Assembly (NCBI GenBank): GCA_009015555.1
Contig: GCA_009015555.1_3613.1
DNA from: a phage
Direction: 5' to 3' (one strand)
Length of the DNA: 64,000 bases
In this document: one piece after another, positions 1 through 64,000 of the stretch
How positions within the stretch are numbered: the stretch's first letter is position 1
How the letters are laid out: the number at the start of each line of letters is the position of its first letter
Program-made: the position numbers and the translations under genes
The notes under the pieces: model-generated
Told to the model about the DNA's origin: nothing
Database searches by the model: none
What the model saw: only the letters and a program-made list of their open reading frames with translations

Positions 1-196
1 GCCGGAGATCATCGACATGCTTCCCTTGGTCACTCACCTCCGTGTGGTTGAGAACCAGGGTTACCCATTCGGTTTCAACGGTGACGCACAGGCATTTGGG
101 TTCGCATCGGTTTATGACTCAGAGCGTACCGGGGCAGGTGGCATGTCCACCCTAATTTATGTATCGGACGACGAGGAAGACTGGTCGTTCACGTGA
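1..196 (+). CDS. 3' end of an upstream gene truncated by the window edge (probably structural)
   Basis: Open frame from position 2 to TGA at 194-196, then GAGGAG RBS and ATG of the fibre gene at 207. Confidence 0.35.
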   Translation, partial: PEIIDMLPLVTHLRVVENQGYPFGFNGDAQAFGFASVYDSERTGAGGMSTLIYVSDDEEDWSFT

Positions 197-206
197 GGAG
201 ATTTTC

Positions 207-1862
207 ATGGCTAAACCAAAGGACCCTATTTACGTTTGGGCTGCTGCCGACGTAAACCTTCCAGGCACGGGTCGTCCTAACAAATCAAAACCTATTGACG
301 ACTTGCTCGCCAAGGGTTACGATAAAGGACAAAAGCCAGCAGCAGAAGAGTTCAACTATATCCTGAATATGTCCTCTGCCTGGGTTAACTGGATCGTCAA
401 CGAGAAGTTTCCAGAGCTTGAGGCAGAAATCGCCCGGCTCTTGGCAGAACTTGAAAACCGCATCAACCAGCAGTTGGCTGTTATCCGTCAGGATATTGCC
501 CAACTGAAGCAAGATGTCGCAGACCTTCGTCGGTATGTCGATCAGAAGGTTCAAGAACTGAAGCAAGAAATCCAAGGCGTCCGAAACGACCTGAACAAAC
601 TGCGTCAAGACTTTGATGCTGCGATTGCTCAAGTCAACGGACGAATTGATGACCTTGAGCCACGCCTTGTTCCAATCGGTGCCGTTATCCCTTGGCCTGG
701 GGCTACAGTCCCTAACGGCTGGTTGGAGTGTAACGGCCAGGTGTTTAATACCGGGACAAACCCTAAGCTGTATGGAGTCTTGGGGCGTAACGTTGTTCCT
801 GACTACCGTGGTCTCTTCCTGCGCGGCTGGGCACACGGCTCCGGTGCTAACGATCCTGATGCTGGTCGTGCTCTCGGTTCTGTTCAGGGTGACGCCATCC
901 GTAACATCACGGGTTACTTCCCTGCGGATATCGGTCAGTCAGGCTGGATCGGTCGTTACGTTGGTGGTGTGTTCCGGGACGATGGCGCACTGACCTCTGG
1001 TGACCAAGGATCTCGTAGTGGTGAAGTACGTAAGTATAGCCTCGATGCTTCCCGCCAGGTCCCAACGGCCCCGGAAAACCGTCCGAAGAACGTCGCGGTT
1101 ATGTACATCATCAAGACTGACCAGGCACAATCCTCCGGAGGCAACTCACCAACGGCGATCGTCGTCTCTCCAGACACAATCACCAACCGTGTAGGATACA
1201 CCGTCAAAGCGACTGCGAGTGTACTCCCTGCTTCCATCGCAGGTCAATACCCTGTAACATGGTCTACTCAAAATGCTGCGGTGGCAACGGTTGATGGTTC
1301 TGGCAACATCCGCCTTGTAGGGCCGGGTGAAACCAACATCATCGCTTCCATCTCTACCGGGATGAACGTAGCGATCCGTGTGACGAGCTATTCTGTTCTG
1401 ACCAGCATCTCCATTGCTGATCCGGGCCAGATTCCGGTCACAGAATCGAAGATGCTGGTTGTTACCAAAAACCCGGGGAGCGCGAACGAACCTCTGCAAT
1501 TCCTGTCAAATAACTCCGGTGTTGCGACTGTGAACGACGCAGGTTACGTAACTGGTGTTTCCCCGGGAAGTGCCACAATCACGGTTCGTGGTACTCTTTC
1601 CGGAGTGTCATCAACTCGTTCAGTGACTATTATCCCTGAGCAAGTGGAGGAGAGCGTACAGGACAACCGTCTCGGTGCGGTAGGATCTTACATCCCACCC
1701 GGCAACGAAATCAGTTGGACTTTCCAAGCCCCTCAAGGTTGTGCTCTGACAGGTATCATCGTACAAGACGTCGGGTCCAACTCCGCCGACAACATCGGTG
1801 GTGTTTATTACAAACCGATCCAGAAGAAAGTTAACGGCGTCTGGGTCACGATCACGGGGTAA
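207..1862 (+). CDS. tail fibre protein (tail-collar domain, coiled coil, Ig-like repeats)
   Basis: GAGGAG RBS 6 nt before ATG 207. Heptad-like coiled coil (LAELENRINQQLAVIRQDIAQLKQDV), tail-collar-like signature IGAVIPWPG..VPNGWLECNGQ..YP.L...LG..VPDYRGLFLRG, then two Big_2-like Ig segments. Confidence 0.8.
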   Translation: MAKPKDPIYVWAAADVNLPGTGRPNKSKPIDDLLAKGYDKGQKPAAEEFNYILNMSSAWVNWIVNEKFPELEAEIARLLAELENRINQQLAVIRQDIAQLKQDVADLRRYVDQKVQELKQEIQGVRNDLNKLRQDFDAAIAQVNGRIDDLEPRLVPIGAVIPWPGATVPNGWLECNGQVFNTGTNPKLYGVLGRNVVPDYRGLFLRGWAHGSGANDPDAGRALGSVQGDAIRNITGYFPADIGQSGWIGRYVGGVFRDDGALTSGDQGSRSGEVRKYSLDASRQVPTAPENRPKNVAVMYIIKTDQAQSSGGNSPTAIVVSPDTITNRVGYTVKATASVLPASIAGQYPVTWSTQNAAVATVDGSGNIRLVGPGETNIIASISTGMNVAIRVTSYSVLTSISIADPGQIPVTESKMLVVTKNPGSANEPLQFLSNNSGVATVNDAGYVTGVSPGSATITVRGTLSGVSSTRSVTIIPEQVEESVQDNRLGAVGSYIPPGNEISWTFQAPQGCALTGIIVQDVGSNSADNIGGVYYKPIQKKVNGVWVTITG

Positions 1863-1867
1863 TTAAC

Positions 1868-2383
1868 ATGCGTATGAATAACTTCAAACACTACAACCCG
1901 AAGGCGAAAGCCTTCGGGGACGGTGTTCAATATTTTTCTGATGACAAGGGCCGTGATTTTTACGAGAGTCTCGGCCTGTTTACCAAGAAATATGCGGTCC
2001 TTTTCGATGAGTTCGGAATGGTCCGCTTCTTGGTCAAGTCTGTGGATATTTCTATGACTTATCCATTGGGCCTGTCTATTTCTGACCTGAACAGCATCCC
2101 AAAGGACTTCGACATCATGAAGGGGCCTTGGATGTTCGATGGGAAGAAAATTACCAAGGTGGACTTCGACTTGGCTATCGGAACTGCCAAGCGTAAGAAA
2201 GCCATCATGGGGTCTCTGTCCAGCCAGATCACACCATTGGCTGATGCAGTGGGACTGGGTGAAGCAACAGAAGAGGAGATTGAGAAATATAATGCTCTTC
2301 TGAAACTTCGTGTTAAGCTAAATCGGATCTCTGATGACACTCCCGCGAGTGAAATTGATTGGTCTGAGTTCACCGCTGCATAA
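1868..2383 (+). CDS. putative tail fibre assembly chaperone
   Basis: Starts 6 nt after the fibre stop; size and position typical of fibre chaperones; no diagnostic motif. Confidence 0.45.
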   Translation: MRMNNFKHYNPKAKAFGDGVQYFSDDKGRDFYESLGLFTKKYAVLFDEFGMVRFLVKSVDISMTYPLGLSISDLNSIPKDFDIMKGPWMFDGKKITKVDFDLAIGTAKRKKAIMGSLSSQITPLADAVGLGEATEEEIEKYNALLKLRVKLNRISDDTPASEIDWSEFTAA

Positions 2384-2424
2384 CCTTTCAGGCCGGGTAT
2401 TTGCCCGGCCCCAGGAGAACACAC

Positions 2425-2763
2425 ATGGCTCTTGATATTATGTTGATTCTGAAGTCTCTTTGGGGTTTGGTGACTTTCCTTCTGTTGGGGGTACTCAAAA
2501 TCTTTTATTCCGACTTCAAGAAAATGCAGGAGAAGCAGGACGCTCTTGAAAAAGATCTGATTCGGCTTCGTGGTGAGATGGTCAGCAAAGATAGTATTGA
2601 TGACATCCTGGATCGTAAGATCAAGCATATCACCGACACTATTGGCGACATTCGTGCCGACATCACTGACATGCGGAAAGAGGCCAAAGAAGAGACTAAC
2701 GCTCTTCAGAAGGACATCCGCTCCGTACTTAACGTCATGTTGGAGAGTCGTCGCAACAAATGA
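2425..2763 (+). CDS. membrane-anchored coiled-coil protein
   Basis: AGGAGA RBS before ATG 2425; N-terminal TM segment then charged coiled coil. Track start 2401 is TTG inside a GC hairpin. Confidence 0.5.
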   Translation: MALDIMLILKSLWGLVTFLLLGVLKIFYSDFKKMQEKQDALEKDLIRLRGEMVSKDSIDDILDRKIKHITDTIGDIRADITDMRKEAKEETNALQKDIRSVLNVMLESRRNK

Positions 2764-3218
2764 TCACGTCCATTATTTTTGGACTCTGCTTCGTCATCCT
2801 GGCAACTCGCCCGGATGCCGGGGCCAAGATTATGGCGGGGCTTGGCCTCGCCTATCTTGTTCTCGAAAACCTGATGTTTTGGTTTTTCAGCGGGGCCGAG
2901 TTCTTCGACATCACGCTGTACTTTACCACAGCTTGGGCATTGGATTCAATACTTTTATTTGCCGTGGCACTCTTTGTCCGAGGGTATCGTCAGGTCGCTG
3001 TTTTGGCGCTGGCCCTGCCTCTGATGCTGGTACAAGTATTCGCAATCCAATATCCAATCTTATTCCCCGATTGGGTTTATTCCTTCGCCGTACAGGATGC
3101 ACACAGGTATTTCATCGAGGTGTTTATCTTCGTCTATTCCTGGAAGGACAATACAGTCTCCGAGTGGCTCAGAACAGGAACCGTTCTGGCACTTGTTATT
3201 GTTGCCCATCTGGTGTGA
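2760..3218 (+). CDS. multi-pass membrane protein
   Basis: ATGA overlap with upstream stop; four or more hydrophobic segments. Confidence 0.5.
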   Translation: MITSIIFGLCFVILATRPDAGAKIMAGLGLAYLVLENLMFWFFSGAEFFDITLYFTTAWALDSILLFAVALFVRGYRQVAVLALALPLMLVQVFAIQYPILFPDWVYSFAVQDAHRYFIEVFIFVYSWKDNTVSEWLRTGTVLALVIVAHLV

Positions 3219-3241
3219 CGCATTGATAATGAAGGTGTTCT

Positions 3242-3505
3242 ATGCTAAAATTCTTCAAAGACCTCGTAACTTCCCCCATCGAACCTGACAAGGCTTCCCA
3301 CACGAAGTTCTGGTCAAACGTGGGTATGGCGGCTATGACGGCAGTTTTCCTCTGGTACGGCTTCAACAACACCCTCCCGGAGTGGTATGTTTGGGTTTAT
3401 GCACCCACAGTAGTAGCACCTCACCTTCTGAGTGACCTCATCAATCTTCGTTGGGGTATTGCCAAGAAAGAGTCGGAAGTTTCCAACAACGAAGAATCCA
3501 AATAA
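3242..3505 (+). CDS. small membrane protein (one TM)
   Basis: ORF with a central hydrophobic helix (MAAMTAVFLWYGF), same strand as the fibre genes. Confidence 0.45.
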   Translation: MLKFFKDLVTSPIEPDKASHTKFWSNVGMAAMTAVFLWYGFNNTLPEWYVWVYAPTVVAPHLLSDLINLRWGIAKKESEVSNNEESK

Positions 3506-3517
3506 GAGGAGATTCGC

Positions 3518-6500
3518 GTGTCATCCAATACTGATATCATTGCCCTGTTGAGCAGCGATGCTGACAAGGCAGTTGACCAGATCATCGAAGACTCCAAACG
3601 TCTTCACATCGTGGTCAACGGGACGGGCACCGAGCAGGCTGTTGCAGAGGATGGGAGCTTGCTCCCGTCTGTTCGCAAAGCGCTGATCGACAACCTGTAT
3701 TTCAAAACCCCACCTCTTCCCTGGAGAAACGGTGGGTCTGTCAACGAGTTCAACCAGCTTTACTCCTTCACCGACGTAAGCGGGAACACCACTTGGTGGT
3801 ATGCGCCCGGAGCTACGGTATCAAACCCGGTTGTGATGCGTGACAGCCCGATCAATGACGGCAAGTTCAAGGTTTTCTTGGACAAAACCAACATCGCCGA
3901 TATCTATGCCCCTCTGAACTCTCCGAACTTCGTCGGTAACCCCCGTGTGCCTACCCCGGCCCCTGGCGACAACAGCCAAACCGTCCCGACAACCGGGTGG
4001 GTTCAGTCAGAGATGCAGGACCTGGAAGACCAGATCATTGCCTCTATGAAGGGTGATTTCGAAAACATCACCGTCCGTAACGATGCCGTTCTCAAAGACA
4101 CGTATATCAGCGGTGAGTTCATTGTCACCAGTGATAAGTTGTCCGCTGCCAGCGCCGAAGCAACCTTCCGTCGTATTCGTGTGGTCGGCACCGCAGACAA
4201 TACTGAGATCGCTTTTGAGCAGAACACCGCACCTCCAGCGGGGGCGAGCACAAAGACTAACATCAAGCCGTACACGATGTCAACAGGCATCTTGACGATT
4301 GACCAGTTGAAAGGAAAATCTGCCCAGATTGGTGATGTTGCTGTTGCCACGGACTCCCTGAATGTCGATGGGTACATGCGTGGGGATTACCTGCATCTGG
4401 AAGGTAACAACCGAAACAGCACAACCCGCCCTCAGTTGATCGTTGATGGTATTGCAGAGATCAATACGCTGCGGGTGACTGGAACCATCGAGGGTGTAAA
4501 AGCTGATGTTGATGGCTTGGATATTCATCCTCGTAGTGTTATCATCGACGAAGGTTTGACGGTTGGCAAAGATACCTCCCTGACAGGAAAGCTGACTGTC
4601 GGCGGTACAACCAAGGTGAATAACCTGGAGGTTACTGGAACCCTGTCTGGTGTTGCTATCAGTGTTGACGGTAAAGACATCAAGCCCCGCTCTGTTAACA
4701 CCGGGAACTTGGTTGCTACTGGCAACGTGCAGATCAGTGGGACGACCACTGCAACCGGGAAGATCACAACTCAAGATCTTGAAGTGCTTGGCACACTGAC
4801 AGCTAACCTCGACCTGTCCGGGTCGGATCTGAGTGTTGATAATATCAACGTTGCAGAAACCGCGACAATAAAGGATTTGGTGGTTACCGGAAAAACAACC
4901 GGGGTCAAAGGTGACGTTGATGGAACCTTGATCAAGCCTTCTTCTGTTCAGGCAACGGGCCTTGTGTCAGCAGGTTCATTGTCTACCAATGCAAATGCCT
5001 CTATCGGGGGTAACCTGACGGTGACTGGAGAGTTCCGTCCCGCCAGCATGGAAACAGGTGCAGTTGAGGCAGATAGTCTGGTTGTTAATGGTAACATTTC
5101 CCAGACGACAGGAACAACCTCTGTAGTCAACCTGGTTGTCACAGGAACGACAACTGGCGTAACAGCCGATGTCAATGGTGACGACATTTTGCCTCGCTCC
5201 GTGACTACTACTGCGGGGGTTAAAGTCGGAACCACCCTCGACGTAACTGGAAAGACTACCCTCGGAGATGTTGATTTCACTGGGGTTGTTACCGGGCTTG
5301 AACTTGATCTTTCTCAAAAGAACGTGACAGTTAAGTCAATTGCTGCTGTAGATCCTTCTGCATTTGGGGATGTGACGACAGATAATCTGACCAACAGCGA
5401 GAAGATCATCACTCAAGACATCCAAGTTCTGGGTGATATTCTGGATGCTGCGGGGAATCCTGTCAACACCTTTGATGTTACAGGCAAAGATATTCTGCCA
5501 AACAGTGTTCAATCTGCGACGTTTATTCGCGGAAAAACTCTGGACATCAGTGACGGTTCCACCCTCCGTGGCCCTGTCGAGTTCCGTAACGGGCTGACAG
5601 TAACTCTTGGAGACATCATGTCGCCCCAAGGGAAGGCAACGTTCAACGATGTACAGGTCAATGGTGCATTGACGGACGCTAACGGCAACGTCATCGGCTC
5701 CGTTGAAAGCATCAAGGGCAAGGACATTGAACCACGCTCCGTTGTGGCTACCGTGTCTGTACAGGCCCCTCGTCTCCAATCAACTGGGGATATTTTGGGC
5801 CAGAGCGCGACAATCACCAATAACGTCTCTGCGGGGACCTTGGGTGTTTCCGGGTTGACAAACCTGGCAGAAACTCGTGTGAATGCGAAGCTAACAGGGC
5901 AATCCACAGAGTTCGAAACTCTGCTCCTGAAGCGCGTTGCTGGTCAAGATACACCTCGCTTGGTTGTGCAGGGGGATTCAGATCTCCAGGGGGACCTGAA
6001 CGTCTCGGGGACCATTACCGGGATTGTTGACCTGACGGCTCAAGATATCCGTATGAACAGCCTTGTGCTCGCCGAGGATCTTTCTGCAAGGAATATTACA
6101 GGATCAGGCACGGTTCAGGGCGCTAATGGAATTTTCGGCCAGTCTTCCCAGCCCACCACCCAGTACGGTTTGCAGTCTCTTTCCAGCGCTAAGGTAGATA
6201 AAAACCTCGATGTTGGAGGAAACTTGCGGGTAACTGGGGCCATTACCGGAAGTATGGACTTCACAGGGAAGGATATTACCCCACGGAGTGTCGCGGCGTC
6301 AGCCGGAATCGGGGCCGTGGATATCACGGCATCCGGCACGACAACGACGAAGGACCTTGTGGTCACCGGGACGACAAGTTTTGCGGGAGACAGCGTTTTC
6401 AATGCAGGCCAGGTTAAGTCCAAGTTGTTCACCGTTGACATTGGTACTGATATCACTTCAGGATCGGGGTCTTGGATTCCAGACGGGCTTCAGTCCGTTT

Positions 6501-6742
6501 ATAACGTGACGGTTACCGCCGATACCGTTATCGGTTCCATTGCTCAGTTGCCGGGCGCGGGGACTTACTTCTTCTATATCGAGCAGGATGCTGTTGGGGG
6601 CCACACTGTGACCTTTGACCCAGCTTACCTCAAGATTGGTGATGGAGAAGTGGCTACAGCGCCAAACGCAATCTCTCTGGTCCAAGTAATCTACCGTGGT
6701 AAAGGTTCAATCTTCGACTACGTGATTCTTAACCGAGGTTAA
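3518..6742 (+). CDS. large tail fibre / adhesin with tandem ~30-aa repeats (1074 aa)
   Basis: GTG start after a purine-rich RBS. About 8 copies of TGx(T/S)GVxADVDGxDIxPRSV. Followed by a terminator. Confidence 0.8.
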   Translation: MSSNTDIIALLSSDADKAVDQIIEDSKRLHIVVNGTGTEQAVAEDGSLLPSVRKALIDNLYFKTPPLPWRNGGSVNEFNQLYSFTDVSGNTTWWYAPGATVSNPVVMRDSPINDGKFKVFLDKTNIADIYAPLNSPNFVGNPRVPTPAPGDNSQTVPTTGWVQSEMQDLEDQIIASMKGDFENITVRNDAVLKDTYISGEFIVTSDKLSAASAEATFRRIRVVGTADNTEIAFEQNTAPPAGASTKTNIKPYTMSTGILTIDQLKGKSAQIGDVAVATDSLNVDGYMRGDYLHLEGNNRNSTTRPQLIVDGIAEINTLRVTGTIEGVKADVDGLDIHPRSVIIDEGLTVGKDTSLTGKLTVGGTTKVNNLEVTGTLSGVAISVDGKDIKPRSVNTGNLVATGNVQISGTTTATGKITTQDLEVLGTLTANLDLSGSDLSVDNINVAETATIKDLVVTGKTTGVKGDVDGTLIKPSSVQATGLVSAGSLSTNANASIGGNLTVTGEFRPASMETGAVEADSLVVNGNISQTTGTTSVVNLVVTGTTTGVTADVNGDDILPRSVTTTAGVKVGTTLDVTGKTTLGDVDFTGVVTGLELDLSQKNVTVKSIAAVDPSAFGDVTTDNLTNSEKIITQDIQVLGDILDAAGNPVNTFDVTGKDILPNSVQSATFIRGKTLDISDGSTLRGPVEFRNGLTVTLGDIMSPQGKATFNDVQVNGALTDANGNVIGSVESIKGKDIEPRSVVATVSVQAPRLQSTGDILGQSATITNNVSAGTLGVSGLTNLAETRVNAKLTGQSTEFETLLLKRVAGQDTPRLVVQGDSDLQGDLNVSGTITGIVDLTAQDIRMNSLVLAEDLSARNITGSGTVQGANGIFGQSSQPTTQYGLQSLSSAKVDKNLDVGGNLRVTGAITGSMDFTGKDITPRSVAASAGIGAVDITASGTTTTKDLVVTGTTSFAGDSVFNAGQVKSKLFTVDIGTDITSGSGSWIPDGLQSVYNVTVTADTVIGSIAQLPGAGTYFFYIEQDAVGGHTVTFDPAYLKIGDGEVATAPNAISLVQVIYRGKGSIFDYVILNRG
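4440..6330 (+). repeat. in-frame tandem coding repeats inside the fibre gene
   Basis: Repeated protein motif V(T/D)G(K/D)DI(x)PRSV at irregular spacing; DNA copies are diverged. Confidence 0.6.
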
Positions 6743-6745
6743 TAC

Positions 6746-6771
6746 AGCCGCCTTCGGGCGGCTTTTATTTT
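6746..6771 (+). terminator. rho-independent terminator
   Basis: AGCCGCC-TTCG-GGCGGCT hairpin followed by TTTTATTTT, directly after the fibre stop. Confidence 0.8.
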
Positions 6772-6780
6772 GGAGGTATT

Positions 6781-7977
6781 ATGTTTCCTTTTGCTATTAT
6801 TCCACCGTTTGTTCTTTCAGGCAAGGAAAAAATCAAGCAGTTTTCGGTTACGTCTTACGACAGTATGGTCCTGACTGATAAGGGGAACCTGTATGTTACA
6901 GGATTCAACCGGGTGGGTGAGCTTGGTGTTGGGGACACAACTAACCGAAATAACCAATGGGTTTTGGTAATGCAGGACGTAAACTGGATTGCAAGCAACC
7001 GTGAGAAGCTGTGGGCAATTAAGAACGACGGTTCCATTTACACCCCGGATCTTCGGTCATCCAGTACAACTGCATATACTTGGCAAATCGACACGGTAGC
7101 ACCTGGAAGTATTGGGGATTTGTCTGGGGATAATATCAAGGAGATTTACAGCGACACAGAGAGCGTATATATCCTCAAAAAGGATGGTTCACTGTGGTAT
7201 CTGGGAAATAACTCTAAAGGCCAAGCTGGAAACGGGGGAACTTCCTTAACCACACGCTTTGTGAAGGTTTCAGATGGTGTGGTATCTTGGTCATCCAGTG
7301 GACCCACTGTTGTTTTCGTGAAAACAGACGGATACTTCTGGGGCTGCGGATCAAATTCCCGAAATATCATTTCCTCTGCTGGCAGCAGTATCACAACCCC
7401 TACCCGGATGTTTAGCACCACCCACGCTGACGGAGGTGTTGTAACAGATTACACGCTGGCCTCTGACCAAGCGTTTTTGATCAGATATAGTAATGGTAAA
7501 TATCGTACCAAAGGTCTCAATATCGGACAACTTCCTTCAGGGGATGCAAGTCCATACAATACCCTTACGGACGTTCCTGACGGATACACCCCCGGTGATG
7601 GAACGGAGCCTCTGGTAAGCAAAACAGGAGGGGTGTCGGCCTCTGGAACTTGGCCTAACTATAGTGGTCTTTTCTTCTACCATACGGGAGGGAAATTCAT
7701 AGTCACTGGTCAAGCAAGCGGGAGAATTTCCGGGACCAGCCAAACCAGCGGTACACTCTCAAACTGGACCAATGTCGATGCGGCAAGTGACGAGATCCCA
7801 TCTATCAAGGGAATGACCTTCGGACTGGGTTGGGTTGCTGCCTACAACGATACGCAGATTCTGTACTGGGGGTATACGGGAAACTCCTCTGCATATCCGG
7901 TTGTGGGATACCTAATGCCCGGACCTTCAAGGCTTGAATATGTGGCACGTTTTGCAACCCCGCCGATCGAGGCATAA
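6781..7977 (+). CDS. RCC1-repeat (beta-propeller-like) protein, probably fibre-associated
   Basis: GGAGG RBS. Repeated G-x-N-x-x-G-x-L/A-G-x-G motifs (GFNRVGELGVGD, GNNSKGQAGNGG, GLNIGQLPSGD). Confidence 0.65.
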   Translation: MFPFAIIPPFVLSGKEKIKQFSVTSYDSMVLTDKGNLYVTGFNRVGELGVGDTTNRNNQWVLVMQDVNWIASNREKLWAIKNDGSIYTPDLRSSSTTAYTWQIDTVAPGSIGDLSGDNIKEIYSDTESVYILKKDGSLWYLGNNSKGQAGNGGTSLTTRFVKVSDGVVSWSSSGPTVVFVKTDGYFWGCGSNSRNIISSAGSSITTPTRMFSTTHADGGVVTDYTLASDQAFLIRYSNGKYRTKGLNIGQLPSGDASPYNTLTDVPDGYTPGDGTEPLVSKTGGVSASGTWPNYSGLFFYHTGGKFIVTGQASGRISGTSQTSGTLSNWTNVDAASDEIPSIKGMTFGLGWVAAYNDTQILYWGYTGNSSAYPVVGYLMPGPSRLEYVARFATPPIEA

Positions 7978-8010
7978 TAAAAAGGCACCCTAACGGGTGC
8001 CTTTCTTTTT
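7978..8010. terminator. bidirectional rho-independent terminator between convergent blocks
   Basis: AAAAA-GGCACCC-TAAC-GGGTGCC-TTTCTTTTT: A-tract on one side and T-tract on the other. Confidence 0.8.
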
Positions 8011-8021
8011 ATCATGACAAC

Positions 8022-9254
8022 TTAGAAGGGGATGTCATCGTCGAAATCAACTTCCGGCGGAGTCATGTCGATATGACCGTTGCTGCTTGTCGCAGGAGTC
8101 GATTGTAGAGTCTCCGGTTTAGGGTCCACCTTAGGGTCAGGCTGGGACTGTGCAGTTTGTGCCACAGAGCCACCAGAACTTTGCTCACCCTTGACGTATG
8201 CAGATACGCCCGGGACAACCTCGCTCATGAGACCACGAGCATAAGCCAACAGCTTACCAGTGATCTCTTCTGGATTGTCGTTCTCACCAACCTGGATATC
8301 ACGGGTGGCGTTCAGAACAGCATGGCCCACCATCGCACCCAGATCGTAATCAGACATACCCTTGTTAGCCGGATCATTTGCAGCGTCCAGCTTCAGATGT
8401 TTGGTGACATCATGAACAACCTTGGCTACTTCCACCACCGGAGGGATAGTCAGACCGCTACGACGCAGGTTCAGGGCACCGTTCAGTGCATGGCCCGTTT
8501 CCATACCGGAGTTGTCCTTCTTGAAACCACCTTTGGAACCGCCCGCACCTGCACCAGCAGAACCTTTTGGACCGTAGGCTTTGAAACCTGACAATGTACC
8601 ATCCTCAGCACGTTGCCCTGCCAGGCGACCACCCACCTGAACTTGGGCGATCTGCTCTTTGTTCAGAACCACAGAGACTTCATTACCGTTCTCATCCTTC
8701 ACCACAGCGCCTGTATCGCTCAGGGAGAGGATTTCTCCGTAAACCTTAGTGGTTTTGCCACCTGGGGCGTTGGACGACGCAGAGGACGTCTGAGAGCCTC
8801 CTGCATTGCCTGCCGGGGCGGCATCACGGGCACCGGATTTGTCGGTAATAACGATCTTGGATTTCTTACCCTCCGGGGCAGAGCGTTCGTTGCCGTCACT
8901 ATCAGTCCACTTACGGATCTGGACAGGAACACGAATTGCCATACCCGGCTTCAGGTCAACCCATACTTCGCCTTCTTTTACCTGATACTGGCTTTCGTAT
9001 TTCATGTTCTTCACTTCGTGAGTTCCGAAGCTGATCCACACCTGATCTTCACCGTTTTTAACCAGCAGAGATGCACGGTGAGTGGCAACGATAGTCTTAC
9101 CCTTGTTCGGACCCTTGTTAATGGGGGTAATTTTCGGACTGCCGTCCTCGTTGATGCGTTTAATGTTGATACGTTCGATAGTACCAACAGCCAGGCTTAC
9201 CGTAGAGTTGTCGATCGGGTTAACTACTTCGGTAATTACTTTAACATCAGACAT
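8022..9254 (-). CDS. ssb: single-stranded DNA-binding protein
   Basis: C-terminus DFDDDIPF (bacterial SSB-type acidic tail); Gly/Ser/Ala-rich linker; N-terminal beta-rich region. Confidence 0.75.
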   Translation of the reverse strand: MSDVKVITEVVNPIDNSTVSLAVGTIERINIKRINEDGSPKITPINKGPNKGKTIVATHRASLLVKNGEDQVWISFGTHEVKNMKYESQYQVKEGEVWVDLKPGMAIRVPVQIRKWTDSDGNERSAPEGKKSKIVITDKSGARDAAPAGNAGGSQTSSASSNAPGGKTTKVYGEILSLSDTGAVVKDENGNEVSVVLNKEQIAQVQVGGRLAGQRAEDGTLSGFKAYGPKGSAGAGAGGSKGGFKKDNSGMETGHALNGALNLRRSGLTIPPVVEVAKVVHDVTKHLKLDAANDPANKGMSDYDLGAMVGHAVLNATRDIQVGENDNPEEITGKLLAYARGLMSEVVPGVSAYVKGEQSSGGSVAQTAQSQPDPKVDPKPETLQSTPATSSNGHIDMTPPEVDFDDDIPF

Positions 9255-9339
9255 TCACTTCTCCTTCGAGGATAAACAAGGCCCCAGAATTGAGGCCAGG
9301 ACAACAGGTTACCACATTTACTCAGAATTGCAAGGTGCC

Positions 9340-9525
9340 TTACCAGACACCGAACCAAACGCCGACCCCGTGGATAACACCGACCGGGGCGAAGATAGCA
9401 CCCGCAATCAGGAACAGCCACGACGCAGTTTTGATACACACCACAACGTGGGTGATCCATGCGACGATGGATGCGATTACGATTGCCAGCCAACCCAGAC
9501 CTAAACCTGCCAGTAACTTGTTCAT
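9340..9525 (-). CDS. small membrane protein (two TM)
   Basis: 61-aa ORF, almost entirely hydrophobic. Confidence 0.4.
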   Translation of the reverse strand: MNKLLAGLGLGWLAIVIASIVAWITHVVVCIKTASWLFLIAGAIFAPVGVIHGVGVWFGVW

Positions 9526-9537
9526 TTCCTCTCCTTT

Positions 9538-9915
9538 TTACAAATAGACGCGCTGCACCTCTTTGTCTGCTTGATCAAACATCAAGTTTGCAGCATTAAT
9601 GTCCTTAATCATCTCCTCCGTCATCTGATCCGGGCGCAATGCCCGCAGTGAACGTTTGAAGAGGACTTTCGGATCTTCAGTTACATCTCCCGACACATCG
9701 AACATCTTGATGATCATCTTCACCGGAACCTCACGAGAAATCTGTCCGCCGACGTTGATGGCGTATGTAGCCCCTACTTCAACTTGACGGTGGTCCAGTT
9801 CGTACATCAGATTCAGGTTAACGTATTTGTATTCGTCGCAGCGAGTAATGTTCTTCTGTGCCTGAACACAAACCCAGCCCGGCTCAACAAAAGTGTTATC
9901 GAAAATGCTCATCAT
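9538..9915 (-). CDS. hypothetical protein
   Basis: Track ORF in operon orientation; no motif recognised. Confidence 0.5.
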   Translation of the reverse strand: MMSIFDNTFVEPGWVCVQAQKNITRCDEYKYVNLNLMYELDHRQVEVGATYAINVGGQISREVPVKMIIKMFDVSGDVTEDPKVLFKRSLRALRPDQMTEEMIKDINAANLMFDQADKEVQRVYL

Positions 9916-9967
9916 GTCTTCCTCATCAGTTAATGTTGTGACCAGTATACCTACATTCCCGTAGAAG

Positions 9968-10621
9968 TCAACTTACTTTTGAAATTACCAGTTTTTGAAC
10001 GTAGCCCTGCAACAGGGCGTAAGTTACACCACCCACATAACTACCGCCGACAGAGAGTCTCTCTCCGGCACCGAACCAGTTGGGAACAGAAAAGTTCTGA
10101 ACTTCCCCGCTCACCATATTTCTCACACGGATCTGCCGAGAGTCCGGGTAAGTTTCGATCCGCAGATTAAAAACTTGGCCCTGATTACCATTGATCGAGC
10201 AACGAACATAATTTCCGCTGTTGTCTGTTGGGAACAATTGGTGCCCTCCAACCCCAACCATGCCATAATGCGCCAGTCCGGCGACGATCCTTGTGACGTA
10301 ATCGCCAGAACACCACACCATCTGGGTTGCAGAAGGACTAAGGCTTTGGAAAACAACCTCAATCACCATAGGATCTGTGGATAGATCCACTGAATACTGA
10401 GTTTGGAAATACCCTTGGCCTTGGGCAGGTATGAACTGCATGACCCTTCCAATCCCTGCAACATCGACTATCCTTGGGCCTGTGCCGACCAAAGAGAAGG
10501 TGTGGTTTTCAGACCAGTCCTTCAAAACAGTCTCGCCGAGAGATTGCCGTGTGGCATCCACGTAGAGAATGGCATCCTCTTTGCGAGATGACTTCCCTAT
10601 AATCATTATCTCGTTCATCAA
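9968..10621 (-). CDS. hypothetical protein
   Basis: 217-aa ORF; 4-nt overlap with the downstream gene. Confidence 0.55.
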   Translation of the reverse strand: MMNEIMIIGKSSRKEDAILYVDATRQSLGETVLKDWSENHTFSLVGTGPRIVDVAGIGRVMQFIPAQGQGYFQTQYSVDLSTDPMVIEVVFQSLSPSATQMVWCSGDYVTRIVAGLAHYGMVGVGGHQLFPTDNSGNYVRCSINGNQGQVFNLRIETYPDSRQIRVRNMVSGEVQNFSVPNWFGAGERLSVGGSYVGGVTYALLQGYVQKLVISKVS

Positions 10622-10989
10622 TTTCTCCGAGGTTTTAAAACACCTGATTTTGAAAGAGGGATCTCATCGGCATCTCTGCCTTTCTCTCCATCTTTCCCGT
10701 CCTTCCCGGCCTTTCCTGGTTTGCCCTCCGGGCCTGCCGGACCCGCTGGACCTGGCACATAAACATACTGCGGTTCAGTAAACGCTGCAATAAACAGCAG
10801 TATTGCCCAAGCAACACCATTCACCCACAGTGCAGGCCACATTGAAAAGAATACCGACAGCGCCAGAATCAACATCGTATTCCGATGTTCTCTCTTGCGG
10901 GCCACGAAGTAAGGGACCAGCCAGAACAGTACAAATACCCAGGCCGAGCCTGAGAACAACGACCACATCACATCGACAAACTCTGTCAT
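10618..10989 (-). CDS. membrane protein with collagen-like Gly-X-Y repeat
   Basis: Three hydrophobic helices, then GPAGPAGPEGKPGKAGKDGKDGEKG (8 G-X-Y triplets). Confidence 0.5.
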   Translation of the reverse strand: MTEFVDVMWSLFSGSAWVFVLFWLVPYFVARKREHRNTMLILALSVFFSMWPALWVNGVAWAILLFIAAFTEPQYVYVPGPAGPAGPEGKPGKAGKDGKDGEKGRDADEIPLSKSGVLKPRRN

Positions 10990-11282
10990 TTGATCAGCCC
11001 CTCTTGGATTTTAATTTGGAGGATCTCCGCATCGATCGAGTAGGTATTGCTGGTTCGGGTGTAATCTGCATCCCGGTATCGACACATCACACCTTTGGCC
11101 TCGCCGTCTCGCTGGACCACCCAGCTTGTGTCATAATTGGGTTGGCTCTTACACACCTTGTGTAATGCCACTACCTCGGTCGGCATCAGCGATTTCTTCG
11201 ACTCATAATGATCTGGTTTCCCGTCATCGAAAGGATTGCATCCCGAAAGCAGGAGCGCCGTTAATAAAATCAGTTTCTTCAC
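10986..11282 (-). CDS. lipoprotein
   Basis: GTG start giving KKLILLTALLLSGC (signal peptide plus lipobox). Track ORF begins 26 codons further upstream at a TTG. Confidence 0.5.
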   Translation of the reverse strand: MKKLILLTALLLSGCNPFDDGKPDHYESKKSLMPTEVVALHKVCKSQPNYDTSWVVQRDGEAKGVMCRYRDADYTRTSNTYSIDAEILQIKIQEGLIK

Positions 11283-11431
11283 ATCCACCCCCAGTATTTC
11301 GAAAGTTCTGTGGAGATCATGATCCCCACGACATAAGTCATTGAGAAAACCACGGTCCAATACATGAACCGGGTCCCAGCCATCGCTACCATAATGAACA
11401 ATATAACAAAAGTTTCAGGCGCGATCAACAT
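11279..11431 (-). CDS. small hydrophobic protein (50 aa)
   Basis: Hand-translated MLIAPETFVILFIMVAMAGTRFMYWTVVFSMTYVVGIMISTELSKYWGWM; stop overlaps the lipoprotein GTG (GTGA). Confidence 0.35.
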   Translation of the reverse strand: MLIAPETFVILFIMVAMAGTRFMYWTVVFSMTYVVGIMISTELSKYWGWM

Positions 11432-11844
11432 TTTGTTGCTCCCTTGCGACGTTTATCTTCATCTTCAATAGCCTCGTCTTCTGCCCGGGCCAAGATCTGA
11501 TAGATTGTCTCTGGATTGTCGAGGAACTCTGTATACTTCTTGATCCTCACTGCCAACTTGCCACGGATCTTACGCTCCTGCATCTGCTGGTTCTGCATGA
11601 AACCACGCTGGTACAGGATGAAATAGTATACCTGCTTTGCTCGATTACGATCGCAACCCAGTGCATGGGCGAAGTCATTGAAGCAGTCGCTGTCGTGTTT
11701 GACCATGAAAATGTCCCAGAACACCTCACGCGCTTTTGCAAGCTCCTCGGGAGTCACTTTTGGGAACTCCGGGTCGCCATAGCGTGGATGCTTTTTGCCA
11801 GCCCACTCGGGTTTTGCCGGATAAACTTTTCTTGTATTGCTCAT
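11425..11844 (-). CDS. hypothetical protein
   Basis: GAGGAG RBS before ATG at 11844; track start is an upstream TTG. Confidence 0.55.
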   Translation of the reverse strand: MSNTRKVYPAKPEWAGKKHPRYGDPEFPKVTPEELAKAREVFWDIFMVKHDSDCFNDFAHALGCDRNRAKQVYYFILYQRGFMQNQQMQERKIRGKLAVRIKKYTEFLDNPETIYQILARAEDEAIEDEDKRRKGATKC

Positions 11845-11910
11845 TTCATCACTCCTCAAGGTAAAACGTTATTCCACAGGATGGGGGCCGAAGCCCCCGA
11901 TATTACTTAC

Positions 11911-12603
11911 TTAATCACAGGACGAGGAACTTGAACCGCTGTCATACGAACTGGAGTCGTAAGAACTGCTGGAAGAAGAACCATAGCTCGAACTGCTGTA
12001 GCTGTCGTCAGAAGACGAGTAGCTTGAACTGTACGTTGAGGTCGCAGAGGAACTGCGGCACTCTTCCACCGGGGCAGGCTGCGCCGCCGGGGTGTCGTCA
12101 CTCAGGATCGCTCCGGCTGCATAGCCGTACATCGCCGCGTTTACGGGATCAATACCGTGAGAAACGACATGACCACCTGTGCTGTGCGGGGTATCGTCAA
12201 GACGTCGGCTTGGGGCCGGAGAACCGGACATCTTAGCCTGCTTGATGAACTGACGCTTCGCCTTCGGCGGTAGAGTCTTACCCTTCGCATACGCTGGCAG
12301 TTCCACACCTTTAAGCTGCTCGTTCAGAGGCTTTGGTGGGGTCTTTTCCACCGGGGCCTCACGAACAGTCTGGCGAGTTTCTACTGTCACCACGCGCTTG
12401 GTGTTTTCTGCTACATTTGCACTTACCAAGACTTGGTTCTTTTCCAGAGGCTCGTCCAGCGGACGGGTTTCAGCCTTGGTAAAGCGTACCTGACTTACGG
12501 TCTGGGCCTGAGATTGTTTGGCGATATACTCGTCAACCTTTGCGTCTTCGATCTTCGCCGGGGCGAACAGGGCTTTGATCCACGCCACAAATTTCTTGAT
12601 CAT
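11911..12603 (-). CDS. hypothetical protein with Ser/Tyr-rich low-complexity C-terminus
   Basis: 230-aa ORF; C-terminal SSYSSSDDSYSSSSYGSSSSSSYDSSSY. Confidence 0.5.
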   Translation of the reverse strand: MIKKFVAWIKALFAPAKIEDAKVDEYIAKQSQAQTVSQVRFTKAETRPLDEPLEKNQVLVSANVAENTKRVVTVETRQTVREAPVEKTPPKPLNEQLKGVELPAYAKGKTLPPKAKRQFIKQAKMSGSPAPSRRLDDTPHSTGGHVVSHGIDPVNAAMYGYAAGAILSDDTPAAQPAPVEECRSSSATSTYSSSYSSSDDSYSSSSYGSSSSSSYDSSSYDSGSSSSSCD

Positions 12604-12815
12604 ACTTTCTCTCCTTTCTCGTTGAGAACAGTTAGGTAATTGGTGCCCAGCAAGCCAGCGGAGATCAGATCATCAATACCCGCCTGCCCGGTAAGGCCGT
12701 CTTCGAAACAATCCTTCAGATTGTCGTTGTTGAGCATCCAGTTATTGGCGGCTTCCTCTGAAGTAAACAGAACGCCCTCCTGACCAACATCCCATTCGCA
12801 GAAAATCTCAAACAT
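12600..12815 (-). CDS. hypothetical protein
   Basis: 71-aa acidic ORF; ATGA overlap. Confidence 0.45.
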   Translation of the reverse strand: MFEIFCEWDVGQEGVLFTSEEAANNWMLNNDNLKDCFEDGLTGQAGIDDLISAGLLGTNYLTVLNEKGEKV

Positions 12816-12816
12816 C

Positions 12817-13146
12817 TCACTTCCTCCTCTTATTGTAAACTTCCCTCGCCCATTTCACAGCCGCTTCAAGTACGTCTCCGTGACATGGGTGGGGATGACA
12901 AAAGCATACCAGATCTTTACCTTCCAAATCAAGAAGATCTTCAATGGTAATTTTCCCGGTACGAATCTGTTCCCACAACCAAACACGGTAGCGTTCGATA
13001 GTGGCCCCTCTCGGCTCGTCTTTCGACAGCTTGAAGGGGTTTGCAAACTTAGACTGCTGTAGCCCGAAGTGGGGCATCCTGCGTCCTATGTATACAGCAT
13101 TATCCGGGATTACTTTACTCAGGTGGTAAAAGTTAAGGACCGCCAT
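12817..13146 (-). CDS. DUF4326-like protein
   Basis: Motif NPF...GK.L.CFCHP.PCHGD typical of a widespread phage domain of unknown function. Confidence 0.45.
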   Translation of the reverse strand: MAVLNFYHLSKVIPDNAVYIGRRMPHFGLQQSKFANPFKLSKDEPRGATIERYRVWLWEQIRTGKITIEDLLDLEGKDLVCFCHPHPCHGDVLEAAVKWAREVYNKRRK

Positions 13147-13436
13147 TATCGGTCGGCCTTTAACTTCTTGTCAACCTCCGCCACCATACGGTTCAGTTCA
13201 GCCATTTCTTCGTCCAGCTTCTTGTTGATAGGTTTCCCAAACAACCAGAATTTATCCTTCGCAAAGTCCACCTTGTCGGCTGTCCACTGGCAAAGGTCTT
13301 CCAACTTTCCCGCCAGGAAACTGCCAAAGGCAGCGAGCAGGCTGAACGGAATCAGTACCGCACGATGTGGGTTAAGCACAATGAGCGCCGTCAGCAGAAG
13401 AATGACTTTAGCAAACTTCGACAATACCTTCAACAT
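13146..13436 (-). CDS. membrane protein
   Basis: Two hydrophobic segments; start moved to an internal ATG to avoid overlap. Confidence 0.4.
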   Translation of the reverse strand: MLKVLSKFAKVILLLTALIVLNPHRAVLIPFSLLAAFGSFLAGKLEDLCQWTADKVDFAKDKFWLFGKPINKKLDEEMAELNRMVAEVDKKLKADR

Positions 13437-13437
13437 T

Positions 13438-13671
13438 TTATCGCTCCAAAAGTTCAACAGCTTGATTCACCAACGCTTGCAGTTTGAGAAGGCCCGCTTT
13501 GTCGAGGAGTATGATATCGCAGCCTTCATCATCCCCTCCTTGGTTCAACCCGAAAGATGAGGATGTTTTGCACACCCACACTTCGGTTTCCCCACCAAGA
13601 TCCCCGCCATCAATTTTGGCATGGTAGGTCTCAAACTCCGGACGGATACTTGGGTCAAGTACCAGCTTCAT
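13438..13671 (-). CDS. hypothetical protein
   Basis: 77-aa ORF, operon context. Confidence 0.4.
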   Translation of the reverse strand: MKLVLDPSIRPEFETYHAKIDGGDLGGETEVWVCKTSSSFGLNQGGDDEGCDIILLDKAGLLKLQALVNQAVELLER

Positions 13672-14072
13672 CAGTTCCCCTCCAAACGAACATGTGGGTC
13701 AGCAAGATCATCCAACCCGTAATCCCAGAGGTCCATCCCGAAGTGACGAACGCCATCCTCTGGCTCGTAGCCCGGTCGGGTGCATGGAGACACCCAAATA
13801 CCTTCGACATTTGCTTCGATAAGCCCCTCGACACCAATACGGCTGTATGTCAGATAAGGGACCAACACCGGGTCTTTTTCGCCGCAGCCGCAGTCACAGA
13901 CCCATGCTTTTCCTTCCCCGATATACGGAAGTTTCTCTGCCGGGATGAAATTTAACTGTGCCAGAGGGAATCTTTGGATCATCGCCGCCTGGTAGTCCGG
14001 GCCTACCAACCCGGATACGAAAGCATTGACTTCTTCAGATTGCTTCTCAACGAGTTCGCCGTTATTTAGCAT
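13671..14072 (-). CDS. hypothetical Cys-rich protein
   Basis: 133 aa; CDCGCG cluster. Confidence 0.5.
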   Translation of the reverse strand: MLNNGELVEKQSEEVNAFVSGLVGPDYQAAMIQRFPLAQLNFIPAEKLPYIGEGKAWVCDCGCGEKDPVLVPYLTYSRIGVEGLIEANVEGIWVSPCTRPGYEPEDGVRHFGMDLWDYGLDDLADPHVRLEGN

Positions 14073-14409
14073 CCAAAAGCTCCTTCTTGGTTTTGATTTC
14101 CTGATTAACTTTCACGTAAACATCCTTGGCGATCGGCTTGTAACAGCGGTTGTCAGAGAAGATGTACCCGGCCTGTTTGGCTTCGTACTTCTCACACGTT
14201 GCATAGTGACGCTTGTAATCACCGTAGTCCATACGAATGACCAGGGGAGACAAGATGAACCCCCAAAAAATAACCCCAACCCCCACACCTGCCAGTTTAT
14301 ATTTCCATGACTCACCGAGGCCCTGTACAAATCCAAAAAGTGCGCCTGCAATCACGAACACCAGGATAACTTCAGCGTTTTGCATCAAAAACTCAAAGAA
14401 ACCAATCAT
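14062..14409 (-). CDS. membrane protein
   Basis: Three hydrophobic segments. Confidence 0.45.
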   Translation of the reverse strand: MIGFFEFLMQNAEVILVFVIAGALFGFVQGLGESWKYKLAGVGVGVIFWGFILSPLVIRMDYGDYKRHYATCEKYEAKQAGYIFSDNRCYKPIAKDVYVKVNQEIKTKKELLDAK

Positions 14410-14419
14410 CTACTTCTCC

Positions 14420-14641
14420 TTAAAAATCAAACTGTTTAGTTAACTTTTTCATCGTGCCCTGATAAGACGGGTGTAGTTTGTAATTACACCCCTTCTCAAC
14501 ACACCAATCCGAAGCGGGGTTACGAAGCGCCACCAAACCACACCAGGCGCAGACTTGCTTGCCTGCGTGTTTGTCCAGATAGAAGTGGTGACGCTCATAA
14601 TGGTACTCTTCTTTCTGGCCCTTGTCTACCTTTTTCACCAT
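14420..14641 (-). CDS. zinc-ribbon-like small protein
   Basis: CAWCG ... CNYKLH spacing. Confidence 0.45.
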   Translation of the reverse strand: MVKKVDKGQKEEYHYERHHFYLDKHAGKQVCAWCGLVALRNPASDWCVEKGCNYKLHPSYQGTMKKLTKQFDF

Positions 14642-15309
14642 CCGAATTTCTCCGTTGGGAGGTAAACTTGCTGCTGATTACGCAGAACCAGCCGCAGATC
14701 TTTTTGTGGCTCAAGATAGTCAGTCTCGGTCACACGAATAAGGTATCGCCAGCCCGGCGCACGGGCCTGCTGTGCGGTGTGAAGTTCCCACCAGTCCCAT
14801 TCCACCACCTGCCCATCCGGTGCGTCGTAGGTGTCGAGAAGGCCCTTATTGTCCATCTCACAAACCTGACTGGAGATTCCGGCGTACAGGTTCGGGAGGT
14901 TCTCCGTCACGAGGTTGATGTTTCGTGAGGCAATGAACTTCGTCGGGCAATCTCCGCCGACAACCAGCAGGTGGTAACGAGGTGAGTCGGAACCGATCTG
15001 CATGTGGATGTGCGGAGCGCCGGAGGCCGGAGACAGAGACTTCCCGCCACGAGGAACGCCGTCCGTGTGCCAACCAGGGATCGCAGGGATCATACCCGGC
15101 ATTAGCATGTGGGTCTTCACGTCAACCACGATATGCTTTTTGTCGCCACGGATGTTCATCGCTTGCAGGGCGGCGCGGGTCACGTCCCCACCGAAGCGGA
15201 AAGCATCATCGAACGATGCGTTCCACAGGCCCTGTGTGTTCTTGATGTCGTCCTGAGACGGCTTCTCGATCTTATTGCCAAACTGTACTTCGCCACGGTT
15301 AAATTTCAT
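14635..15309 (-). CDS. hypothetical protein, possibly cupin / 2OG-Fe(II)-oxygenase-like
   Basis: H-x-D ... H spacing (WHTDG ... HIHMQ); weak, by eye only. Confidence 0.5.
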   Translation of the reverse strand: MKFNRGEVQFGNKIEKPSQDDIKNTQGLWNASFDDAFRFGGDVTRAALQAMNIRGDKKHIVVDVKTHMLMPGMIPAIPGWHTDGVPRGGKSLSPASGAPHIHMQIGSDSPRYHLLVVGGDCPTKFIASRNINLVTENLPNLYAGISSQVCEMDNKGLLDTYDAPDGQVVEWDWWELHTAQQARAPGWRYLIRVTETDYLEPQKDLRLVLRNQQQVYLPTEKFGW

Positions 15310-15318
15310 TTCGTCACC

Positions 15319-15567
15319 TCATTGATATTGGGCTTTCCAGGTAATTCGTCCGGTCTTGCATACAAACTTGTCTTCAACAACCAAGCCGCTGAAGGCACCG
15401 TCCGGGGCGTTGACCACGGAGTTGACCATCCGCTGCTCCCCAGTCTTTACACATCCGTCCTTGAAGTCTTGGTATTCCTGCATCAGGTAACCAACGAGAC
15501 CAAGTATAATCAAACCGCCGATGAAAGTAAACCACAATTTGAACCAAAAGTTACTATTTTTACGCAT
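15319..15567 (-). CDS. small membrane protein
   Basis: Start re-chosen at MRKNSNFWF..; one TM segment. Confidence 0.4.
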   Translation of the reverse strand: MRKNSNFWFKLWFTFIGGLIILGLVGYLMQEYQDFKDGCVKTGEQRMVNSVVNAPDGAFSGLVVEDKFVCKTGRITWKAQYQ

Positions 15568-15796
15568 CCGAACCCCCGAAGATCTTGTACGCCTTGCTGT
15601 AATCAATGTGCCCTTCCACAACGTGAGTCTCTTTCTTCAGGCACTTGCAGCAGATCCGGTACACATTCGTCTGCTTCGACTCCGGGACAACGTATGCCGG
15701 AGTGTCGTGGTGCCGAGTGACGTGCAGGTTCTGGGTTATTTCCCAAGTGTGGTCGCAGGTACGCTCTTTCTTTCTCTTTTTGCTGAACCAACCCAT
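15560..15796 (-). CDS. Cys-rich small protein
   Basis: CDH ... CCKC pattern. Confidence 0.4.
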   Translation of the reverse strand: MGWFSKKRKKERTCDHTWEITQNLHVTRHHDTPAYVVPESKQTNVYRICCKCLKKETHVVEGHIDYSKAYKIFGGSDA

Positions 15797-15797
15797 C

Positions 15798-16016
15798 TTA
15801 CACCCCCGGTGGTAAAGTTACGCCGCCGACGCTACGGCAGGCTGACAGGTACTGGGCTTGCGCCCGTCCGGCGTGAGCACGAAGCTCCTCATTCTCAATG
15901 TTCTGGCACTCAATGAACTGGAGCATTTCCCACAGTTTGTCGATAAGGACATCTTTCTTCAGGGATTTCCAGTGTTTGCGGAAGGCAACCTCATCTTCAC
16001 TCATCAGTCTTTTCAT
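15798..16016 (-). CDS. hypothetical protein
   Basis: Start re-chosen at an internal ATG abutting the upstream stop. Confidence 0.4.
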   Translation of the reverse strand: MKRLMSEDEVAFRKHWKSLKKDVLIDKLWEMLQFIECQNIENEELRAHAGRAQAQYLSACRSVGGVTLPPGV

Positions 16017-16384
16017 TACATCTTCCTCATTTTCTTGATGTTTTTTGGGGACACGTAAGAGATATTGTTGAAAATCTTCATCTCTTCGGTGGAAACGCAC
16101 ACATTGTCTGTTTCTGCACAGAACGTACTGCCGAGCCACACGTACATGCAGCGCTCATCGCCGATGCCGAAGCATGGCTTGTCCCGGAGGTCACCGAAGA
16201 TAAAGTTTTCATCCTTGTCCATCGGTTTCCCGTCAATAAAGATAATATACCCCTCGTCCTTTAGTTGCTGAATCTCAAAGGCCCGGTCAAAACCCTTCAT
16301 GAAGCGACGGTATGAAGACTTATTCATGAAATCACTTTCGTGGATGATTGCAGAACTTACCTGCGTGATTTTGGTGTTGGTCAT
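16016..16384 (-). CDS. hypothetical protein
   Basis: 122-aa ORF. Confidence 0.5.
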   Translation of the reverse strand: MTNTKITQVSSAIIHESDFMNKSSYRRFMKGFDRAFEIQQLKDEGYIIFIDGKPMDKDENFIFGDLRDKPCFGIGDERCMYVWLGSTFCAETDNVCVSTEEMKIFNNISYVSPKNIKKMRKM

Positions 16385-16452
16385 GTCTTTTCCTCTTTGT
16401 TGTCGATGAGAGGATTATGCGGGAAATCAGGAAGGAAGTCAACAATTTTGTG

Positions 16453-16481
16453 CAAATAAAAAGGCCACCCGAAGGTGGCCT
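16453..16481 (-). terminator. rho-independent terminator (minus strand)
   Basis: On minus strand GGCCACC-TTCG-GGTGGCC followed by TTTTTATTT. Confidence 0.75.
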
Positions 16482-16486
16482 TAATC

Positions 16487-16885
16487 TTATTCAGCGTCCA
16501 GCGCCGCCAGTTCCGCACGAAGCTCTTCTGGGGTCTTGGACTGAACTTCACGCTGCTCGGCTTCCGCCAGGGCGTTGATCAGTTTCTGACGCTGCGCCGC
16601 CTTGTTCTGCGCTGCAACGCGCTCTGCCGCTTCGGTCTCTTTCACGCCGATCACGTGCTTAACGATCTCCAGCTTCAGTTCCAGATCTTTACGCACGGCG
16701 TTTTTGTTCTGGGACAGGAAGGACTCTTCCTTCTCTGCATTGATCTGGCGGTTGATACCCTTCGCCACTTCATCCAGTTGGGTCAGAGACAGATCGAACA
16801 GGTCTTCAGTCGCCAGTGACGCGAAGCGTGGGGAAGCGAAACGGATTTTTGCACGTGCTGCGATTTCAAAGATGTTGGTAGACAT
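16487..16885 (-). CDS. hypothetical coiled-coil protein
   Basis: GAGGAG RBS; own promoter upstream and terminator downstream. Confidence 0.6.
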   Translation of the reverse strand: MSTNIFEIAARAKIRFASPRFASLATEDLFDLSLTQLDEVAKGINRQINAEKEESFLSQNKNAVRKDLELKLEIVKHVIGVKETEAAERVAAQNKAAQRQKLINALAEAEQREVQSKTPEELRAELAALDAE

Positions 16886-16917
16886 TGTATTTCTCCTCAG
16901 TAATTAAGTTCGGGTTC

Positions 16918-16946
16918 ATTATGGGGCCTTTCGGCCCCGCTGTCAA
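16918..16946 (-). promoter_or_regulatory. sigma70-type promoter with GC hairpin in spacer (minus strand)
   Basis: Minus strand TTGACA-gcGGGGCCgaaaGGCCC-CATAAT. Confidence 0.7.
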
Positions 16947-18956
16947 TTAAAAAATCACTTTCAGTGTGCGGGTGAATGCACCAGTCACTTTCACCGTCAG
17001 TTCGTTGCGCTGGGTATCAGAGAAGCCCAGGCCAGACAGTTGTTCGTCAGAGGCCGGAACCTTCATCTTACCTGCCAGATGCTCGAACACTTTACGGTGC
17101 TCGTTCAGTTCGTTACGCAGATACTCGTTGTAGAAACCGCGAGTAGTGCCCGGCTGTTTTGCGCCTTCCAGCATGAAGAAGTAATGCTTGTTACCAATCG
17201 CCTGACCGTCCCAGTGGTTCGGAGAGTTCATGATTACAGACACCTTCTGGAACTGCTCGGTAGCCATTCCCCACACATCTTTAGACTGCTTGCTGTGTGG
17301 CAGTGATTCAATGACCTCCACGCCACCTTTACGGGTGTAACGGAAGGTGATTACATCAACATCGCTACCGCGAGACATCGCCTGTGGACGACTAAACTCC
17401 AGCGTTGTATTGCCATGCTCCAGTTCAAGAGTGAAGCCAACACGGTCACGAGAACGAACATTGTACTGGTTCACCCACACCTTATAAATACCTTCTTCGA
17501 TCTGACTCTCGCGTTCGAAGATGATGTTCTCAACAGGGTTCAGATCATCATGCTTATCCATGCCGTTCATATCCAGGTCCAGATACGCACCGCCACCACG
17601 ACGATTACCGTAATACAGGTGCTCACCGCGAGGGGTACGCATATGCAGGTCAAGGTCATCGCCATTGTTCCACGCCAGAGAGATACGCAGGGCACCCTCC
17701 ACTTTACCACCCGCTGCTTTCACACGCTCTTTAATAGAGTCAGTAACTTCACCATTGTAAGACCAGGAGAAGTTGTTGTCCCACTTCAGCATGTTCGGAG
17801 CGTCCGGATATACCGGGGCCACCAGAGACACCAGGTTGCCAGTGTGGCGGTTCTCAACCAGCGCTTCGATGCTTGTTGCCGTCGGCAGAACTTCACGGAT
17901 GAATTTCTCGATGGAGATCTCTTCCACGTTAGCCGGGCCTTTAACAGGCTTCTTCGCCCCTTTCAGCAGGTCACCGAACACATCTGTGGCCTTCTGGGTG
18001 TTGCGGTCAGCAAACAGCACGTTGTTAACGGTCAGGTCTTCCAGTACAGCGTAGCGGCGAGGCAGAGAGTCCATCAGACCCAGTTGCTGAACCTTCTCCT
18101 GTGCTTTCTTGATCATCGCTTCGGTAACCAGCGCAGTCGGGCGCTTGTAGTTTGCCGGGGCCATAACCTTTTCCCAGCGCTTAACCGCAGATTCGATATC
18201 CATACCGCCGGACAGATCTTCCAGCAGGTTGCCGATCGCAGTATTACGGAACTTACCGCGCTCACCCAGCTTCAGGCCGTTTGTCCACACGAACGCTTCT
18301 TTACCTGCGGTATCCAGAGCATCGTATTTGTTCTTCAGGTCGAGGAACAGGTTGACGCTGGCGATCTGCTCGTTACCACGGTACAGGGAACCCTGTGCGT
18401 TCAGTTCGATGATCGTTTCTGCTGCGTCGGCAGTCAGTTCAATCAGGCTACGCTCCAGAACCTGCACGTTGCTACGAGAGCGGCTCAGGGCAGTTGCGAT
18501 ATCTGAGTTTGGCTTCACGAAGTTCTGCGGCAGAACGGCGTGGAAGTGGTTATACGTCACGACCTGATCGTTTTCCAGAACGTTGCTTTGTGCCGTACCC
18601 ACCTTAGTGGTGAAGTGCAGGAACTCGTCAGCGATCGGTGCTGCATGGATCAGCTTGGACAGCGAGTCAACCACCGCCTGGTAGTAACCCGGCACCTTGA
18701 TGTCCCAGATGGAGACACGCTTACCGTCAACGAAGGTCACCACACGACCAACATCACGGATGAATTGCTTACAGCAGTTGCAGTCGTACTCACGGCGCTC
18801 ACGGAACATCAGGTTGGTGCCCGCCGGGAATGAATCGAGATAATGGTTCCACACGACGTCTTTGTCAGCAGCCACTTCAAACAGGCCAGTTTTAGCCATC
18901 TTGGTCAGTTGTTTCTGGATAGCCAGTACGAAGTTATGATAGTTGTTAGTGCTCAT
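16947..18956 (-). CDS. large hypothetical protein (669 aa)
   Basis: Long uninterrupted ORF; N-terminal CNCC cluster; C-terminal Gly/Asp-rich region (WNNGDDLDLHMRTP ... LDLDMNG). No family recognised. Confidence 0.7.
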   Translation of the reverse strand: MSTNNYHNFVLAIQKQLTKMAKTGLFEVAADKDVVWNHYLDSFPAGTNLMFRERREYDCNCCKQFIRDVGRVVTFVDGKRVSIWDIKVPGYYQAVVDSLSKLIHAAPIADEFLHFTTKVGTAQSNVLENDQVVTYNHFHAVLPQNFVKPNSDIATALSRSRSNVQVLERSLIELTADAAETIIELNAQGSLYRGNEQIASVNLFLDLKNKYDALDTAGKEAFVWTNGLKLGERGKFRNTAIGNLLEDLSGGMDIESAVKRWEKVMAPANYKRPTALVTEAMIKKAQEKVQQLGLMDSLPRRYAVLEDLTVNNVLFADRNTQKATDVFGDLLKGAKKPVKGPANVEEISIEKFIREVLPTATSIEALVENRHTGNLVSLVAPVYPDAPNMLKWDNNFSWSYNGEVTDSIKERVKAAGGKVEGALRISLAWNNGDDLDLHMRTPRGEHLYYGNRRGGGAYLDLDMNGMDKHDDLNPVENIIFERESQIEEGIYKVWVNQYNVRSRDRVGFTLELEHGNTTLEFSRPQAMSRGSDVDVITFRYTRKGGVEVIESLPHSKQSKDVWGMATEQFQKVSVIMNSPNHWDGQAIGNKHYFFMLEGAKQPGTTRGFYNEYLRNELNEHRKVFEHLAGKMKVPASDEQLSGLGFSDTQRNELTVKVTGAFTRTLKVIF

Positions 18957-18989
18957 ATTTGAATCTCCTCAGTGAATGAAATGGGTTGC

Positions 18990-19274
18990 TTACTTAACTG
19001 TTACGAAGTTTACACCAGCTTGCTCAAGGATGTCAATACGCAATTGACGTTCTTTTCCACGGTAAATGTTTTTCAGGGCTTGACGCTGCTTTTCGAGGCT
19101 CTCGTACTCTCCTTCTGGGAAGATACGGATTACCGAATCAGCAGAGTAAATTCCAACACCCACGGCGTTGATCCCGCCCGTTTTTGTTAGCTTACCCTTT
19201 GTCACCAGGTAATAAGGATACAGGTCATACCCCACAATCGCCGTGACTGTCGGCAGCAGATCATCAGGATTCAT
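18990..19274 (-). CDS. hypothetical protein
   Basis: Start at internal ATG (MNPDDLL). Confidence 0.45.
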   Translation of the reverse strand: MNPDDLLPTVTAIVGYDLYPYYLVTKGKLTKTGGINAVGVGIYSADSVIRIFPEGEYESLEKQRQALKNIYRGKERQLRIDILEQAGVNFVTVK

Positions 19275-19455
19275 CAGCCTTACCCTCCACTTTTCCAATA
19301 TATGTCATATCCAGCTTGCTGCTGAATGTTTCGAGTCCGAGTTCATAAACCCCGTTCTCAACCAGACCAACACCCGGGATTTCGTGATTAATAACTTTTC
19401 CAGTGATGGTCCCGTCAGGGTGAACAGTCACCTGAGCCAGTGCTTTAAATGACAT
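19264..19455 (-). CDS. hypothetical protein
   Basis: 63-aa ORF. Confidence 0.4.
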   Translation of the reverse strand: MSFKALAQVTVHPDGTITGKVINHEIPGVGLVENGVYELGLETFSSKLDMTYIGKVEGKADES

Positions 19456-19612
19456 AATCCGTCTCCTTTATCTTCGTCAGATCTTTTATCAGTTGTGCCA
19501 GAGAATAATTCTTTGCCACCCACGTGTTGTCTTTGCCAACTCGTTCCGGGTCACCAAGATATTGCACTATTTCTTCCAGCGTGTCAAACGATTTGTTGTC
19601 ACGGGTTTTCAT
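19445..19612 (-). CDS. hypothetical protein
   Basis: Start at internal ATG (MKTRDNK). Confidence 0.35.
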   Translation of the reverse strand: MKTRDNKSFDTLEEIVQYLGDPERVGKDNTWVAKNYSLAQLIKDLTKIKETDYVI

Positions 19613-19895
19613 TTTTCCACTCCTGAAACTCTTCCCACTCATCGAACCAACGCTTGTACTTGGCGAAAGCGGCATTCGCCCGGTCCTCAGTCTTGAACTT
19701 TCCTTTCACCGGGTAAATGTCCAGTGCCATCACCAAGGTCGGGTCGATGCTGCTCGGCCCGGCGACCCAGATCTTCCAGTTGATGTCGAAAGGATCGTTA
19801 GAGTAATTCAGGCGGAGACCGTGTGGCTTCCAGTTTCGCCGGGCGAAGTATTCAACCGACTTGTCCAGAACGTCGAAGAAATCGTCTTTAGTCAT
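19599..19895 (-). CDS. hypothetical protein
   Basis: 98-aa Trp-rich ORF. Confidence 0.5.
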   Translation of the reverse strand: MTKDDFFDVLDKSVEYFARRNWKPHGLRLNYSNDPFDINWKIWVAGPSSIDPTLVMALDIYPVKGKFKTEDRANAAFAKYKRWFDEWEEFQEWKNENP

Positions 19896-20089
19896 TAGTC
19901 CTCCGCCGGGGCAGTTAACCCCGCCATGTATCGCCGGGCAACTTGGAGTCCCAACCTCTCCTGTGGGGTGGCCTCATTGAAACCCTCCCCCATCATCTGT
20001 CTCAGTTGGTACTGTGTCACGGCAGACTTGATAGTCTCCTCGTAGCACTCAATCTCAACTGTGAACTTCACAATTTTCTTCTCGGTCAT
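19895..20089 (-). CDS. hypothetical protein
   Basis: AAAGGAGG RBS; promoter just upstream. Confidence 0.5.
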   Translation of the reverse strand: MTEKKIVKFTVEIECYEETIKSAVTQYQLRQMMGEGFNEATPQERLGLQVARRYMAGLTAPAED

Positions 20090-20116
20090 GATGACCTCCT
20101 TTGTTTCGATGGGGCC

Positions 20117-20144
20117 ATATTACCAGAATGAATCTGGACGTCAA
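20117..20144 (-). promoter_or_regulatory. sigma70-type promoter (minus strand)
   Basis: Minus strand TTGACG-16-TAATAT followed by GGCCCC. Confidence 0.55.
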
Positions 20145-20159
20145 CACTTTTCTTCAGGT

Positions 20160-20187
20160 AATAAAAAACCGCCCCGAAGGGCGGTTA
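20160..20187 (-). terminator. rho-independent terminator (minus strand)
   Basis: Minus strand AACCGCCC-TTCG-GGGCGGTT followed by TTTTTATT. Confidence 0.75.
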
Positions 20188-20811
20188 TCTTTTCTTGGTT
20201 TCAATCTTGATTGAGCGCATCAAGCACCGGGAATGATACAGAGCTTGGTCTTGAGAACCGCCGATCATGAGATTAAAACTTGTCCCGTCTGCAAGATCTG
20301 GGATGGCTTTGTTGTTTATCGTTGGCGATCCATCAACAGTTACAGTGAGGCTCTTGTTAATAGACTCGAAGATTATCTCGTGATAAACACCTTTTGTCAC
20401 GGCGGGGCCTGCATTGACCCTGCTGGAATTATACCACCAGTCAAGGTATCCGTTACTCAGCATGTTGGCGATCCAAGTGCCAGACCCGTTTCCTTGAATA
20501 GATCTCCCCACAAATATCATTGGGTTTGTTGCCGCTGCCTTAACCTTCAGATTCATGGTGATCTTCCAGTCATTGTTTAGCAGCTTGTCTGGGGTGGTCC
20601 CTCCGCTCAATGCCCCATCTCCAACAAAATCCATCGCTGGCAGGCCCTCGTCGAGAACCGTCGCGGATGTTCCGGCGGTCCTGTTGAACGTTATCCCGCG
20701 ATCAGTGAATCCTGAGAATGTGCCCAAGGGATACTTGGTGAAGTCCAACTCGAACCAAGTGCTGTACTTTTTCGGATCTCCGCCCCCCGGCAGTACCAAC
20801 ATCTCTTGCAT
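20185..20811 (-). CDS. MQEML-family paralog 1; concanavalin-A/LamG-like lectin fold suspected
   Basis: N-terminus MQEMLVLPGGGD shared with three other genes; beta-rich with a LamG-like segment (LTVTVDGSPTINN). Confidence 0.6.
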   Translation of the reverse strand: MQEMLVLPGGGDPKKYSTWFELDFTKYPLGTFSGFTDRGITFNRTAGTSATVLDEGLPAMDFVGDGALSGGTTPDKLLNNDWKITMNLKVKAAATNPMIFVGRSIQGNGSGTWIANMLSNGYLDWWYNSSRVNAGPAVTKGVYHEIIFESINKSLTVTVDGSPTINNKAIPDLADGTSFNLMIGGSQDQALYHSRCLMRSIKIETKKR

Positions 20812-20825
20812 ATTGCCCCCTAAAA

Positions 20826-20851
20826 GAAAAGGGGCCGAAGCCCCCGGAATA
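20826..20851 (-). terminator. rho-independent terminator after the DNA polymerase gene (minus strand)
   Basis: Minus strand GGGGGCTTCGGCCCC followed by TTTTCTTTT. Confidence 0.7.
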
Positions 20852-20885
20852 CAAGCATTTTACCACAAATGTGTAAAAATAGCCA

Positions 20886-23522
20886 TTAGTGACAATCTCC
20901 CCAGCTTGTGCCCGTCAGGTATTCACCTGTGATGTGGACTGGAGATTTCATCATCTTAGCCGCCTGCTCCACGCACTTAACGACCATCTGCCCGACCGGG
21001 CAATGAATAATCGTGTACACGCCGTTCTCGTCCGGATCACACTTGAACTTACCTTCTTTCACACAGTGACCATCCAGAACCAGACCTTTCGCCAGGCACT
21101 GCTCAACAAAGGCTTTTGCGGTTGCCTCGTCGTTGAACTTCCATTCTTTCTTGAACTTGTGCGGCACTTCAAGCTGGTATTCATCGTGGTAGTAGATGAT
21201 ACGGCGGACGCCTTCATCATACCAGCCACGCTTAACCAACTGCCAGTGCAGCAGGATACCGACCAGATCGAACAGTGCAGCACCGCCGTTCTGCTGGTAT
21301 GCGTTCAGCAAGGAGTGTTTGGAGCGGGTGTAGATCTTACGACCATCGAGGCCGTAGATAAAGCGTTTCCCGGTCAACTCCCAGAACTTCTCAAGTGCTT
21401 CTTTACGACCTTTCAGACCGATGTTGCTATCCCAGAATGCGTCGATTACCGCCTGAGCCTTGTCGAGGGAAATACCCAACATGGAGGCGATCTTCGCGGC
21501 CTGGGCACCGTACATGATGCCGTATGTCACACCCTTACCTTCACCACGGGAAACCTTCTTACCCGCCGCTTTGGTATACGCTTCAGCGTTTCGGCTGTGG
21601 GCGTCACCTGATTCCATGATCCGGAGATATGCCCCGCCGTCGAACTCGTAGGCACCCCATGCTGCGATCATACCTTCGAGGTTTGAGCCGTCGATACCAA
21701 CCTGATATTTCCCTTCAGATGCCCGGAATAAGCCACGCATCTCTTTACCCAGTAAAACCTTCTCGTCTGGTTTAGGGACGTTAGCCACGATTGTGTGCTT
21801 ACGTCGCCCGGTGTTGGTGATCCCAGAATAACGCGCCGGGAGTTTACCGTCAATACGCAGTCGTGGGTGGTTCAGCCATCCTGTGTCAACCTTGTCTTCC
21901 TTGAGCGGGTCAAGTACAGAACGACGGTTACGCAGAGACAGCCACTTCACGATCTGCTTTGCCATATGACCGTCAACCTTCTCCAAGTTCGGACACAGGC
22001 CGCTCATATCTTTCAACTGCGGAGACGTAGGCAGGCCACGGGCCTTACGTCGCAACAGCTTGTACATCTTCTCTTTGTCCTGCCACGCCTTCGGGGTGAT
22101 GCCGAGGTATTCCAGAATAAGATCCCGGTATTCAACTTGGTCCAACTGCTCAATGTACTCACGGACAAGCCCATCGACCTCGTTATCGGGGCGTTGTTTC
22201 TTAAACTGGTCCTTCGTCACATCCTTACTGCGCCACAGGGTTGGCTTCCAGCCTGCATCACGGATAAGGAACTTCTTCACGTCATCTTGGTTACCGATAC
22301 GCATCGGAATCATAATGTCCGGCATGGTTTGGTTCTTCAGATCCAACATTGCCCGTGCCATGTCCTCTGGTGAGAGAGGGATCAGGGTCGTTTGCTTGTT
22401 GTTCTGGTCCCGGATAAACTGCGGCATCGCTGCCTCATCCTCGACACCATGCTCATTGCAATACTTGATTGCTGCCGCCGTCAGGCTACCATCGGCCTTG
22501 AAAGACTTCGCCGGGGGACCCTTAAAGTCGAGTGCCTCCCAGTTGACATTATACCCCAACTTCTCCAGCCACTTCCACCCAGTCCCGGACAAAGATCCAT
22601 CGCCCTTGAACGGCTTAGAAGGGAAGGTCGGTTGTGCTGACTTCGCCATCTCTTTCTTCGGGAGATGGGGTTCAACATCTCCCTCGATCTCTCGCATCAT
22701 TTGATCGATACGGTCACGAAGTTTAAGTGCCGCCTCTTCGTCGAAAGATACGCCCTGAATCTCCTGCTCAATCATCAGGTAGTCTGTCAGCATACCACGA
22801 CGCATGGCATTCTTCCAGTTGATCAGCTTGTACTTCTTGGCGTCCTTATCCTTATCTTCATCCTTGTACATGAAGCGTTTGTCATCTACCAGCTTGCCGT
22901 CGCAGGCGATCTCCTCCATGAGGGCCGTCCACACCATTTCGTTGATGATAACGTCTTCGATGATACGATCACAATACTTCCACAGCGGCAGGCCACGCCA
23001 GTCTTCGATTGCCACTTTCTGGTTGGCAACACGCATACCCCACGCCTCTAAGCCGTGAGGGCCGACAGGTTTCATCTTCCCGGTGACCGGGTTCTTTACC
23101 ATCTCCGGACACCCACGAGGAAGCGGTCGGTCTGGATAAAGAGTTCGAGACATTGACAGAGTGTCGAACAGGTTAACCTGCTTGCCGTTCAGGGTGCCCA
23201 TGCACTTAGGGTCGCCGAACATATCATACTGTGTTCCCAACATCTTTTTAAACAGACGAAGGTCGTAGCCGAACAGGTTGTGGATCGCGATGGATTTAGG
23301 CTCCGTCTTGAACCAATCGTTCAACTCCTCAAAGGTACGAATTTTGAAATTCTTGCCCTTCGATTGGATAAATTTCAACGCCTGATCGTACCCTTCCCGG
23401 TTGGGGTCGAGGAAGATATTCCAGTTATCGACCTTATACTCCTTGAACAGGATCACGTGAAGCTGGTCTACTTCTTCGAGCAGACCATTGGCTTCAGCAT
23501 CCCCTACAAACAACCCTTTCAT
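20886..23522 (-). CDS. family-A DNA polymerase with 3'-5' exonuclease domain
   Basis: Exo motif FVGDAEANG; motif A IDGSNLEGM; motif B R...KGVTYGIMYGA; motif C YYHDEYQLE. AGGAGA RBS before ATG at 23522. Confidence 0.9.
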   Translation of the reverse strand: MKGLFVGDAEANGLLEEVDQLHVILFKEYKVDNWNIFLDPNREGYDQALKFIQSKGKNFKIRTFEELNDWFKTEPKSIAIHNLFGYDLRLFKKMLGTQYDMFGDPKCMGTLNGKQVNLFDTLSMSRTLYPDRPLPRGCPEMVKNPVTGKMKPVGPHGLEAWGMRVANQKVAIEDWRGLPLWKYCDRIIEDVIINEMVWTALMEEIACDGKLVDDKRFMYKDEDKDKDAKKYKLINWKNAMRRGMLTDYLMIEQEIQGVSFDEEAALKLRDRIDQMMREIEGDVEPHLPKKEMAKSAQPTFPSKPFKGDGSLSGTGWKWLEKLGYNVNWEALDFKGPPAKSFKADGSLTAAAIKYCNEHGVEDEAAMPQFIRDQNNKQTTLIPLSPEDMARAMLDLKNQTMPDIMIPMRIGNQDDVKKFLIRDAGWKPTLWRSKDVTKDQFKKQRPDNEVDGLVREYIEQLDQVEYRDLILEYLGITPKAWQDKEKMYKLLRRKARGLPTSPQLKDMSGLCPNLEKVDGHMAKQIVKWLSLRNRRSVLDPLKEDKVDTGWLNHPRLRIDGKLPARYSGITNTGRRKHTIVANVPKPDEKVLLGKEMRGLFRASEGKYQVGIDGSNLEGMIAAWGAYEFDGGAYLRIMESGDAHSRNAEAYTKAAGKKVSRGEGKGVTYGIMYGAQAAKIASMLGISLDKAQAVIDAFWDSNIGLKGRKEALEKFWELTGKRFIYGLDGRKIYTRSKHSLLNAYQQNGGAALFDLVGILLHWQLVKRGWYDEGVRRIIYYHDEYQLEVPHKFKKEWKFNDEATAKAFVEQCLAKGLVLDGHCVKEGKFKCDPDENGVYTIIHCPVGQMVVKCVEQAAKMMKSPVHITGEYLTGTSWGDCH

Positions 23523-23611
23523 ACTCTCTCCTTTTTGGCATACCTCCACTCAGGATAGCCCAATGCCTCGTAAAGATCAACCTATCAATACCCGTCCTTG
23601 GGTGAATAATC

Positions 23612-24328
23612 CTAAAGTTTTTCGAACACGGGCCACCAGATCCCGTTGTTTACCGTCGTCTGCAAGTAGGTGTTGTCGAACTGCACATACTTAAAGGGGT
23701 ACGTTGCCGAGTCCGGGTAGTTAGTGTCAAACCTACCACGAATGAATGCCTTGGTGGTCAGGTTTCCTTTCACCATTGCCCCGCTTCTCGTAGACCCGGT
23801 GTAGTTAGGCTTCGTGACCTTCACCGACTCCGGGACAAAAAGATCATGAAAGTTGATGACCGCCTTTACCTGATCTGACAATGCCCACATATTGGGCACA
23901 AAAAGATCGTATTCCTGAACCGGAGTGAAGTCAGGAACATTTATGGTGGCAGAGGCTCCATAAACATCGTTGGGCACACCTGACATCAAGCGGACCCGGT
24001 AGGTATCCTGCCCAATGGTGATCTTTCTGTCCTGTGCTGTTGCTGCCACCCCTGGTGGGGTTATTCCAACACCGTCACTACCGAATACCGCCCCTTTGAG
24101 ATAAACAGCCTGGTAATTGTCCCGTCCGATGGGATGGGAGGGGACAATAATGGTCTTGCCTCCCTTTGTGTAAATGAAATATTTAAAGGAAGCCGCCTTG
24201 GCAAGTATATTCGCCGGGGCAAGATCTGCAACAAGGTCAGCGTGTGATATGAAGGAACCTTCTGAGAGAATCCCTACATACGTAGCCTCCGCGCCGGGCT
24301 TAGAGGCAACAATCAACATTTCCTGCAT
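23612..24328 (-). CDS. MQEML-family paralog 2
   Basis: N-terminus MQEMLIVASKPG; beta-rich. Confidence 0.55.
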   Translation of the reverse strand: MQEMLIVASKPGAEATYVGILSEGSFISHADLVADLAPANILAKAASFKYFIYTKGGKTIIVPSHPIGRDNYQAVYLKGAVFGSDGVGITPPGVAATAQDRKITIGQDTYRVRLMSGVPNDVYGASATINVPDFTPVQEYDLFVPNMWALSDQVKAVINFHDLFVPESVKVTKPNYTGSTRSGAMVKGNLTTKAFIRGRFDTNYPDSATYPFKYVQFDNTYLQTTVNNGIWWPVFEKL

Positions 24329-24507
24329 CAGCCCTCCAGTTTAACCATGCACGAACCGCTTTTCCATTTGCTTACGGTGCCCAGAACTTCGACCTTGGCC
24401 TTGTTCCCTTTGATCTGGCGGATGATCCCACCCTGAAGCTCATTGTAGCCCCAATAAATAGCCACCTTGTCGCCCTCTTTAAGAGGGGTCCCACGATAAT
24501 CAGTCAT
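24328..24507 (-). CDS. small hypothetical protein (59 aa)
   Basis: Hand-translated MTDYRGTPLKEGDKVAIYWGYNELQGGIIRQIKGNKAKVEVLGTVSKWKSGSCMVKLEG; AAGGA RBS; stop overlaps the next ATG. Confidence 0.35.
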   Translation of the reverse strand: MTDYRGTPLKEGDKVAIYWGYNELQGGIIRQIKGNKAKVEVLGTVSKWKSGSCMVKLEG

Positions 24508-24591
24508 TATGGTTCCTTATGTCCATGATGTACATGACAACACAAAGGAGGCCCACGGCCCCCAAGAAAACTAAACCAAACCAATCCGGCA

Positions 24592-25062
24592 TCAGTCCAC
24601 CTCAACAGGCTCGATGAAGTAGTTCTGGCCCTTCTTGACTTGCATGAAGGTCCCCTCTACCCAAGTACCTGAACCTTGAATACGTGTTTCCGAGATGTCA
24701 TACTTCGTGTTTGGATCACGTTTTCTGTGAAGCAGTTGGAGAATCAACTCCAGACTACTGAAGGAGATCTTGTATTCAAATCCCTCTTTGTCTTCAAAGA
24801 CCGCCACCGCAGAACTCCTTCCTTTCTCTGTGTGAGAAAACTGGAGAGACATCTTGCGGGTTTCGTGCTCTATCTCTTCTACACGTTTGTTTTCCGAACC
24901 GGGCCGGAACATATGAACAAAGTCACAGAGTGGGAATCGGGCAGCATACACCTCTTCTGCTTTTGGTGTAAAAGCAAATCCCTCCCATCCTGTGAACCAC
25001 TTCCCGCCTGACCCGGCTTCCGCCAAGGCAGGGTATGAACGTTTACGAAGTTTTCCCATCAC
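24592..25062 (-). CDS. hypothetical protein
   Basis: 156-aa ORF. Confidence 0.5.
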   Translation of the reverse strand: MMGKLRKRSYPALAEAGSGGKWFTGWEGFAFTPKAEEVYAARFPLCDFVHMFRPGSENKRVEEIEHETRKMSLQFSHTEKGRSSAVAVFEDKEGFEYKISFSSLELILQLLHRKRDPNTKYDISETRIQGSGTWVEGTFMQVKKGQNYFIEPVEVD

Positions 25063-26012
25063 AAACCTCCCGGTAATTTGTATTGATAGATCGTCTTCGA
25101 ACTATAACCAGATAGCCAGAAGAACAAGTCGCCCACCCTTAAACATGGGCAGTGGAACTGGTTTGTTGGGACAGAAGCTGTTGTTTTACTACCTGTCAAG
25201 ATATCGAACTGGTTAAGTACCGTACTGCTTTGTTGGACTGTATATATAACCCCTTTCCATACGCAAGACGGCATATCATAAGGGGTAAATCCCGGGCTTG
25301 TAACTTGTACTGTTGAGATCTGAAGGTTTGTCAAATCCACACGGAGGACATCCAGATATGGAGAGCCGTCACCCTCGCTTGTGTTCTTTATTGAACCCCC
25401 TCCGGTTATATAAACAAACCCGCCCATCAAAGTGGCGTCCCCACCAGACACCCCGTGAGAAAAAGCACCGGAAAGAACTACGTCTTCCCAAGCCAAGCCA
25501 TCTATCCGGCACCTGCGGATTGCATTGGATGAAAACCCGGTGGACTTGTAGACATTGGCAATAGAGTACACGTAATCGTCATCTACGTAAATAGCTCCAT
25601 AATCATAAGGCAAGGCGGGATAAGTTTTGTACACACCCGTCTCCAAGTTCAGGGATTCGATTACCCCTGTCTTTGTCCTGCCTTGTCCGAAGTAAAGAAC
25701 TCCCTTATGGAGATAACTGGCGGTATTCAACGGTATGGTTCTTCCAGCCACACCAGGGACCATACCTGAGTATGCCATGTCGCTCACATTGAAGGTGTGC
25801 AAACCATCTGCTTTCAGGACATAGATTTTTCCATTCCAATACCCGATCGCGACGGCTGCTGTGCTGGTAGGAGAAGAGCCTCCCAAAGTTCCACCACGGG
25901 ATTGGCCCGGCATCATGGCGGCTGATGCCGACACTAATGCCTCGTCAGCATTAACGTCATCCATGTCCACAGGCACCCCTTTCTTCCCTCCTGCCATTAA
26001 TAACTCGATCAT
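25059..26012 (-). CDS. MQEML-family-related protein (beta-rich, Gly-rich)
   Basis: N-terminus MIELLMAGGKKG resembles the MQEML..GG family. Confidence 0.55.
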   Translation of the reverse strand: MIELLMAGGKKGVPVDMDDVNADEALVSASAAMMPGQSRGGTLGGSSPTSTAAVAIGYWNGKIYVLKADGLHTFNVSDMAYSGMVPGVAGRTIPLNTASYLHKGVLYFGQGRTKTGVIESLNLETGVYKTYPALPYDYGAIYVDDDYVYSIANVYKSTGFSSNAIRRCRIDGLAWEDVVLSGAFSHGVSGGDATLMGGFVYITGGGSIKNTSEGDGSPYLDVLRVDLTNLQISTVQVTSPGFTPYDMPSCVWKGVIYTVQQSSTVLNQFDILTGSKTTASVPTNQFHCPCLRVGDLFFWLSGYSSKTIYQYKLPGGL

Positions 26013-26203
26013 TATTCCTCCACCAACTCGCCCGCGCCGTTGTACCGAGTGTTCCAGTCCCTCAGCACGGAATCGTACCCGTACTCAGATCTCTTTTCTG
26101 CCCCGCACCAGCCGCAGGTTATTACGTGCCTGTCTTGATAATGGGTATCTTCCCAGTAATCAGGTTGCTTACCACAGAAAGGGCATGGTTTAATATCAGT
26201 CAT
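26012..26203 (-). CDS. Lar-family restriction-alleviation-like zinc ribbon
   Basis: MTDIKPCPFCG ... CGWCG matches the Lar family signature (KPCPFCG). Confidence 0.5.
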   Translation of the reverse strand: MTDIKPCPFCGKQPDYWEDTHYQDRHVITCGWCGAEKRSEYGYDSVLRDWNTRYNGAGELVEE

Positions 26204-26570
26204 CGGACCACTCCTTGTCGTACCCGGCATCTTCACGGGTCATAGCGATATGCGGGGCATCGCACCCGTCATACCAGTTATCGACAAACATTTTCTCGGA
26301 CCCTTCTACGATGAACAGGCCCGCCTGCCGTAATTCCTCTTGCAGGTTGCCAAACATATTATCGTTCTGGTCGAAGATCACCAGGCCTGCATCATACGAC
26401 GGTCCGTCTTCATGACGGTAAACGACCATATCACCACTGTAAGTGATCTTCAGCTTGGAATCGATCTCGTCAAGCCTGTCGGAAACCTCTTGCCAAGAAT
26501 CCGTGTGCAGATTGCCCAGCGGAGGGTCTAACAGTGCAATGACGCCCACGGTTACACGTTGCTCGCTCAT
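26196..26570 (-). CDS. hypothetical acidic protein
   Basis: 124-aa ORF. Confidence 0.5.
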   Translation of the reverse strand: MSEQRVTVGVIALLDPPLGNLHTDSWQEVSDRLDEIDSKLKITYSGDMVVYRHEDGPSYDAGLVIFDQNDNMFGNLQEELRQAGLFIVEGSEKMFVDNWYDGCDAPHIAMTREDAGYDKEWSDD

Positions 26571-26585
26571 GAATACTCCTCTCTA

Positions 26586-27239
26586 TTAATCAAGAACAAA
26601 TGGTGCCGTCGGCACTGAGAAATTACCGTCGTAACGGGCCACCTTGCTGATACGGAATTGGTCAAGCCCACCAAACATAGTTTGTTCGCCGAAGCCGATT
26701 CTTGCAAAACGGCTTACGTCACTCCACCCTCCGGAAGCAAAGGACGTGGTGGTTGGTGCCACTTTACCGTTCAGATATAACTTCGTGACTCCCCCTTTGC
26801 TCACAATAGCCACATGTGTCCAGTTGGAAAGAGGCCAGTAGTTGGTACTAAAGCTCAAATAATTCTTCTGGTCCTGAAGATAAACCACACTTTGGTAAAC
26901 CTTGAGGCAACTCTGAGTACCTGTCCCAAAATACATCCACCAGGAAGAGGCAACTGAAGAGTTTCTTGACCAAAATTCGATAGTGAACTCGTCCTCTGGT
27001 TTGAAGACGAGATCTGTTTTCTCTGTCGCCATCATCTCAAAATAGCTGGCAGTGTTAGTACAGTCAAAGTATTTGTTGTTGAATTTTCCGTAACTTCCGG
27101 TGCCTACTGTTGCTACTTTTGAAAATTGCCGGGTAGGCTTGGCAACATCAATACCTCCCTTGTCTGCTTGCAGGAGAAGGAGAGTTTTATCTCCCTTCAT
27201 GCCGCCGCCTGCACCAGCCGCCAATAGGATTTCCTGCAC
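26586..27239 (-). CDS. MQEML-family paralog 3; LamG/concanavalin-A-like
   Basis: N-terminus MQEILLAAGAGGG; LamG-like segment SNWTHVAIVSKGGVTKLYLNG. Confidence 0.6.
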   Translation of the reverse strand: MQEILLAAGAGGGMKGDKTLLLLQADKGGIDVAKPTRQFSKVATVGTGSYGKFNNKYFDCTNTASYFEMMATEKTDLVFKPEDEFTIEFWSRNSSVASSWWMYFGTGTQSCLKVYQSVVYLQDQKNYLSFSTNYWPLSNWTHVAIVSKGGVTKLYLNGKVAPTTTSFASGGWSDVSRFARIGFGEQTMFGGLDQFRISKVARYDGNFSVPTAPFVLD

Positions 27240-27249
27240 TTTTTACTCC

Positions 27250-27921
27250 TTAATGATTGAAGTGGTAAACAGCCCGGGCAAACCCCTCTGGGGTCAGCGA
27301 TCGTAGCTGTTTGGTCCTCTCCGACTTACCACCTAAAAACTTCCAGCCCCAGAAGCAGCCTATATGAGGCACAGGCTTCTTGTCAGGCATCACAAAGCCA
27401 TTCCCTACCCAGAGGCAAGTTTTCTTTGTGTAGGCGTTCCTGTACGGCATTTTTGGGTGGTACGAGCCTTCAATCTGACTCAAGTACCCTCCATACTCGT
27501 AAGGGTCGAAATAATGATCCGGCTTGCGCCACAGCGTACTCATCTTACCCACCGGGTTCTCGACCATCCAAGGACAGCCAAAAACGTTAGCAACACGCTC
27601 TACCATTTTAGCATTATCTATCGACTCCATCAACTCCGATTTCGTCCGGGTATGCTTGGCCCCGGCTACAGACAGGTTGGTGCAGCTTGGAAATGCAAAG
27701 ATAATGTCCGGCTTCGGAATACCCGCTTTGGCAACGAAGGCTTCGAAGTCTTCATCGATCCAACAATTCACATACTGGATGTTGGGGTGCTCCCGGCGCA
27801 GTTCATACTGACCATGATCAGCGGTGTCTGCATTAAAGCAGAACACCTTCCAACCATTCAGGGCGTACTCATACCCCATGAAACCAGACCCATCAAACAG
27901 GCTCCAGACGACTTTAGACAT
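27250..27921 (-). CDS. putative divergent DNA (cytosine-5) methyltransferase-like protein
   Basis: Motif I-like LFDGSGFMG, PSC in place of PCQ (motif IV), ENPVG (motif VI). By-eye only. Confidence 0.45.
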   Translation of the reverse strand: MSKVVWSLFDGSGFMGYEYALNGWKVFCFNADTADHGQYELRREHPNIQYVNCWIDEDFEAFVAKAGIPKPDIIFAFPSCTNLSVAGAKHTRTKSELMESIDNAKMVERVANVFGCPWMVENPVGKMSTLWRKPDHYFDPYEYGGYLSQIEGSYHPKMPYRNAYTKKTCLWVGNGFVMPDKKPVPHIGCFWGWKFLGGKSERTKQLRSLTPEGFARAVYHFNH

Positions 27922-28168
27922 TACCAACCTCGCCGTGAATTGTGCAAGGGACAAATACATCACGTCCGAAACCATCGCGCATCTTAACTTTTTGGTAAGG
28001 GAACAGGATGTCGTCTTCATCTGCCGCGATCATGTTTTCGCCGTGTTCGATGTAAAAACGAAGCTGCCGGATCAGATAGATGGAATCTATACCGGAAGAG
28101 TCCAGCAGGTCCTCTTCGTCGTAATCTGCCATGATGCGCTGCTTATCCAGACGGACCCAATATTTCAT
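27914..28168 (-). CDS. hypothetical protein
   Basis: 84-aa acidic ORF. Confidence 0.45.
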   Translation of the reverse strand: MKYWVRLDKQRIMADYDEEDLLDSSGIDSIYLIRQLRFYIEHGENMIAADEDDILFPYQKVKMRDGFGRDVFVPCTIHGEVGNV

Positions 28169-28515
28169 TGCATTCTCTCCAAAATGATCCCTGCCTCTTT
28201 GGCCTCTTTCACAGGCACATATCCACCATGCCAGTCAAGGATGAACTCCTTGCCCTGGCGCACGAAGATTTGGTAGCGTCCGTTAACCGTCAACGCCGGA
28301 ACCTTGCGAGTTGTGCTGACCACTCTTACTGTACCACCCATCATAGCGTACCCCTCGCAATAAGTCCACCAAAAGACATCAGAACGGCGATAAAGTTGGT
28401 GGTAAACACCACCCGGCTCCAGATGCCGTCGCCATAAATCTTGGGCCAGTACACCGCAGTTAACATGAAAAACCCATTGGTAATCAGGAAGATCAGGTCT
28501 AAAATATCGCGGCAA
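28165..28515 (-). CDS. hypothetical protein
   Basis: 116-aa ORF. Confidence 0.45.
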   Translation of the reverse strand: MPRYFRPDLPDYQWVFHVNCGVLAQDLWRRHLEPGGVYHQLYRRSDVFWWTYCEGYAMMGGTVRVVSTTRKVPALTVNGRYQIFVRQGKEFILDWHGGYVPVKEAKEAGIILERMQ

Positions 28516-28516
28516 C

Positions 28517-28858
28517 TCATCGTTTAGCTCCTTTCACAGACACAACAACCAAGAACTGGAATACCGCCAAGACGCCCATCAAGAATAACCCTGCGATAGT
28601 GGCAAAAAATATGAACGGTAAACCGTATACCGATGCCAAAACGCAACCACCGATAAACCCAGCCACAATCACCTCAATGCCCTCCAAGATGAACATGGCT
28701 TCACATTTCTTGTACTGATCTCGTAAGATAAAGAACAGCGCCACTGCCGAGAAGGCTATGAGGTAAATAATTAGGGTTGTCGGTGAAGTGATGGGTTTCA
28801 GGATTTCCCACCACCAATCCTGTGCCGCCGTCATCAGCCCAATAATCCTGTCAATCAT
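28517..28858 (-). CDS. membrane protein
   Basis: Three hydrophobic helices. Confidence 0.5.
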   Translation of the reverse strand: MIDRIIGLMTAAQDWWWEILKPITSPTTLIIYLIAFSAVALFFILRDQYKKCEAMFILEGIEVIVAGFIGGCVLASVYGLPFIFFATIAGLFLMGVLAVFQFLVVVSVKGAKR

Positions 28859-29127
28859 GATCCATACCTCGCTTCATAAAGGAAAGTGTCCAAATCTGTT
28901 TTGTTGTCCCAGCCCGGCTCGGAGACAGGCATCAGCCAATCTACGTTGAGGATCAGCATATCCCCTTTGCGGTCGAAGGACTCCCACCAACCGAACTCGT
29001 CGGCCTTGCTCAGGAAGACCATCTTCCCGTGGAACTCTTTTGGCCCGGCGTAGACCAAGGCATACCCGCCGGAGAACAACGTCCCCTCGTGCAGGTTGCA
29101 AGGGTCTTTGCGTGAATCGTCAATCAT
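28855..29127 (-). CDS. hypothetical protein
   Basis: 90-aa ORF. Confidence 0.45.
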   Translation of the reverse strand: MIDDSRKDPCNLHEGTLFSGGYALVYAGPKEFHGKMVFLSKADEFGWWESFDRKGDMLILNVDWLMPVSEPGWDNKTDLDTFLYEARYGS

Positions 29128-29333
29128 TTACGTGGTTTCCTCTTTGAGGGTTGTGGTTCACAGACCCGCGCCCGGTAGCAACTGTACTCAACGTAGCGCC
29201 AGGTTTTCTTTAAGTGCTCGATCAGTTCTTTGAGATGTTCCTCGGTCCGGGCATAGCCGCACACATGATAACAGTCCCCGACTGACATCCGGCACTTCAC
29301 ACTGTAGTGTGTTTCGAAGTTCTTGTCAATCAC
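29124..29333 (-). CDS. Cys-rich small protein
   Basis: GTG start overlapping the upstream stop (GTGA); CYHVCGY ... CYRARVC. Confidence 0.3.
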   Translation of the reverse strand: MIDKNFETHYSVKCRMSVGDCYHVCGYARTEEHLKELIEHLKKTWRYVEYSCYRARVCEPQPSKRKPRK

Positions 29334-29470
29334 TTCAACAACTCCCCTATCGCCAGCCCGGCGATCAGAAGCTCCAGCATACCAACCATCATTGCAATCA
29401 CCCAAATCACCTCATCCACAGGTCGGCGACCAAAACAGTGTGCCAGCAGCGTCATGAAAAATGTGATCAT
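29330..29470 (-). CDS. tiny membrane protein (46 aa)
   Basis: Hand-translated MITFFMTLLAHCFGRRPVDEVIWVIAMMVGMLELLIAGLAIGELLK; ATGA overlap. Confidence 0.3.
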   Translation of the reverse strand: MITFFMTLLAHCFGRRPVDEVIWVIAMMVGMLELLIAGLAIGELLK

Positions 29471-29763
29471 AATCCAAGTTCCTCCGCAGAATAAATGTCG
29501 TTGCCCTCATAACCACGGAACAGTACCATCACTGGGTCACAGCGGCCCTTGGTAGACATGAAACGCGACTTCTCGGCATTCACCAAGTAAACATCTTTGT
29601 TCACCGGAAATGTCTTTGGCTGACCCATACCGGGCGTTGCCACCGTGATACGGCTGTGCTTAGGGATCTTCTTGACGACTTCGACCTGCTTGCCGACCAG
29701 CGACTCGATCCCTTCACGTTCTGCGACCATATCCCGCACTACCGGGACCAGTAACTTAATCAT
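29467..29763 (-). CDS. hypothetical protein
   Basis: Start at internal ATG (MIKLLVPV). Confidence 0.4.
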   Translation of the reverse strand: MIKLLVPVVRDMVAEREGIESLVGKQVEVVKKIPKHSRITVATPGMGQPKTFPVNKDVYLVNAEKSRFMSTKGRCDPVMVLFRGYEGNDIYSAEELGL

Positions 29764-29971
29764 CCACAACCTCCACTTCATCTTCAAACAGGCAAACCGA
29801 CAATCCATCGGTGTTCTTCACCACATAGTACACCGGGGTTCCATCGTAGCCACCATAGGGTACACCTTGAACTTCCAGAATATCCCCGACCTTAGTCCGA
29901 GTGAACAGGGCCGGGTGCGACCAGCAACGGTTCATGCTGGCTACCTTGACCTTGACTTTAGTCACAATCAT
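29756..29971 (-). CDS. hypothetical protein
   Basis: 71-aa ORF. Confidence 0.45.
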   Translation of the reverse strand: MIVTKVKVKVASMNRCWSHPALFTRTKVGDILEVQGVPYGGYDGTPVYYVVKNTDGLSVCLFEDEVEVVDD

Positions 29972-30057
29972 ATAACCTCCTACTGGTTGATAAGGGGAGT
30001 TTACAGGGGTTTTATCGGGGAGTCAAACGAAAAAAGGCCCCCGAAGGGACCTTTTTA

Positions 30058-30576
30058 TTATTCTGCCGCTGCTTCAGGCATTGCCTCAGCAACTTCCGGC
30101 TCCGGAGTGAATACACGGAAAGAGGTTTCTGTCTCGATAGAGAAACGGTCATTGTGCCGACGCAGAAATGCGTATACCGAACGGGCCTGCGTGTTTGCGT
30201 ACATGATCATATCTGCCGGGTGGAACTCCAAACAGGAGTGGCCTGACGCCTGCACACGCTGAATAACATTATTCGCCTGCACGGTGATCACTTGGGCGAT
30301 AAAGTTACGCAGTTCGGTAGATGCCGTTCCAGTACGAACAAACTCCGACAGGTGCGGATAAAGATATTGCGGCACATTCCGATCCAGCGGATAGAACTGA
30401 GAGTCGTTCGGCACAGACGTCGAGAAGGTCACCTTCACAGAGTTACCAAGATTCTGCAAGATCGCATTCTCAAAAGCGGTTGTCACAATATCGGTGATGT
30501 CCACAACCGCACCATTTTTCATCGGCGGGATGTCAAAATCGTTACGTTCGCCACCACGTTGACGTTCAATAATCAT
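30058..30576 (-). CDS. hypothetical protein
   Basis: GAGGTGA RBS before ATG at 30576; follows the primase-helicase after a GC hairpin. Confidence 0.55.
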   Translation of the reverse strand: MIIERQRGGERNDFDIPPMKNGAVVDITDIVTTAFENAILQNLGNSVKVTFSTSVPNDSQFYPLDRNVPQYLYPHLSEFVRTGTASTELRNFIAQVITVQANNVIQRVQASGHSCLEFHPADMIMYANTQARSVYAFLRRHNDRFSIETETSFRVFTPEPEVAEAMPEAAAE

Positions 30577-30613
30577 AATCACCTCGAAGTAAATGGGGCC
30601 GAAGCCCCGTTAA

Positions 30614-32686
30614 TTAAAATGGGCAGTCATCATCCATTTCATCAGGCATGTCCGGGACTTCCGGGATGTCTGGGATAACGACAGGTTTTGTTTGAACAGG
30701 CTCCGGAGTTTCCTCCTTCGTCTGTTCCTCTTCCGGAACTTCCAGGCCCAGATCCTGCTGTTCAACCTGCTGTTCCTTGGCCTCTTCCTGTGCTGCCAGG
30801 AACTGCTCGTCCGCCGGAGGGATGTCATCATCCGTCAGGTCAGATCCGGTCTTATCTTGGTTCTCCGGAGACAGAGGTTGTGCTGCACTTCCCGTCGGCT
30901 CCTGATAAGAATCGTTGCTCGGATCATGTTCCGGGTGGACCGCATACCACTCACGGAGAGTTTCGTATGGACTGTCCAAGAACCCCTCTGGCGGTTCCAG
31001 ATAATCACCTGTGTCGATGTCGTAGAACACCGGGAACTTACCAGCACGACCGTGCTTACGGTCATCCAACAGCACAAACCAAGAGGTGTTGCGCTGCTTC
31101 ATTGGAAGCTCCGGGTCCTTATTACGCTCAATACCTACCATGTAGTAGGTGTTACGCATCATTGCACGGGAACCAGCAAACTGTGCCGACTGAACCTGAC
31201 CACCGAACTCGTGAGGCTTACCAGTCTCCGGCTTGTTCAGGTGACAGAAGCAACAATACCAGAAGCCCAGTTCCTTCGCAAGTTTGGAGATTTCATCAGA
31301 GAAACGCTCCAACTCCACGTTCGCTTCGGATGCAGACATACCCTGCACCAGACGAGTGATCGGGTCAATGAAGATGTCCTCACAACCCTCTACGATAACC
31401 GCATGGCGGATAGCGCCCTTAACCTCGTCCCATACTGCACGACCGTAGTTGTTGTAGTAGATGATGTTGTCACCTACCTTGTCGGTAGCCTCAATCAGTT
31501 CTTCCTGTTTGAAGTAACCACGCTGACCCTCGAAGACTTCCTCACCCCAGATGTCCCGGTAAGTTCCGTCCTCTTGTGGGATCATCACCTTCTCTGCGTT
31601 CACGAAATCCTTGTGGTACAGCTTACCAGCGACCTTCTTACACGTGATCTCGTTCTCTTCCTCGAACTTGAACACTGCGGCCTTACGGCCCTCTGTACCG
31701 ATGATGTGCTCCACAAGCTGGTTAAGCCACTCGGACTTACCCATCTTAACCCCGGCACCGACGAACATACCTTCCCCGAGACGACGGCCCAACGTCAGGC
31801 GCGTCATTGTAGGCCAAGGCCATTTCTTCCCGAGTTTAGGGATCTCGTGTGCCTTCTCACGGAACTGAGAGTAGGTCGCAAAGCCGTCCGGCACGTACTC
31901 TTTAGGCTTCATCGCTGCCCAGAAAAGCTGCTGCGCCAAGCCCTTATTGTACATGTCACAAGGGTCCATGTCTTCAGGGATATCGACGACTTTCATCTGT
32001 GGGATGACAGAATACACTGCCGCCACGGCATCTTTACCCTTCATGATACCCTTGGCTTTCTCAGTTTCGTTCGCCCGGTCGGCGTCGAAAGCCACAATGA
32101 TCTCTTCGAACTTACTCAGGAGCTTATAGTTGTTCTTCTGAGACAGGTTCTGTACTGCGTTGGATGTGCCGTTGGAGATTGACACAACCGTGAAGTTAGG
32201 CTTACGGGCATTGCCGTCCTTCGATTTGTAGTTCTCGCGGAGAACCTGCCACAAAATCGCTGCATCGTACTCACCTTCGGTGATGAAGATCATACGCTTG
32301 GACGACTTGTTGGCACCTTCCAGGCCAAACAGATCACAGGCTACTGACTGGAAGCCGATGGTGCTGAAGTGGCCCTTCTGCTGCTTAGGGATGGTCAGGT
32401 CGCGCTTCTTAAAACCAACGATCTTTCCTTCCAAAGTATATGGAAAATAATGCGCTTCCGGCGTCATACCGTCCTTAGCAGACAGTTTTGTGCGAATACC
32501 GAAGCGTTCAGCCGTCTTCTCATCAATCCCGCGCTCTGGGATCGCCTTGAAGGGATACGTCTTTACATCTTCAACTGTCTCTTCAACTCGCTGCACTCCG
32601 CCTCCAAAACCACGGGTGGTTGACGCCTTCGGGTTGGTGTACCCCGTCTTATATCCACCGAACAACCCTTCACCAAATGTGCTCAC
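30614..32686 (-). CDS. bifunctional primase-helicase (T7 gp4-like: TOPRIM + DnaB-type helicase)
   Basis: GTG start. TOPRIM-like FITEGEYDA ... VAFDAD; Walker A GAGVKMGKSEW; acidic C-terminal tail. Confidence 0.85.
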   Translation of the reverse strand: MSTFGEGLFGGYKTGYTNPKASTTRGFGGGVQRVEETVEDVKTYPFKAIPERGIDEKTAERFGIRTKLSAKDGMTPEAHYFPYTLEGKIVGFKKRDLTIPKQQKGHFSTIGFQSVACDLFGLEGANKSSKRMIFITEGEYDAAILWQVLRENYKSKDGNARKPNFTVVSISNGTSNAVQNLSQKNNYKLLSKFEEIIVAFDADRANETEKAKGIMKGKDAVAAVYSVIPQMKVVDIPEDMDPCDMYNKGLAQQLFWAAMKPKEYVPDGFATYSQFREKAHEIPKLGKKWPWPTMTRLTLGRRLGEGMFVGAGVKMGKSEWLNQLVEHIIGTEGRKAAVFKFEEENEITCKKVAGKLYHKDFVNAEKVMIPQEDGTYRDIWGEEVFEGQRGYFKQEELIEATDKVGDNIIYYNNYGRAVWDEVKGAIRHAVIVEGCEDIFIDPITRLVQGMSASEANVELERFSDEISKLAKELGFWYCCFCHLNKPETGKPHEFGGQVQSAQFAGSRAMMRNTYYMVGIERNKDPELPMKQRNTSWFVLLDDRKHGRAGKFPVFYDIDTGDYLEPPEGFLDSPYETLREWYAVHPEHDPSNDSYQEPTGSAAQPLSPENQDKTGSDLTDDDIPPADEQFLAAQEEAKEQQVEQQDLGLEVPEEEQTKEETPEPVQTKPVVIPDIPEVPDMPDEMDDDCPF

Positions 32687-32862
32687 TTCTTACCTCCCTC
32701 TTTCGGAGATTCAACCATTGTGGCAACATAAATCGTACTGCCATTGGGGTTAGTTCCCACAGAAACAGACCCTTGCAAGGTGTAACCGTAATCCCTGATC
32801 CATTTTCGGATCTGGCGCTCTAACTCCACCGGGTGAGTATACACCAACAGTTTAACTTCCAT
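32683..32862 (-). CDS. small hypothetical protein (59 aa)
   Basis: Hand-translated MEVKLLVYTHPVELERQIRKWIRDYGYTLQGSVSVGTNPNGSTIYVATMVESPKEGGKK; stop overlaps the primase GTG. Confidence 0.4.
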   Translation of the reverse strand: MEVKLLVYTHPVELERQIRKWIRDYGYTLQGSVSVGTNPNGSTIYVATMVESPKEGGKK

Positions 32863-33137
32863 TAAAAACCCCCGTCTTCTTCCAAAAACGCACGTGACAT
32901 TTCGGCATCACGAATTTGAGCCGAGATCTCAGCATAAATCACTTGACGGGGAATGTCAATGTCCAGCACATCACCTTCGAAGTAGACGGAAACCGAAATG
33001 ATGTCGAGGTAATCCTCTGCATCCCAGTCGCTTGCGGCGTTGGGAATGCCCTTATACAGCATCACTTCGGCTTCGACTACAACTTCCTGTCCGAAATCCT
33101 TGTGAAAATATGGGAACTCTACAGTTGTGCTACGCAT
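32862..33137 (-). CDS. hypothetical acidic protein
   Basis: 91-aa ORF. Confidence 0.5.
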   Translation of the reverse strand: MRSTTVEFPYFHKDFGQEVVVEAEVMLYKGIPNAASDWDAEDYLDIISVSVYFEGDVLDIDIPRQVIYAEISAQIRDAEMSRAFLEEDGGF

Positions 33138-33172
33138 GATAACTCCTTATTGATGATTTCTTAACTGATCTG

Positions 33173-33364
33173 TTACTTCTTACCGGAAATTTGGTCTTCT
33201 CTGACCTGTGTCTTGACTCCATCCGGCATTTCGACCAGATAAGCATTGCAGGTCAGGTATTCCTGTTGAAGCAGGACCTTACCTTCCCCGCGATAATCCC
33301 AGCGCTGATTGCCCTGGTCAAAGAGAACAACGTCGTTGATCTCATAAGCAAAAACAGGTTTCAT
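33173..33364 (-). CDS. hypothetical protein
   Basis: 63-aa ORF. Confidence 0.4.
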   Translation of the reverse strand: MKPVFAYEINDVVLFDQGNQRWDYRGEGKVLLQQEYLTCNAYLVEMPDGVKTQVREDQISGKK

Positions 33365-33576
33365 CGGAACTCCACCGCAGATACCTTTTCGAAACCATCC
33401 TCTGCGAGGTGCTTTTCGAACAGCTTTAGTAAACGTTCAGGGGTCGTACAGGCGCTCCCCGGGTAAATCAACCACATATAACCCTCAGCGCAGTTCAGGT
33501 TGATGGCGTATCCCAGCCCTGCGGCCCGATCAAAATCCCCTTCACCCTTCTTCACCAAACAACGGACATCTTTCAT
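33361..33576 (-). CDS. hypothetical protein
   Basis: Start at internal ATG; ATGA overlap. Confidence 0.4.
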   Translation of the reverse strand: MKDVRCLVKKGEGDFDRAAGLGYAINLNCAEGYMWLIYPGSACTTPERLLKLFEKHLAEDGFEKVSAVEFR

Positions 33577-33842
33577 CTTGGCCTCGTATGTGAATGGTCC
33601 GGCACAACGTACTTGGAGATAACTCCGACCAGCTTGGTCCGGCACTGCTGGGTCGCACCATAGGTCTTAACGGTATCCATGATGTCGATCACCAGCTTGT
33701 TGAACAAATCCGGGCGGATTCGAGGAGTTTCACGCTCACGCTGTAAAAGCTCCTCAATCGCGCTCTCAGCGATTTCTGCCATTTGCTGGGCGTTTCCATG
33801 ACATGCCTCGTCAAAACGCTCCCAGTGGCGTTCTGCGGTCAT
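33573..33842 (-). CDS. hypothetical protein
   Basis: Start at internal ATG. Confidence 0.4.
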   Translation of the reverse strand: MTAERHWERFDEACHGNAQQMAEIAESAIEELLQRERETPRIRPDLFNKLVIDIMDTVKTYGATQQCRTKLVGVISKYVVPDHSHTRPR

Positions 33843-33849
33843 TCTGACC

Positions 33850-34014
33850 CTATTCTGCTGCTCGGTTTCCACGGACTTCGATCTCCAGCTTAATTGCCGC
33901 CAACATTTCTTCCAGTTCTGCTTTGTTCTTCTCCACACGGCGAAGATCATCACGGCCCAGATCACGCAGGGCCAGAAGGTGACTCATGGACAGATTGCTC
34001 AGGTCTTTAGTCAT
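33850..34014 (-). CDS. small coiled-coil protein
   Basis: Start at internal ATG with 8-nt overlap on the upstream stop. Confidence 0.3.
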   Translation of the reverse strand: MTKDLSNLSMSHLLALRDLGRDDLRRVEKNKAELEEMLAAIKLEIEVRGNRAAE

Positions 34015-34435
34015 TGAGAGACTCCTCATATTTTTCCACCAGAGCATCAACAAAGTACGCATGGTGAACCCACGCAGATGCACATCCGTCTTTGTGAAGC
34101 TCTTCGGAGATTTCTCTACGAAGTTCTGCCGCAGGACCAACAATATTGCGGACGTGTTTGTCAAACGACTCCCAAGCGTTGGCCCGGCCCTCTTTGCCGG
34201 GGTCTCGTTTCGTCGTGTCAATTACGAAACAACCCTCTCCCCGGCGAAGCTCGTCGGAAGCAGAACGGTACATGGACCCGGTTTTACCGGAGAAGAAAAC
34301 GGATTTCTCCGTCATCTTCGTGATCACTGCCATCTCGAATGGCTTGGCCCCGGCATTTCCCCGGGAAAAGGCGATGTGGTCACCCACACGCGCCTCGATT
34401 CCGAAACAGTCCTTAATCACCACACACCTCAACAT
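34007..34435 (-). CDS. hypothetical protein (start uncertain)
   Basis: Frame open 34007-34519; start placed at an internal ATG to limit overlap. Confidence 0.4.
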   Translation of the reverse strand: MLRCVVIKDCFGIEARVGDHIAFSRGNAGAKPFEMAVITKMTEKSVFFSGKTGSMYRSASDELRRGEGCFVIDTTKRDPGKEGRANAWESFDKHVRNIVGPAAELRREISEELHKDGCASAWVHHAYFVDALVEKYEESLND

Positions 34436-34631
34436 CAGTTTCGAAACAGTAGAAGCCCTCGCATACCGTGCCGTCTTGGCGGGTAAAGTTGACGATGACC
34501 TCATCGTCATCGGCGTCAACAGAGACTACGACGCCCTTATCCCCCGGACTAACCCCGTCGAGGCTATAATCTTCCAGATTTTCCGGATTGAAGATAACCT
34601 TTTCGCCTACCGCTACCAGTTTGTTGCTCAT
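34413..34631 (-). CDS. hypothetical acidic protein
   Basis: 72-aa ORF; ATGA overlap with the helicase stop. Confidence 0.45.
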   Translation of the reverse strand: MSNKLVAVGEKVIFNPENLEDYSLDGVSPGDKGVVVSVDADDDEVIVNFTRQDGTVCEGFYCFETDVEVCGD

Positions 34632-35989
34632 ACCTCACCTCCAAAAATTTCAGGGAATGTCTCATGATAGAACTTACGGACACCTTGGTCAACAATAATG
34701 TCCTTCACACGTAGGCGCTTCATCAGGCGAAGACCTTCGGTGCTCGTCGCTCGGGACAGCATAACATAGGCTTGGCCCGGCGTGAAGGTGCCGAAACCTA
34801 AATCAATGTTCACTTTACCCAGCGTCAGGCCCTGTGCTTTGTGTCCGGTGATAGCATAGCCCAATTTGAACGGGAACTGCAAGTATTTCCCGATCTCTTT
34901 GTCAACCAGTACGGTCTGCTTCTCCATCACCTTGACAGTCTGCTTGGTGCCGTCTTCCAGTTCGATCTCCTTTTCAACCTGGACCATCTTTTCTTCCGGG
35001 ACCTGTGTCACGTTGGTCCACTCGTACTTGCCGATGTGGATCGGCTTTCCGTCAATGTCCACGATGACAAAAGTCTTGGCGATTTTCTTGATGATCCCCA
35101 CCGTACCGTTGACGTAATCTGGCTCCTTTTTCTTCTGGTCGTTGTCGTTAACAACAATCATGACCTTCAGACCTTCTTTCAGGTTCAGAACTTCGTTGAC
35201 CGGACGCTCCGGGAACTCGCCCGAGATCTTGGCTTCGAACACATGAGGCTGGGCCTTGATCTTCTCAAACTCCCGCTGGTTGATTTCCTCTGCGAGTTTG
35301 TTGGTGGTCGTTAAAGTCACCGCCCCTGGCAGGGCCGGGCCGAAACAGTGTTGGTTGAAGTAATCAACCGCCGCCCCGACGTTATTACCCACACGGATGT
35401 TGTTCAGGTGTTGAGCGAACACAGGATCAGACTGGCGGTGTACCTTCGGAAGATACGCATTGGTAAAATCCAGTTGGTTCCAAATATCCGAACCGAACGG
35501 GATTTCATTGCCGTGCAGTTCACGGAACATCGCCGTCTCTTCGCGCTTCAGAACAGGCTTGATCTGGAAACCGTCGCCAAACATGATGACCTGAAGGCCA
35601 CCGAAAGGCTTGTTTACCTTGCGGTGATAACGCAGCTTCATGTCGATCTCCCGCAGCTTGTCGCTACGAATCATGGAGATTTCGTCGAACACGATAGCGT
35701 CCAGCGCATTAGATGCCATCAGCATCGCAGGCTTCTTGGACTTCGCTTTGTAATCTTCCTTGGTGGTAACACCAAACGTCAGACCAAAAGCCTTGTGAGC
35801 GGTGATCCCTGAAATGTTCAGCGCCGCAATCCCTGTCGGTGCAACGAACAGGAAACTGTCAGCGAAGAACTCACGCAGAGTGGCAATCATCAAGCTCTTG
35901 CCAGATCCACCTGGCCCGGTGATGAACACGTTATCACCCGCCATGATGGCTCGCATTGCTTCTTCGTTACCAATTACTGTTTTACCCAT
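34628..35989 (-). CDS. SF1 DNA helicase (Dda/RecD/Pif1-like)
   Basis: Walker A GPGGSGKS; Walker B VFDEISM; further helicase-like motifs toward the C-terminus. Confidence 0.85.
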   Translation of the reverse strand: MGKTVIGNEEAMRAIMAGDNVFITGPGGSGKSLMIATLREFFADSFLFVAPTGIAALNISGITAHKAFGLTFGVTTKEDYKAKSKKPAMLMASNALDAIVFDEISMIRSDKLREIDMKLRYHRKVNKPFGGLQVIMFGDGFQIKPVLKREETAMFRELHGNEIPFGSDIWNQLDFTNAYLPKVHRQSDPVFAQHLNNIRVGNNVGAAVDYFNQHCFGPALPGAVTLTTTNKLAEEINQREFEKIKAQPHVFEAKISGEFPERPVNEVLNLKEGLKVMIVVNDNDQKKKEPDYVNGTVGIIKKIAKTFVIVDIDGKPIHIGKYEWTNVTQVPEEKMVQVEKEIELEDGTKQTVKVMEKQTVLVDKEIGKYLQFPFKLGYAITGHKAQGLTLGKVNIDLGFGTFTPGQAYVMLSRATSTEGLRLMKRLRVKDIIVDQGVRKFYHETFPEIFGGEV

Positions 35990-36174
35990 TACGCCTCTGC
36001 CTCAAATTTGGTGGTGCCAATGATTTTGGCCTCACTGATTTCAATATTCGTGTGGCCTTTCTTTGCCAAACGGCTGGCCTTCAGTGTTGCCGCCTGCGGA
36101 TCGTCAACTTTGGCGCGAACGCTTTGACCATAACCCGCATCGGATGATACCAGAAAAACAGACTTCTCTTCCAT
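35989..36174 (-). CDS. hypothetical protein
   Basis: 61-aa ORF. Confidence 0.4.
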   Translation of the reverse strand: MEEKSVFLVSSDAGYGQSVRAKVDDPQAATLKASRLAKKGHTNIEISEAKIIGTTKFEAEA

Positions 36175-36183
36175 ACACTCCCC

Positions 36184-36372
36184 TTAATCGTGAGCCAAAC
36201 AAGCAGTGATTACAGTTGCCAAGAGGAACATCAAGGCTCCCCACCCCATCAAATACGGGACCTGGGATGAGAACTGTGCCATCATCTCAGGGAAAAAGAA
36301 CTGTGCGCCCCAGCGGGCCGGGAATATCCAAACCAGCATGAATGTAATGAACAGAATGATAAGATTTCTCAT
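36184..36372 (-). CDS. small membrane protein (two TM)
   Basis: 62 aa, two hydrophobic helices; immediately downstream of the wall hydrolase. Confidence 0.4.
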   Translation of the reverse strand: MRNLIILFITFMLVWIFPARWGAQFFFPEMMAQFSSQVPYLMGWGALMFLLATVITACLAHD

Positions 36373-36902
36373 GTCGCCTTTTCCTCTTTTGGTTTATAAA
36401 ACACATGGTAGCCGATAGTGGCTGTTTTCGTAAAGAACTTTCTCCAGTATGGCTTGACCTTCTTCGTGTGGAAGTGAGTCGCACCATGTGTTGGGTCCAG
36501 CTTGTTGTACAATACCTCATTATTCCGGATCTTGTAAAGGAATCTCGCAATATCTTGTGCGACCATCCAAGACTCCCGATCCCTGACTGCATAGCCGTTT
36601 CTTGCCATTGTCCAGGAAAATTGTGCAGATTGATACACAACCTTCCTGACTGACCCGGGATACCCGTCGTGCTTTAGCCTGTTCAGAGTAACAAATCCAA
36701 CCGCCATCTGTCCACTGATATTTTCCCCACGCGACTCGAAATAAATATTGCAGGCCAGTGCGTTGACCGACGAGTCATTGTTTTTGCACACATGAACAAC
36801 CGGGGCGAGCTTTTTCTTCGGTGCGTTATCTTTTGCCAAAGCAGATACTGGGGCGAAAGATAAAGCGCTGGCTGCGAATAGTGCAGCGATGCTCTTTTTC
36901 AT
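36369..36902 (-). CDS. secreted cell-wall hydrolase (SleB/CwlJ Hydrolase_2 family)
   Basis: Signal peptide MKKSIAALFAASALSFAPVSALA; NIYFESRGE ... GQMAVGFVTLNR ... YQSAQFSW conserved block. Confidence 0.75.
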   Translation of the reverse strand: MKKSIAALFAASALSFAPVSALAKDNAPKKKLAPVVHVCKNNDSSVNALACNIYFESRGENISGQMAVGFVTLNRLKHDGYPGSVRKVVYQSAQFSWTMARNGYAVRDRESWMVAQDIARFLYKIRNNEVLYNKLDPTHGATHFHTKKVKPYWRKFFTKTATIGYHVFYKPKEEKAT

Positions 36903-36951
36903 CCAAACTCCTAAATGAGAAAGGCCCAGTTTATCACTGAGCCTTTAGAAG

Positions 36952-37332
36952 TCAAGCCTTTTTGGAGGCTTGAGCGAGAACTCCCTTCTTAACATCTTCC
37001 CAAAGAGAATTGAGGAAAGGGTCGTTGGTGATCACGTCGGCATACCAAGGGCCGTAGATACGGTACACGGAATCGACGGTGATCGCGTACAAATGCCCAG
37101 AATGGACGGCAAGGCCAGTCACGTAGCCAGTACGCACTTGGGTCCCATCCTTACCTGTCTTCCGGCGCTTCGCCTCATTGAACTCGATATAACCTGTCAA
37201 TGTGACAATCTTCTCCGGGACCTGAAGATCCGGGAGTTTTTCGTGGCTAAGGACCTGATTCCCAGATTTACATCCCTCCAGGCACAGATTTCCGCCGTAC
37301 TTCTTCCCGTACTTACGGGCAAACTCAGCCAT
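36952..37332 (-). CDS. hypothetical protein
   Basis: Start at internal ATG (MAEFARK). Confidence 0.45.
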   Translation of the reverse strand: MAEFARKYGKKYGGNLCLEGCKSGNQVLSHEKLPDLQVPEKIVTLTGYIEFNEAKRRKTGKDGTQVRTGYVTGLAVHSGHLYAITVDSVYRIYGPWYADVITNDPFLNSLWEDVKKGVLAQASKKA

Positions 37333-37855
37333 TTTGATCGTGGACAATTTCACTCTCCTTCAGAACATAAATGGTCACATCGAAGTCTCTCAGGCGACCT
37401 TCAATCATCCGAGATATGATACCCCAATCGCCACCTGCGAGTCCAGCCCCTATTTTTGGTAGCCCGATACGAAGGTCTTGGGTACTCATATCCAGAGTAC
37501 GACACTTGGCATGGAGAGATACCGCCATTGCAGACAGGGCCGAACGCAATGCCCAGTAATCGAGGTCCATCTTACCCTCTCTGCGCCCGGTGAAGGTGTA
37601 TTGACCGTACAGATTGTAAACCAGTAAACCATTTTTGCAGAAGGCCGACGACAAAGTTCCCAGTTTAGCCCGATCACCACGGGTGGTCATTTGGTCTGCC
37701 GTCCACGCTTCCGGAAAAGCTGACGCAATCTTTGGGGCAATACCAGACTTCATGGTATTCATGCAGTTACAGCAGTGGGCTATCACGTTTACCTCTCCAG
37801 CCTGCGCCGCAGAGATCAGATCGCCCACACGGTATGTCATTTTACCACAAGGCAT
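37325..37855 (-). CDS. macro-domain protein (ADP-ribose binding / ADP-ribosyl hydrolase-like)
   Basis: VNVIAHCCNCMNTMKSGIAPKIA resembles the macro vvNAAN..l.gGgGva.aI block; later GLPKIGAGLAGG resembles fPaIstGiyG. Start chosen at MPCGK. Confidence 0.65.
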   Translation of the reverse strand: MPCGKMTYRVGDLISAAQAGEVNVIAHCCNCMNTMKSGIAPKIASAFPEAWTADQMTTRGDRAKLGTLSSAFCKNGLLVYNLYGQYTFTGRREGKMDLDYWALRSALSAMAVSLHAKCRTLDMSTQDLRIGLPKIGAGLAGGDWGIISRMIEGRLRDFDVTIYVLKESEIVHDQNG

Positions 37856-37856
37856 A

Positions 37857-38069
37857 TTAAAGTTCACCCCGCTTCGCCTTCTGGCACATCTGGAGAACGT
37901 CATAGCAAGACTGCTTGACGATCCACGGCTCGCCACGGTACAGGGTAATCAGGGTTCCCTTGCGGTCTTTCCCTTCTACTTCGGTCACCTGCGGGTGAAA
38001 CTCCCGGATATTTGCAACATCGAGGCAGATTGGTTCTTCAGACGCTAGTTGGTTCAGGTATACGAACAT
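37857..38069 (-). CDS. hypothetical protein
   Basis: 70-aa ORF. Confidence 0.4.
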   Translation of the reverse strand: MFVYLNQLASEEPICLDVANIREFHPQVTEVEGKDRKGTLITLYRGEPWIVKQSCYDVLQMCQKAKRGEL

Positions 38070-38077
38070 AAACCCTC

Positions 38078-38344
38078 CTACAGGTATTGATTTTCAAGCC
38101 ACTGCGCCGCCTCATCAGGGGACTTGCAGTCTCGCTTTTCGTTGATGGTGAACCAGCCGTCAACACAATGACACGCCCAGTCCTCTTCATCCTCTTCCTC
38201 AGCACGTTCTTGAACCTCAACGTGCCAAGTGCCGTCCCAGTTCTGGTCGATAATTACCTGAACCTCATTGTGGAGTTCTTTTTCCACACGGTCAGCAACT
38301 TCATTGAACTGATCCATAATATCAATTTCATTTTCCACTTTCAA
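38078..38344 (-). CDS. hypothetical acidic protein
   Basis: 88-aa ORF; acidic stretch EEEDEEDW. Confidence 0.45.
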   Translation of the reverse strand: MKVENEIDIMDQFNEVADRVEKELHNEVQVIIDQNWDGTWHVEVQERAEEEDEEDWACHCVDGWFTINEKRDCKSPDEAAQWLENQYL

Positions 38345-38705
38345 TCTCCTTCAGTTTGAGAGACAGAGCTTCAACTTCCCTCTTGAGGTCCTCAGCCAAC
38401 AGCGTTGTCCGGGACCACTCTCGGGCTTTCTCCATGAGTTGGCGACCAATAGCGAGCGCCTCAGTGGCGCACACAATTTCACCTTTGCTGTAACGAACTT
38501 TCACAGTGCTGTTGTATGGAACATCACACCAACCGACCGCCCCAAGGTTAGTGTAGTGGCTGAATTTGTACGGCCCCCACACCTTCCCCGTCTTTTGGTT
38601 AAAGACCCAGAAGTCATCACCCCGTTTCAGTTGCGGGTTCCAACTTTTGTCGATCTCTTCCTGATAGCGATAATCGGTCGGTTTGTATTCAGGACGTCTT
38701 GACAT
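38328..38705 (-). CDS. hypothetical protein
   Basis: 125-aa ORF. Confidence 0.5.
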   Translation of the reverse strand: MSRRPEYKPTDYRYQEEIDKSWNPQLKRGDDFWVFNQKTGKVWGPYKFSHYTNLGAVGWCDVPYNSTVKVRYSKGEIVCATEALAIGRQLMEKAREWSRTTLLAEDLKREVEALSLKLKEIESGK

Positions 38706-39150
38706 GTTTGCCTTCTCCGGTCCCCATGCAATTCAGTTCTCGGCCTGTACGCATCTCTAAAAATGCCTTCAGGTCCCCAAACTTCCCTGTTGCCACCGCT
38801 CCTGCTGGCGCTCGGTTGTAGTCCCAAGTGTCCTTCGCCTCCTCGATATCACCAACCCGAGTTTCGACCTGCTTACGGAATTTGTATGCAGAGAACTTCG
38901 ACTTGATTTTTCTGGGCGGTACATAACGCATCGTATCACAGAACCCACCGTGCAGACGGACCTTGTTCTGGTGCAACTTAATGCAGCGTTTTGTGTACTC
39001 TTCGAACTCCACTTTGAACGCCGGGTGAATCAATTCTTCAGGGGCCGTAATCGTCACTTCACGGTAATTGCCGTTACCGTCATTGTGGTAAACGATCTCG
39101 GGCTTACCCGCCAGAACTGTCACCTCAAAATCTTCAATCGTAAATTTCAT
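38689..39150 (-). CDS. hypothetical protein
   Basis: 153-aa ORF. Confidence 0.5.
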   Translation of the reverse strand: MKFTIEDFEVTVLAGKPEIVYHNDGNGNYREVTITAPEELIHPAFKVEFEEYTKRCIKLHQNKVRLHGGFCDTMRYVPPRKIKSKFSAYKFRKQVETRVGDIEEAKDTWDYNRAPAGAVATGKFGDLKAFLEMRTGRELNCMGTGEGKHVKTS

Positions 39151-39193
39151 CTAAAAAGCCCTCTCTGTTTCCAATGAGGGCAGATTACATGAC

Positions 39194-39382
39194 TTACTGG
39201 TCGGTGTCAACCTTTTCGATAAACACAATGTCGCCATACTTCAATTTACGACGTTTGTCTTCGTCCTGCTCTTGGTTCAGGTTGAATGAACCCTTACCAT
39301 TAGAACGACGCCAGCCAGATGCTCCCGTGAACTGCTTCAACAGGGCCGCAAAGTCTTCTTTCGTCACTTCAACCTTGTGCAT
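39194..39382 (-). CDS. hypothetical protein
   Basis: 62-aa ORF. Confidence 0.4.
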   Translation of the reverse strand: MHKVEVTKEDFAALLKQFTGASGWRRSNGKGSFNLNQEQDEDKRRKLKYGDIVFIEKVDTDQ

Positions 39383-39705
39383 TACAGGCTCCCCGGCAGT
39401 ACCAGTTTAGGACCCTCGCCCTTCTTAGATTCACGGATACGCTCACGAACGTATACCTCGATGTCCGTCGGACGCCACAGTTCAACAGCGACAACCTGGA
39501 ATCGACCAATGTGGGCACCCGGTTGTTTGTCCATGTGGTTAGCCATCAGTTTGGCGCTGTCTTCGTCAGCAAACACAGCTTTCACCACAATCGGATGACC
39601 GTCATCGGTCTGCCCGAGGCTCATGGAAGGCACATTGTGCCCGGCGGCGGTGTCGTCGATTGCATACATCAGGGTGGTGCCGCCAACGTTATTAGTCAGT
39701 TCCAT
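39382..39705 (-). CDS. hypothetical protein
   Basis: GGAGA RBS before internal ATG (MELTNNV). Confidence 0.4.
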   Translation of the reverse strand: MELTNNVGGTTLMYAIDDTAAGHNVPSMSLGQTDDGHPIVVKAVFADEDSAKLMANHMDKQPGAHIGRFQVVAVELWRPTDIEVYVRERIRESKKGEGPKLVLPGSL

Positions 39706-39910
39706 CAATTTTCTCCACTTTGCTACCAAAAGAGGCCATAAAACAACGGCCCTCGTCTCCACCGAACGGGATCATCACGGTCCCGCCGATGATAATTGCA
39801 TCATCACTTGCCAGGATCGGCTGGCTCATGATCGGCTTGCCGAACAGGTCGCAATCACACACGTATTTGAACGTGTCGCCAACCTTGATGTCTTGTGCCA
39901 ACACTTGCAT
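39692..39910 (-). CDS. hypothetical protein
   Basis: Start at internal ATG (MQVLAQD). Confidence 0.4.
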   Translation of the reverse strand: MQVLAQDIKVGDTFKYVCDCDLFGKPIMSQPILASDDAIIIGGTVMIPFGGDEGRCFMASFGSKVEKIDGTD

Positions 39911-39914
39911 CCGA

Positions 39915-40034
39915 TTACCCCACGCAGACTTCGTACCAGCCGCATTTTGTGCATTCACGAACAAAAGCGTGTACGCTGCCCTTGGTAATGAACTTATGCT
40001 CACAATTTTGCTGCTTCACAGATTTTACTGTCAT
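39915..40034 (-). CDS. tiny zinc-ribbon-like protein (39 aa)
   Basis: MTVKSVKQQNCEHKF ... CTKCGWYEVCVG; ATGA overlap with the upstream stop. Confidence 0.3.
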   Translation of the reverse strand: MTVKSVKQQNCEHKFITKGSVHAFVRECTKCGWYEVCVG

Positions 40035-40375
40035 ACAACACCCCTCGGTTTTACCAGTTCCAGATCTGATTGCGGGATGAAGTAGAACCCGCTGCGATAG
40101 AACCATTCGTACCCGTCGCTACCTTCCTGTACCTCGGCATCGCTCACATAAAACGACTTGCCGTTGAACTTGTCACGAACAAAGTCGCCACGGGTAAAGC
40201 CCGGGATGCCACACTTACGAACGTGATAAAGCTCATGACGAACTCCCTCGAACGCCCCACGCAGATCCATAACCTCACGAAGCTCGAACTCTACGTCCTC
40301 TTCGTCGTTACCGATCCCGTGGATTTTGGCATCAATCCGGGTCAGCAGGTCCTCTACTGTAGCCCAATCTGTCAT
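40031..40375 (-). CDS. hypothetical protein
   Basis: 114-aa ORF. Confidence 0.5.
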   Translation of the reverse strand: MTDWATVEDLLTRIDAKIHGIGNDEEDVEFELREVMDLRGAFEGVRHELYHVRKCGIPGFTRGDFVRDKFNGKSFYVSDAEVQEGSDGYEWFYRSGFYFIPQSDLELVKPRGVV

Positions 40376-41103
40376 CCTTTGTCCTCCAACTCCAGAGGCT
40401 TCATGCCCAGCGCCTTGATCCCGGTGCGGGTGATCAGGCTGTTGAGGGACGCTTCAATCTCTGCATTGGCACGGGCCATGACCGTCTCCGAGTGCTCAGT
40501 GAAGGTATGGAGTGCATATGCCGTTACTTCTGGCAGCTTGGCATGAATGGTCTGGAACTTCTCCATCGCCGCCTGCAACTCTCCCTTGTTGGCCTTGCCT
40601 TTGGCAATCAATGCCGACAGCGCTTCCAGACCCTCTGCATGGCGTTTCATCATGATCTTGAGGGATGCCTCAATCTCACGGTTGGCCTGCTCGGTACTGG
40701 TGTTCTGCCCATCAATCAGAGGAAGGTTACCCTGCCCATGAGGGGTAATGTAACGCAAGGTACACGGTACACCATTCCCGCTGTGGGATGCAACCAAACC
40801 TGCCCACTGGTAAGCTGTCAGTTCCAGTTCCAGCACACGCCCTCCACGGCTCTGTGGCTGGCTGCGGTAATTAGGAATACCGTAGGCCGTCTCTTCATAC
40901 GCCAGGTCGATACGCAGCGCTATGCGCTCATTGTGGATGATGTCCGAACCAAACATCTCCGTATTGCCACCGGACGGGTGGGTCAGGGTGATGCGACCAT
41001 ACGCCGGGTGCTCTTGGATAATACGATCACAACCTGAACCCGTCATTTCAGAACGGATCGTTGGTCGTTCCTTCGGGTAAGGTTTGAACTCCTCTTTACT
41101 CAT
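40372..41103 (-). CDS. hypothetical protein
   Basis: 243-aa ORF; ATGA overlaps on both sides. Confidence 0.55.
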   Translation of the reverse strand: MSKEEFKPYPKERPTIRSEMTGSGCDRIIQEHPAYGRITLTHPSGGNTEMFGSDIIHNERIALRIDLAYEETAYGIPNYRSQPQSRGGRVLELELTAYQWAGLVASHSGNGVPCTLRYITPHGQGNLPLIDGQNTSTEQANREIEASLKIMMKRHAEGLEALSALIAKGKANKGELQAAMEKFQTIHAKLPEVTAYALHTFTEHSETVMARANAEIEASLNSLITRTGIKALGMKPLELEDKG

Positions 41104-41303
41104 TTCGCCACCTTAATTACATAGTCGGAAGTTTTCTTGGTGGTTTTCGTCTCACCGTAATGGGAATACTCTACGATGACCATCCCCATACCTTTAGAAA
41201 ACCCTTTCACGGTGCCACGGGTCAAGGCGTGGCGGTTATATTCGGTGAAGGCGACATCATCACCCTCTTTCAGTTCATTGCCCACAAAATCACGCATTTG
41301 CAT
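41100..41303 (-). CDS. hypothetical protein
   Basis: GAGGAG RBS before internal ATG (MQMRDF). Confidence 0.4.
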   Translation of the reverse strand: MQMRDFVGNELKEGDDVAFTEYNRHALTRGTVKGFSKGMGMVIVEYSHYGETKTTKKTSDYVIKVAK

Positions 41304-41535
41304 TGGCTCGTTGCTCCTCAAAGAACAGTTGGTCTGCCAGTGCATTAAGGTGATCCGCCATCTGGCGGGCCTGCTCACGGGTAAGTCGGATACCTGCACT
41401 ATCACGGTCCCCGTTTTCAATGTCTTTCATCCAGAGTTGGATGAGAATCATACCAGGGTTCGCTTTTGATTCCATCACCTCGATGTCACCACGATAGAAA
41501 CGAGTATCTTCTTTCAAATTCAGGTACTTTTCCAT
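41290..41535 (-). CDS. hypothetical protein
   Basis: 81-aa ORF. Confidence 0.45.
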   Translation of the reverse strand: MEKYLNLKEDTRFYRGDIEVMESKANPGMILIQLWMKDIENGDRDSAGIRLTREQARQMADHLNALADQLFFEEQRANANA

Positions 41536-42731
41536 TATTTCTTCCCCTTACGTTTAAATTTATTGTGGCCCTTACCACGGCGGAGTCGCCCCTGCTCCCA
41601 GTCACGTGCTGGCTTGTCCAGCTTCGCAATGTTGGCGAAGTCTTTGAAGTTCCACGTGTCGAAAGAGTCAACACATACAGACAGGCCATGCTGATCTGCG
41701 ATAATCCGCTTCACCATCCCGCTGATTCCGCCGCCACCGACAATTGCGACCCTGCGGAGCTTGCTTTCGTACATCTCGATGGCTTTCTCCACAGAGATCT
41801 CGTCAAGCTGCGACATGTCGAGGTCTTCCTTCTTGGCACCGTACATCAAAGAGTACAAAGCAGTCTTCAATGCAGGCTTGGTGCCGAAGTAGATCTGCAC
41901 TTTATACTTTCTTGCGAGCGCTGTCAACTGAGACATTACGTCTGCCGCCGCACGGGCCACAATGTTGGCATCGGGGATTGCTTCGATGAACATAGGTGGC
42001 GCAGGCCAGCCGATCATCTCTTCAATTTCTTTGTTGCGCTCCAGAGTCTCTTGCAGGCGCTTCATCTCTTGTGCCTCTTCCACCAGGTCGGTGATCTTGA
42101 AGATCATCGGATGCTTACGGACCTTCAGCGCCGGGTCATCGCCGGAGATGTGCAGGTCCGGGCGAGGCAGGTCGGCCTTGCAGAGTTCTTCCAGACGAGA
42201 CCAATCCATCTCGCTCTCCATGCAGATAAAGGCATCACCATCTTTAGGTGGCATGTACGTCTTGTTCAGGCGTGGCATGTGGTGCATGTCCGGCAGGAAC
42301 GGATAATCGAAACGCCCGGTAGAGCTACGGCCCTTGAGGATCTCGAAGGTTACAAATTCCTCTTTCGGTGCATTGACCTCATCAAAACAAACCAAGTTGA
42401 TGTCACGAACTTCCGGCATGTTGGCAATCTTGTCCTTGAGAGCTTCACGCTGCTCGGCGGTCTCGACCCCGTGCGCCGCACAAACCTGGTCAATGTCGAT
42501 AACCAAAGTGCGATTACGGATATCCTTCGGCAGGTCAGAATAGTCGATGCCAGACACGGCGTCTTCGACAACCTTTTTCGCCTTCTCCATATCAAATCCC
42601 AAGCCCAACTCACGTTGCTTACGGATGTTTTCCATGTGGTTCTTGAAGAACGGATCTTCAACGAAGACATCATCTGCCAGCGCGGAACGAACTTCTTCGA
42701 AAGTCTGACCTTGGGATTTGTAATTGTTCAT
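41535..42731 (-). CDS. hypothetical protein (398 aa) with Gly-rich GGGGISG loop
   Basis: Start MNNYKSQ with GAGGAAA RBS and own promoter; track start lies inside the promoter. VAIVGGGGISGMV near the C-terminus. Confidence 0.6.
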   Translation of the reverse strand: MNNYKSQGQTFEEVRSALADDVFVEDPFFKNHMENIRKQRELGLGFDMEKAKKVVEDAVSGIDYSDLPKDIRNRTLVIDIDQVCAAHGVETAEQREALKDKIANMPEVRDINLVCFDEVNAPKEEFVTFEILKGRSSTGRFDYPFLPDMHHMPRLNKTYMPPKDGDAFICMESEMDWSRLEELCKADLPRPDLHISGDDPALKVRKHPMIFKITDLVEEAQEMKRLQETLERNKEIEEMIGWPAPPMFIEAIPDANIVARAAADVMSQLTALARKYKVQIYFGTKPALKTALYSLMYGAKKEDLDMSQLDEISVEKAIEMYESKLRRVAIVGGGGISGMVKRIIADQHGLSVCVDSFDTWNFKDFANIAKLDKPARDWEQGRLRRGKGHNKFKRKGKK

Positions 42732-42763
42732 CGGTGTTTCCTCATTTGTGTTGGTATGGGGCC

Positions 42764-42792
42764 ATAATACAGGCCCCATTTATTACTGTCAA
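42764..42792 (-). promoter_or_regulatory. sigma70-type promoter with -10 inside a hairpin loop (minus strand)
   Basis: Minus strand TTGACA-17-TATTAT; -10 flanked by GGGGCC / GGCCCC inverted repeat. Confidence 0.65.
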
Positions 42793-43052
42793 CCGAATTT
42801 AATGATTTCGGTAAACAAAATGTACACGATCTGCGGGATGAGGATCACAACATAGATTCGGATTGGCATCCAAGCCACAGTTTTCCACGTGTAACCTTGT
42901 CGCAGGCCCTTATTGAACAGGGCGCGGACGCGCTCATAGATGCAATAGACTTCCACACAGAACAGCCATAATACCCCGATCAGTCCGAAGGTCAGCAGGG
43001 TAATCAGTGCGCCAGCAGGTTCAGCGGTGAAAAACGCGATTACAGCTTCCAT
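42789..43052 (-). CDS. membrane protein
   Basis: Three hydrophobic helices. Confidence 0.45.
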   Translation of the reverse strand: MEAVIAFFTAEPAGALITLLTFGLIGVLWLFCVEVYCIYERVRALFNKGLRQGYTWKTVAWMPIRIYVVILIPQIVYILFTEIIKFG

Positions 43053-43327
43053 TATTTAATCTCCTCAAGATTGGATTCACATTGGTAAAAATTAAAAGCC
43101 GGGACGTAATACACCCAAGAGTGCAGTAAGTCCGACCAAAACATCCCTTCAACTACGAACTGATGCCCGGCGTACCCGGCACCTGAACTCCCATCAAGCC
43201 GCAGGATGTCCCCACAGCAATACTTCGGCATCCCGTACAAGGAGATGCTCTGGCGGTCATGCCCATACAGTTCACGACCGAAGAACTTTTCCAGGAGGTC
43301 TGGCCCAGTCTCTACGATCTCACCCAT
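43052..43327 (-). CDS. hypothetical protein
   Basis: Start at internal ATG. Confidence 0.4.
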   Translation of the reverse strand: MGEIVETGPDLLEKFFGRELYGHDRQSISLYGMPKYCCGDILRLDGSSGAGYAGHQFVVEGMFWSDLLHSWVYYVPAFNFYQCESNLEEIK

Positions 43328-43586
43328 GATACACCCCGTCAATGGTGGTAACAGACTGCTGCGGTGACTTACCTGCCTTAGTGCGGGATGTCACCTGTGC
43401 GTTCGGGCAGTACACCACATCGAGGGAGTTCTCATACTTCCCTTCCATGTGGTAGATCTTGCAGCCCTTTTCCAGCAGGTCCTTCGGGAGGACATAGCTG
43501 TCAGTGGATTCACGGGTGCTGGCGTCGCAACCAGCCAGGACGAAGCCCATCAGTGCAGCCATCAGAATCAGTCGTGTACGTTTCAT
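43320..43586 (-). CDS. lipoprotein
   Basis: MKRTRLILMAALMGFVLAGC: signal peptide plus lipobox. Confidence 0.55.
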   Translation of the reverse strand: MKRTRLILMAALMGFVLAGCDASTRESTDSYVLPKDLLEKGCKIYHMEGKYENSLDVVYCPNAQVTSRTKAGKSPQQSVTTIDGVYHG

Positions 43587-43816
43587 GCTCTTTCCTCCAA
43601 GGTTAGGCGGTCGTTAACAGGTTTCTTGATCACATCGTACCCTTTAGTTTTCAGGTACAGGGCGCAGTATTGCTCCAGCAGCGGGGAGAACCAACCCATC
43701 CCATGCTCCAGTTCATCCACGCCTACCACAAAGCCAATGAGGCGTTTGTCCGGCTCGTTAGTCTTTGGTGCATTCGACAGGCGCAGGTTAATCTGTCCAG
43801 TCAGATCTTCTTTCAT
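43583..43816 (-). CDS. hypothetical protein
   Basis: 77-aa ORF. Confidence 0.45.
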   Translation of the reverse strand: MKEDLTGQINLRLSNAPKTNEPDKRLIGFVVGVDELEHGMGWFSPLLEQYCALYLKTKGYDVIKKPVNDRLTLEERA

Positions 43817-44109
43817 GATGCCTCCGGAAACGAATAAAAGGTTCTCACAACCACAATCTCAAGGTTAATACCCGGATTGTCTCTTGTCAAGGCTTCTTTT
43901 TTCCTTTCTGCATTTTTCAGTTTGGAGAAAACTTGGAACTTCTTGTTGATGACCGGAAGGGTGTCAGACCCAACCATCTTTATCGCAAAGTACACATCTC
44001 CGCCACGCAACCCTTGGCCCAGCTTATGCTGGAACCAGGCGTTGAACTCATCAGGCGTGGTGTCAATACCTGCGAATCTTTTCAGCCACAGCCTCAGCTT
44101 ATTCATCAT
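43813..44109 (-). CDS. hypothetical basic protein
   Basis: Start at internal ATG. Confidence 0.45.
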   Translation of the reverse strand: MMNKLRLWLKRFAGIDTTPDEFNAWFQHKLGQGLRGGDVYFAIKMVGSDTLPVINKKFQVFSKLKNAERKKEALTRDNPGINLEIVVVRTFYSFPEAS

Positions 44110-44626
44110 AGTCCCCTTTCGCATAACGTGGGCCACGAAGTTCAAGGCCCGTCTTATCCAGTGAATGTGGGGATATCATGCCATTACTGTTCCAGAACTT
44201 CAAGTCTTTTTTCACCTGCTCCGCCTTTCGGTCCACGAAAGCCGCAACGATGTCGGGGTTTGTCTTCGGCATTGCCCGGTACACAGCACTGCGGGCATTT
44301 TCAAACTGGTCCTCGATAATCTTCAACTGATCCATCATTTCCAGTTCGTCCATTGCCTCTTTACACACGCAGCAATGACCTTTGGAGAAATACTCCCGGC
44401 TATCCTTGAAGTGGTCCCAACGCTCACCTTGGATAGGGAGGGCCATACGCCCACAGTAAGCACAGACGTGGGTAGATTTGTCAGACAGGACGGTGGTAGG
44501 GCGGATGCCTTCCTTTGTACTGTTCCAGCCGTAATGGTGACCTTCCCTGCCATACATATAAGAGAAGAATTTATAGGCGCGTTCATCGACGTGCTCTTCG
44601 TCACGATTTTTGGTACGTTCGAACAT
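44099..44626 (-). CDS. Cys-rich hypothetical protein (first gene of the leftward block)
   Basis: AAGAGGAA RBS; promoter upstream; CAYCG ... HCCVCK. Confidence 0.55.
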   Translation of the reverse strand: MFERTKNRDEEHVDERAYKFFSYMYGREGHHYGWNSTKEGIRPTTVLSDKSTHVCAYCGRMALPIQGERWDHFKDSREYFSKGHCCVCKEAMDELEMMDQLKIIEDQFENARSAVYRAMPKTNPDIVAAFVDRKAEQVKKDLKFWNSNGMISPHSLDKTGLELRGPRYAKGDYDE

Positions 44627-44658
44627 ATTTTCGTTCCTCTTTTGTGTTTGATGGTGGG

Positions 44659-44687
44659 ACTATACCGAGTCTCGATCGGGAAATCAA
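44659..44687 (-). promoter_or_regulatory. sigma70-type promoter heading the leftward block
   Basis: Minus strand TTGATT-17-TATAGT; spacer contains CGATCGAGAC, the motif repeated at 55.5-55.7 kb. Confidence 0.6.
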
Positions 44688-44750
44688 CCCTTGCATCGTG
44701 TTTTTGTTCATGGTACTTTATTGTTCACTCAACATGAACAGGAGATTACT

Positions 44751-45314
44751 ATGAACAAAGTATTATCCCCGGCAGAGCAGCTTGCCATGATGATTAAGTT
44801 GGCTGCAACACACCACATGCAACAGTTTGATAAGGGCGGGCGTCCTTATGTTCTGCACGTCCTGAAGGTAATGCACTACCTTAAGGTAAAGGATGACGAC
44901 GAACTGAACTGTATTGCCGTGGGCCACGACATCGTTGAAGATACCCCGGTACAACCCTGCGATTTGGAACGGCTGGGTATGTCCAACAGGGTTATCTCTG
45001 GGATCGCTCGGCTGACCAAGGTAGAAGGTCAGACCCACGGCGAATACCTCAAAGGTGTCCTGGAGAGTTATGATGCCTGCCGTGTTAAGCTGGCAGACCT
45101 GCGTCACAACACCGATATCCGCCGTCTGAAAGGACTGCGTAAAAAGGACTTGCAGCGAATCCAGAAATATCATAAAATGCACATGCAGATTAAAGACATG
45201 ATCGCATGGTACGAAAACAACCATTTGAGCATGTTCTCTTTCCCGGGCGATTATTTTTCTGCCCGTGATGAGCAGGTGAAATCAATCATGGAGAAAGAAT
45301 ACGATGCGGATTAA
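44751..45314 (+). CDS. HD-domain phosphohydrolase, (p)ppGpp-hydrolase (SpoT/RelA HD)-like
   Basis: AGGAG RBS. H..H ... GHDIVEDT, resembling the HD motif of alarmone hydrolases. Confidence 0.65.
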   Translation: MNKVLSPAEQLAMMIKLAATHHMQQFDKGGRPYVLHVLKVMHYLKVKDDDELNCIAVGHDIVEDTPVQPCDLERLGMSNRVISGIARLTKVEGQTHGEYLKGVLESYDACRVKLADLRHNTDIRRLKGLRKKDLQRIQKYHKMHMQIKDMIAWYENNHLSMFSFPGDYFSARDEQVKSIMEKEYDAD

Positions 45315-45465
45315 GGTTTTAGATGCCCCTCTGGGGCATAAATTCGACCCGGACAAGCACTATCTGGTTTACGGGACACACGGCTATGCCTTCGTTTTTG
45401 ATGACGACTGTGAATCTTGCTTTTTGAGCGATATGGAATGGGAGGAAGTGACAAGTGAAAGTTGA
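45304..45465 (+). CDS. small hypothetical protein (53 aa)
   Basis: Hand-translated MRIKVLDAPLGHKFDPDKHY..; overlaps both neighbours. Confidence 0.3.
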   Translation: MRIKVLDAPLGHKFDPDKHYLVYGTHGYAFVFDDDCESCFLSDMEWEEVTSES

Positions 45466-45661
45466 AATCATTGAGCGCGGTACTGAGGTGATCTTGGTAA
45501 GCCGAGATACTGCGGTCAACCCGGGGTTTATCGTCCCCCGCAAAAACGAGCGAATCTGCGCCCACGGAGATAACTATTTTGTCCGTGAGGTTAACCATTA
45601 CTACTACCGTGCCATCCCTGGTGAAGATGATTTCATTGAGATTTTGGTGGAGGCAGAATGA
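45455..45661 (+). CDS. hypothetical protein
   Basis: GTG start 7 nt after GGAGGAAG. Confidence 0.45.
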   Translation: MKVEIIERGTEVILVSRDTAVNPGFIVPRKNERICAHGDNYFVREVNHYYYRAIPGEDDFIEILVEAE

Positions 45662-46188
45662 AAAAGACACTAAGCATTAAACCTGTTATCTCCACATACC
45701 TCGGTTGTCCTGACCGATACGGGAGTGCCGAGGTTATGGACGATGGTGATTGGTTGGACCTCGAAGAGGACAAGCAATACCCTATCACTCGTTTGGGTTG
45801 CCTGATCAACGGCAAAGAGCCGGAGGAGACGTACTGCATGTACTACTTCCTCCAAGCAATGAAGCCCGGCTATAAGGGCGATTATCAGGACGGTTGGACG
45901 TGGAACACGTTCTTTACCTGTTCCTGCGGTCACGGCGGTTGCGCCGGGTATCACGAGAACGTCCGTATCCACCGTAAAAAGGCTACCGTCCGGGTCATGG
46001 GTAAGGTATCCGACGGTTATAAAAACGGCGTGGTGGGCACTGGGGAGGCCGTGGTGTACTTCGATAAGAAGGAGTGGGATGCGGTCCGTGATTACTACAT
46101 GGACCTGTTCCGCAAGAACCCGGATGGCATCTTCCAGGATAACGAAATCTTCTTTACCGGGCGTTACGGCCTGAAAGCATGGGGTTGA
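45658..46188 (+). CDS. hypothetical Cys/His-rich protein
   Basis: 176 aa; CSCGHGGCAGYH. Confidence 0.55.
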   Translation: MKKTLSIKPVISTYLGCPDRYGSAEVMDDGDWLDLEEDKQYPITRLGCLINGKEPEETYCMYYFLQAMKPGYKGDYQDGWTWNTFFTCSCGHGGCAGYHENVRIHRKKATVRVMGKVSDGYKNGVVGTGEAVVYFDKKEWDAVRDYYMDLFRKNPDGIFQDNEIFFTGRYGLKAWG

Positions 46189-46190
46189 GA

Positions 46191-46805
46191 ATGAAGCGTA
46201 CCAAAGTAATCAACAAGGCGCGATTCCGTAAATCCTTTCTGGGGTTTGCTGTCGCGGCTGTTGTAACCTTCACCCTGTCCGGCTGTGAGCAAGCTGACGA
46301 AACGGTGAAACTGTACATGAACTCTGAGCAGTGTGCCAAAGAAAGCGGAAATACGCTCGAACAGTGCCAAACTGCGGAGAAAGAGGCCCAGAAGGTTGCC
46401 GCAGAAACGGCACCGAAATTTGGGACGTATGCCGAGTGTTACGAAGAGTTTGGCAGTATGTGCCAACATAACTCGGCGGCTGCTGCCAGTACGGGCGGGG
46501 AATCCCCGTGGATGCCTCTGATGATGGGTTACATGCTGGGCAATATGATGGGGTCAAGTAACTCCTATCACGCAGCACCGATGTACCAGAGCCGTTCTGG
46601 TCAGTGGGTTGACAACAAGGCCCGGTCTTACGACGTGAAGCCGGGGAAATCGTTCAAAGTAACGAAGTCTGCCATTAAGCCAAAGGTTGAGGCACCGCGA
46701 TCCACTTGGTCCGGTTCCAAATCCGGCTTCTCCTCGTCAAAGACAACCACCCGTGGCGGGTTCGGTTCCTCTGTGGGGCGTAGTAGCAGTTCTTTTGGTG
46801 GATAA
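46191..46805 (+). CDS. lipoprotein
   Basis: MKRTKVINKARFRKSFLGFAVAAVVTFTLSGC signal plus lipobox; Gly/Ser-rich C-terminus. Confidence 0.55.
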   Translation: MKRTKVINKARFRKSFLGFAVAAVVTFTLSGCEQADETVKLYMNSEQCAKESGNTLEQCQTAEKEAQKVAAETAPKFGTYAECYEEFGSMCQHNSAAAASTGGESPWMPLMMGYMLGNMMGSSNSYHAAPMYQSRSGQWVDNKARSYDVKPGKSFKVTKSAIKPKVEAPRSTWSGSKSGFSSSKTTTRGGFGSSVGRSSSSFGG

Positions 46806-46810
46806 AAGTA

Positions 46811-46838
46811 TTGACTTATCAGATGGCCCATATATAAT
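46811..46838 (+). promoter_or_regulatory. sigma70-type promoter with -10 inside a palindrome
   Basis: TTGACT-16-TATAAT; the -10 sits in the loop of GGCCCAT...ATGGGCC. Confidence 0.65.
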
Positions 46839-46870
46839 GGGCCTCATTGACAACAAAGAGGAGAAATTCA

Positions 46871-48109
46871 ATGCAGCAGACTTACAAACGTACTGACCAA
46901 ACCATGTTTAAGAAACGAATCAGTATCCGACAGATGGAAGATCTGATCCGCCTTGGTGCCCGTATCGGTAAAACCACTTTCTTCTTCGGTGGTGCAGGTC
47001 TCGGTAAGTCCCAAAAAGTGTTGCAGGTAGCCAACAACATGTTCCCCCACCGCATCGGGGACAACCTGTGTGACGTTCGCCTGTCCGACAAAGAGCCGCA
47101 GGATATTGCAGGTATCCCGGTCCCGGTAACCTATTTCGATCCGGTTCAGGGCAAAGAAGTTACCCGTACTGTGTACGCATGTCCGAGCTTCTGGCCTACA
47201 GACCCGAACTGGGAAGGTATCGTATTCCTGGATGAACTGCCGAACGCAATGCTGGGCACTCAGCACTCTGCGTATCAGGTTATTCTGGACCACGTTGCAG
47301 GTGACCACCGCTTCCCGAAAGGTTGTGTGTTCGTTGGTGCAGGTAACCGTGACACCGATAACGCAGGCACCACCGAAATGCCTGGGCCGCTGGTTAACCG
47401 TATGATCATGGCAGAGGTTGAATACAATCTGGATGTGTGGATTGAGGACTTCGCAGTCCCATTCAAACTGCACCCACACGTAATCGGCTTCCTGAAGCAG
47501 TTCCCGGAGCATTTCTACACTGGTGACGTAGAGAAGCGCTCTACTCCGGTGTTCGCATCACCTCGTCAGTGGAAAACTGTTTCTGACATTCTGTACGATT
47601 ACGAAGTACAGAAGAATGAGTACATCACCGAGATCGCTATCGCGGGTTCTGTTGGTGAAGGTCTGGAAACTGCGGTTCTTGCGTACCACTTACGTGCCGC
47701 TGAACTGCCGAAAGTTGAAGACATCTTCTCCGGTAAGGTGAAAAAGCACGAACTGTCTCGTGAGAAGAACGACCTGGTTTACGTACTGGCACAGACCTGC
47801 TTACGTCAACTGGAGAAAGAAGTGATGGACAATGGCATGAATGATGAGATCTTCATCGAACGTGCTTCTAACTTCCTAAACTTCATGTTCAACAACTATT
47901 ACAAGGCGAACAAAGACACCATGATCGCGCTGATGATTGGTATCTTCCGTGCATCCAATACGGATCAACAGGCGATCCTGAGCCTGAACCCGAAACGTAC
48001 CAAGATGATCCCGGCGCTGCGTAAGAACTGCGAAGCTGTTATGACTATCGTAATGGAGTATCAGACTCGTTATGGTAAAATCATGGAGGATTTCAACGTT
48101 AAAGGTTGA
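46871..48109 (+). CDS. MoxR-type AAA+ ATPase
   Basis: GAGGAG RBS. Walker A GGAGLGKSQ; Walker B VFLDELPNA. Confidence 0.8.
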   Translation: MQQTYKRTDQTMFKKRISIRQMEDLIRLGARIGKTTFFFGGAGLGKSQKVLQVANNMFPHRIGDNLCDVRLSDKEPQDIAGIPVPVTYFDPVQGKEVTRTVYACPSFWPTDPNWEGIVFLDELPNAMLGTQHSAYQVILDHVAGDHRFPKGCVFVGAGNRDTDNAGTTEMPGPLVNRMIMAEVEYNLDVWIEDFAVPFKLHPHVIGFLKQFPEHFYTGDVEKRSTPVFASPRQWKTVSDILYDYEVQKNEYITEIAIAGSVGEGLETAVLAYHLRAAELPKVEDIFSGKVKKHELSREKNDLVYVLAQTCLRQLEKEVMDNGMNDEIFIERASNFLNFMFNNYYKANKDTMIALMIGIFRASNTDQQAILSLNPKRTKMIPALRKNCEAVMTIVMEYQTRYGKIMEDFNVKG

Positions 48110-48133
48110 CATCACAATATAAGCTGATAGAAT
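48106..48133 (+). promoter_or_regulatory. candidate promoter ahead of the VWA gene
   Basis: TTGACA-16-TAGAAT overlapping the MoxR stop codon. Confidence 0.4.
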
Positions 48134-48167
48134 GGGGTCATCTTTCGAGATGGCCCCTTTTTCTTTT
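48134..48167 (+). terminator. terminator-like hairpin / leader stem-loop
   Basis: GGGGTCATC-TTTCGA-GATGGCCCC followed by TTTTTCTTTT, between the MoxR stop and the VWA RBS. Confidence 0.6.
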
Positions 48168-48176
48168 GGAGGAAAT

Positions 48177-49733
48177 ATGTTCGACAATATCATGAGTGCC
48201 GAGGAGCTTGAGCTTGCCAACGCCAATACAGAAGAGGCAGAGAAACTCCTTGAGGCTGCAAGTCTTCAACTGATGCGCTACAAACCTTTCTATGGTGTTA
48301 TGTTGGCGTCAATGCCGATTATCCGTGCCACAGAGACCATCAACACGATGGCTACCAATGGGCGCGACCTGTTCTATTCTCCGGAATTTGTTGCCGGGAT
48401 GTGCGATAAGCGCAAGGCGCTGGTAAAACAGCGCATTGACCAGCAAATCACCGACAAGAAGAAGAATGCTGAGATGAAGTTGATGATCGATGTGTTCTAT
48501 CGTAGAAAGACTGCCCGTGAGGTGGCCTTGGTGTTGGAGCACGAGTGTGATCACGTGGTTTCTGAGCACATGTACCGTGGAAAGGGTTACAACTTCGCGC
48601 TGTTCAACATTGCTGCCGACCACCGTATCAATACGAACGCTGTTCTTAACCACACAACGAATAATGAAATGGGGACAGCGTGGTTCCCTCTGGGTGCCAA
48701 AACAGTGTTCGACCCAGGCAAAGAGTTCGGCTTCATGAAGTGGGCATACTGTGACTTCCAGTATGCAGATATGTATGCCGAGCAGATCTATGAGCTTCTC
48801 GTTAAGCAGACCCCTCCCCCTCCGCCGAGCGGTGGTGGCGGTGGTGAATCGGGAAGCGGAGAGGAAGGTCAAGGTGATTCCGGTGGTCAGGGTAATGGCC
48901 CAATGGGTACTGACCAACACCCGAATGCAGACGGGACCTTCAGTGAGCAAGATGGGGAAGACGATCTGTCCAAAGCAATGGGCACTGACCCGGGGGCTAT
49001 GAAGCCGCTGACCCAGGATCAAAAGAACTATAACGACACGGTAATGCGTCGGGCAATCGAGAACGCTGTTCAGGCAGCGGGCAAGGGAGCGCCAGCGGAT
49101 GCTCGTAAGTTTGTGGAGGAGGCAGGAAAGCCGAAGGTTAACTACCTGCGACTGTTACGTCGGACAATTGAGCGGCTGTTCAAAGACAACGTTTCATACC
49201 GTCGTTTAAACCGCCGTAGCTACTCCCTGACGCGATCTTTACGTCAAGCAGGGCATCTTACTTCCCGGCAGACGATCGGCCTTCCTTCGTACACTAAGGC
49301 TAAGACAATCCGTGCTCACGTATTCTTCGACGTGTCTGGATCTTTTACTGATGATTTGCTGGCTCCGACCAAACGTGAGATCAAGGGCCTGTGCAACCAG
49401 TACGAGGACTTTGAGGTCACTATGGCGGCATGGTCCACAAAGGTTGGTAATATCTGTACTTACACGAAGAAGAACCTGAAGGAGATTGATAACTACAAGA
49501 TCAAGACTACCTACGGGACCGATGTACAGTGCGTGTTCGAATGTCTTGATAATCTTGACAAAGAACCCGATCAGATTGTAATCTATACAGATGGTTACTT
49601 CTCTGATGTGTCCAATGTTAAAAACTGGGCCGAGAAGTATGGCAAGAAGACGCTGTGGATCATCCTGGGCCGTCACGGACCGGAATGGACCCCTCCGTTC
49701 GGCACTGCCATCGACTTCGACAAATATCTGTAA
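48177..49733 (+). CDS. von Willebrand factor A (VWA) domain protein with MIDAS motif
   Basis: GGAGG RBS. MIDAS D-x-S-x-S (VFFDVSGSF) and TDG (IYTDGYF); Pro/Gly-rich linker. Confidence 0.8.
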   Translation: MFDNIMSAEELELANANTEEAEKLLEAASLQLMRYKPFYGVMLASMPIIRATETINTMATNGRDLFYSPEFVAGMCDKRKALVKQRIDQQITDKKKNAEMKLMIDVFYRRKTAREVALVLEHECDHVVSEHMYRGKGYNFALFNIAADHRINTNAVLNHTTNNEMGTAWFPLGAKTVFDPGKEFGFMKWAYCDFQYADMYAEQIYELLVKQTPPPPPSGGGGGESGSGEEGQGDSGGQGNGPMGTDQHPNADGTFSEQDGEDDLSKAMGTDPGAMKPLTQDQKNYNDTVMRRAIENAVQAAGKGAPADARKFVEEAGKPKVNYLRLLRRTIERLFKDNVSYRRLNRRSYSLTRSLRQAGHLTSRQTIGLPSYTKAKTIRAHVFFDVSGSFTDDLLAPTKREIKGLCNQYEDFEVTMAAWSTKVGNICTYTKKNLKEIDNYKIKTTYGTDVQCVFECLDNLDKEPDQIVIYTDGYFSDVSNVKNWAEKYGKKTLWIILGRHGPEWTPPFGTAIDFDKYL

Positions 49734-49741
49734 GGAGAATT

Positions 49742-50119
49742 ATGTCACAGTATGGTTATCAATTAGAGTGTGGTCGCCGGGGGGCGACCCTCTCTGTGTT
49801 CCGTTTGGATAAGGCTGGGCAGGTAGAATACACCTGGCGATCGATGTTCAACAGCCGGGGTATGGAAGTTGTCAGGGCCAATGCCGAGGGTATCGAGACA
49901 GAACTTGCCCATTTTGAGACATTCCTTTACCCGGATCGTGTAGACGAGGATGAACTTGCCTTTGTGGATCTTCTGTCGATGTCTCCGGTAAAAGAGGATC
50001 ATGATTTCATTATGCTGTGCTCTTTCTTGGTTGCCAAGTGGGCAGCGGGACATAACGAAGAGATGTTGCATGATGCTATTCGCCCGACCCTGAAAAAGTG
50101 GGCAGAAAAGACAACATAG
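49742..50119 (+). CDS. hypothetical protein
   Basis: AAGGAG RBS before ATG 49742. Confidence 0.55.
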   Translation: MSQYGYQLECGRRGATLSVFRLDKAGQVEYTWRSMFNSRGMEVVRANAEGIETELAHFETFLYPDRVDEDELAFVDLLSMSPVKEDHDFIMLCSFLVAKWAAGHNEEMLHDAIRPTLKKWAEKTT

Positions 50120-50359
50120 TATGTAGCCCTGAAAGGCACACGAAGTAATAATAGATCTAACACCTTCGCTACGCTCACCCATCCGGGCCTACGGGGTGTT
50201 GATCTGATCTTATAATAAAACTTCCCCACTCACATTCGTTCGGAGTCAGTTTTATTAAATTTCTTCGAAATTGTATTGACACCAACATTTCTCTCATGTA
50301 TCTTTGTGTTCAAGGGAGAGAACTCCCACACACAACAAACAACATGAAGGAGAGATAAT

Positions 50360-50602
50360 ATGAGAGTTCGACAGCATCGCGGTTCACTGGTGGAAAGCCT
50401 GAAGACTGTGAAACAGATCCCAGCCACCAAAGAGGCTCTGGCAGATCATATCAACATGGTGATGGACTTCCCGGTGAAGTTTGGACCAGGCTCGATCAGC
50501 CTGATCTACCAGGGTGTTGATGATCGTATTGGGTGGAAGACCTATATGATCACGGTTGCAGGTCTGGGTGTGTTTGGATATTGTGATGAGGAGGTCAAAT
50601 GA
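50360..50602 (+). CDS. hypothetical protein
   Basis: GAAGGAGAG RBS. Confidence 0.55.
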   Translation: MRVRQHRGSLVESLKTVKQIPATKEALADHINMVMDFPVKFGPGSISLIYQGVDDRIGWKTYMITVAGLGVFGYCDEEVK

Positions 50603-50908
50603 CCGTACTGATTGCAGGTATTGCTTTGACACTTGTTGTGGATTTCTTCTACTCAAAATATCGAAGGAATCCATATGGAACTTGGGGATAAGATCTATAA
50701 GGGTCTTGTAATCCTCGGTGGGTCTATGCTACTGTTAGGCGTGATCGGAAAGATCATTGTGTTTGTTATCCAAATCTGTGGAGGTTATAATGGGTAATAT
50801 CAAATGGTGGGCACTTATGCCTGCGGCAAACGAAGATAAGGGTGGCGACGGTAAACGTGCCCCGGCACAGCAGTATTTCTGGTGGCCTTCCAACATTCAG
50901 CCGGGGGC

Positions 50909-51262
50909 ATGATGGAGCACATTTACTTCTATCTCCTCTGGGTACTGTTCTCAGTGGTCGGCATCTGGCGTATGTTGTCCCTGATGTCCGTTTCTGGTCG
51001 TGTAGGCAATGATGACCGGGTAATGCTCTTTTTTATGCTTACCCCGGCTTGCTTTTTGATGACACCCGTGCTACTGTTCGTAGAGTTGATGTTCTGGGTC
51101 GGCAGGAAGATCGATAAGTTCAGAGAGTCCCCTCGTTACGTGACGTGGAAGATCCAACGCCAAATCCGTAAGCGCCGCCGGGGGCCGCTGGTCCGTGTTG
51201 TTGAGCACCTGCACAATAAACGTAAGGAGAAGACACGTGAAGAAGACGTACCTGAAGTATAA
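50909..51262 (+). CDS. membrane protein with basic C-terminus
   Basis: Start at ATGATG; three hydrophobic helices then RQIRKRRRGPLVR. Confidence 0.45.
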   Translation: MMEHIYFYLLWVLFSVVGIWRMLSLMSVSGRVGNDDRVMLFFMLTPACFLMTPVLLFVELMFWVGRKIDKFRESPRYVTWKIQRQIRKRRRGPLVRVVEHLHNKRKEKTREEDVPEV

Positions 51263-51395
51263 GTGGCGGTTCTGGGAGCATACCCTTGTCTTTACCGGGT
51301 GGTTGTTCGGTTACGGGCATGATGCCTATTACGGCGTGAAAAATAGCCGCAATAAAGCATACTTTGCCTATGCTTTCTACAAGGAACGGGTATGA
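51237..51395 (+). CDS. small aromatic-rich protein
   Basis: GTG start 5 nt after AAGGAGAAG. Confidence 0.4.
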   Translation: MKKTYLKYKWRFWEHTLVFTGWLFGYGHDAYYGVKNSRNKAYFAYAFYKERV

Positions 51396-51634
51396 ACCTT
51401 GGGAAAAACCAAATCGGGGTCCTGAAGTGTCTCAGCGACGGTCGTTACGGCTATATCGCCTTCCCCTGGGGCTGTGGGTGGGTGTGGAACACACGCCAGG
51501 GAACCATCAAGATCCTTGAGACCCTTGTCAAAAAGGGTCTGGTGGAGAAAGGGACATATACAACCGAAGAGGGTAAAACTTACCCTCAATATACCATCTC
51601 CCGCACCGGGAAAGTGTATATTCTCGGCAGATAA
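51392..51634 (+). CDS. hypothetical protein
   Basis: 80 aa; ATGA overlap. Confidence 0.5.
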   Translation: MNLGKNQIGVLKCLSDGRYGYIAFPWGCGWVWNTRQGTIKILETLVKKGLVEKGTYTTEEGKTYPQYTISRTGKVYILGR

Positions 51635-51665
51635 CAGCACAATCCTATTGATAAAGGAAGAAATA

Positions 51666-51863
51666 ATGGCTAAACTAACTAAACCCCAGCAAAAATTCCT
51701 GCTGGCTGCACTCGGTGGTGACCACAATCGTGACCTGAAGGGAAAGGTTCAGGACAACCTGGCTTCCCAAGGACTGATCCGTTATCTCCCGCCGTTTGGC
51801 TGGGTACTCACCGCAGAAGGCGGGGAAATTGCCCGTGAACTGGAGGCCCGCCGTGCAGATTAA
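51666..51863 (+). CDS. hypothetical protein
   Basis: AAAGGAAG RBS before ATG 51666. Confidence 0.5.
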   Translation: MAKLTKPQQKFLLAALGGDHNRDLKGKVQDNLASQGLIRYLPPFGWVLTAEGGEIARELEARRAD

Positions 51864-52392
51864 ACGTTCCACAATCGAAAAGATCCGTATCGAAGACATT
51901 CAGGATTCCCACCGTCTCGACCCGGTTGAGGTTATTGTGGAAAACTTTGAACCGGGCACTGGCAAGATTACCATCTCTTGCTACGGGCAGGTCTGGACAG
52001 GCTTCTGGGGCAGCATGGGCGGCACAGTGGAGGAGTTCTTCCAGCGTGTGTCCAATGACTACCTGATCGACAAGATGTCTGATTACCGAGCCACTGAGCC
52101 GGACCCGGACAGAGACCCGGACTACCTGAAGTCTTTAATTCTGAAACACCGCCGTTCCGGAGACATCACCAAAGACCAAGCCAAACAGGCGTGGTACTAC
52201 GTTGATAGCTACGGCCCGGATCGTAACTCTTTGTGTTACGGTCATGTGCCGGAGGAGTTGCGGGTCATCGAGGGGATGTGTGAGCCGTGGCACATTGACT
52301 GGCCTAAAATGCCAAGCCACCAATACGCATACCTGGAGCGTATTCTTGATCTCGTTCGTGAAGTTATAAAACCCGGAGGAAACAATGAATAA
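51853..52392 (+). CDS. hypothetical protein
   Basis: GTG start after GGAGG, overlapping the upstream stop. Confidence 0.5.
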   Translation: MQIKRSTIEKIRIEDIQDSHRLDPVEVIVENFEPGTGKITISCYGQVWTGFWGSMGGTVEEFFQRVSNDYLIDKMSDYRATEPDPDRDPDYLKSLILKHRRSGDITKDQAKQAWYYVDSYGPDRNSLCYGHVPEELRVIEGMCEPWHIDWPKMPSHQYAYLERILDLVREVIKPGGNNE

Positions 52393-52594
52393 GGTACGCT
52401 GTACGTATGTCGAAGAGGATATGGAATGCCACTTCACCGTAGGTAAAGAATATGCCTGCAAGGTTGACGAGTCAGCGGCAGATCCTAACTCAATGATCGT
52501 TGTTGGGGAGGATAAAGAGCGGTGGTATGCGGAGCGTCTCGACGACAAAAACGCCGCTTTGCTGGGGATGTTTGTAAAATTTGAATTTATTTAA
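52385..52594 (+). CDS. hypothetical protein
   Basis: 69 aa; overlap with upstream stop. Confidence 0.5.
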   Translation: MNKVRCTYVEEDMECHFTVGKEYACKVDESAADPNSMIVVGEDKERWYAERLDDKNAALLGMFVKFEFI

Positions 52595-52597
52595 TTA

Positions 52598-52625
52598 AAG
52601 GGGTTGACTTCGGTCAACCCCTTTT
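52598..52625 (+). terminator. rho-independent terminator
   Basis: AAAGGGGTTGAC-TTCG-GTCAACCCCTTTT. Confidence 0.8.
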
Positions 52626-52671
52626 GCTATTCTTAGTCCATCGAAACGAAACAGAGAAAAGGAACGACAAG

Positions 52672-52902
52672 ATGAGCATGAAGAAAAAAGCAAATGACCT
52701 GGCTCGTGTCGCAGTACAGAAAGGCCACATCGAGGCAGTTCGCCGCTTGCAGCAGGCTTTCGAACTGGAACTCCGCGCCGCAGGTGTGAAGGGAGAGGAA
52801 GTGAACAAGGCACTGGCAATCATCAATGCCAACATCGGGTTCTACGAAGACAAGATCGGCGGCGAGTATGACAACGCACTGTTCGAGATGGAGGATCTGT
52901 AA
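52672..52902 (+). CDS. hypothetical protein
   Basis: AAAAGGAA RBS before ATG 52672. Confidence 0.55.
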   Translation: MSMKKKANDLARVAVQKGHIEAVRRLQQAFELELRAAGVKGEEVNKALAIINANIGFYEDKIGGEYDNALFEMEDL

Positions 52903-53264
52903 TGGATATTCGTAAAATCGTCCCGCAGTTCATGGTTCGCCAGGGCCTCGGCGACTGCGAGTGCCACATCAACGACTCCTGTGACTGTATGCCGGAACTG
53001 ATCCTAACCCGCAACGGCCTGTCCGGGTTCGGTGTGGCTCACTGGACGTACACCGACGAGACCTGCCCGAAGTCCATCGACTCATGGGGAAAGGCGTACT
53101 GGTGTGAGTTCCTCGGCCTGCCCGGCTTCTGGGCTATGGGTGAGGATGATGCAGCAGAAACTCTGCTGGAACGTCTTGACATGATGGGGCAGAGTGCTAC
53201 AATCAACTTCCGAAATACAAAACAGGCGTCCGCCGTGATTGCCGAACTGGAGAAGAACAAATGA
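52902..53264 (+). CDS. Cys-rich hypothetical protein
   Basis: 120 aa; CECHINDSCDC. Confidence 0.55.
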   Translation: MDIRKIVPQFMVRQGLGDCECHINDSCDCMPELILTRNGLSGFGVAHWTYTDETCPKSIDSWGKAYWCEFLGLPGFWAMGEDDAAETLLERLDMMGQSATINFRNTKQASAVIAELEKNK

Positions 53265-53602
53265 GCCACATTTTCGACAATATCCGCAACATCGAAGCCC
53301 AAGCAGAGATCTGCGAGAAAGACCAGCGCCAGTACATGGCGATGCGTTCCGGCGGTGCGGAGCGCTGGGAACTGGATGCGTTCATCCCCCGCATGGATGA
53401 TAACGATCACCACTTCACCCAAACGGTGCGGGAACTGAGTCTCGACAACCCGGCGCAGATGGTTCGCTTCATCAAGGCCATCAAGGCCCTCGGTGCCGTT
53501 GAAGCACTGGAGCGCATCCAAGAGGGCCAAGAGTTCTCCAACTGGGTAAACCTGGGTCTGGAGTCATGGGTAAACCGTATCACTGCGGAGGCACACGAAT
53601 GA
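53261..53602 (+). CDS. hypothetical protein
   Basis: 113 aa; ATGA overlap. Confidence 0.55.
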   Translation: MSHIFDNIRNIEAQAEICEKDQRQYMAMRSGGAERWELDAFIPRMDDNDHHFTQTVRELSLDNPAQMVRFIKAIKALGAVEALERIQEGQEFSNWVNLGLESWVNRITAEAHE

Positions 53603-53823
53603 AGTTGATTAGTCAGAAGAATGCGTGTAAACTCATTGACAGGGCCTATGCTCTTAACCGGGCACACCCTCAGTTACGAGTAGGCCAGAACCTGTGGAAC
53701 TACGTCAACGAAGATTTTCCTGACGTGGCTAATATGTTCCACGGGACGGTGAACGATTTCTTTTATCAAACCAACGCCGCATTGGCGGTAGAAACTTTCC
53801 TTACCCATTACGTGGAGAAATAA
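53599..53823 (+). CDS. hypothetical protein
   Basis: Start MKLISQK; ATGA overlap. Confidence 0.5.
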   Translation: MKLISQKNACKLIDRAYALNRAHPQLRVGQNLWNYVNEDFPDVANMFHGTVNDFFYQTNAALAVETFLTHYVEK

Positions 53824-53824
53824 C

Positions 53825-54097
53825 ATGAAAGACCTGAAGATCACACGCACTATCAGCACCGGGGTAATGTTCTTCGTTCCTCATGACGAAGACCGTTATG
53901 ATGAAATTGAAACCACGATCCTGAATGAGTTTATCGATCTGGATTGCGGGTCTGTCGCGCTTCACACCGATGATGCCGAGTTCTGTCAGTATTACCTAAC
54001 TGCCGACATCGGGGATGAGGAAGAGTTCCACAAGGTGTGCCAGTGGCTTCTGAAGCGTATGGAAGAACTGGGCACCACATTGGACTTCGTATCATGA
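53825..54097 (+). CDS. hypothetical acidic protein
   Basis: 90-aa ORF. Confidence 0.55.
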   Translation: MKDLKITRTISTGVMFFVPHDEDRYDEIETTILNEFIDLDCGSVALHTDDAEFCQYYLTADIGDEEEFHKVCQWLLKRMEELGTTLDFVS

Positions 54098-54366
54098 TCG
54101 CCTACGACAAGTACGGTAAGATGACGCCGGAGTTCCAGGCTTACCAACAAGAGGCTTGGGACAAGCTGCGGGCCATTGCCGGGCAACTGACGAAGCAAGC
54201 CATTGCCAGTGGTGTTTGTCCTAATGCAATGCGGGATACAATGACCAAGGCCATCGAATGCGGCTGTGTTGTTGCAAGCGCAGAGGTCTTCGTCGAAGAC
54301 AATAAGAAGGAAGTGCCTCACAGAGGCTCTCCTGACTGGCACATGGGTCTCGTGAAGGGTCTTTGA
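54094..54366 (+). CDS. hypothetical protein
   Basis: Start MIAYDKY; ATGA overlap. Confidence 0.5.
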   Translation: MIAYDKYGKMTPEFQAYQQEAWDKLRAIAGQLTKQAIASGVCPNAMRDTMTKAIECGCVVASAEVFVEDNKKEVPHRGSPDWHMGLVKGL

Positions 54367-54424
54367 TAAATCATACCGGGAGAGGCTTGCGCCTCTCCTG
54401 ATGCGTTACAGGAGCTTTTAGAGC

Positions 54425-55264
54425 ATGTCCTCATTTGATGCAGCTTTTCTACACGGTGTCGCTGATTATTCCAAGGGCACCAGTCCAACGCCCGAGATCC
54501 CCGATTGGAAAAATTTACAGCGGCGGCTGTCTGATGTCCAAGATACTTTGCTGAAGGAATGGCAGAGCAATGATTCTGTAGCTTCCGACATCAAAGACAT
54601 AGCCAGTGATTTTGACTTTGATTCTTCTCTTGAGGATTTTGTTTACAGGGCCAACGAAAAGATAGATACTTTGCACCGCGCTGTGCGTGATTCGTGTTAC
54701 GATCTGAAGATGAACTGGGACCCGGATGGAATGACCCGTGACCAGATGGTGACCTTTGTCGAAAACTTGAAGGACCAACTTGAAGAGTACCTACCACAAT
54801 CCCACATAATGAAAGATGTGGTTATGGGTTGGTACGGGTACAATGTGGCCCGGTTTGTTCAGGATTACCATGCACTGGGTCAAGCCTGGTTGTCATATAC
54901 CCACGATGATACGTACATGGGGGATCTGGAAGATTCCAAACTTGGAGACTTGACCATCAAGGCGTGTTCGAACGGCATCCTCCGATTATCCACCCAGTGG
55001 GTGCCAGGCTACCTGTACTTTACCAGTGATAATAAGATTATCCTTGGGGGTGAGAAGCACAGTCTTGCCATGAAAGTAGAAGAGTTCAGGACTTTCTTTG
55101 ATGACTGGAAGCGACCAACGGAAGAAGAGATTGCCCTGTTTGATGTCCTCAACCCTGGGGCCAACTGGTCTGTGTTCAGATACTTGAGGGATTACGAAGG
55201 GAAGAACTACATCTCGAACGTGAAACCGATCACATTGCAGGTGTCGGTTAGCACCAAGCTGTGA
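54425..55264 (+). CDS. hypothetical protein (279 aa), last gene before the repeat region
   Basis: Long ORF; no motif recognised. Confidence 0.6.
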   Translation: MSSFDAAFLHGVADYSKGTSPTPEIPDWKNLQRRLSDVQDTLLKEWQSNDSVASDIKDIASDFDFDSSLEDFVYRANEKIDTLHRAVRDSCYDLKMNWDPDGMTRDQMVTFVENLKDQLEEYLPQSHIMKDVVMGWYGYNVARFVQDYHALGQAWLSYTHDDTYMGDLEDSKLGDLTIKACSNGILRLSTQWVPGYLYFTSDNKIILGGEKHSLAMKVEEFRTFFDDWKRPTEEEIALFDVLNPGANWSVFRYLRDYEGKNYISNVKPITLQVSVSTKL

Positions 55265-55440
55265 TATTTGTGGGCCAAGGACGGCTCAGTTTTCAGATCG
55301 GATTTCGATTTGATATTTGCCTGTGATATTTGCGCCGATATTTGAAATCAGATTTCAATTCGAAATTCAATTTGAGATTTTATTTGAGATGGCCCGCCGG
55401 GCCGGGACTCAGATCAGATTCCTTTTTCAGATTTACTCAA
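55263..55440. repeat. cluster of short A/T-rich direct repeats (GATATTTG / GATTTCGA / ATTTGAGAT)
   Basis: gtGATATTTGtg ... GATTTCGATTTGATATTTGcctgtGATATTTGcgccGATATTTGaaatcaGATTTCAATTCGAAATTCAATTTGAGATTTTATTTGAGAT. Confidence 0.7.
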
Positions 55441-55564
55441 CAATGTACCAGCACACCCGGCCCCGGTCAAGGGCTAATGTACCATAAATGTTACATTAAG
55501 GGGCTTATGCACCACTAACGGCACATATACGTTACAATACGGGAGTTATCTCTGGTCAAAAAAT

Positions 55565-55735
55565 TTGAGGGTCTCGATCGGTTTTTCGTTTTGCCGATCG
55601 TATTCTCTGCCCGCCGGGCCGGACTGGGGTCTCGGTACAGAAAGCAGGGTCTCGATCGAAAACTCAATTTCGAGATCGTATTCTCGATACAGGTACAGGT
55701 CTCCGCCCGGGGTCTCGATCGAGATTTCATTTTCA
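55565..55735. repeat. three ~45-bp direct repeats GGGTCTCGATCG-N-CGTATTCTC
   Basis: GGGTCTCGATCG at 55569, 55647 and 55710, each followed 14-18 nt later by CGTATTCTC; GCCCGCCGGGCCGG blocks in between. Confidence 0.75.
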
Positions 55736-55769
55736 AAAACGTATTCTCAAAATCTATACAGAGGTGAAA

Positions 55770-55895
55770 ATCGAAATGAGAATTTTTATCATTCACGTTA
55801 GGCCCGAGGCGAAATGAGAATCGTTCTCATTTGCAAATTGAAATGATAATTATTCGCATTTACGTAGTTGAATGAGAATCATTCTCATCTCCAGA
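55770..55895. repeat. four palindromic repeats GAAATGAGAAT-n-ATTCTCATTT
   Basis: Four copies, two of them perfect palindromes (AAATGAGAA-TCG-TTCTCATTT; ATGAGAAT-C-ATTCTCAT). Confidence 0.75.
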
Positions 55896-56164
55896 ATAGC
55901 GGGCACCCCCGGTGATTGTCTCCGGGTCATTTCTCCCCGCTATGTGTATAATATAGCCCAACCCCGGCCCGGTTGCAAGCGTCTTTACAGTTCTTTACAA
56001 AACTATTTTGGACGAACTACCGGCGATCCACCTTCCGACCTGGCCCCGGTGCCCGGTACGTTAGCCCCGCCTTTTCGCCGTGGGGTGGCGTCTCCTCTCC
56101 TGTATGTGTACATTATGGACTAGCCCCGCCGGGCCGTCAATACCAAAACGAAAATAAATTTTTC

Positions 56165-56193
56165 TTGACCTGCCAGGCAAGCCGGGCCACAAT
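56165..56193 (+). promoter_or_regulatory. sigma70-type promoter
   Basis: TTGACC-17-CACAAT ahead of ORF 56223. Confidence 0.55.
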
Positions 56194-56222
56194 GCAGGCA
56201 CACCAACAAAGGAGATCGACCG

Positions 56223-56555
56223 ATGCAACAGACGAAATATTTTATTGAAGGTAACGCCGCCGCCCACGCCGGGCAGATCCGCGCCTGCCGCTACAATAAA
56301 GAAGAGAACCGCCGCGAATGGTTCGCCGGGTTCGATAGTGTGGATCGTGGTTTCGCCGTGTTTAAGATCCTGCCTGGTCCCGGCGCTGTTAAGCTGGCGG
56401 ACCTGGACCCGGTTTATATTGGTGGCGTCAAGCAATGCCAGGATCGCGCCGTCACACTGCAACAGGCGGACCGCGCCGGGCAATATGTGATCTATGATAT
56501 GACAACGGGCAAGCCGTACCAGGAAAGCACAAAATTAAATTACAAAAAGATTTAA
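56223..56555 (+). CDS. small early-type protein (110 aa)
   Basis: AAGGAG RBS; own promoter; no homolog recognised. Confidence 0.6.
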   Translation: MQQTKYFIEGNAAAHAGQIRACRYNKEENRREWFAGFDSVDRGFAVFKILPGPGAVKLADLDPVYIGGVKQCQDRAVTLQQADRAGQYVIYDMTTGKPYQESTKLNYKKI

Positions 56556-56563
56556 AATAATGC

Positions 56564-56592
56564 TTGACGGGGCCAGCGATAGGCCCCATAAT
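56564..56592 (+). promoter_or_regulatory. sigma70 promoter with GGGGCC...GGCCCC spacer hairpin
   Basis: TTGACG-gGGGCCagcgataGGCCC-CATAAT. Confidence 0.75.
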
Positions 56593-56647
56593 TCACCACA
56601 TAGCGACGCACACCGCGCCGCGCTAACAGAAGAGAGAGACCGTTATC

Positions 56648-57088
56648 ATGTTACATTCAATCAATAAAGAACAACGCCTTTACGTTATGCCTTGCGGGAA
56701 TGGCTTTACCTGCTACGGGTTCGACGTGTTAGACAAACGCGCCCGCGCCTTGTCTGCCTGGTACTTTGAACAGAATCCGCAAGCTATCGCACAGATCCCC
56801 GCCCGGATTGGCACTAAAAAACATTTTAAAGCCTGCCAGGCAGTGATCCAGCAGGTGGGCCGCTATTGCACCCATAAGGGCATTAAATGCCCGGTTGAAT
56901 TGTCGCCACAATTAAAAGGCCTGGAGGGTCGCCGGGTTGAGGTTGTCACCATGTACGGCGAAAAGCGCCGCTTTATTGTGGGCCGTTCTACTGGCTGGCT
57001 GGTCACTCATCTGGAGATCCCCCGCGCCAACAGTAGCGGCGGTATGAGCGCCGAAAAACAATACAAATCTGTAACCGTCATAAAATAA
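56648..57088 (+). CDS. small early-type protein (146 aa)
   Basis: Own promoter and a conserved leader shared with ORFs 60528 and 63616. Confidence 0.6.
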   Translation: MLHSINKEQRLYVMPCGNGFTCYGFDVLDKRARALSAWYFEQNPQAIAQIPARIGTKKHFKACQAVIQQVGRYCTHKGIKCPVELSPQLKGLEGRRVEVVTMYGEKRRFIVGRSTGWLVTHLEIPRANSSGGMSAEKQYKSVTVIK

Positions 57089-57101
57089 TTTAAAAATAGT
57101 A

Positions 57102-57130
57102 TTGACACCGGGGCCACCTGGCCCCATACT
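57102..57130 (+). promoter_or_regulatory. sigma70 promoter with spacer hairpin
   Basis: TTGACA-ccGGGGCCacctGGCCC-CATACT. Confidence 0.7.
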
Positions 57131-57180
57131 ACAAACAAGCCCGGCAAATGGTGCCCGGCAAAATCAGAGAGTAAAAGAAA

Positions 57181-57402
57181 ATGGCTAAAGTAACCTATAA
57201 AAAATCACGTGGCATTTCCTCTGTTAACCTGGCGGCGGTTGTAACCCTGCCCGCATACCGTACCCGCGACGAGGCCCGCGCCGTTGCCAGTAAGATCCGC
57301 GCCGCTGGCGTGACCCCGACAACGCCAACCAAAACGGCGGACGGCTGGCGCGTTACCGCAAAGCATAACGGCGGCACACTTTCCCGCAACACTCACCGCT
57401 AA
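57181..57402 (+). CDS. small early-type protein (73 aa)
   Basis: Purine-rich RBS; own promoter. Confidence 0.55.
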   Translation: MAKVTYKKSRGISSVNLAAVVTLPAYRTRDEARAVASKIRAAGVTPTTPTKTADGWRVTAKHNGGTLSRNTHR

Positions 57403-57409
57403 CCAATTG

Positions 57410-57434
57410 CAGGCCCCCGCCGGGGGCCTTTCGT
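57410..57434 (+). terminator. GC hairpin with weak T-tract (possible terminator or processing site)
   Basis: GGCCCCC-GCCG-GGGGCC followed by TTTCGTGT. Confidence 0.4.
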
Positions 57435-57448
57435 GTGGAGTCAGTACC

Positions 57449-57793
57449 ATGACCAAACAGATCCCCGCTGTCCAGATCACGCCGCTTTTCCGTTGCCATA
57501 TCTTTTATGACTGTAATGATCTTGCGGGGCAATGGATCGGCGATACCGATCAACAATATGATTTCCCGGAATGGGACGAACTAAACCGCCGTGTAAGCAA
57601 CGCCGCACACAATGCCGATCCTGATAGCCTGGCGGACGTGGAACACTTCCCCGGCGGGGCCGCTTGCTTTCCTTATATTGAGATCACCGCGCCAACGTGG
57701 GCGCTATGTAAAGCGATGAGCGACGCCGTGATCCGTTGCATCCTGGACAATGGCGGGATCGTCGAACCAAAAGACAACGGAATAAATATTTAA
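57449..57793 (+). CDS. small early-type protein (114 aa)
   Basis: GGAG RBS; no promoter of its own. Confidence 0.5.
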   Translation: MTKQIPAVQITPLFRCHIFYDCNDLAGQWIGDTDQQYDFPEWDELNRRVSNAAHNADPDSLADVEHFPGGAACFPYIEITAPTWALCKAMSDAVIRCILDNGGIVEPKDNGINI

Positions 57794-57812
57794 ATTATTT
57801 TGCTTTTGGGGG

Positions 57813-57841
57813 TTGACGCCCGGCGGCGCTTCCCCCATAAT
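57813..57841 (+). promoter_or_regulatory. sigma70 promoter with GC-rich spacer
   Basis: TTGACG-17-CATAAT, flanked by GGGGG / CCCCC. Confidence 0.7.
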
Positions 57842-57894
57842 ACACCACATAGGGCGACGGAATAACCCGCCGCCAAAAACCAAAAGGTAACAGT

Positions 57895-58134
57895 ATGCAA
57901 ACCGTAATGATTAGCCACCCGGATCACGCTTCAGATTTCTACGCACCGATCTACGCCCCGCTTGAATGGCAACGCCAGGGCCTGCAAAAAACCGCCACGG
58001 GCTATGGCACCAAGATCCCCACGTCCTATATGTTGGACTATCAAGGCAAGCGCCGCCGGATCTATGTTGACCAGTACAGCAACGCCGGGCACACTTACAT
58101 AATGATCAAAGGCGAAAAAATTACAGTTTGCTAA
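57895..58134 (+). CDS. small early-type protein (79 aa)
   Basis: AAAAGG RBS; own promoter. Confidence 0.55.
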   Translation: MQTVMISHPDHASDFYAPIYAPLEWQRQGLQKTATGYGTKIPTSYMLDYQGKRRRIYVDQYSNAGHTYIMIKGEKITVC

Positions 58135-58143
58135 AAATAATTG

Positions 58144-58172
58144 TTGACCGGGGGCCGGGTAGGCCCCATAAT
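58144..58172 (+). promoter_or_regulatory. sigma70 promoter with spacer hairpin
   Basis: TTGACC-gGGGGCCgggtaGGCCC-CATAAT. Confidence 0.75.
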
Positions 58173-58212
58173 ACCAGACATACCAAACAGACAAGAAAAC
58201 GAGGCTTACAAA

Positions 58213-58443
58213 ATGAATCTGACTACTATCGGCGCTAACCAAACCATGATCACCCTGGCCGACGGCTCACAGGTTTTCTTTTCCTACAATACCCCGGTTG
58301 CGGCATACCTGCCCGGCGTGGGCTATGTAGTGACCGCCAAAAAGCACAGCGCCACCACGTCAAAACATGTTAATGCTTGGGCTGGCAAAGGTTGCGACAC
58401 CCGCCCACAGGAATTTTTTGATAATCTCATTAAATCCGCTTGA
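58213..58443 (+). CDS. small early-type protein (76 aa)
   Basis: GAGG RBS; track start 58141 lies inside the promoter. Confidence 0.55.
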   Translation: MNLTTIGANQTMITLADGSQVFFSYNTPVAAYLPGVGYVVTAKKHSATTSKHVNAWAGKGCDTRPQEFFDNLIKSA

Positions 58444-58469
58444 CGTTTGAATTATGCCGGGGTTATAAT
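58440..58469 (+). promoter_or_regulatory. sigma70 promoter with -10 in a hairpin loop
   Basis: TTGACG-18-TATAAT; GCCGGGG-ttataat-TCCCGGC. Confidence 0.7.
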
Positions 58470-58519
58470 TCCCGGCATAGACAAGCGAAAGCAAACAACC
58501 AAACCGAAAGGATCACACA

Positions 58520-58900
58520 ATGAACATTATCAACACTGTAAACGCCGCCGACATCAAAGAAATTTCCGTAACTGGTAAACGTTGGTTCCAGCGTAGCTAC
58601 GGCAACACTTATCACAGCGTAAGCCTGGGGGCGCTGGTATCCGTTGAAGTGGCGGACCGCTTAGGCGCTAACAAGTACGGCAACAAAAGCGGCGACGTGT
58701 GGATCGACCTGGCTTATGTTGGTTTCGCCTATGGTTATGATCGCGGGTTCGAACAAACCGCATTAAGCGCGATGATCGAGGCGGTGAAGGATGCCCCGGC
58801 GGCGTGGCGTGGTATGTCCTACGCTTGCCAGGCGGCGGCGGATCTCGGGGTTGTCTACACTGATAACGTTTATGATGTTAGCCGCAAAAAAGATTTATAA
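58520..58900 (+). CDS. small early-type protein (126 aa)
   Basis: AAAGGA RBS; GYDRGFEQTAL segment loosely resembles GYNREDAAFQEAI in ORF 59264. Confidence 0.6.
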   Translation: MNIINTVNAADIKEISVTGKRWFQRSYGNTYHSVSLGALVSVEVADRLGANKYGNKSGDVWIDLAYVGFAYGYDRGFEQTALSAMIEAVKDAPAAWRGMSYACQAAADLGVVYTDNVYDVSRKKDL

Positions 58901-58906
58901 TTTTGG

Positions 58907-58936
58907 TTGACACGGGGCCGGGTTAGGCCCCATAAT
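58907..58936 (+). promoter_or_regulatory. sigma70 promoter with spacer hairpin
   Basis: TTGACA-cGGGGCCgggttaGGCCC-CATAAT. Confidence 0.75.
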
Positions 58937-58968
58937 ACCCCCACACCAACAGAAAAGAGATTGACACC

Positions 58969-59178
58969 ATGATCAACGAACAGCAAGTAAACGACGTTAA
59001 ACATGAGGCTTACCAGGTGGCGATCCGTAGTGGTTCCCGCGCCGCCTTCAATCTGGTTATTGAGTTGTACCCTGAACAGGCGGAAAATATTTTAATGCAG
59101 GTTTCCGTATTACTGGAAGCAACAAAGCACACCAAATTAAGCGCCGGGATCGATAAGCTGGCAAAAAGTTTAAAATAG
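58969..59178 (+). CDS. small early-type protein (69 aa)
   Basis: AAGAGA RBS; own promoter. Confidence 0.55.
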   Translation: MINEQQVNDVKHEAYQVAIRSGSRAAFNLVIELYPEQAENILMQVSVLLEATKHTKLSAGIDKLAKSLK

Positions 59179-59181
59179 TTG

Positions 59182-59211
59182 TTGACTCTTACCCCGTCCC
59201 GCTGGCATAAT
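59182..59211 (+). promoter_or_regulatory. sigma70 promoter with -10 in a hairpin loop
   Basis: TTGACT-18-CATAAT; GTCCCGCT-ggcataat-AGCGGGAC. Confidence 0.7.
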
Positions 59212-59263
59212 AGCGGGACTGATTAAGAGAAACACCACAAACCAAACGAAGAGAGAAAACATT

Positions 59264-59650
59264 ATGAACGCTACTTACGATTTTTCCAACATGGTTGTAA
59301 CTTCTGGCGACCTGGGCAAGGCCCGTAACCAAAACAATTTTTACAAGGCCGTTCACCTGGTCGGGCTGGTAGACAATGAGATCAAAGATCTGGCGGAGGT
59401 CCGCTTCTACGGCACCGGGAAAACTAACACGGCGATCCTTTGGATTCACTCCCCGATCCTGGGTCTGTATGGTTCGGAGTTTGGCAAGGCTGGCGGCTAT
59501 GGCTATAATCGCGAAGATGCAGCATTTCAGGAGGCGATCCGCAAGATGGGGGTTAAGGGTGACGGATACCATACGCCCCGCGATTTTTTCGAGGCCCTTG
59601 CTAAATATCTTGGGGTTGCTGTATACTCTGTTATTGAATCCCATGCTTAA
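59264..59650 (+). CDS. small early-type protein (128 aa)
   Basis: AAGAGAGAAA RBS; own promoter. Confidence 0.6.
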   Translation: MNATYDFSNMVVTSGDLGKARNQNNFYKAVHLVGLVDNEIKDLAEVRFYGTGKTNTAILWIHSPILGLYGSEFGKAGGYGYNREDAAFQEAIRKMGVKGDGYHTPRDFFEALAKYLGVAVYSVIESHA

Positions 59651-59659
59651 TGGTGTATA

Positions 59660-59971
59660 ATGACAATCGTAACTCTGATTTGTTTAGCACTGGCGGCGCT
59701 TTATTGCGTCGCCACTCACAAAGCCGCACTATGGCGAAAGGGTCAAAAAATGTACGGTTATTTTGAATACGAGTACAAAGGGGAGAAGGGATCAAGCCGG
59801 GACTATGGCGCAATGTGTGAGATCGATATGGTTGGCGCTATGAACTACCGCCAGGAGTTGGGCGCGGTGATCACTTATGAGGTTTACGACTCCTCAGAAG
59901 AGAAGATCGGAGAAATAATCGATCAACGTTACTACATGGAACAACAGCAAAACAAACGCCGGAGAAGATGA
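59660..59971 (+). CDS. hypothetical protein with N-terminal hydrophobic segment (start uncertain)
   Basis: Track ORF; alternative start at MYGYFEYEY; no clear promoter. Confidence 0.4.
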   Translation: MTIVTLICLALAALYCVATHKAALWRKGQKMYGYFEYEYKGEKGSSRDYGAMCEIDMVGAMNYRQELGAVITYEVYDSSEEKIGEIIDQRYYMEQQQNKRRRR

Positions 59972-59973
59972 GA

Positions 59974-60108
59974 ATGATTCACACTAACATTAACCGCGAT
60001 AAACAACCGCGCCGCGCCCGTCTCTCATACGCTGAAGCAGGCGAGCGCCTGCAACGTGAGAAGGCCAACAAACAACAGCGCCGTAAAACGCGCTATAACT
60101 GGGAGTAA
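59974..60108 (+). CDS. tiny Arg/Lys-rich protein (44 aa)
   Basis: Hand-translated MIHTNINRDKQPRRARLSYAEAGERLQREKANKQQRRKTRYNWE; GGAGAAGATGAGA before the ATG. Confidence 0.35.
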   Translation: MIHTNINRDKQPRRARLSYAEAGERLQREKANKQQRRKTRYNWE

Positions 60109-60143
60109 GCGCCCCGGCATGGAAACACCAGGCCAAACAGTTT

Positions 60144-60170
60144 AAACCGCACAGGGGGCCGCTTAGGCCC
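60144..60170 (+). terminator. rho-independent terminator
   Basis: GGGGGCC-GCTTA-GGCCCC followed by TTATTTTTT. Confidence 0.75.
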
Positions 60171-60184
60171 CTTATTTTTTATCT

Positions 60185-60424
60185 ATGGGGTACACAATGC
60201 AAAACCTTTTAACCTTAACAGATTTTATCCGGGCTATGGGGTCCCGTCCGATGGGGTTTAGCGCCCTTTACCTGGTAACCGATGGCAAAGGATACCGCGC
60301 CACCTGCAAAGCGCTTGCCGCCGTTGCGGCCCGCGAAGGGGTCAAGATCTCCACGGGTCAAGCCTTGGTAGTTGACCCGGCGACATTGGCAACGGCGGAG
60401 GCGATCCGGGTCACTGTAAAATAA
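60185..60424 (+). CDS. small early-type protein (75-79 aa)
   Basis: ATG at 60185 or 60197; no promoter of its own. Confidence 0.5.
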   Translation: MGYTMQNLLTLTDFIRAMGSRPMGFSALYLVTDGKGYRATCKALAAVAAREGVKISTGQALVVDPATLATAEAIRVTVK

Positions 60425-60448
60425 TTTAAAATATTTTCATCCTGGGGC

Positions 60449-60477
60449 TTGACGTCCGGCCCCGGTTCCCCCATAAT
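60449..60477 (+). promoter_or_regulatory. sigma70 promoter with GC-rich spacer
   Basis: TTGACG-tccGGCCCCggttcccc-CATAAT. Confidence 0.75.
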
Positions 60478-60527
60478 CTAACCCATAGCGACGCACACCG
60501 CGCCGCACTAACAGAAGAGAGACCGTT

Positions 60528-60962
60528 ATGACTTCCCCAATTTTCCGTATCAAATCAGGTTTATCCGTTTACGCACTGGCTTGCGGCTATATCCAAGAGA
60601 TCGACACAAAGATCACCGGGAAAAATATCCGGGTACAGCTTTTAATGGAACACGGCGCTTTTCACGTCAAGGCACATGATTTTGATGACGTGGGCCGGAT
60701 CGAGTGGGTTGTTGAAGATCAGATCGGCGACGCCCGCACACAATGGAAAGCGCTTGTTAATCAGCTTTTCGGGGAAGTTATCCGCACAATCAAAAAAGAT
60801 AAGCGCTACACCGTAACCCGTGAATTTTCCGGCGACCCTTGCGGGGCCTTGTATGTTACCCGTTTTTGTGGGGAATTTGTAAGCCGTGCCGACACAATCC
60901 CCGGCGCATGGGTAAAAGCCGCCGAACACAACGCCGAAAGAATGAAAAATTATCAAAAATAA
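60528..60962 (+). CDS. small early-type protein (144 aa)
   Basis: Shares the conserved leader with ORFs 56648 and 63616. Confidence 0.6.
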   Translation: MTSPIFRIKSGLSVYALACGYIQEIDTKITGKNIRVQLLMEHGAFHVKAHDFDDVGRIEWVVEDQIGDARTQWKALVNQLFGEVIRTIKKDKRYTVTREFSGDPCGALYVTRFCGEFVSRADTIPGAWVKAAEHNAERMKNYQK

Positions 60963-60964
60963 TT

Positions 60965-60993
60965 GTTGACCGGGGCCGGGTTAGGCCCCATAA
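60965..60993 (+). promoter_or_regulatory. sigma70 promoter with spacer hairpin
   Basis: TTGACC-GGGGCCgggttaGGCCC-CATAAT. Confidence 0.75.
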
Positions 60994-61025
60994 TACCCCC
61001 AGACAAACAAACCGGAGTTAGACCA

Positions 61026-61178
61026 ATGAAACAATATCTTGTAAACATCCCTGGCGTGGCTGGCCCGTTGAAAGTTTATGGCTATGATGAGCAGGACGCA
61101 AGAAAGCGCCTACGTGATCGGGAAGGTTTCGGATCACGCCTCCCACGTGGCACAAAATTTTATTTGCAAAACGCTTGA
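61026..61178 (+). CDS. tiny basic protein (50 aa)
   Basis: GGAG RBS; track start 60963 lies inside the promoter. Confidence 0.45.
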   Translation: MKQYLVNIPGVAGPLKVYGYDEQDARKRLRDREGFGSRLPRGTKFYLQNA

Positions 61179-61203
61179 CGTGTGGTTATGCCGTCGCCTA
61201 TAA
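61174..61203 (+). promoter_or_regulatory. sigma70 promoter with -10 in a hairpin loop
   Basis: TTGACG-18-TATAAT; ATGCCGTC-gcctataat-GACGGCAT. Confidence 0.7.
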
Positions 61204-61257
61204 TGACGGCATAGACAAACGAAAGCAACACCAGACAACCAAACGAGGGTTAAAATT

Positions 61258-61515
61258 ATGTTTGAAGTATTCGCCGGAATGTGTTTTTATGCCGCCGCCG
61301 CTTTAAAACAGTGTGATGATTACACCGTTGAAGCATACGACGATCAGTTAACTTGCGAGATCGTCGCCAACGGCTACCGCCAGGACCCGCGCTGGATTAA
61401 TCCGGCTTGTATCCCTGGGCCGGAAGTTGAAGCAATGCCGGAAGGTGAGCCGCTATTAGAACCGATCCCGGCGGCTAATCACTTGAACGTAAACCCGGCG
61501 CAAAAAGAGTATTAA
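61258..61515 (+). CDS. small early-type acidic protein (85 aa)
   Basis: GAGGG RBS; own promoter. Confidence 0.55.
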   Translation: MFEVFAGMCFYAAAALKQCDDYTVEAYDDQLTCEIVANGYRQDPRWINPACIPGPEVEAMPEGEPLLEPIPAANHLNVNPAQKEY

Positions 61516-61521
61516 AAGCGC

Positions 61522-61551
61522 TTGACGCCGGGACGGTTCCCGGCTTATAAT
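61522..61551 (+). promoter_or_regulatory. sigma70 promoter, CCGGGA...TCCCGG spacer palindrome
   Basis: TTGACG-CCGGGAcggtTCCCGGC-TTATAAT. Confidence 0.8.
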
Positions 61552-61588
61552 CTCAGACATACCAAACAGGCAAATGAGGCCGCAAATC

Positions 61589-61795
61589 ATGACACGTTAT
61601 TTTGTTACTCGCAATGTTTACCGCTTAGAAAATGGCAACGTTTACCGCTGGAGTGGGGCGCGTGGTGGCTGGTTGCACCGTGACGGCTTTACCCCTTCAG
61701 ATCTCACCGATGGGACCGTGATCGGCGCGGTTGAGGTATCAGAAGAGGAAGCAAACCGCCGGATCTCTGAATTGTTAAAAGGCGGTGCAAAATGA
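61589..61795 (+). CDS. small early-type protein (68 aa)
   Basis: GAGG RBS; own promoter. Confidence 0.5.
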   Translation: MTRYFVTRNVYRLENGNVYRWSGARGGWLHRDGFTPSDLTDGTVIGAVEVSEEEANRRISELLKGGAK

Positions 61796-61971
61796 AATCA
61801 TCTTTACTTTTCGCCCTGGTTGACATCGTGATCGGCAATGGTTGCGGGCAACATACATTTATTGCTAACCGCCCCTATCCGCTAAAGTCATTGCAGGCTG
61901 ACGCCCGATTAACAGCGGCACAGATCCGCCGCTACTTTCGGGAACCACACCCGGCAAAGAATGCAAAATAA
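61792..61971 (+). CDS. small protein (59 aa), translationally coupled
   Basis: Hand-translated MKSSLLFALVDIVIGNGCGQHTF..; ATGA overlap. Confidence 0.4.
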   Translation: MKSSLLFALVDIVIGNGCGQHTFIANRPYPLKSLQADARLTAAQIRRYFREPHPAKNAK

Positions 61972-61974
61972 TTG

Positions 61975-62004
61975 TTGACGCCGGGCACCGTCCCGGCTTA
62001 CAAT
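61975..62004 (+). promoter_or_regulatory. sigma70 promoter, GCCGGG...CCCGGC spacer palindrome
   Basis: TTGACG-CCGGGCaccgTCCCGGC-TTACAAT. Confidence 0.75.
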
Positions 62005-62034
62005 GACCCCACACAAACAAACGAGGCTTTAAAC

Positions 62035-62340
62035 ATGCAACAGGCTAACACTCTTTTCATTCTGGCAAACGTAGCGGATCACGTCGTGGCGTCGCTGTCC
62101 AACGTAGCGGGCACCGTCCAGATCATTTGTCGTCATATGGATGACAAAGCGCCGAACCGCTTACAAATCAACGTAGACCGCGACGGGAAAGAATTTGTGA
62201 TCTCTTATGACGCTATCTATAATGGCAACCGGATCACGCAAGCCAAAAGCCAACCGATCCCCGCCGATTTTATCCAGCAAGTGATCGCCGAAATCGTAAA
62301 CGACACGATCCCAGCGGGGGCGCTGTATGAATCCGCATAA
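62035..62340 (+). CDS. small early-type protein (101 aa)
   Basis: GAGG RBS; track start 61972 lies inside the promoter. Confidence 0.55.
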   Translation: MQQANTLFILANVADHVVASLSNVAGTVQIICRHMDDKAPNRLQINVDRDGKEFVISYDAIYNGNRITQAKSQPIPADFIQQVIAEIVNDTIPAGALYESA

Positions 62341-62482
62341 ACTCTTAATCACCAGTTACCCCAGCAAGGCGGATCGCCGTGAAACTTTGGACCGCTTAAC
62401 GCGCTACTATCAGGAGGCCGGGCACAATAAGACAACCGCCCGCGCCCTGGCTAAAAAGCGTTTGCGATTTGGTAAAAATTAG
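62327..62482 (+). CDS. tiny basic protein (51 aa)
   Basis: Hand-translated MNPHKLLITSYPSKADRRETLDRLTRYYQEAGHNKTTARALAKKRLRFGKN; overlaps the upstream gene by 14 nt. Confidence 0.4.
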   Translation: MNPHKLLITSYPSKADRRETLDRLTRYYQEAGHNKTTARALAKKRLRFGKN

Positions 62483-62483
62483 C

Positions 62484-62513
62484 TTGACGCCGGGAACCGT
62501 CCCGGCTTATAAT
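62484..62513 (+). promoter_or_regulatory. sigma70 promoter, GCCGGG...CCCGGC spacer palindrome
   Basis: TTGACG-CCGGGAaccgTCCCGGC-TTATAAT. Confidence 0.8.
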
Positions 62514-62564
62514 CTCTCACATAGCGCGGGGGATGGTCCCCGCATTATCTAAGAGGTTATGAAT

Positions 62565-62717
62565 ATGTTTACTTTGATGACTTGGGAACACGAAACAAGC
62601 TCCCCGATCCGCCGCACTTTTGAAGACCTATGCGCCGCTTATCGCCTGGCGCAAGGCGGTTATTATAAGGCCCAAATCATTGATGAAAACAATGTGATCA
62701 TGTACGAATTTAAATGA
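62565..62717 (+). CDS. tiny protein (50 aa)
   Basis: Hand-translated MFTLMTWEHETSSPIRRTFEDLCAAYRLAQGGYYKAQIIDENNVIMYEFK; AAGAGG RBS 8 nt upstream. Confidence 0.45.
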   Translation: MFTLMTWEHETSSPIRRTFEDLCAAYRLAQGGYYKAQIIDENNVIMYEFK

Positions 62718-62746
62718 TTGACATCCGGCCCGAAAGGGCCGATAAT
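62718..62746 (+). promoter_or_regulatory. sigma70 promoter with spacer hairpin
   Basis: TTGACA-tccGGCCCgaaaGGGCC-GATAAT. Confidence 0.7.
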
Positions 62747-62777
62747 GACCCACACCAACAAAAGAGAGACCGTAAAA

Positions 62778-62984
62778 ATGATTACAATGATTCTGCAAAA
62801 GTCCCGCCTGATTGATGTTACTGTTACCCTGTCCGCTTGCGGTGAATCATCCCGCCGGGCCGATCATTACCAGGTTACCGCTGTAAGCGACAACGGCGCG
62901 ATCCTTCTCTCTGAAGCGACCCCCGCGCTACATGAGGCATTTTTGACCTATTCGAAGTGGAAAGGGCCGGAAGAAATAAAATAA
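62778..62984 (+). CDS. small early-type protein (68 aa)
   Basis: Track start 62718 lies inside the promoter; start taken at MITMILQ. Confidence 0.5.
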   Translation: MITMILQKSRLIDVTVTLSACGESSRRADHYQVTAVSDNGAILLSEATPALHEAFLTYSKWKGPEEIK

Positions 62985-62991
62985 AAAGTAG

Positions 62992-63020
62992 TTGACGGCG
63001 GGGCCGATAGGCCCCATAAT
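62992..63020 (+). promoter_or_regulatory. sigma70 promoter with spacer hairpin
   Basis: TTGACG-gcGGGGCCgataGGCCC-CATAAT. Confidence 0.75.
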
Positions 63021-63052
63021 ACCCCCACACCAAACGAAATAGGATTCACAAA

Positions 63053-63307
63053 ATGTTAAAATTCATCAAATCACTTTTCACCCGCACCGCCCCGGCTTGC
63101 AAGTTGCCACCGCTGGAGGCGCAAGGCGTGATCGCTCGCAAAGTCTCAGAACTGTTTATCATTTCATTGGTTCACAATGGCGGCGACTGTTACGAAATCA
63201 TCGAAATGGGCCGCTACACCAACACCGGATCAAGCCGTGTCCGCTACGGTGAACACCGCGCCCGGAATCATTTTGATTCTGTATGCTGTATGGTTGGTGC
63301 AAAATGA
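63053..63307 (+). CDS. small early-type protein (84 aa)
   Basis: AGGA RBS; own promoter. Confidence 0.55.
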   Translation: MLKFIKSLFTRTAPACKLPPLEAQGVIARKVSELFIISLVHNGGDCYEIIEMGRYTNTGSSRVRYGEHRARNHFDSVCCMVGAK

Positions 63308-63516
63308 TCGCGTTTACCTTTGAGCGCCTGCCGGACACCTCCCCCCGCTGGGGGGAGTGTGAAGAGGTTGTGATCCTTGCCCGCGATGAGGCGCAAGCCT
63401 GGCAGATGTTAGGGGAATATGTAGCGGCGCACACGTTGCCAGCCTGGAAGCTGGCAGAACAAAAGCCAGCCGCGCCCGGCGTGATCTTTTTCACGTCCTA
63501 CACGTTAGGCGTTTAA
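63304..63516 (+). CDS. small protein (70 aa), translationally coupled
   Basis: ATGA overlap with the upstream stop. Confidence 0.5.
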   Translation: MIAFTFERLPDTSPRWGECEEVVILARDEAQAWQMLGEYVAAHTLPAWKLAEQKPAAPGVIFFTSYTLGV

Positions 63517-63533
63517 TCTTTACAAAACTATTG

Positions 63534-63563
63534 TTGACGCCGGGCACCGTCCCGGCCTATAAT
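63534..63563 (+). promoter_or_regulatory. sigma70 promoter, GCCGGG...CCCGGC spacer palindrome
   Basis: TTGACG-CCGGGCaccgTCCCGGC-CTATAAT, followed by the conserved leader. Confidence 0.8.
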
Positions 63564-63615
63564 TCACCACATAGCGACGCACACCGCGCCGCGCTAACAG
63601 AAGAGAGATCGTAAA

Positions 63616-63984
63616 ATGAGCAAATACACCCCGTGGGAACCAATGTATAAAATCAGCCTGGTTGAGTGCAGCAAAAACGAACTGGATGGAATTGTCCGCG
63701 CCGCTACCGCCGTGATCCGGGGTCTTAACTTCAAACACCTGAGATTCAAAGAAGTAAAACAGATTTTCGAGATGCCGGATCACAAGGCCGCTTCCCGCTT
63801 GGGTCTTACTGTAACCTCGCAAGGGCTTTACAAAGATCACGACCTGAAAGGGCCGCATGTTTGGCTTTTGGCTTGCGCCGTGGGCCGTACCATCGCCGAC
63901 ACCATAAAGAGCATGAAAGCGTTACGCGATGCCGCAAAGGCCCGCCGGGCCGAACTGGAAACAATGATCAGCACTAAATGCTAA
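63616..63984 (+). CDS. small early-type protein (122 aa)
   Basis: Shares the conserved leader with ORFs 56648 and 60528. Confidence 0.6.
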   Translation: MSKYTPWEPMYKISLVECSKNELDGIVRAATAVIRGLNFKHLRFKEVKQIFEMPDHKAASRLGLTVTSQGLYKDHDLKGPHVWLLACAVGRTIADTIKSMKALRDAAKARRAELETMISTKC

Positions 63985-63991
63985 AAATAAA

Positions 63992-64000
63992 GTTGACGCC
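63992..64000 (+). promoter_or_regulatory. start of another promoter of the same family, cut by the window edge
   Basis: AAAATAAAGTTGACGCC at the last bases, matching the -35 context of the family. Confidence 0.4.

Follow-up and report, generated by a model that had tools for sequence, protein, structure and literature searches.

We demonstrate that short, very stable G+C-rich RNA hairpins are placed directly 3' of many genes in the window, that is, in the whole 64,000-nt stretch of phage DNA analysed here, which derives from a Certrevirus (an rV5-like myovirus) sharing about 96 % identity with phages CR3, CR8 and PBES02. The hairpins fall into three classes – 12 canonical terminators with a T-tract, about 19 hairpins within sigma70-like promoters, and five with neither T-tract nor promoter (class N) – and those of class N follow a stop codon and precede the next ribosome-binding site. 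On balance, we lean towards the view that the five T-tract-less hairpins fold co-transcriptionally to mark the upstream gene's 3' end, where they may serve as exonuclease barriers or weak attenuators that probably protect or trim transcripts instead of terminating them. A literature search found no transcriptome for Certrevirus or the Vequintavirinae and no mapped transcript ends for any Certrevirus, and the barrier or attenuator activity is therefore inferred.

Within the window, the minus strand carries the genes at 8–44.7 kb, and 13.7 % of the sequence is intergenic; the phage genome is of the Cronobacter type. The class N hairpins, which have stems of 5–10 bp and folding energies of -8.7 to -18.3 kcal/mol, are as follows, the tail score being our measure of the T-tract (background 2.07 ± 0.58).

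2391..2410, plus strand: GGCCGGG-UAUUUG-CCCGGCC (DNA GGCCGGG/TATTTG/CCCGGCC), 7 nt past the stop codon of the tail-fibre-assembly gene and 2 nt before the Shine–Dalgarno sequence AGGAGA; tail 1.50.
11883..11898, minus strand: GGGGGC-UUCG-GCCCCC (plus-strand letters GGGGGC/CGAA/GCCCCC), without T-tract or promoter, 12 nt past the stop codon of a 230-aa gene, with the start of a 140-aa gene following after about 36 nt; tail 2.18.
30595..30608, minus strand, borderline: GGGGC-UUCG-GCCCC followed by AUUUACUU (plus-strand letters GGGGC/CGAA/GCCCC), 5 nt past the primase/helicase stop codon and 18 nt before the next start; tail 2.94.
54377..54400, plus strand: CGGGAGAGGC-UUGC-GCCUCUCCUG, with a 10-bp stem and no T-tract, 10 nt past a stop codon and 24 nt before the next start; tail 2.11.
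57411..57429, plus strand: AGGCCCCC-GCC-GGGGGCCU (DNA AGGCCCCC/GCC/GGGGGCCT) with the weak tail UUCGUGUG, 8 nt past a stop codon and 19 nt before the next start; tail 3.27.

The stem-loops to which a sequence-only reading of this DNA had drawn attention are all present, at most one base away from where it had put them. The stem form it described (GGGG(G)CC paired with GGCC(C)CC, and GGCCGGG with CCCGGCC at 2391) is found at 2391, 11883, 16923 and 30595, and departed from at 57411, where the C-run comes first and the loop has three bases. Its loops GAAG and TTTC were taken from the wrong strand: because the genes at 11.9, 16.9 and 30.6 kb lie on the minus strand, the functional loops there are UUCG, GAAA and UUCG, respectively. 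Two copies, the terminator at 20831–20844 and the 10-bp T-tract-less stem at 54377–54400, were absent from its list.

Chance does not account for the recurrence of the motif. In the comparison with shuffled sequence that the same reading had proposed, GGGGC-N4-8-GCCCC occurs 10 times against 0.43 ± 0.64 expected from dinucleotide shuffles, and GCCGGG-N4-6-CCCGGC five times against 0.02. Of perfect G+C-rich stems with 6 bp or more there are 29 (8.7 ± 3.1 expected), and 20 of the 29 are intergenic, i.e. within 13.7 % of the window (p = 1.5e-11). Moreover, nine perfect UUCG-loop hairpins were counted where 2.2 were expected, eight of them intergenic, and the UUCG is sense-oriented, on the transcribed strand, in all nine. 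The loops of the transcribed strand are mostly UUCG or GNRA, the extra-stable RNA tetraloops; a C(UUCG)G on the sense strand is present at 11883, 30595, 20831, 6746, 16461, 20167, 30034 and 52597, and absent from 2391, 54377 and 57411. Sense-strand G–U pairs occur at 30034, at 48134 and, in KaOmega, at 52597. No Rfam covariance model reached its gathering score on either strand of the whole window.

Tail scores clearly separate class N (1.5–3.3) from the canonical terminators (3.5–5.5; 12 sites in the window with 13 strand-specific scores). All five class N hairpins have the G+C-rich, short-loop stem of an intrinsic terminator and lack the U-run directly 3' of it, and 30595 alone among them passes our lenient terminator rule. 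The T-tract had been described as missing from several of the copies, and on the transcribed strand this is so for 2391, 11883 and 16923 (tails 1.5–2.2), partial tails being present at 30595 (2.94) and 57411 (3.27). Hairpins begin 5–12 nt past the stop codon at the five class N sites and -2 to 46 nt past it at the 12 terminator sites (13 strand-specific entries). The antisense (plus-strand) reading of 11882–11899 also passes the lenient rule; it was set aside, as no plus-strand genes are transcribed there and the loop would be CGAA. The canonical terminators include the following.

6746..6763, plus strand: UUCG-loop terminator 3' of a tail fibre gene; tail 4.66.
7981..8004, both strands: bidirectional terminator at the convergence of the plus- and minus-strand gene blocks.
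16461..16482, minus strand: UUCG-loop terminator, followed by a promoter-like TTGACT; tail 4.41.
20167..20186, minus strand: UUCG-loop terminator; tail 4.68.
20831..20844, minus strand: terminator built on the shared core GGGGC-UUCG-GCCCC, with UUUUCUUUU after it (core plus TTTTCTTTT); tail 5.08, lenient terminator scan.
30034..30053, minus strand: UUCG-loop terminator with a sense-strand G–U pair; tail 4.57.
48134..48157, plus strand: UUCG-loop terminator directly 3' of the -10 element of the promoter-like site 48106–48133; tail 5.46.
52597..52624, plus strand: UUCG-loop terminator with a 12-bp stem.
60155..60171, plus strand: terminator built on the shared core, here GGGGCC-GCUUA-GGCCCC with UUAUUUUUU after it; tail 4.78; the orthologue in phiTE is annotated as a terminator.

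Comparison within the window confirms the earlier proposal that one core is reused across promoters, terminators and spacers. Promoter-like sites themselves are frequent (47 observed versus 20.8 expected in the promoter scan), and a sigma70 promoter lies at the stem-loop of 16923 and of about 18 hairpins at 42.7–63.6 kb, as listed here.

16918..16946, minus strand: sigma70-like promoter TTGACA-17-CATAAT (11/12), the best promoter-like site in 1–20 kb.
42756..42779, minus strand: promoter-like TTGACA-17-TATTAT, the -10 element of which falls in the loop formed by AUGGGGCC...GGCCCCAU, read by eye in a stretch outside the scan.
46811..46845, plus strand: promoter TTGACT-16-TATAAT, the -10 element of which is enclosed as a loop by the hairpin stem GGCCCA...UGGGCC, from the promoter scan.
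56564..63563, plus strand: array of early sigma70-like promoters, each with a G+C-rich hairpin, from scan and sequence.

The copy at 16923 had been set apart from those embedded in promoters; in fact the hairpin GGGGCC-GAAA-GGCCCC at 16923–16938 (plus-strand letters GGGGCC/TTTC/GGCCCC) fills the 17-bp spacer of the minus-strand promoter, the -35 element of which abuts the stop codon that ends the 669-aa gene upstream. Its orthologues have the loops GAAA, GAGA and GGAA, so that variation stays within GNRA. In the array, hairpins lie in the spacer at 56569, 57110, 58151, 58914, 60972, 61527, 61980, 62489, 62726, 63000 and 63539, overlap the -10 element at 58453, 59196 and 61186, and overlap the -35 element at 57807 and 60442. 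Orthologous promoters bear different hairpin types, and the hairpin at 46811 shows a compensatory double change in CR9 (GGGCCA...UGGCCC). The promoter scan found no promoter-like site at 2391, 11883, 30595, 54377 or 57411, and the idea that the last four are degenerate promoters was rejected, as neither scan nor eye revealed one there.

Further, the class N hairpins are conserved. Across the five sites, 4 of 72 stem columns vary, against 46 of 175 columns in the remaining spacer (Fisher p = 1e-4), and the 11883 hairpin is invariant in seven Certrevirus genomes. At 2391 the stem is invariant among orthologues and the loop varies; at 57411 the loop is GGC in KaOmega and the hairpin AGGCCCC-AGGU-GGGGCCU in SSBI34; and the 30595 orthologue in CR9 has the tail AUUUUCUU, which shows that tails grade between orthologues. 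Inside Certrevirus the class N stems are invariant and show no covariation; they are perfect palindromes, and a constraint on their DNA sequence is possible. In the sister genus Septuagintavirus, with about 50–70 % protein identity and a G+C content of 41 % (PMC11370258), the junction orthologous to 11883 carries GAGGGGCC-GAAA-GGCUCCUC, likewise without a T-tract, and that orthologous to 2391 carries GUCGGGC-UUCG-GCCCGAC in A7_1, again with no T-tract. Structure has been kept while sequence turned over at two of the five class N junctions between the two genera. Covariation at the 11883 junction across genera amounts to one compensatory pair among three distinct sequences and is not significant, so that the cross-genus argument rests on positional retention together with sequence turnover. 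Beyond these genera, no G+C-rich hairpin was found at the same junctions (0–47 nt long) in Mydovirus KB57 and BIS47, Seunavirus SSE121 or the rV5-like phage FV3, and the element is therefore dispensable. In KB57 the 30595 junction is among those with no hairpin. An RNase E-type motif, GUUUUA, is conserved 3' of 11883; it was not adopted as a general mechanism, nothing comparable being present 3' of the other sites.

We suggest that small RNA hairpins of 5–10 G+C-rich pairs, mostly capped by UUCG or GNRA, would fold upon transcription and, placed a few nucleotides past stop codons, would mark the 3' end of the cistron. Combined with a U-run, such a hairpin would form an intrinsic terminator (12 sites); inside a sigma70-type early promoter (about 19 sites, 16923 included) it may close the upstream unit while the promoter opens the next, which is the design of the promoter-early stem-loop (PeSL) cassettes. 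The five copies with neither U-run nor promoter would then lie at that end of this continuum where the U-tract is missing. RNA polymerase would mostly read through them, leaving the downstream gene co-transcribed, and after cleavage of the transcript, or once it ends further downstream, the hairpin may block 3'-to-5' exonucleases, possibly with some low-level pausing or termination. The expected outcome would be that mRNA of the upstream cistron outlasts or outnumbers that of the downstream one, and that expression is tuned within the operon. Among the three roles proposed in the sequence-only reading, that of RNA stability elements fits best, considering the extra-stable loops confined to the transcribed strand, the terminator-like distance from the stop codon and the conserved stems. 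A 5-bp stem (-8.7 kcal/mol) makes a weak barrier, and a hairpin 5–12 nt from a stop codon would be melted by each terminating ribosome. Predominant read-through is called into question by an assay in phage RB49, which suggests that such stem-loops might terminate strongly with no canonical U-run.

That assay, in which the PeSL211/210 stem-loop cut lacZ expression as much as rrnB T1 (PMC2839356), speaks for efficient terminators that are independent of a U-tract, an A/U-containing sequence past the stem being sufficient and the downstream genes depending on rare read-through or unrecognized promoters. The terminator-like placement relative to stop codons, the passing of the lenient rule by 30595 and the tail of 57411 (95th percentile of background) all count in its favour too. 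Tails at 2391, 11883 and 54377, however, are at background level (1.5–2.2), no sigma70-like promoter lies between the class N hairpins and the next start, 19–40 nt on, and two junctions go without the T-tract in both genera, which is unexpected under selected strong termination because U-runs are supplied by this phage at 12 other terminator sites; we regard efficient termination as a credible but doubtful alternative. Control of the translation of the downstream gene, either as the operator of an RNA-binding repressor (as for T4 gp43 and RegA) or as an insulator keeping the Shine–Dalgarno sequence single-stranded, would suit hairpins that lie 2–24 nt upstream of Shine–Dalgarno sequences, and two genera have both conserved the entire 36-nt leader past 11883, its invariant GUUUUA included; in T4, the operator of gp43 is a hairpin that precedes the start codon by about 40 nt (PMC3014915). 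It is nevertheless the distance to the upstream stop codon that is tight and that to the Shine–Dalgarno sequence that varies, loops and stems differ among sites and orthologues in a way that leaves no common recognition sequence for a protein, and protein binding is not known for UUCG loops (PMC4371310). Additionally, the flanking proteins all belong to PHROG families of unknown function and have no RNA-binding domain, the one match to Pfam among them being sub-threshold (SPOR on a 73-aa protein, with 19.9 bits where 21 are required), and they offer no hint of an RNA-binding partner; translational control seems unlikely. The related proposal that the hairpins are sites for a phage protein found nothing in its favour, and the variation in loop length and sequence between copies and orthologues argues against a fixed protein site. 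We also give little credence to the idea that hairpins with and without promoters form a phage-specific punctuation read by a phage factor, such as a termination or antitermination protein or an endoribonuclease; were it true, transcript ends would switch between early and late infection and not be fixed by RNA folding alone, and a factor-dependent mechanism would have left its footprint in the pattern, conserved in two genera, of a hairpin with no U-run.

The perfect inverted repeats, invariant inside the genus, might instead act in the DNA, being bound by a dimeric protein of phage or host or serving as hot-spots of recombination by which gene cassettes are shuffled (a role proposed for PeSLs); different hairpin types at orthologous promoters fit exchange between copies, and some synteny breaks adjoin hairpins (e.g. 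20818–20885). Strand-specific loops (UUCG in sense in 9/9) and G–U pairs found in the sense strand only would, however, be meaningless for duplex DNA, and the spacing of half-sites ranges from 3 to 8 bp. Moreover, when the ends of BLAST matches between the window and seven relatives were set against 36 hairpin elements, 11 of 107 break clusters lay at most 40 nt from a hairpin, compared with 4.9 expected at random and 25 for random intergenic positions, such ends mostly reflecting divergence and not true insertions or deletions. A DNA-level function is, accordingly, decidedly improbable. That the hairpins are decaying relics of past terminators or promoter cassettes, having no present function, is suggested by cores identical to those of functional-looking terminators and promoters and by the hairpin-free state of the same junctions in three other genera; it is very improbable given that the stems are under stronger constraint than neighbouring spacer bases, Shine–Dalgarno sequences included, and that a hairpin of different sequence is retained at two junctions in a sister genus with 41 % G+C. 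Substrates of RNase III need about two helical turns (roughly 20 bp) of duplex, and its sites in T7 early mRNA are irregular hairpins of about 50–60 nt with a duplex of about 20 bp. The hairpins here share with these T7 sites their intercistronic position, in this case in long polycistronic blocks, and differ from them in the stem, an isolated helix of 5–10 bp that is not extended in its 100-nt context (z of -0.3 to -2.3 against shuffles, little or no better); with no Rfam match either, a role as RNase III-type sites, as suggested earlier, or in other double-strand-specific processing like that in the T7 early region, is the hardest of all to credit.

Stable intergenic phage hairpins are already known from T4 and its relatives, and no new kind of mechanism is revealed here. 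REP elements, for instance those of malEFG, are likewise hairpins that lack a U-run between co-transcribed genes, where they act as barriers to 3' exonucleases and increase upstream-cistron levels; they form a family of imperfect palindromes of about 35 nt with its own consensus and host proteins, whereas the phage hairpins are of 14–24 nt and have no sequence in common with them. With intrinsic terminators the class N hairpins share the G+C-rich, short-loop structure directly past the stop codon, and the stem cores recur at the terminators 20831 and 60155, but the U-run that defines a terminator is weak or missing. It was in T4 mRNA that UUCG hairpins were first found (Tuerk et al. 1988; recounted in PMC4371310); they are autonomous, fast-folding and not protein-bound, their function (folding nucleation, stability) being itself proposed and not fully defined. 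In both phages short G–C stems closed by C–G and capped by UUCG lie in the sense strand between phage genes, the exact CUUCGG of T4 being present at 11883, 30595 and seven of the window's terminators. The present phage, however, belongs to the Vequintavirinae, a subfamily unrelated to the Tevenvirinae of T4, and three of its five U-tract-less sites use other loops (UAUUUG, GCC and UUGC).

The PeSL cassettes of the T4-like phages RB49 and phi1 consist of a sigma70-like early promoter, an A/T-rich upstream region and a polyG/polyC stem-loop, which lies between the -35 and -10 elements, overlaps either of them or is situated upstream (PMC2839356, PMC4122927). All these placements occur in the window, the arms are of the polyG/polyC kind, the cassettes are likewise concentrated among small genes of unknown function, and 16923 matches the description exactly; the other four hairpins cited in the sequence-only reading differ in having no promoter. 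The PeSL stem-loop also does without a U-run of the classical kind, yet has been proposed to end or attenuate transcription from upstream. Recombination between copies, by which flanked genes are inserted, deleted or replaced, and mini-circles are features described for the T4-like cassettes. The PeSL literature that we found concerns T4-like phages only, with nothing on Vequintavirinae.

Finally, a coherent transcription map now emerges for Certrevirus and its relatives, for which publications had so far given just a promoter consensus and predicted terminators. The promoter/stem-loop cassette design of T4-like phages is also present in the unrelated rV5-like subfamily, and its occurrence in two subfamilies points to convergent use or to a general rule for large lytic phages that use the host RNA polymerase. 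The distinction matters for phage genome annotation, given that terminator predictors skip hairpins lacking a U-run (none is annotated in phiTE), and may be useful for operon design in synthetic biology. The five conserved U-run-less hairpins are natural test cases for termination, pausing and mRNA protection by a bare CUUCGG-type hairpin in vivo.

Stem-loops recur between genes in the window as a real and non-random feature that, from its sequence, looks functional. They are present at the sites named in the sequence-only reading, with coordinates within one base, although the hairpin at 57411–57429 takes a form different from the one given there. The window belongs to a Certrevirus, one of the rV5-like myoviruses of the Vequintavirinae, and covers part of its genome; it shares 94–100% identity, depending on the stretch, with the Cronobacter phages CR3, CR8 and PBES02, and 77–90% with KaOmega, F1M1E, CR9 and phiTE. 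The gene layout, taken from PBES02 and CR3 annotation, is as follows.

1–8000, plus strand: late tail-fibre genes
8000–44700, minus strand: replication genes and many small genes
44700–64000, plus strand: small genes of unknown function

Since three of the five sites first reported (11.9, 16.9 and 30.6 kb) lie within the minus-strand block, their RNA is the reverse complement of the sequence originally read. On the transcribed strand the hairpins, named hereafter by start coordinate, read:

2391–2410, plus strand: GGCCGGG-UAUUUG-CCCGGCC
11883–11898, minus strand: GGGGGC-UUCG-GCCCCC
16923–16938, minus strand: GGGGCC-GAAA-GGCCCC
30595–30608, minus strand: GGGGC-UUCG-GCCCC
57411–57429, plus strand: AGGCCCCC-GCC-GGGGGCCU

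GGGGC-N4–8-GCCCC occurs 10 times in the window (0.43 ± 0.64 expected from dinucleotide-preserving shuffles) and GCCGGG-N4–6-CCCGGC five times (0.02 expected by chance). There are 29 perfect G+C-rich stems with a length of 6 bp or more (8.7 ± 3.1 expected), 20 of them in the intergenic 13.7% of the window (binomial p = 1.5e-11). Because the motif count, for which comparison with a shuffled control had been proposed, lies far above chance, base composition does not explain it. An energy-based scan of both strands, together with promoter and terminator scans, was used to sort the sense-strand intergenic hairpins.

Class T, hairpin followed by a T-run, 12 sites: 6746, 7981 (bidirectional), 16461, 20167, 20831, 24547, 30034, 36923, 39158, 48134, 52597 and 60155
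Class P, hairpin within a sigma70-like promoter, TTGAC-N16–18-(C/T)ATAAT, about 19 sites: 16923 (minus), 42756 (minus), 46822 (plus) and an array at 56.5–63.6 kb
Class N, no T-run, no promoter and a short spacer from stop codon to next Shine–Dalgarno sequence, 5 sites: 2391, 11883, 30595, 54377 (newly found here) and 57411

One core is indeed reused across promoters, terminators and spacers, as had been proposed, and when followed by a T-run it forms the terminators 20831 and 60155. A tail score of the d'Aubenton-Carafa type (background 2.07 ± 0.58; 95th percentile 3.26) separates class T (3.5–5.5) from class N (2391, 1.50; 11883, 2.18; 30595, 2.94; 54377, 2.11; 57411, 3.27). On these scores the earlier claim that several hairpins lack a U-run is right for 2391, 11883 and 16923, and applies only in part to 57411 and to 30595, which passes a lenient terminator rule. 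Class N tails are graded between orthologs at the latter two sites (AUUUACUU in the window and AUUUUCUU in CR9 at 30595; UUCGUGUG in the window, UUUGUGUG in F1M1E and AUUGCCUG in phiTE at 57411). None of the five class N sites qualifies as an intrinsic terminator, judged by its defining U-run, as an RNase III site, judged by duplex length, or, judged by the promoter, as a PeSL (promoter-early stem-loop), a type of cassette described in RB49 and phi1, which are T4-like phages. In the phiTE record, terminators are annotated at class T orthologs and none at class N orthologs.

Judged from the sequences compared, UUCG strandedness, GNRA-limited loops, G–U pairs, compensatory change and turnover of self-complementary spacers are meaningful only for RNA. 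Perfect UUCG-loop hairpins number nine (2.2 ± 1.4 expected), eight of them intergenic, and the transcribed strand of all nine reads UUCG rather than CGAA, in plus- and minus-strand gene blocks alike; 30034 is a tenth, with a G–U pair. At 16923 the orthologous loops (GAAA, GAGA, GGAA) change only within the GNRA class. Sense-strand G–U wobble pairs, each a C–A mismatch on the opposite strand, occur at 30034, 48134 and, in KaOmega, 52597, and at the promoter hairpin 46822 CR9 differs by two changes that compensate each other. The UUCG loop closed by C–G, discovered in T4 mRNA, is the most stable RNA tetraloop known (PMC4371310).

Hairpin 16923, previously placed between genes, is real but belongs among the promoter-embedded copies: it forms the spacer of a minus-strand TTGACA-17-CATAAT (11/12), the best promoter-like site of the first 20 kb in the promoter scan. 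Between 44 and 64 kb, promoter-like sites number 47 (20.8 ± 4.5 expected), and the early promoters are arranged thus:

56564–63563 (plus), also 42756–42779 (minus) and 46811–46845 (plus): array of about 18 sigma70-like early promoters, each with a G+C-rich hairpin

These hairpins lie within the 17-bp spacer or overlap the −10 or −35 element, placements that are also those of PeSLs, which fall into five subclasses by the position of a polyG/polyC stem-loop relative to −35 and −10 (PMC2839356). At 60972 and 62489, orthologous promoters in relatives differ in hairpin type (GGGGCC..GGCCCC, GCCGGG..CCCGGC or CGGCCC-GAAA-GGGCCG), with spacers that are entirely different yet always self-complementary. 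The consensus for Certrevirus promoters, AAAA-N3–4-TGTTGAC-N17-TATAAT, comes from a publication on phage CB7, which gives 21 such sites each for CR3 and CR8 and says nothing of the embedded hairpin (PMC7344957); for rV5, 33 promoters and 20 terminators, all predicted, are reported (PMC3606486). At 48106–48157 (plus), the promoter-like site TTGACA-16-TAGAAT (11/12, with TG) directly adjoins a downstream UUCG terminator hairpin and T-run. The start predicted about 7 nt past the −10 element would fall inside the 5' arm, so that transcripts arriving from upstream would terminate, those initiated at this site would not contain the hairpin, and the locus would be a compact terminator/promoter overlap. 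A 25-nt leader, CACATAGCGACGCACACCGCGCCGC, lies directly downstream of three early promoters (56597–56621, 60482–60506 and 63568–63592, plus; 0–1 mismatch, 0 expected by chance) and has hairpin potential, the antisense-strand form being more stable.

Class N hairpins begin 5–12 nt past the upstream stop codon (class T, −2 to 46 nt), end 2–24 nt ahead of the next Shine–Dalgarno sequence and are isolated helices, their 100-nt contexts having no extended duplex (z −0.3 to −2.3). Within the genus, 4 of 72 stem columns vary vs 46 of 175 in the remaining spacer, ribosome-binding sites included (Fisher p = 1e-4); loops vary at 2391 and 57411. In the sister genus Septuagintavirus (41% G+C; PMC11370258), the junctions orthologous to 11883 and 2391 carry GAGGGGCC-GAAA-GGCUCCUC and GUCGGGC-UUCG-GCCCGAC, respectively, neither with a T-run and both lying as far from the stop codon as their counterparts in the window. 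Across genera, the hairpin and the lack of a U-run are kept while the sequence is replaced; formal covariation is weak, the three distinct sequences at the 11883 junction yielding a single compensatory pair. No hairpin was found at the class N junctions examined in Mydovirus, Seunavirus and an rV5-like phage, so the element would tune expression and be non-essential.

The 36-nt leader from hairpin 11883 to the next start codon (11848–11882, minus) is almost invariant in Certrevirus, and its invariant GUUUUA and ribosome-binding site are kept in Septuagintavirus, despite flanking proteins of only about 50% identity. RNase E prefers U-rich single strands, which GUUUUA fits, and the motif hints at a putative cleavage site beside a protective hairpin. 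Downstream of the 57411 ortholog, the Salmonella phage SSBI34 (L024 290–370) carries about 120 nt of additional sequence, absent from the window, that includes a tRNA-like T-arm sequence, GGTTCGATCCCCGCC.

With moderate confidence, we propose that the hairpins are co-transcriptionally folding cistron-end markers, those of class N being exonuclease barriers or attenuators that stabilize the upstream message. Folding during transcription, a hairpin would serve as a marker on the 3' side of a cistron. Followed by a U-run it would bring about termination; as part of a promoter it would end one transcription unit where the following one begins. Where both are missing, RNA polymerase would read through, perhaps pausing or terminating at a low level, and once the transcript had been cleaved or had ended farther downstream the hairpin would block exonucleases working 3' to 5', leaving the upstream message stabilized relative to the downstream one. 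The earlier suggestion of RNA stability elements is plausible. The sequence comparisons show that the hairpins exist, that they are enriched and strand-specific, where they are placed, and that their stems are under selective constraint while the sequence turns over; the barrier or attenuator activity itself is what we infer.

The main rival, that class N hairpins terminate efficiently without a U-run, draws on a PeSL stem-loop that did so in a lacZ assay (PMC2839356); we regard it as unlikely here, given that the tails of 2391, 11883 and 54377 are at background level, that the next gene is not preceded by a promoter, and that the U-run is missing at orthologous sites across genera although the phage freely uses U-runs elsewhere. 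Less likely than such termination are translational operators or insulators, which we doubt strongly, DNA-level palindromes or recombination sites, a still fainter prospect, and relics of former terminators or promoters, which seem very improbable. The RNase III-type processing sites suggested earlier are the least probable of all, because class N stems are far too short. Cistron-end marking has three closest known counterparts: the T4 mRNA CUUCGG hairpins, matched exactly by 11883 and 30595 (two of the five class N sites), the PeSL cassettes, and the intercistronic stabilizer hairpins of bacterial operons. A search of the PeSL literature returned T4-like phages and a cyanophage only, with nothing on Vequintavirinae. 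The hairpins belong to known kinds, namely stable tetraloop hairpins of the T4 type, cassettes like PeSLs and stabilizers resembling terminators, previously undescribed in this subfamily, and offer material for annotation and clean test cases for the effect of a bare hairpin in vivo, not a new mechanism. Promoter–terminator coupling in bacteria is reportedly a current topic, to judge by the title of a 2026 preprint.

Several other loci were noted. A strong hairpin inside coding sequence, GGUCGCC-GGGG-GGCGACC (49772–49789, plus; extended form −20.2 kcal/mol), lies about 30 nt past the start codon and is kept in all relatives examined. The DNA polymerase gene (20886–23549, minus) is uninterrupted in the window and CR3 and split by HNH endonuclease genes in PBES02, CR9 and phiTE. 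The gene at 20185–20811, downstream of terminator 20831, is present in CR3 and replaced in PBES02 and CR9, the break (20818–20885 region) adjoining the terminator hairpin. Relative to PBES02 the window is mosaic, with 100% identity near 2.4 and 6.8 kb and about 94% near 11.9 kb, where CR3 is closer (2100–7000 vs 11600–12200 compared), a pattern that suggests recent recombination among Cronobacter certreviruses.

What the first reader, a model, noticed from the sequence alone, without database searches (positions are those of the whole stretch)
16918..18956. Orphan 669-aa protein, the largest unknown in the leftward block
Apart from the polymerase and primase this is the largest gene of the leftward block, yet it carries no motif I can place: an N-terminal CNCC cluster and a C-terminal Gly/Asp-rich region. 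A hairpin promoter lies just downstream of its stop. A protein of this size in the replication/early region is likely enzymatic.
Basis: seen in the sequence. Interest (0 to 1): 0.45.

Follow-up and report, generated by a model that had tools for sequence, protein, structure and literature searches.

The report
Widespread unknown-function phage gene pair
The 669-aa gene is real but is not an orphan: it belongs to a very large, uncharacterised protein family (Pfam DUF8224) found in hundreds of phages and many bacteria. It always travels with the small gene just downstream, and its biochemical function is still unknown.

Summary
The ORF (16947..18956, minus strand, 669 aa), its CNCC motif, its Gly/Asp-rich stretch and the hairpin-containing promoter after its stop are all confirmed. 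The window is a Certrevirus (CR3-like, rV5-related myovirus), not an N4-like phage.

The protein is not an orphan. It is a long-form member of Pfam DUF8224 / PHROG 1735, with 9,589 clusters in the 50%-identity library, 553 deposited phage genomes, and bacterial chromosomes. It is annotated "hypothetical" almost everywhere.

New here:
- The downstream 132-aa gene (16487..16885) is an obligate partner. It is present in 111/111 long-form loci and absent from all 8 short-form loci, which also lack the TerD-like insertion.
- The pair sits in replication/repair/nucleotide-metabolism modules.

My best guess, at low confidence, is a two-protein complex that binds metal and a phosphate-bearing substrate and acts on nucleic acids or nucleotides. 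"Serine protease" and PARP-like readings were tested and rejected. Interest is moderate.

The parts
16947..18956 (-). Long-form DUF8224 gene (669 aa, equivalent to CR3_gp055), stop codon included
   Evidence: ORF. PHROG 1735 over the full length, E 4.5e-289. The precomputed Pfam tag PF26675 = DUF8224 is carried by 99%-identical proteins. AF2 model has mean pLDDT 82.
18965..18970 (-). Shine-Dalgarno GAGGAG of the 669-aa gene
   Evidence: Read directly from the sequence.
18513..18956 (-). Domain D1 (aa 1-148), alpha/beta. Holds the conserved C59-x2-C62 knuckle at a helix N-terminus and invariant H137, a putative metal site
   Evidence: Secondary structure. C59, C62 and H137 are 99-100% conserved in 72 long and 49 short forms. 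Metal binding is inferred, not shown.
18771..18782 (-). Only C59 and C62 are conserved
18072..18512 (-). Domain D2 (aa 149-295), helical bundle ending in the conserved (N/K)-Y270-x-R272-P-T motif
17754..18071 (-). Domain D3 (aa 296-401), alpha/beta with a disordered loop at 320-343. Holds the conserved R300-R301-x-A303 motif
17289..17753 (-). Inserted TerD-like beta-sandwich (aa ~402-556) with an invariant acidic cluster: D434, D436, D460, D462, E476, N477.
16950..17288 (-). Domain D5 (aa 557-669), alpha/beta. Part of the conserved core, with E611, R621 and E625
   Evidence: Short forms match HMM positions 561-667. Conservation.
16918..16946 (-). Sigma-70-like promoter: TTGACA, 17 nt, CATAAT. 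Its spacer is a 6-bp GC hairpin with a GAAA loop (stem 16923-16928 / 16933-16938). It lies between the two genes of the pair
   Evidence: Activity as a promoter is inferred from the consensus match and the recurrence of the motif.
16487..16885 (-). Obligate partner gene (132 aa, equivalent to CR3_gp054, PHROG 2018). It has a conserved N-terminal ~35-aa motif (F-E-x-A-x-R-x-K-L-R-F ... E-D-L-W-D-L-P-L) followed by a long charged helix. Its own GAGGAG lies at 16893..16898
   Evidence: The partner HMM scores at least 82 bits in 111/111 long-form loci, always on the same strand and directly downstream, and gives E > 1 in 8/8 short-form loci. The partner is found in 396 phage records.
16461..16482 (.). 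Bidirectional intrinsic-terminator-like hairpin immediately after the partner gene. It probably marks the end of the transcription unit
   Evidence: 9-bp stem followed by a T-run on the minus strand.
20117..20186 (-). Upstream terminator-like hairpin (20167-20186) followed by a promoter-like site with an extended -10 (20117-20144). This is the likely start of the unit that runs through five small ORFs into the pair
   Evidence: Consensus matches only; the transcription-unit boundaries are inferred.

Best explanation
The gene encodes a long-form member of the uncharacterised family DUF8224 (PF26675; PHROG 1735). It is a non-structural protein of the phage replication/repair/nucleotide-metabolism gene block.

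Shown:
- The family has a conserved core made of D1, D2, D3 and D5.
- In long forms, a TerD-like beta-sandwich with an invariant acidic cluster is inserted between D3 and D5.
- Every long form is followed by a ~130-aa partner gene. No short form has that partner.
- The pair also occurs on its own in ordinary bacterial chromosome.

Inferred:
- The two proteins form a complex in which the partner docks on, or is controlled by, the TerD-like insertion.
- The insertion binds Ca2+ or a small ligand, as TerD does.
- The core carries a Cys-x2-Cys...His metal site plus an Arg/Tyr/Glu-rich pocket (Y270, R272, R300, R301, E611, R621, E625). This pocket binds a phosphate-bearing substrate, most likely a nucleic-acid end or a nucleotide, and either processes it or presents it to neighbouring repair or replication enzymes.

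The exact reaction is unknown.
For: Identity:
- PHROG 1735, E 4.5e-289.
- PF26675 = DUF8224 on all homologues.

Spread and constraint:
- 9,589 representatives at the 50% level, 2,237 of them below 1e-30.
- 553 phage records from unrelated lineages.
- 33 loci in cellular genome assemblies.
- 21 invariant residues across 72 sequences that are ~40% identical.

Architecture:
- AF2 models with pLDDT 82 and 88.7.
- Short forms match HMM positions 17-397 and 561-667 only and lack window aa 402-556.
- TerD fold for the insertion.

Partner:
- 109/109 long-form loci by HMM, same strand, directly downstream.
- At least 82 bits in 111 long-form loci, against E > 1 in 8 short-form loci.

Self-contained unit:
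- Chromosomal copies lie among a bicarbonate transporter and alpha-2-macroglobulin, or among kinases and HflX.

Context:
- DNA polymerase in the window.
- Clamp loader, 5-hmdU DNA kinase, ATP-dependent ligase, DnaB, UvrD.
- RtcB directly upstream in two independent cases, L011 and L121.
- PNK plus ligase directly downstream in Xoo-sp2.

Candidate site residues conserved in both forms are listed. TerD domains are viewed as ligand- or metal-binding sensors (PMC7824862).
Against: - The TerD similarity is fold-level only. hhalign probability is below 1%, and the canonical TerD calcium motif is not present as such.
- A physical complex is inferred from gene linkage alone. No partner fusion exists among ~340 family proteins, and no multimer prediction could be run.
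- Apart from the partner, no neighbour is universal: NAD-salvage genes in ~16, ligases in 10 and RtcB in 2 of ~120 loci. The nucleic-acid link may therefore only reflect residence in a general early or metabolic gene block.
- Metal binding by C59/C62/H137 is untested. One relative (Erwinia phage Hena1) lacks the cysteines.
Confidence: 0.35

Rival explanations
1. Counter-defence or host-takeover factor without catalysis. The pair would sense or sequester a host signal, such as a nucleotide-derived second messenger or Ca2+, through the TerD-like domain, or would bind and block a host defence protein.
For: TerD domains are regarded as ligand sensors in Ter systems, which are themselves linked to phage exclusion (PMC7824862). 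NAD-salvage genes of the kind phages use against NAD-depleting immunity lie within 6-8 kb in ~16 loci, directly adjacent in phage B1VFA. The gene sits among many small early-type ORFs.
Against: The family is unusually well conserved: ~40% identity across unrelated phage families, with invariant residues. It also occurs as a single chromosomal gene or pair in non-mobile contexts, which is atypical for fast-evolving, patchy anti-defence genes. Short forms have no TerD-like domain at all. There are no PADLOC hits.
Confidence: 0.2
2. Non-enzymatic replication or recombination accessory protein, such as a loader, scaffold or DNA-end binding factor, that works with the phage replisome.
Confidence: 0.15
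3. NAD-dependent ADP-ribosyltransferase related to PARPs, that is, a helical regulatory domain followed by an ART domain.
For: One of 72 family members hit Pfam PARP_reg at E 5.9e-5. An ADP-ribosylglycohydrolase is a divergent neighbour of one short form. NUDIX and NAD-salvage genes lie nearby in several loci.
Confidence: 0.04
4. Subtilisin-like serine protease, as annotated for the orthologue in Pectobacterium phage PcCB7V.
Confidence: 0.02
5. Virion structural protein.
For: The protein is large, and a neighbouring 208-aa ORF carries a PHROG 'tail' label.
Against: The gene lies in the replication block on the strand opposite the structural genes. It occurs as an isolated gene or pair in bacterial chromosomes. 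It occurs in phages of very different morphologies (myo-, sipho- and podovirus-type lineages), which share no structural genes.
Confidence: 0.03

Closest known systems
Pfam DUF8224 (PF26675) / PHROG 1735: uncharacterised family of phages and bacteria
   Same: Full-length, very strong match. The architecture is the same as in hundreds of phage orthologues, for example CR3_gp055 (99% identical) and phiMAM1 gp084 (53%).
   Different: Nothing distinguishes the window's copy from the family. The family itself has no assigned function or solved structure. Three things do not appear in the annotations or papers I could search: the split into long and short forms, the TerD-like insertion, and the obligate partner.
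TerD family (PF02342), e.g. Klebsiella TerD (PDB 2kxt) and Streptomyces SCO6318 (2qz7) / SAV2460 (2qng): Ca2+-binding beta-sandwich proteins of tellurite-resistance (Ter) systems
   Different: ~11% identity. There is no significant sequence or profile match. The canonical GDN(R/L)TG(E/A)GDGDDE motif is absent. Here the domain is inserted into a larger unrelated protein rather than standing alone. No Ter operon genes are nearby.
Phage RNA/DNA end-healing and sealing sets (RtcB; Pnk + ligase) and NAD-salvage cassettes (Nampt + Nmnat/Nudix)
   Same: DUF8224 genes are directly flanked by RtcB (L011, L121), by PNK plus ligase (Xoo-sp2), or by Nampt plus Nmnat/Nudix (B1VFA). They share the same genomic module in many phages.
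   Different: This is association by neighbourhood only and is not universal (2, 1 and ~16 of ~120 loci). There is no sequence or fold similarity to any of these enzymes. The window itself encodes none of them.
PARP regulatory (HD) domain, PF02877
   Same: A helical domain lies upstream of an alpha/beta domain. One family member gave a sub-threshold-looking Pfam hit.

Membership tests
Pfam DUF8224 (PF26675) | Significant match to the family model | tested here: met
   The test is indirect. The local Pfam copy lacks this model and returned 0 families. The precomputed tag PF26675.1 is present on all 120 listed homologues, including 99%-identical P0001-P0004, and on P0003 in its genome, where it is named DUF8224. 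Short forms carry it too.
PHROG 1735 | Full-length match to the PHROG profile | tested here: met
   E 4.5e-289. Residues 4-669 align to profile positions 2-673 of 673.
DUF8224 long-form subgroup (defined here) | Beta-sandwich insertion between D3 and D5, plus a ~130-aa partner gene directly downstream | tested here: met
   The insertion at aa 402-556 is present. The partner at 16487..16885 is homologous to the partners of 19 cellular loci, with blastp E down to 5e-26, and to PHROG 2018, E 1.5e-41.
TerD family (PF02342) | TerD-type beta-sandwich fold | tested here: met
TerD family (PF02342) | Significant sequence or profile similarity to TerD proteins | tested here: not met
   No Pfam hit at E <= 1 for the query or for 72 relatives. 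hhalign of the domain alignment against four PDB TerD-family sequences gives probability 0.2-0.9%.
TerD family (PF02342) | Calcium-binding motif GDN(R/L)TG(E/A)GDGDDE (motif recalled from the 2kxt paper, my own knowledge) | tested here: inconclusive
TerD family (PF02342) | Ter operon context (TerZ/A/B/C/E/F, TelA) | tested here: not met
   None of the neighbours scanned in the window or in related loci is a Ter component.
PARP-like ADP-ribosyltransferases | PARP_reg helical domain and ART catalytic fold with the H-Y-E triad | tested here: not met
Subtilisin-like serine proteases (Peptidase_S8) | S8 catalytic domain with the Asp-His-Ser triad | tested here: not met
Known anti-phage defence components (PADLOC-DB) | Match to any defence-system protein model | tested here: not met
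   0 families at E <= 1.

The most novel reading that the evidence does not exclude
The DUF8224 core is a previously unseen protein fold with a new metal-dependent activity on nucleic-acid ends or nucleotides. Together with its obligate ~130-aa partner and the Ca2+/ligand-sensing TerD-like insertion, the long form would be a new, regulated two-component system shared by hundreds of large virulent phages and many bacteria. It could be, for example, a repair or anti-damage module that works alongside RtcB, ligases and NAD-salvage genes.
Probability: 0.3. Interest if true: 0.7.

Novelty: new member of a known kind. Interest (0 to 1): 0.4.

Why it matters
DUF8224 is one of the larger conserved "dark matter" families of big virulent phages, including therapeutic candidates in Ackermannviridae and Vequintavirinae, and it also lives in bacterial chromosomes.

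This work shows three things that turn an anonymous "hypothetical protein" into a defined target:
- It is a strictly paired two-gene unit.
- The partner tracks a TerD-like insertion.
- The core has no solved structural relative.

That gives a complex to co-express, a short list of residues to mutate, and natural short-form controls.

For this particular window the practical lesson is more modest. The gene is an ordinary, already catalogued member of that family. It is not an orphan, and the stray "serine protease" label on an orthologue should not be propagated.

Tried and rejected
1. Pfam, NCBIfam, PADLOC and PDB sequence searches with the protein and with two family profiles gave nothing.

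3. TerD homology at sequence level: hhalign in local and global modes was not significant. By eye, the motifs h-x-h-x-W, D-L-D and (F/Y)-(Y/F)-x-N appear in the same order as in TerD. This is not statistically supported, so I do not claim it.

4. PARP/ART lead from one Pfam PARP_reg hit:
   - The hit is not in the 10 longest members.
   - phmmer, hmmsearch and hhalign against PARP1 were all negative.
   - The lead is rejected.

5. My early recollection that the Gly/Asp region resembles DUF2135: only 2 of 72 members touch it, at E 0.055. Not supported.

6. The HUH-nuclease idea from 'H-F-H' at residues 137-139: the second His is not conserved. Rejected.

7. Partner protein: no Pfam, PDB or consistent weak hits, and no fusions to the large protein.

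8. Literature searches for PF26675, DUF8224, PHROG ids and TerD-like phage proteins found no paper on this family.

9. The search for a third universal neighbour found none.
Full report
**1. The observation**

The window holds an ATG-initiated ORF of 669 codons at 16947..18956 on the minus strand. A GAGGAG ribosome-binding site lies 8 nt upstream of the start.

The finding's lower coordinate (16918) is not part of the gene. It is the end of a promoter-like element that begins directly after the stop codon. That element consists of TTGACA (16941-16946), a 17-nt spacer containing a GGGGCC-GAAA-GGCCCC hairpin (-14.8 kcal/mol), and CATAAT at 16918-16923.

'CNCC' is residues 59-62. The 'Gly/Asp-rich' stretch is residues ~430-477. 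The ORF is the third largest of the leftward block, after the DNA polymerase (887 aa) and a DnaB-like protein (690 aa).

**2. Where the window comes from**

The region is 98% identical at the DNA level to Cronobacter phages CR3, CR8 and PBES 02, and 97% identical to Pectobacterium phage PcCB7V. These belong to genus Certrevirus, subfamily Vequintavirinae, which are rV5-related myoviruses of ~149 kb.

It is not an N4-like phage. The 'hairpin promoter' is therefore a sigma-70-type promoter with a stem-loop in its spacer, not an N4 virion-RNA-polymerase promoter. The motif recurs: 16 matches in the window against 1.29 expected, clustered at 56-63 kb on the plus strand.

**3. The gene is not an orphan**

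The protein matches PHROG 1735 ('unknown function') end to end, E 4.5e-289.

- The 90%-clustered database gives more than 4,596 hits.
- An exhaustive profile search of the 50%-clustered library gives 9,589 representatives at E <= 1e-3, with 2,237 below 1e-30. Nearly all are ~660-690 aa and align over the full length.
- tblastn finds the gene in 553 deposited phage genomes. These include Ackermannviridae, Vequintavirinae, Caulobacter phiCbK-like phages, jumbo phages phiRSL1 and PaBG, Bacillus BCP78-like phages, N4-like Pokken, a Microcystis phage and Cellulophaga phages.
- The annotation is 'hypothetical protein' almost everywhere, with stray labels such as 'serine protease' and 'coil containing protein'.

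All homologues carry the precomputed Pfam tag PF26675, whose name is DUF8224. My local Pfam copy lacks that model, which explains its empty result. No paper in the searchable library mentions PF26675, DUF8224 or the PHROG ids.

**4. No known family by sequence**

NCBIfam, PADLOC and PDB sequence searches found nothing credible. This holds for the single protein and for profiles of 32 and 72 sequences.

**5. Structure**

An AF2 model of the window protein (mean pLDDT 82, pTM 0.50) shows five units:

| Unit | Residues | Type |
|---|---|---|
| D1 | 1-148 | alpha/beta |
| D2 | 149-295 | helical |
| D3 | 296-401 | alpha/beta |
| D4 | ~402-556 | beta-sandwich |
| D5 | 557-669 | alpha/beta |

At sequence level the link is not demonstrable. 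hhalign probability is below 1%, and no TerD Pfam hit appears in the query or in 72 relatives. I therefore call D4 TerD-like, not a TerD family member.

**6. Long and short forms**

Some phages (Xanthomonas Xoo-sp2 and Xp12, Pseudomonas PaBG, Serratia Moabite) and some bacteria (Nocardia) encode ~540-aa relatives. These align to profile positions 17-397 and 561-667 and lack the segment between. In a joint alignment they lack window residues 402-556. The TerD-like sandwich is therefore an insertion into a conserved core made of D1-D3 plus D5.

**7. Conserved residues**

Thirty positions are at least 90% conserved in both the 72 long and the 49 short forms. The polar ones fall into two groups:

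- C59, C62 and H137.
- Y270, R272, R300, R301, N394, E611, R621 and E625.

The CxxC lies at the N-terminus of a helix, which together with a distant His is a common zinc-knuckle arrangement. That reading is an inference.

The Arg/Tyr/Glu set is what one expects of a site that binds phosphate. The long-form insertion adds an invariant acidic cluster: D434, D436, D460, D462, E476 and N477.

**8. The partner**

Clustering the flanking ORFs of 33 cellular loci and 80 viral loci showed one consistent neighbour: a ~130-aa protein directly downstream on the same strand. The window's 132-aa ORF at 16487..16885 is its homologue (blastp E down to 5e-26; PHROG 2018, 'unknown function').

- An HMM of the partner finds it in 109 of 109 loci with a called large gene.
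- The lowest best score among 111 long-form loci is 82 bits, whereas all 8 short-form loci give E > 1.
- In deposited phages the partner is found in 396 records and is adjacent wherever coordinates can be compared.

The partner has no Pfam family and no PDB relative. It consists of a conserved N-terminal motif followed by a long charged helix. No fusion of the two proteins was found.

The strict co-variation of the partner with the insertion is the strongest functional clue obtained. It suggests, but does not prove, that the partner binds or is regulated through the TerD-like domain.

**9. Context**

In the window the pair closes a probable transcription unit. The unit starts after a terminator/promoter pair near 20117-20186, runs through five small ORFs, and ends at a bidirectional terminator at 16461-16482. 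The hairpin promoter sits between the two genes.

Across lineages the pair lies beside replication, repair and nucleotide-metabolism genes:

- DNA polymerase in Certrevirus.
- Clamp loader and 5-hmdU DNA kinase in Ackermannviridae.
- ATP-dependent ligase, DnaB and UvrD.
- RtcB directly upstream in a Bradyrhizobium locus and in Rhizobium phage B1VFA.
- PNK plus ligase directly downstream in Xoo-sp2.
- NAD-salvage genes in ~16 of ~120 loci.

None of these is universal, and the window itself has none of RtcB, ligase, PNK or NAD-salvage genes.

Chromosomal copies sit in ordinary chromosome. Long forms with the partner occur in a 3.5-Mb Sericytochromatia contig and in Paraliomyxa, and short forms occur in Nocardia. 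The unit therefore works without phage-specific components.

**10. Leads tested and dropped**

One of 72 members hit Pfam PARP_reg at E 5.9e-5. An ADP-ribosylglycohydrolase neighbours one short form. Against this:

- The family profiles show no similarity to PARP1.
- Neither model resembles any ART structure.

I reject the ADP-ribosyltransferase reading. DUF2135 (2 of 72 members, E 0.055) and an HUH motif (second His not conserved) were also dropped.

**11. What it most likely is**

With high confidence (~0.95), this is a long-form DUF8224 protein that works as a unit with the downstream 132-aa protein. It is a non-structural product of the replication/repair gene block.

With low confidence (~0.3), the two proteins form a complex. 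In that complex the core binds metal and a phosphate-bearing substrate, and acts on nucleic-acid ends or nucleotides. The TerD-like insertion serves as a Ca2+/ligand-binding and partner-docking module. TerD domains are viewed as ligand sensors in Ter systems (PMC7824862).

The rivals are a non-catalytic counter-defence sensor or sponge (0.2), a replication accessory scaffold (0.15), a PARP-like enzyme (0.04), a protease (0.02) and a virion protein (0.03).

**12. Verdict**

'Orphan' is wrong. 'No known motif' and 'not a known enzyme family' hold. 'Enzymatic' remains open.

The gene is an already catalogued member of a large family of unknown function, so novelty for this window is low.

The family itself is a worthwhile target. 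It is widespread and highly constrained, it forms an obligate two-gene unit, and its core has no structural relative.

Noticed in passing
window 16918-16946 (-); also 56564, 57102, 58144, 60966, 62718, 62992 (+), and weaker copies at 56112 (-), 57813 and 60449 (+): Recurrent sigma-70-like promoters: TTGAC(A/G/C), a 17-18 nt spacer, then (C)ATAAT. The spacer is a 6-bp GC-rich hairpin. There are 16 matches against 1.3 expected. Different copies use different but still complementary stems (GGGGCC/GGCCCC against CGGCCC/GGGCCG), so the hairpin itself appears to be under selection. No T-run follows, so these are not intrinsic terminators. The cluster at 56-63 kb looks like a divergent early region.
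   Followed up: partly
window 16487-16885 (-), and the window as a whole: The exact 132-aa partner sequence equals KAB3178490.1, and the large protein's 90% cluster contains KAB3178491.1. Both are labelled Escherichia coli and lie on a 149,946-bp contig. The window therefore probably comes from a complete Certrevirus genome deposited inside an 'E. coli' assembly.
   Followed up: partly
window 20185-20811 (-): A 208-aa protein with a concanavalin-A-like/Laminin_G_3 domain (Pfam E 1.7e-6) carries a PHROG 'major tail protein' label. It sits between the DNA polymerase and the small-ORF run, on the replication strand, which is an odd place for a tail protein. In P7_Pc a 'putative restriction endonuclease' is annotated at the equivalent position.
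   Followed up: no
L001 (PcCB7V) 3111-4856, compared with window ~14000-16400: PcCB7V carries NMN adenylyltransferase and a PnuC nicotinamide-riboside transporter 1-2 kb downstream of the pair. The window has no detectable NMNAT, NAMPT, RtcB, ligase or PNK anywhere in its 64 kb. This looks like cassette-level variation between 97%-identical phages.
   Followed up: partly
L121 (Rhizobium phage B1VFA) 4500-10377: A compact run of RtcB, short-form DUF8224, a 62-aa ORF, an NMNAT/NUDIX fusion and NAMPT, with Band_7 and a second NUDIX a little further on. This puts RNA-repair and NAD-reconstitution genes on either side of a DUF8224 gene.
   Followed up: partly
L008 and L024 (Bradyrhizobium) 2684-10019: A tightly packed same-strand run upstream of the long-form DUF8224 gene: a 542-aa unknown, a 334-aa M28-peptidase-like protein, a 712-aa GHKL-ATPase protein and a 154-aa unknown. 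A UvrD-like helicase lies downstream. This could be a larger island-specific system.
   Followed up: no
L124 (PBES 02) 2761-5615, compared with window 20886-23549: In PBES 02 the DNA polymerase gene is called at 781 aa and is preceded by an HNH_3 endonuclease ORF. The window's polymerase ORF is 887 aa with no HNH ORF there. This suggests a homing-endonuclease insertion polymorphism at the polymerase locus.
   Followed up: no
window 16461-16482 and 20167-20186: Two bidirectional terminator-like hairpins (stems of 9 and 8 bp, with T-runs on the minus strand) bracket a ~3.7-kb unit that holds five small ORFs plus the DUF8224 pair.
   Followed up: no

Follow-up and report, generated by a model that had tools for sequence, protein, structure and literature searches.

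A short conserved N-terminal leader on otherwise unrelated beta-rich phage proteins, a candidate label for addressing binding domains to the virion

Introduction

Phage receptor-binding proteins combine a conserved N-terminal anchor with distal domains that are exchanged and refitted with the anchor of the recipient (PMC12143355). In phage T4, the internal proteins carry unrelated cargo and have only an N-terminal capsid targeting sequence (CTS) of about 10 residues in common (PMC3012670; PMC7411985). [quoted passage not shown]" (PMC5694885).

Here we analyse a window of phage DNA, a stretch of 64 kb, in which four ORFs of the early/replication region (genes A to D) had been described in a first-pass annotation as paralogs with a distinctive N-terminus. 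As with the T4 CTS, what we find is a short N-terminal leader on otherwise unrelated, putative virion proteins. The prohead protease removes the CTS at a consensus (L/I)-x-E site; here M-x-E at positions 1-3 is the only such element conserved, and inspection of the first ~35 residues revealed no conserved φ-x-E behind the leader.

Results

A seven-residue leader

The four ORFs were verified, all of them on the minus strand and with the positions and N-termini originally given (Table 1). The leader that they share is real and far beyond chance. It consists of seven residues, M-x-E-[MLIA]-[LM]-φ-φ (type 1), followed by a G/S/P/K-rich linker of 5-12 residues. In the 64 kb, a search with ^M.E[MILSVT]L[MILVAF] of every possible start of all six-frame ORFs no shorter than 80 aa matched only A-D, and widening position 5 to L/M (1138 candidate starts) added one real gene, the fifth gene. 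From the background of the core motif in the window's own proteins (0.0012 per residue position), about 0.1 tagged N-termini would be expected among ~95 genes, while 5 are observed; at the DNA level, ATG-MAN-GAR-ATG-HT occurs twice, with 0.07 occurrences expected from shuffles. The initial count of four was too low: there are five tagged genes in the window, and the genome of Cronobacter phage CR3, a 97%-identical phage, has at least three further ones (gp194, gp255 and gp263). The tag is confined to one size/fold class and absent from the other genes of the window.

Table 1. Tagged genes, their leader-coding segments and neighbouring features in the window
Feature	Position	Strand	Description or basis
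RCC1-like propeller gene	6781..7977	+	type-2 leader MFPFAIIPPF; Pfam RCC1 matches
Fifth tagged gene, 216 aa	9968..10618	-	MNEIMIIGKSS leader, then phrog_6011 body
Strong bidirectional terminator-like hairpin directly after gene A	20167..20186	.	promoter/terminator scan
Gene A, 208 aa	20185..20811	-	MQEMLVLPGGGD leader, then LamG/ConA-like domain
Leader (tag + linker) coding segment of A	20776..20811	-	codon comparison, family alignment
Terminator-like hairpin between DNA polymerase gene and gene A	20830..20845	-	promoter/terminator scan
Gene B, 238 aa	23612..24328	-	MQEMLIVASKPG leader, then beta-rich domain of SPN3US paralog-family-B type
Leader coding segment of B	24293..24328	-	AF2 pLDDT <50 for residues 1-13, model poor overall
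Gene C, 317 aa	25059..26012	-	MIELLMAGGKKG leader, then predicted six-bladed Kelch-type beta-propeller
Leader coding segment of C, residues 1-16	25965..26012	-	predicted disordered (AF2)
Gene D, 217 aa, GTG start	26586..27239	-	MQEILLAAGAGGGMKGDK leader, then LamG domain
Leader coding segment of D, covering residues 1-18 and ending ahead of the LamG unit boundary	27186..27239	-	homologue comparison

The leader codons vary synonymously (CAA/CAG, GAG/GAA, TTG/CTA/TTA), so selection acts at the protein level. A repeat at the RNA or DNA level (promoter, RBS or operator) can be ruled out, since the genes have unrelated sequences upstream and the leader codons vary at synonymous positions. Also ruled out was mimicry of the N-terminal handshake strand of the sheath by the type-1 tag, as the sheath begins MAEYQDKVVDVEV. 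A separate observation is that this strand is mimicked by the long fibre protein CB7_10.

Conservation of the tag in related phages was borne out, the leader being kept in each of the families at identities as low as 20-50%, jumbo phages included. In the A family (an alignment of 11 sequences, with identities down to 55%) M1 and E3 do not vary; the same two residues are invariant in the B family, which includes the jumbo phage protein Psa21_90, and L5 is nearly so. The jumbo-phage homologue of C, RAY gp50, retains MLELLMLG at 21% identity. Leaders in the D family include MQEILLTAG, MIELMLEGG and MLESMLMTS, and single-domain homologues retain the leader, as does PVP-SE1 gp10 with MKELLLVGG from a GTG start. 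Gene D itself starts with a GTG that lies one codon past a stop and is preceded by a strong AAGGAG Shine-Dalgarno sequence. Annotated starts truncate the tag in CR3 gp066, CR3 gp194, PVP-SE1 gp10 and CB7_251/phiTE_203, while that of RAY gp50 lies upstream of it. The type-2 leader of the RCC1-like propeller gene is a related phenomenon outside the type-1 set; the MS-confirmed CB7_37 begins MIPFAIIGF.

The proteins behind the leader

Pairwise BLASTP among A-D detected no similarity past the first 6-7 residues. With hhalign, B and D aligned over residues 1-18 only and C and D over residues 1-11 only; for A and D the match was weak and confined to the C-terminal LamG part (probability 39%), and A and B reached a probability of 11%. 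The single paralog family proposed in the first-pass annotation is not upheld by these comparisons. That annotation had itself named two grounds for abandoning the proposal, namely that the similarity ends after the first few residues or that the proteins fall into unrelated families, and this is what is seen for B and C, which match the others in their first 11-18 residues only; C is a predicted Kelch propeller, and B matches the SPN3US head paralog family B.

Its statement that at least two of the proteins are LamG-like holds for A and D. Gene A matches PF13385 (Laminin_G_3) with E 1.7e-6 and 28.7 bits (gathering cut-off 27.6), and also phrog_13196; gene D matches PF13385 with E 1.6e-10 and 41.8 bits, likewise above the gathering score, and neither B nor C has a PF13385 match. 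The fifth gene matches phrog_6011, "virion structural protein", over residues 1-215 (E 3.6e-45), and no Pfam LamG domain was detected in it. CR3 gp194 and gp255 belong to its family, where the LamG match ranges from weak to significant: PF13385 scores are 28.1 for gp255 and, under the cut-off, 21.6 for gp194; gp263 (16.0) is also under it.

The D domain recurs as the repeat unit of giant phage proteins annotated as virion structural, baseplate-wedge or adhesin proteins, and in these giant homologues the LamG unit begins at about residue 16-19 of D. Gene D and the MS-confirmed CBB_548 are 34% identical (E 3e-30) in an alignment that starts at residue 19 in both, and directly before the aligned region lie two unrelated leaders of 18 residues. 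The tag, conserved at the protein level, is located outside the folded domain.

For C, the AF2 model is confident (pLDDT 84.6, pTM 0.86) except for residues 1-16, which are below 50. The top Foldseek matches in the PDB are the Kelch domains of LZTR1, KLHDC10, KLHDC3, KLHL12 and Keap1 (E 1e-10 to 1e-8, TM about 0.55-0.66), while scores against Pfam Kelch models stay below gathering (PF24681 16.9 bits vs 50; Kelch_6 15.2 vs 25.3); judged by its predicted structure, C belongs to Kelch at the fold level only.

Gene B has no Pfam match, its profile gave no match in a PDB sequence search and a single locus in an IMG/VR scan, and its AF2 model (10 sequences, pLDDT 51.7) is too poor for a fold search. 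By hhalign, the B profile matches SPN3US gp152 (probability 91.5%, E 8.5e-7, 115 columns) and gp149 (probability 82%), and this profile-level homology to paralog family B was found for B alone, not for A, C or D. In SPN3US-type phages and Machinavirus (ChrisDB), relatives have what by eye resembles an FN3-like N-domain, which replaces the tag and precedes the B-like domain. Gene B is missing from CR3 and is an accessory insertion. Gene A has hairpins on both sides and is therefore bracketed as a single-gene cassette.

Tagged proteins in virions of related phages

Tagged proteins occur in purified virions of related phages; the correlation is drawn from three virion MS proteomes, all of other phages. 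Gene B is 82% identical to CB7_55, a virion protein confirmed by MS/MS with 4 unique peptides and 24% coverage and described as the one structural gene located outside the structural region (PMC7344957). A second tagged protein of CB7, the LamG-like CB7_251, is MS-confirmed as well; its true start (MNELLLIG) precedes the annotated start by 30 codons, and it is 99% identical to phiTE_203. The latter is the most abundant unidentified protein after pTE217 in phiTE virion MS and is unmodelled in the symmetrised cryo-EM maps (PMC11972413). These two are the only type-1-tagged ORFs of at least 100 aa in CB7, and both are among the 26 MS-detected proteins (P ~0.01, with 253 ORFs assumed from the numbering CB7_1-CB7_253). 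CB7 and phiTE appear to be without A, C, D and the fifth gene. In rV5, no tagged gene was found in the 34 kb scanned, and gp133, an abundant virion protein encoded out of the structural module, has no tag.

The Rak2-like jumbo phage CBB encodes nine LamG/Kelch proteins with a common MLPF... leader, of which seven are MS-confirmed in virions (PMC5259590). In addition to CBB_548, these comprise CBB_549, an MS-detected homologue in the family of the fifth gene, whose alignment with CR3 gp255 begins at residue 16. As judged from these alignments, homologous cargo bears a swapped tag in another lineage.

The first-pass annotation had expected such proteins in a tail-fibre module, an expectation that did not hold. 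Virion proteins of this kind are typically encoded outside the main structural block in CB7, CBB and CR3, and B, the sole member with localisation data (by homology), points to the head, not the tail. The presence of SPN3US family B in heads of tailless mutants excludes the tail for the relatives of B.

Discussion

Of several possible explanations, the one best supported by the evidence is that the N-terminus tags lectin-like bodies for assembly or targeting, as had been suggested at the outset. We favour, as moderately probable, a process where the leader acts as a modular virion-addressing label on interchangeable binding-domain cargo. Each protein would consist of a short flexible N-terminal leader, a linker and a single compact, beta-rich domain for binding, mostly LamG/ConA-like, with a Kelch propeller in C and a domain of the SPN3US-family-B type in B. 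The leader would dock this cargo on a common putative acceptor while the particle assembles, and in this way proteins from genes throughout the early/replication region could reach the virion. Horizontal exchange may carry cargo domains between Vequintavirinae and jumbo phages, with the leader then fitting the acceptor of the recipient phage; the same cargo carries MLPFxR..YGN in CBB. The tag itself would cause incorporation. We favour a head-associated acceptor, because relatives of B occur in the SPN3US tailless-mutant heads and phiTE_203 is unplaced in the modelled cryo-EM reconstruction. The cargo may bind glycans or proteins, namely host-surface ligands if it is exposed or host targets if it is ejected.

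Against addressing stands the fact that B, C and D are in operons with early-type genes (a Lar-like protein, a DNA methylase), which is unusual for structural proteins. The promoter/terminator scan revealed no obvious late promoter for B, C and D, and expression timing was not evident from it. A more far-reaching version, which we put forward tentatively and which may well claim too much, is that a 7-residue N-terminal peptide suffices to load arbitrary folded domains into or onto the virion via a conserved acceptor in Vequintavirinae and several jumbo lineages. It would cover type 1 (M-x-E-φ-L-φ-φ) and a second type, M-φ-P-F-x-φ-φ, with rapidly exchangeable lectins and propellers as the cargo, forming either a combinatorial adhesin coat or a set of ejected host-targeting effectors.

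Two destinations can be considered for the cargo. It is possible, if somewhat unlikely, that lectin-like domains are docked on the exterior, whether on fibres, on the baseplate or at the centres of capsid hexamers, as accessory adhesins that would widen or strengthen host-glycan binding, a decoration comparable to that by Hoc or Ig-like domains. LamG and Kelch domains typically serve as surface modules for ligand binding, and an external position would suit the repetition of the D domain in giant phage structural, baseplate-wedge and adhesin-annotated proteins, the B-like domain that in Machinavirus and SPN3US-type phages follows what by eye resembles an FN3-like N-domain, the poor order of the density at phiTE hexamer centres, the unmodelled distal parts of the phiTE fibres, and the unexplained tail "whiskers" of CBB. 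It fits less well with genes in early/replication operons away from the fibre genes, with the SPN3US family B in tailless-mutant heads, and with the abundance of phiTE_203 (emPAI 533), which is ~150-fold under that of the hexamer-centre candidate pTE217. The opposite placement, which we consider unlikely, is that the leader is an analogue of the T4 CTS and binds the prohead scaffold/protease core, the cargo being packed inside and leaving together with the ejected DNA to act early against host targets or host defences. The T4 internal-protein architecture is a precedent for this, the scattered variable cassettes adjoin anti-restriction-type genes (Lar-like, methylases), and M-x-E resembles the φ-x-E motif of T4-type prohead proteases, one of which is encoded (CB7_5); moreover, the relatives of B are head proteins, some with the "head ejection?" flag, and phiTE_203 is unmodelled in the symmetrised maps. 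However, a consistent protease site after the tag was not seen in the first ~35 residues, the cleaved SPN3US proteins do not include family B, and the leader has no sequence similarity to MKTYQEFIAE. Rigid beta-sandwiches and propellers of 20-35 kDa would also be unusual ejection cargo, and where LamG domains of this kind are annotated, it is mostly as parts of external structures.

Two further readings dispense with virion addressing altogether. It is quite improbable that the N-terminus is a signal for folding or chaperones, for regulated proteolysis or for translation initiation, with the MS detections being incidental. The tag is indeed short and hydrophobic like some motifs recognised by chaperones or proteases, such phages encode ClpP-like proteases, and tagged genes are co-transcribed with early genes. 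On the other hand, synonymous variation counts against an RNA-level element, only one size/fold class among the ~95 window genes carries the tag, tagged proteins are present in purified virions (2/2 in CB7 and, with the other leader, 7/9 in CBB), and lineage-specific replacement of the tag on the same cargo would be expected of an assembly interface. It is extremely unlikely that A-D are true paralogs that have diverged past recognition, with the N-terminus as their slowest-evolving remnant. A, D, the fifth gene and CR3 gp194, gp255 and gp263 belong to the LamG superfamily or phrog_6011 and could share ancestry, but the folds differ, C being a predicted Kelch propeller and B matching an unrelated family, and the tag lies outside the domains, with homologous CBB cargo having another leader. 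For B and C, this reading is already contradicted by the fold assignments.

If the leader is sufficient for virion incorporation, this would explain the orphan "structural proteins" that proteomics has found far from structural genes in Vequintavirinae and jumbo phages, and would allow such proteins to be found, and their start codons corrected, by a simple sequence rule. Like the T4 CTS, it would also offer a handle, here of seven residues, with which therapeutic phages could display or package foreign proteins. Candidates can be named for the unassigned phiTE cryo-EM material and the CBB tail whiskers, and tag-swapping may be a route for binding domains between very different phages. We found no published account of conserved N-termini on LamG/Kelch phage proteins in the literature searched, and the shared leader of the CBB proteins is unmentioned in the part of the CBB paper available to us (PMC5259590).

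Comparison with known systems

Like the leader described here, the T4 CTS (IPI-III, Alt) is an N-terminal sequence of ~10 residues and the sole common part of diverse, fast-turnover virion proteins, encoded outside the core structural module in phages with a T4-type prohead protease. The two differ in sequence, and no conserved protease site was seen behind the present leader on inspection of the first ~35 residues. CTS cargo consists of small basic proteins and enzymes and is interior, whereas here the cargo is LamG, Kelch and other beta-rich binding domains, for which an interior location is only a candidate. T4 Hoc-like decoration resembles the proposed system as non-essential binding folds on virions with low or variable occupancy, but Hoc attaches via a folded C-terminal domain, and placement on the capsid surface is again only a candidate here. 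Fibre and tailspike anchors follow the same principle of conserved N-terminal attachment and exchangeable distal domains; their attachment is a folded trimeric domain rather than ~7 residues plus linker, and, in contrast to fibres, the proteins described here look monomeric and globular, are encoded outside the fibre module and, for the relatives of B, are head-associated.

Paralog family B of SPN3US (gp83, gp138-154, gp161, gp237), with gp152 and gp149 homologous to the B domain, resembles the tagged set as a group of many low-copy virion proteins, and differs in what by eye resembles an FN3-like N-terminal domain, which its members and those of Machinavirus have instead of the tag, and in being clustered rather than scattered. 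The cluster CBB_536-537 and CBB_548-554 has the same cargo types, size class and leader-plus-domain design, with D corresponding to CBB_548 and CR3 gp255 to CBB_549; its leader is MLPF[SPAT][RI]..[EQ]Y[GA]N, not M-x-E-φ-L-φ-φ, and its genes are in tandem where those described here are dispersed.

A shared N-terminal leader on unrelated proteins

All four ORFs (A-D) reported in the first-pass annotation are present on the minus strand, D with a GTG start one codon past a stop and a strong AAGGAG in front of it. They begin with the same tag (type-1 leader, M-x-E-[MLIA]-[LM]-φ-φ plus linker). When all possible starts of all six-frame ORFs of 80 aa or more in the window were scanned, a strict regular expression for this N-terminus matched A-D only, and permitting Leu or Met at position 5 (1138 candidate starts) added one further real gene. 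This fifth tagged gene lies outside the coordinates of A-D and had been overlooked. The motif has a background frequency of 0.0012 per position across the proteins encoded in the window, so that by our own arithmetic about 0.1 N-terminal occurrences are expected versus 5 observed; the DNA pattern of the tag occurs twice in the window versus 0.07 expected. Conservation is at the peptide level, as the tag codons of A-D vary at synonymous sites and the DNA upstream is unrelated.

The proposal that the four are paralogs has to be abandoned, as their bodies are not homologous across the set by BLASTP, profile alignment or fold. BLASTP among A-D found no similarity past the first six or seven residues. 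Profile-profile comparison of family alignments built for each protein (A1, A2, A3, A4) aligned B with D only at residues 1-18 and C with D only at 1-11, which is the tag itself, while A matched D weakly, in C-terminal LamG sequence (probability 39%), and A and B gave no credible match. LamG domains had been predicted in at least two of the proteins, and A and D indeed exceed the Pfam LamG threshold; the LamG family of D comprises 6605 cluster representatives, most of them giant proteins with multiple repeats. C gave a confident all-beta model (pLDDT 84.6, pTM 0.86) with Kelch domains as best PDB matches (LZTR1, KLHDC10, KLHDC3, KLHL12 and Keap1; E 1e-10 to 1e-8), and Foldseek against viral models retrieved CBB_552 of the Rak2-like jumbo phage CBB and “virion structural proteins” of Noxifer and PhiPA3. 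No Pfam entry matches B, for which AF2 gave no usable model; the profile of its family aligns with SPN3US gp152 (probability 91.5%, E 8.5e-7) and with gp149 (82%).

The tag is conserved and flexible, and it can be separated from its cargo, the folded domain behind it. M1 and E3 vary little or not at all in each family alignment, and positions 4-7 are hydrophobic even at 20-50% identity. A check in related phages, suggested in the first-pass annotation, found the tag kept within families, jumbo phages included (RAY gp50 MLELLMLG, Psa21_89 MFELLL, Psa21_90 MLESLLL). In the C model, pLDDT is below 50 at residues 1-16. The LamG repeat unit of giant multi-repeat homologues starts at about residue 16-19 of D, and the D leader therefore lies outside it. 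Looser type-1 leaders (MELIV..LLLKKK, MMQDALLLKKK, MQETNLLKK) are found on SURPRISE13_062-064, three tandem ConA-like genes of a Burkholderia jumbo phage that adjoin virion/baseplate genes.

The strongest single result comes from CBB, in which nine small proteins with LamG or Kelch domains (CBB_536, 537, 548-554) all share a different leader, MLPF[SPAT][RI]..[EQ]Y[GA]N. D and CBB_548 are clear homologues (34% identity, E 3e-30), and their alignment begins at residue 19 of each, right behind two unrelated leaders; CR3 gp255 aligns with CBB_549 from residue 16. As both pairs align only past their leaders, the same cargo carries a lineage-specific leader, which is expected of an assembly interface and not of a fold element. 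A second shared leader (type 2, M-[LFI]-P-F-x-[IR]-[ILV]) was seen in the window, CB7 and CBB.

Genomic setting and annotation of tagged genes

The Cronobacter phages CR3, CR8 and PBES 02 (genus Certrevirus, Vequintavirinae) share 95-97% DNA identity with the window. Its tail-fibre module ends at about 8 kb, and A-D lie in the long minus-strand early/replication block that comes after, together with genes for DNA polymerase, DNA methylase, a Lar-like protein and primase-helicase. Gene A is flanked by two terminator-like hairpins; bracketing hairpins and promoter-like hexamers look like moron-style single-gene cassettes within a replication operon. B was not found in CR3 when the window was compared with it, and relative to CR3, CR8 and PBES 02 the gene is inserted between DNA polymerase and a 59-aa ORF. 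CB7 and PcCB7V have B at the same position, and the CB7 polymerase gene is split by HNH endonucleases. This junction is a hotspot of gene gain and loss, and the tagged genes are variable single-gene cassettes. The order DNA methylase to D is shared by Certrevirus and Seunavirus (PVP-SE1 gp9-gp10), and is kept despite D being a putative virion protein.

Elsewhere in the CR3 genome are three further genes with this leader-plus-domain design, all LamG-like: gp194, with its real start (MNEMLLISARDPG) upstream of the annotated one, gp255 (MNEMLMLGQAKAKAG) and gp263 (MNEMMIVSAPQGG), the last located among tRNA genes. A DNA pattern scan of CR3 recovers these three and almost nothing besides; no counterpart of gp194 was found in CB7. 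Judging by the D leader kept in distant single-domain homologues (MQEILLTAG, MIELMLEGG, MLESMLMTS), and by GTG-MKELLLVGG upstream of the annotated start of PVP-SE1 gp10, the CR3 annotation of the D counterpart, from Met14, is probably too short. Database starts of several homologues are probably wrong, four being too short, with loss of the tag, and one too long.

Positions of tagged genes and associated features (L-numbers denote loci of other phage genomes)
Feature	Position	Strand	Remarks
A	window 20185-20811	-	
B	window 23612-24328	-	
C	window 25059-26012	-	
D	window 26586-27239	-	GTG start
Fifth tagged gene	window 9968-10618	-	216 aa, MNEIMIIGKSS...; phrog_6011 “virion structural protein”, E 3.6e-45
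DNA polymerase	window 20886-23549	-	early/replication block
DNA methylase	window 27250-28020		
G+C-rich terminator-like hairpins	window 20830-20845, 20167-20186		bracket A
Hairpin	window 24547-24563		with promoter-like hexamers, ahead of 59-aa ORF and B
RCC1-like propeller	window 6781-7977	+	type-2 leader MFPFAIIPPF; end of fibre module
CB7_37	L004 32766-34007		type-2 leader MIPFAIIGF; MS-confirmed
CBB LamG/Kelch proteins (nine)	L016 3007-14103		CBB_536-554; leader MLPF...
CR3 gp066	L001 9851-10504		probably annotated too short
CR3 gp194	L011 18419-19069		probably annotated too short
PVP-SE1 gp10	L014 6752-7417		probably annotated too short
PVP-SE1 gp9-gp10	L014 6013-7417		methylase-D order
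CB7_251	L015 13248-13892		probably annotated too short
RAY gp50	L007 9001-9939		probably annotated too long, tag buried at residue 18
SURPRISE13_062-064	L005 7309-9343		looser type-1 leaders
CB7_10	L004 8031-11330		fibre-like
CB7_17	L004 14902-16323		sheath

Tagged proteins in virions

CB7_55, 82% identical to B, was detected in purified CB7 virions by ESI-MS/MS (4 unique peptides, 24% coverage) and is, according to the authors, the only gene for a structural protein that lies away from the structural region (PMC7344957). CB7_251, the second orphan among the structural proteins of CB7, has its true start 30 codons upstream (MNELLLIGCQ...), and this N-terminal extension is kept in phiTE (99%), PcCB7V (96%) and Salmonella phage SSBI34 (48%). 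Its phiTE counterpart, pTE203, comes directly after pTE217 in abundance among the unidentified proteins seen by virion MS (PMC11972413). Among CB7 ORFs of at least 100 aa, a type-1 tag was found on CB7_55 and CB7_251 and on no others (regular expression for about 128 kb, ATG-only pattern for the final 15 kb), and both belong to the 26 proteins reported as MS-detected, for which the chance is about 1 in 100 (253 ORFs, from locus-tag numbering). In CBB virions, 7 of the 9 MLPF proteins were detected (PMC5259590). The available portions of the CB7, phiTE and CBB papers give the tagged proteins as structural with role unknown and do not mention a shared leader. We infer that the tag has a causal role in incorporation.

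If incorporated into virions, the tagged proteins are more plausibly associated with the head than with the tail. A head location is favoured by the SPN3US relatives of B (paralog family B), which are found in tailless-mutant particles and purified heads and are absent from the lists of protease-cleaved proteins (PMC5694885, PMC10052503). It is also favoured by the phiTE cryo-EM structure, where models were built for capsid, neck, tail and nine baseplate proteins and pTE203 is not placed (PMC11972413).

Whether such proteins would have an exterior or an interior site is roughly evenly balanced. The cargo consists of classic binding-module folds, and in Machinavirus B-like domains come after an FN3-like domain (judged by eye), both of which suit an exterior site. 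A route into the interior like that of the T4 CTS would match the design of T4 internal proteins, where a conserved CTS is the only common part (PMC3012670), the proximity of tagged genes to anti-restriction-type genes, and the similarity of M-x-E to the φ-x-E protease motif; however, there is no conserved cleavage site behind the leader, and rigid beta domains would be unusual cargo for ejection.

A separate observation concerns CB7_10, a 1099-aa fibre-like virion protein whose N-terminus (MAQYEDKVVEVLV) closely mimics that of the sheath protein CB7_17 (MAEYQDKVVDVEV), possibly a way to plug the fibre into the sheath lattice.

Comparison with known systems

In the literature searched, we found no earlier description of the type-1 and type-2 leaders, of their LamG, Kelch and family-B cargo, of their dispersal across the Vequintavirinae replication region, or of tags being swapped between Vequintavirinae and the Rak2-like phages, and these features appear to be undescribed so far. 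The principle is already known from T4, where a short N-terminal address is found on diverse virion cargo, and lineage-matched N-terminal anchors are already known from tail fibres and tailspikes.
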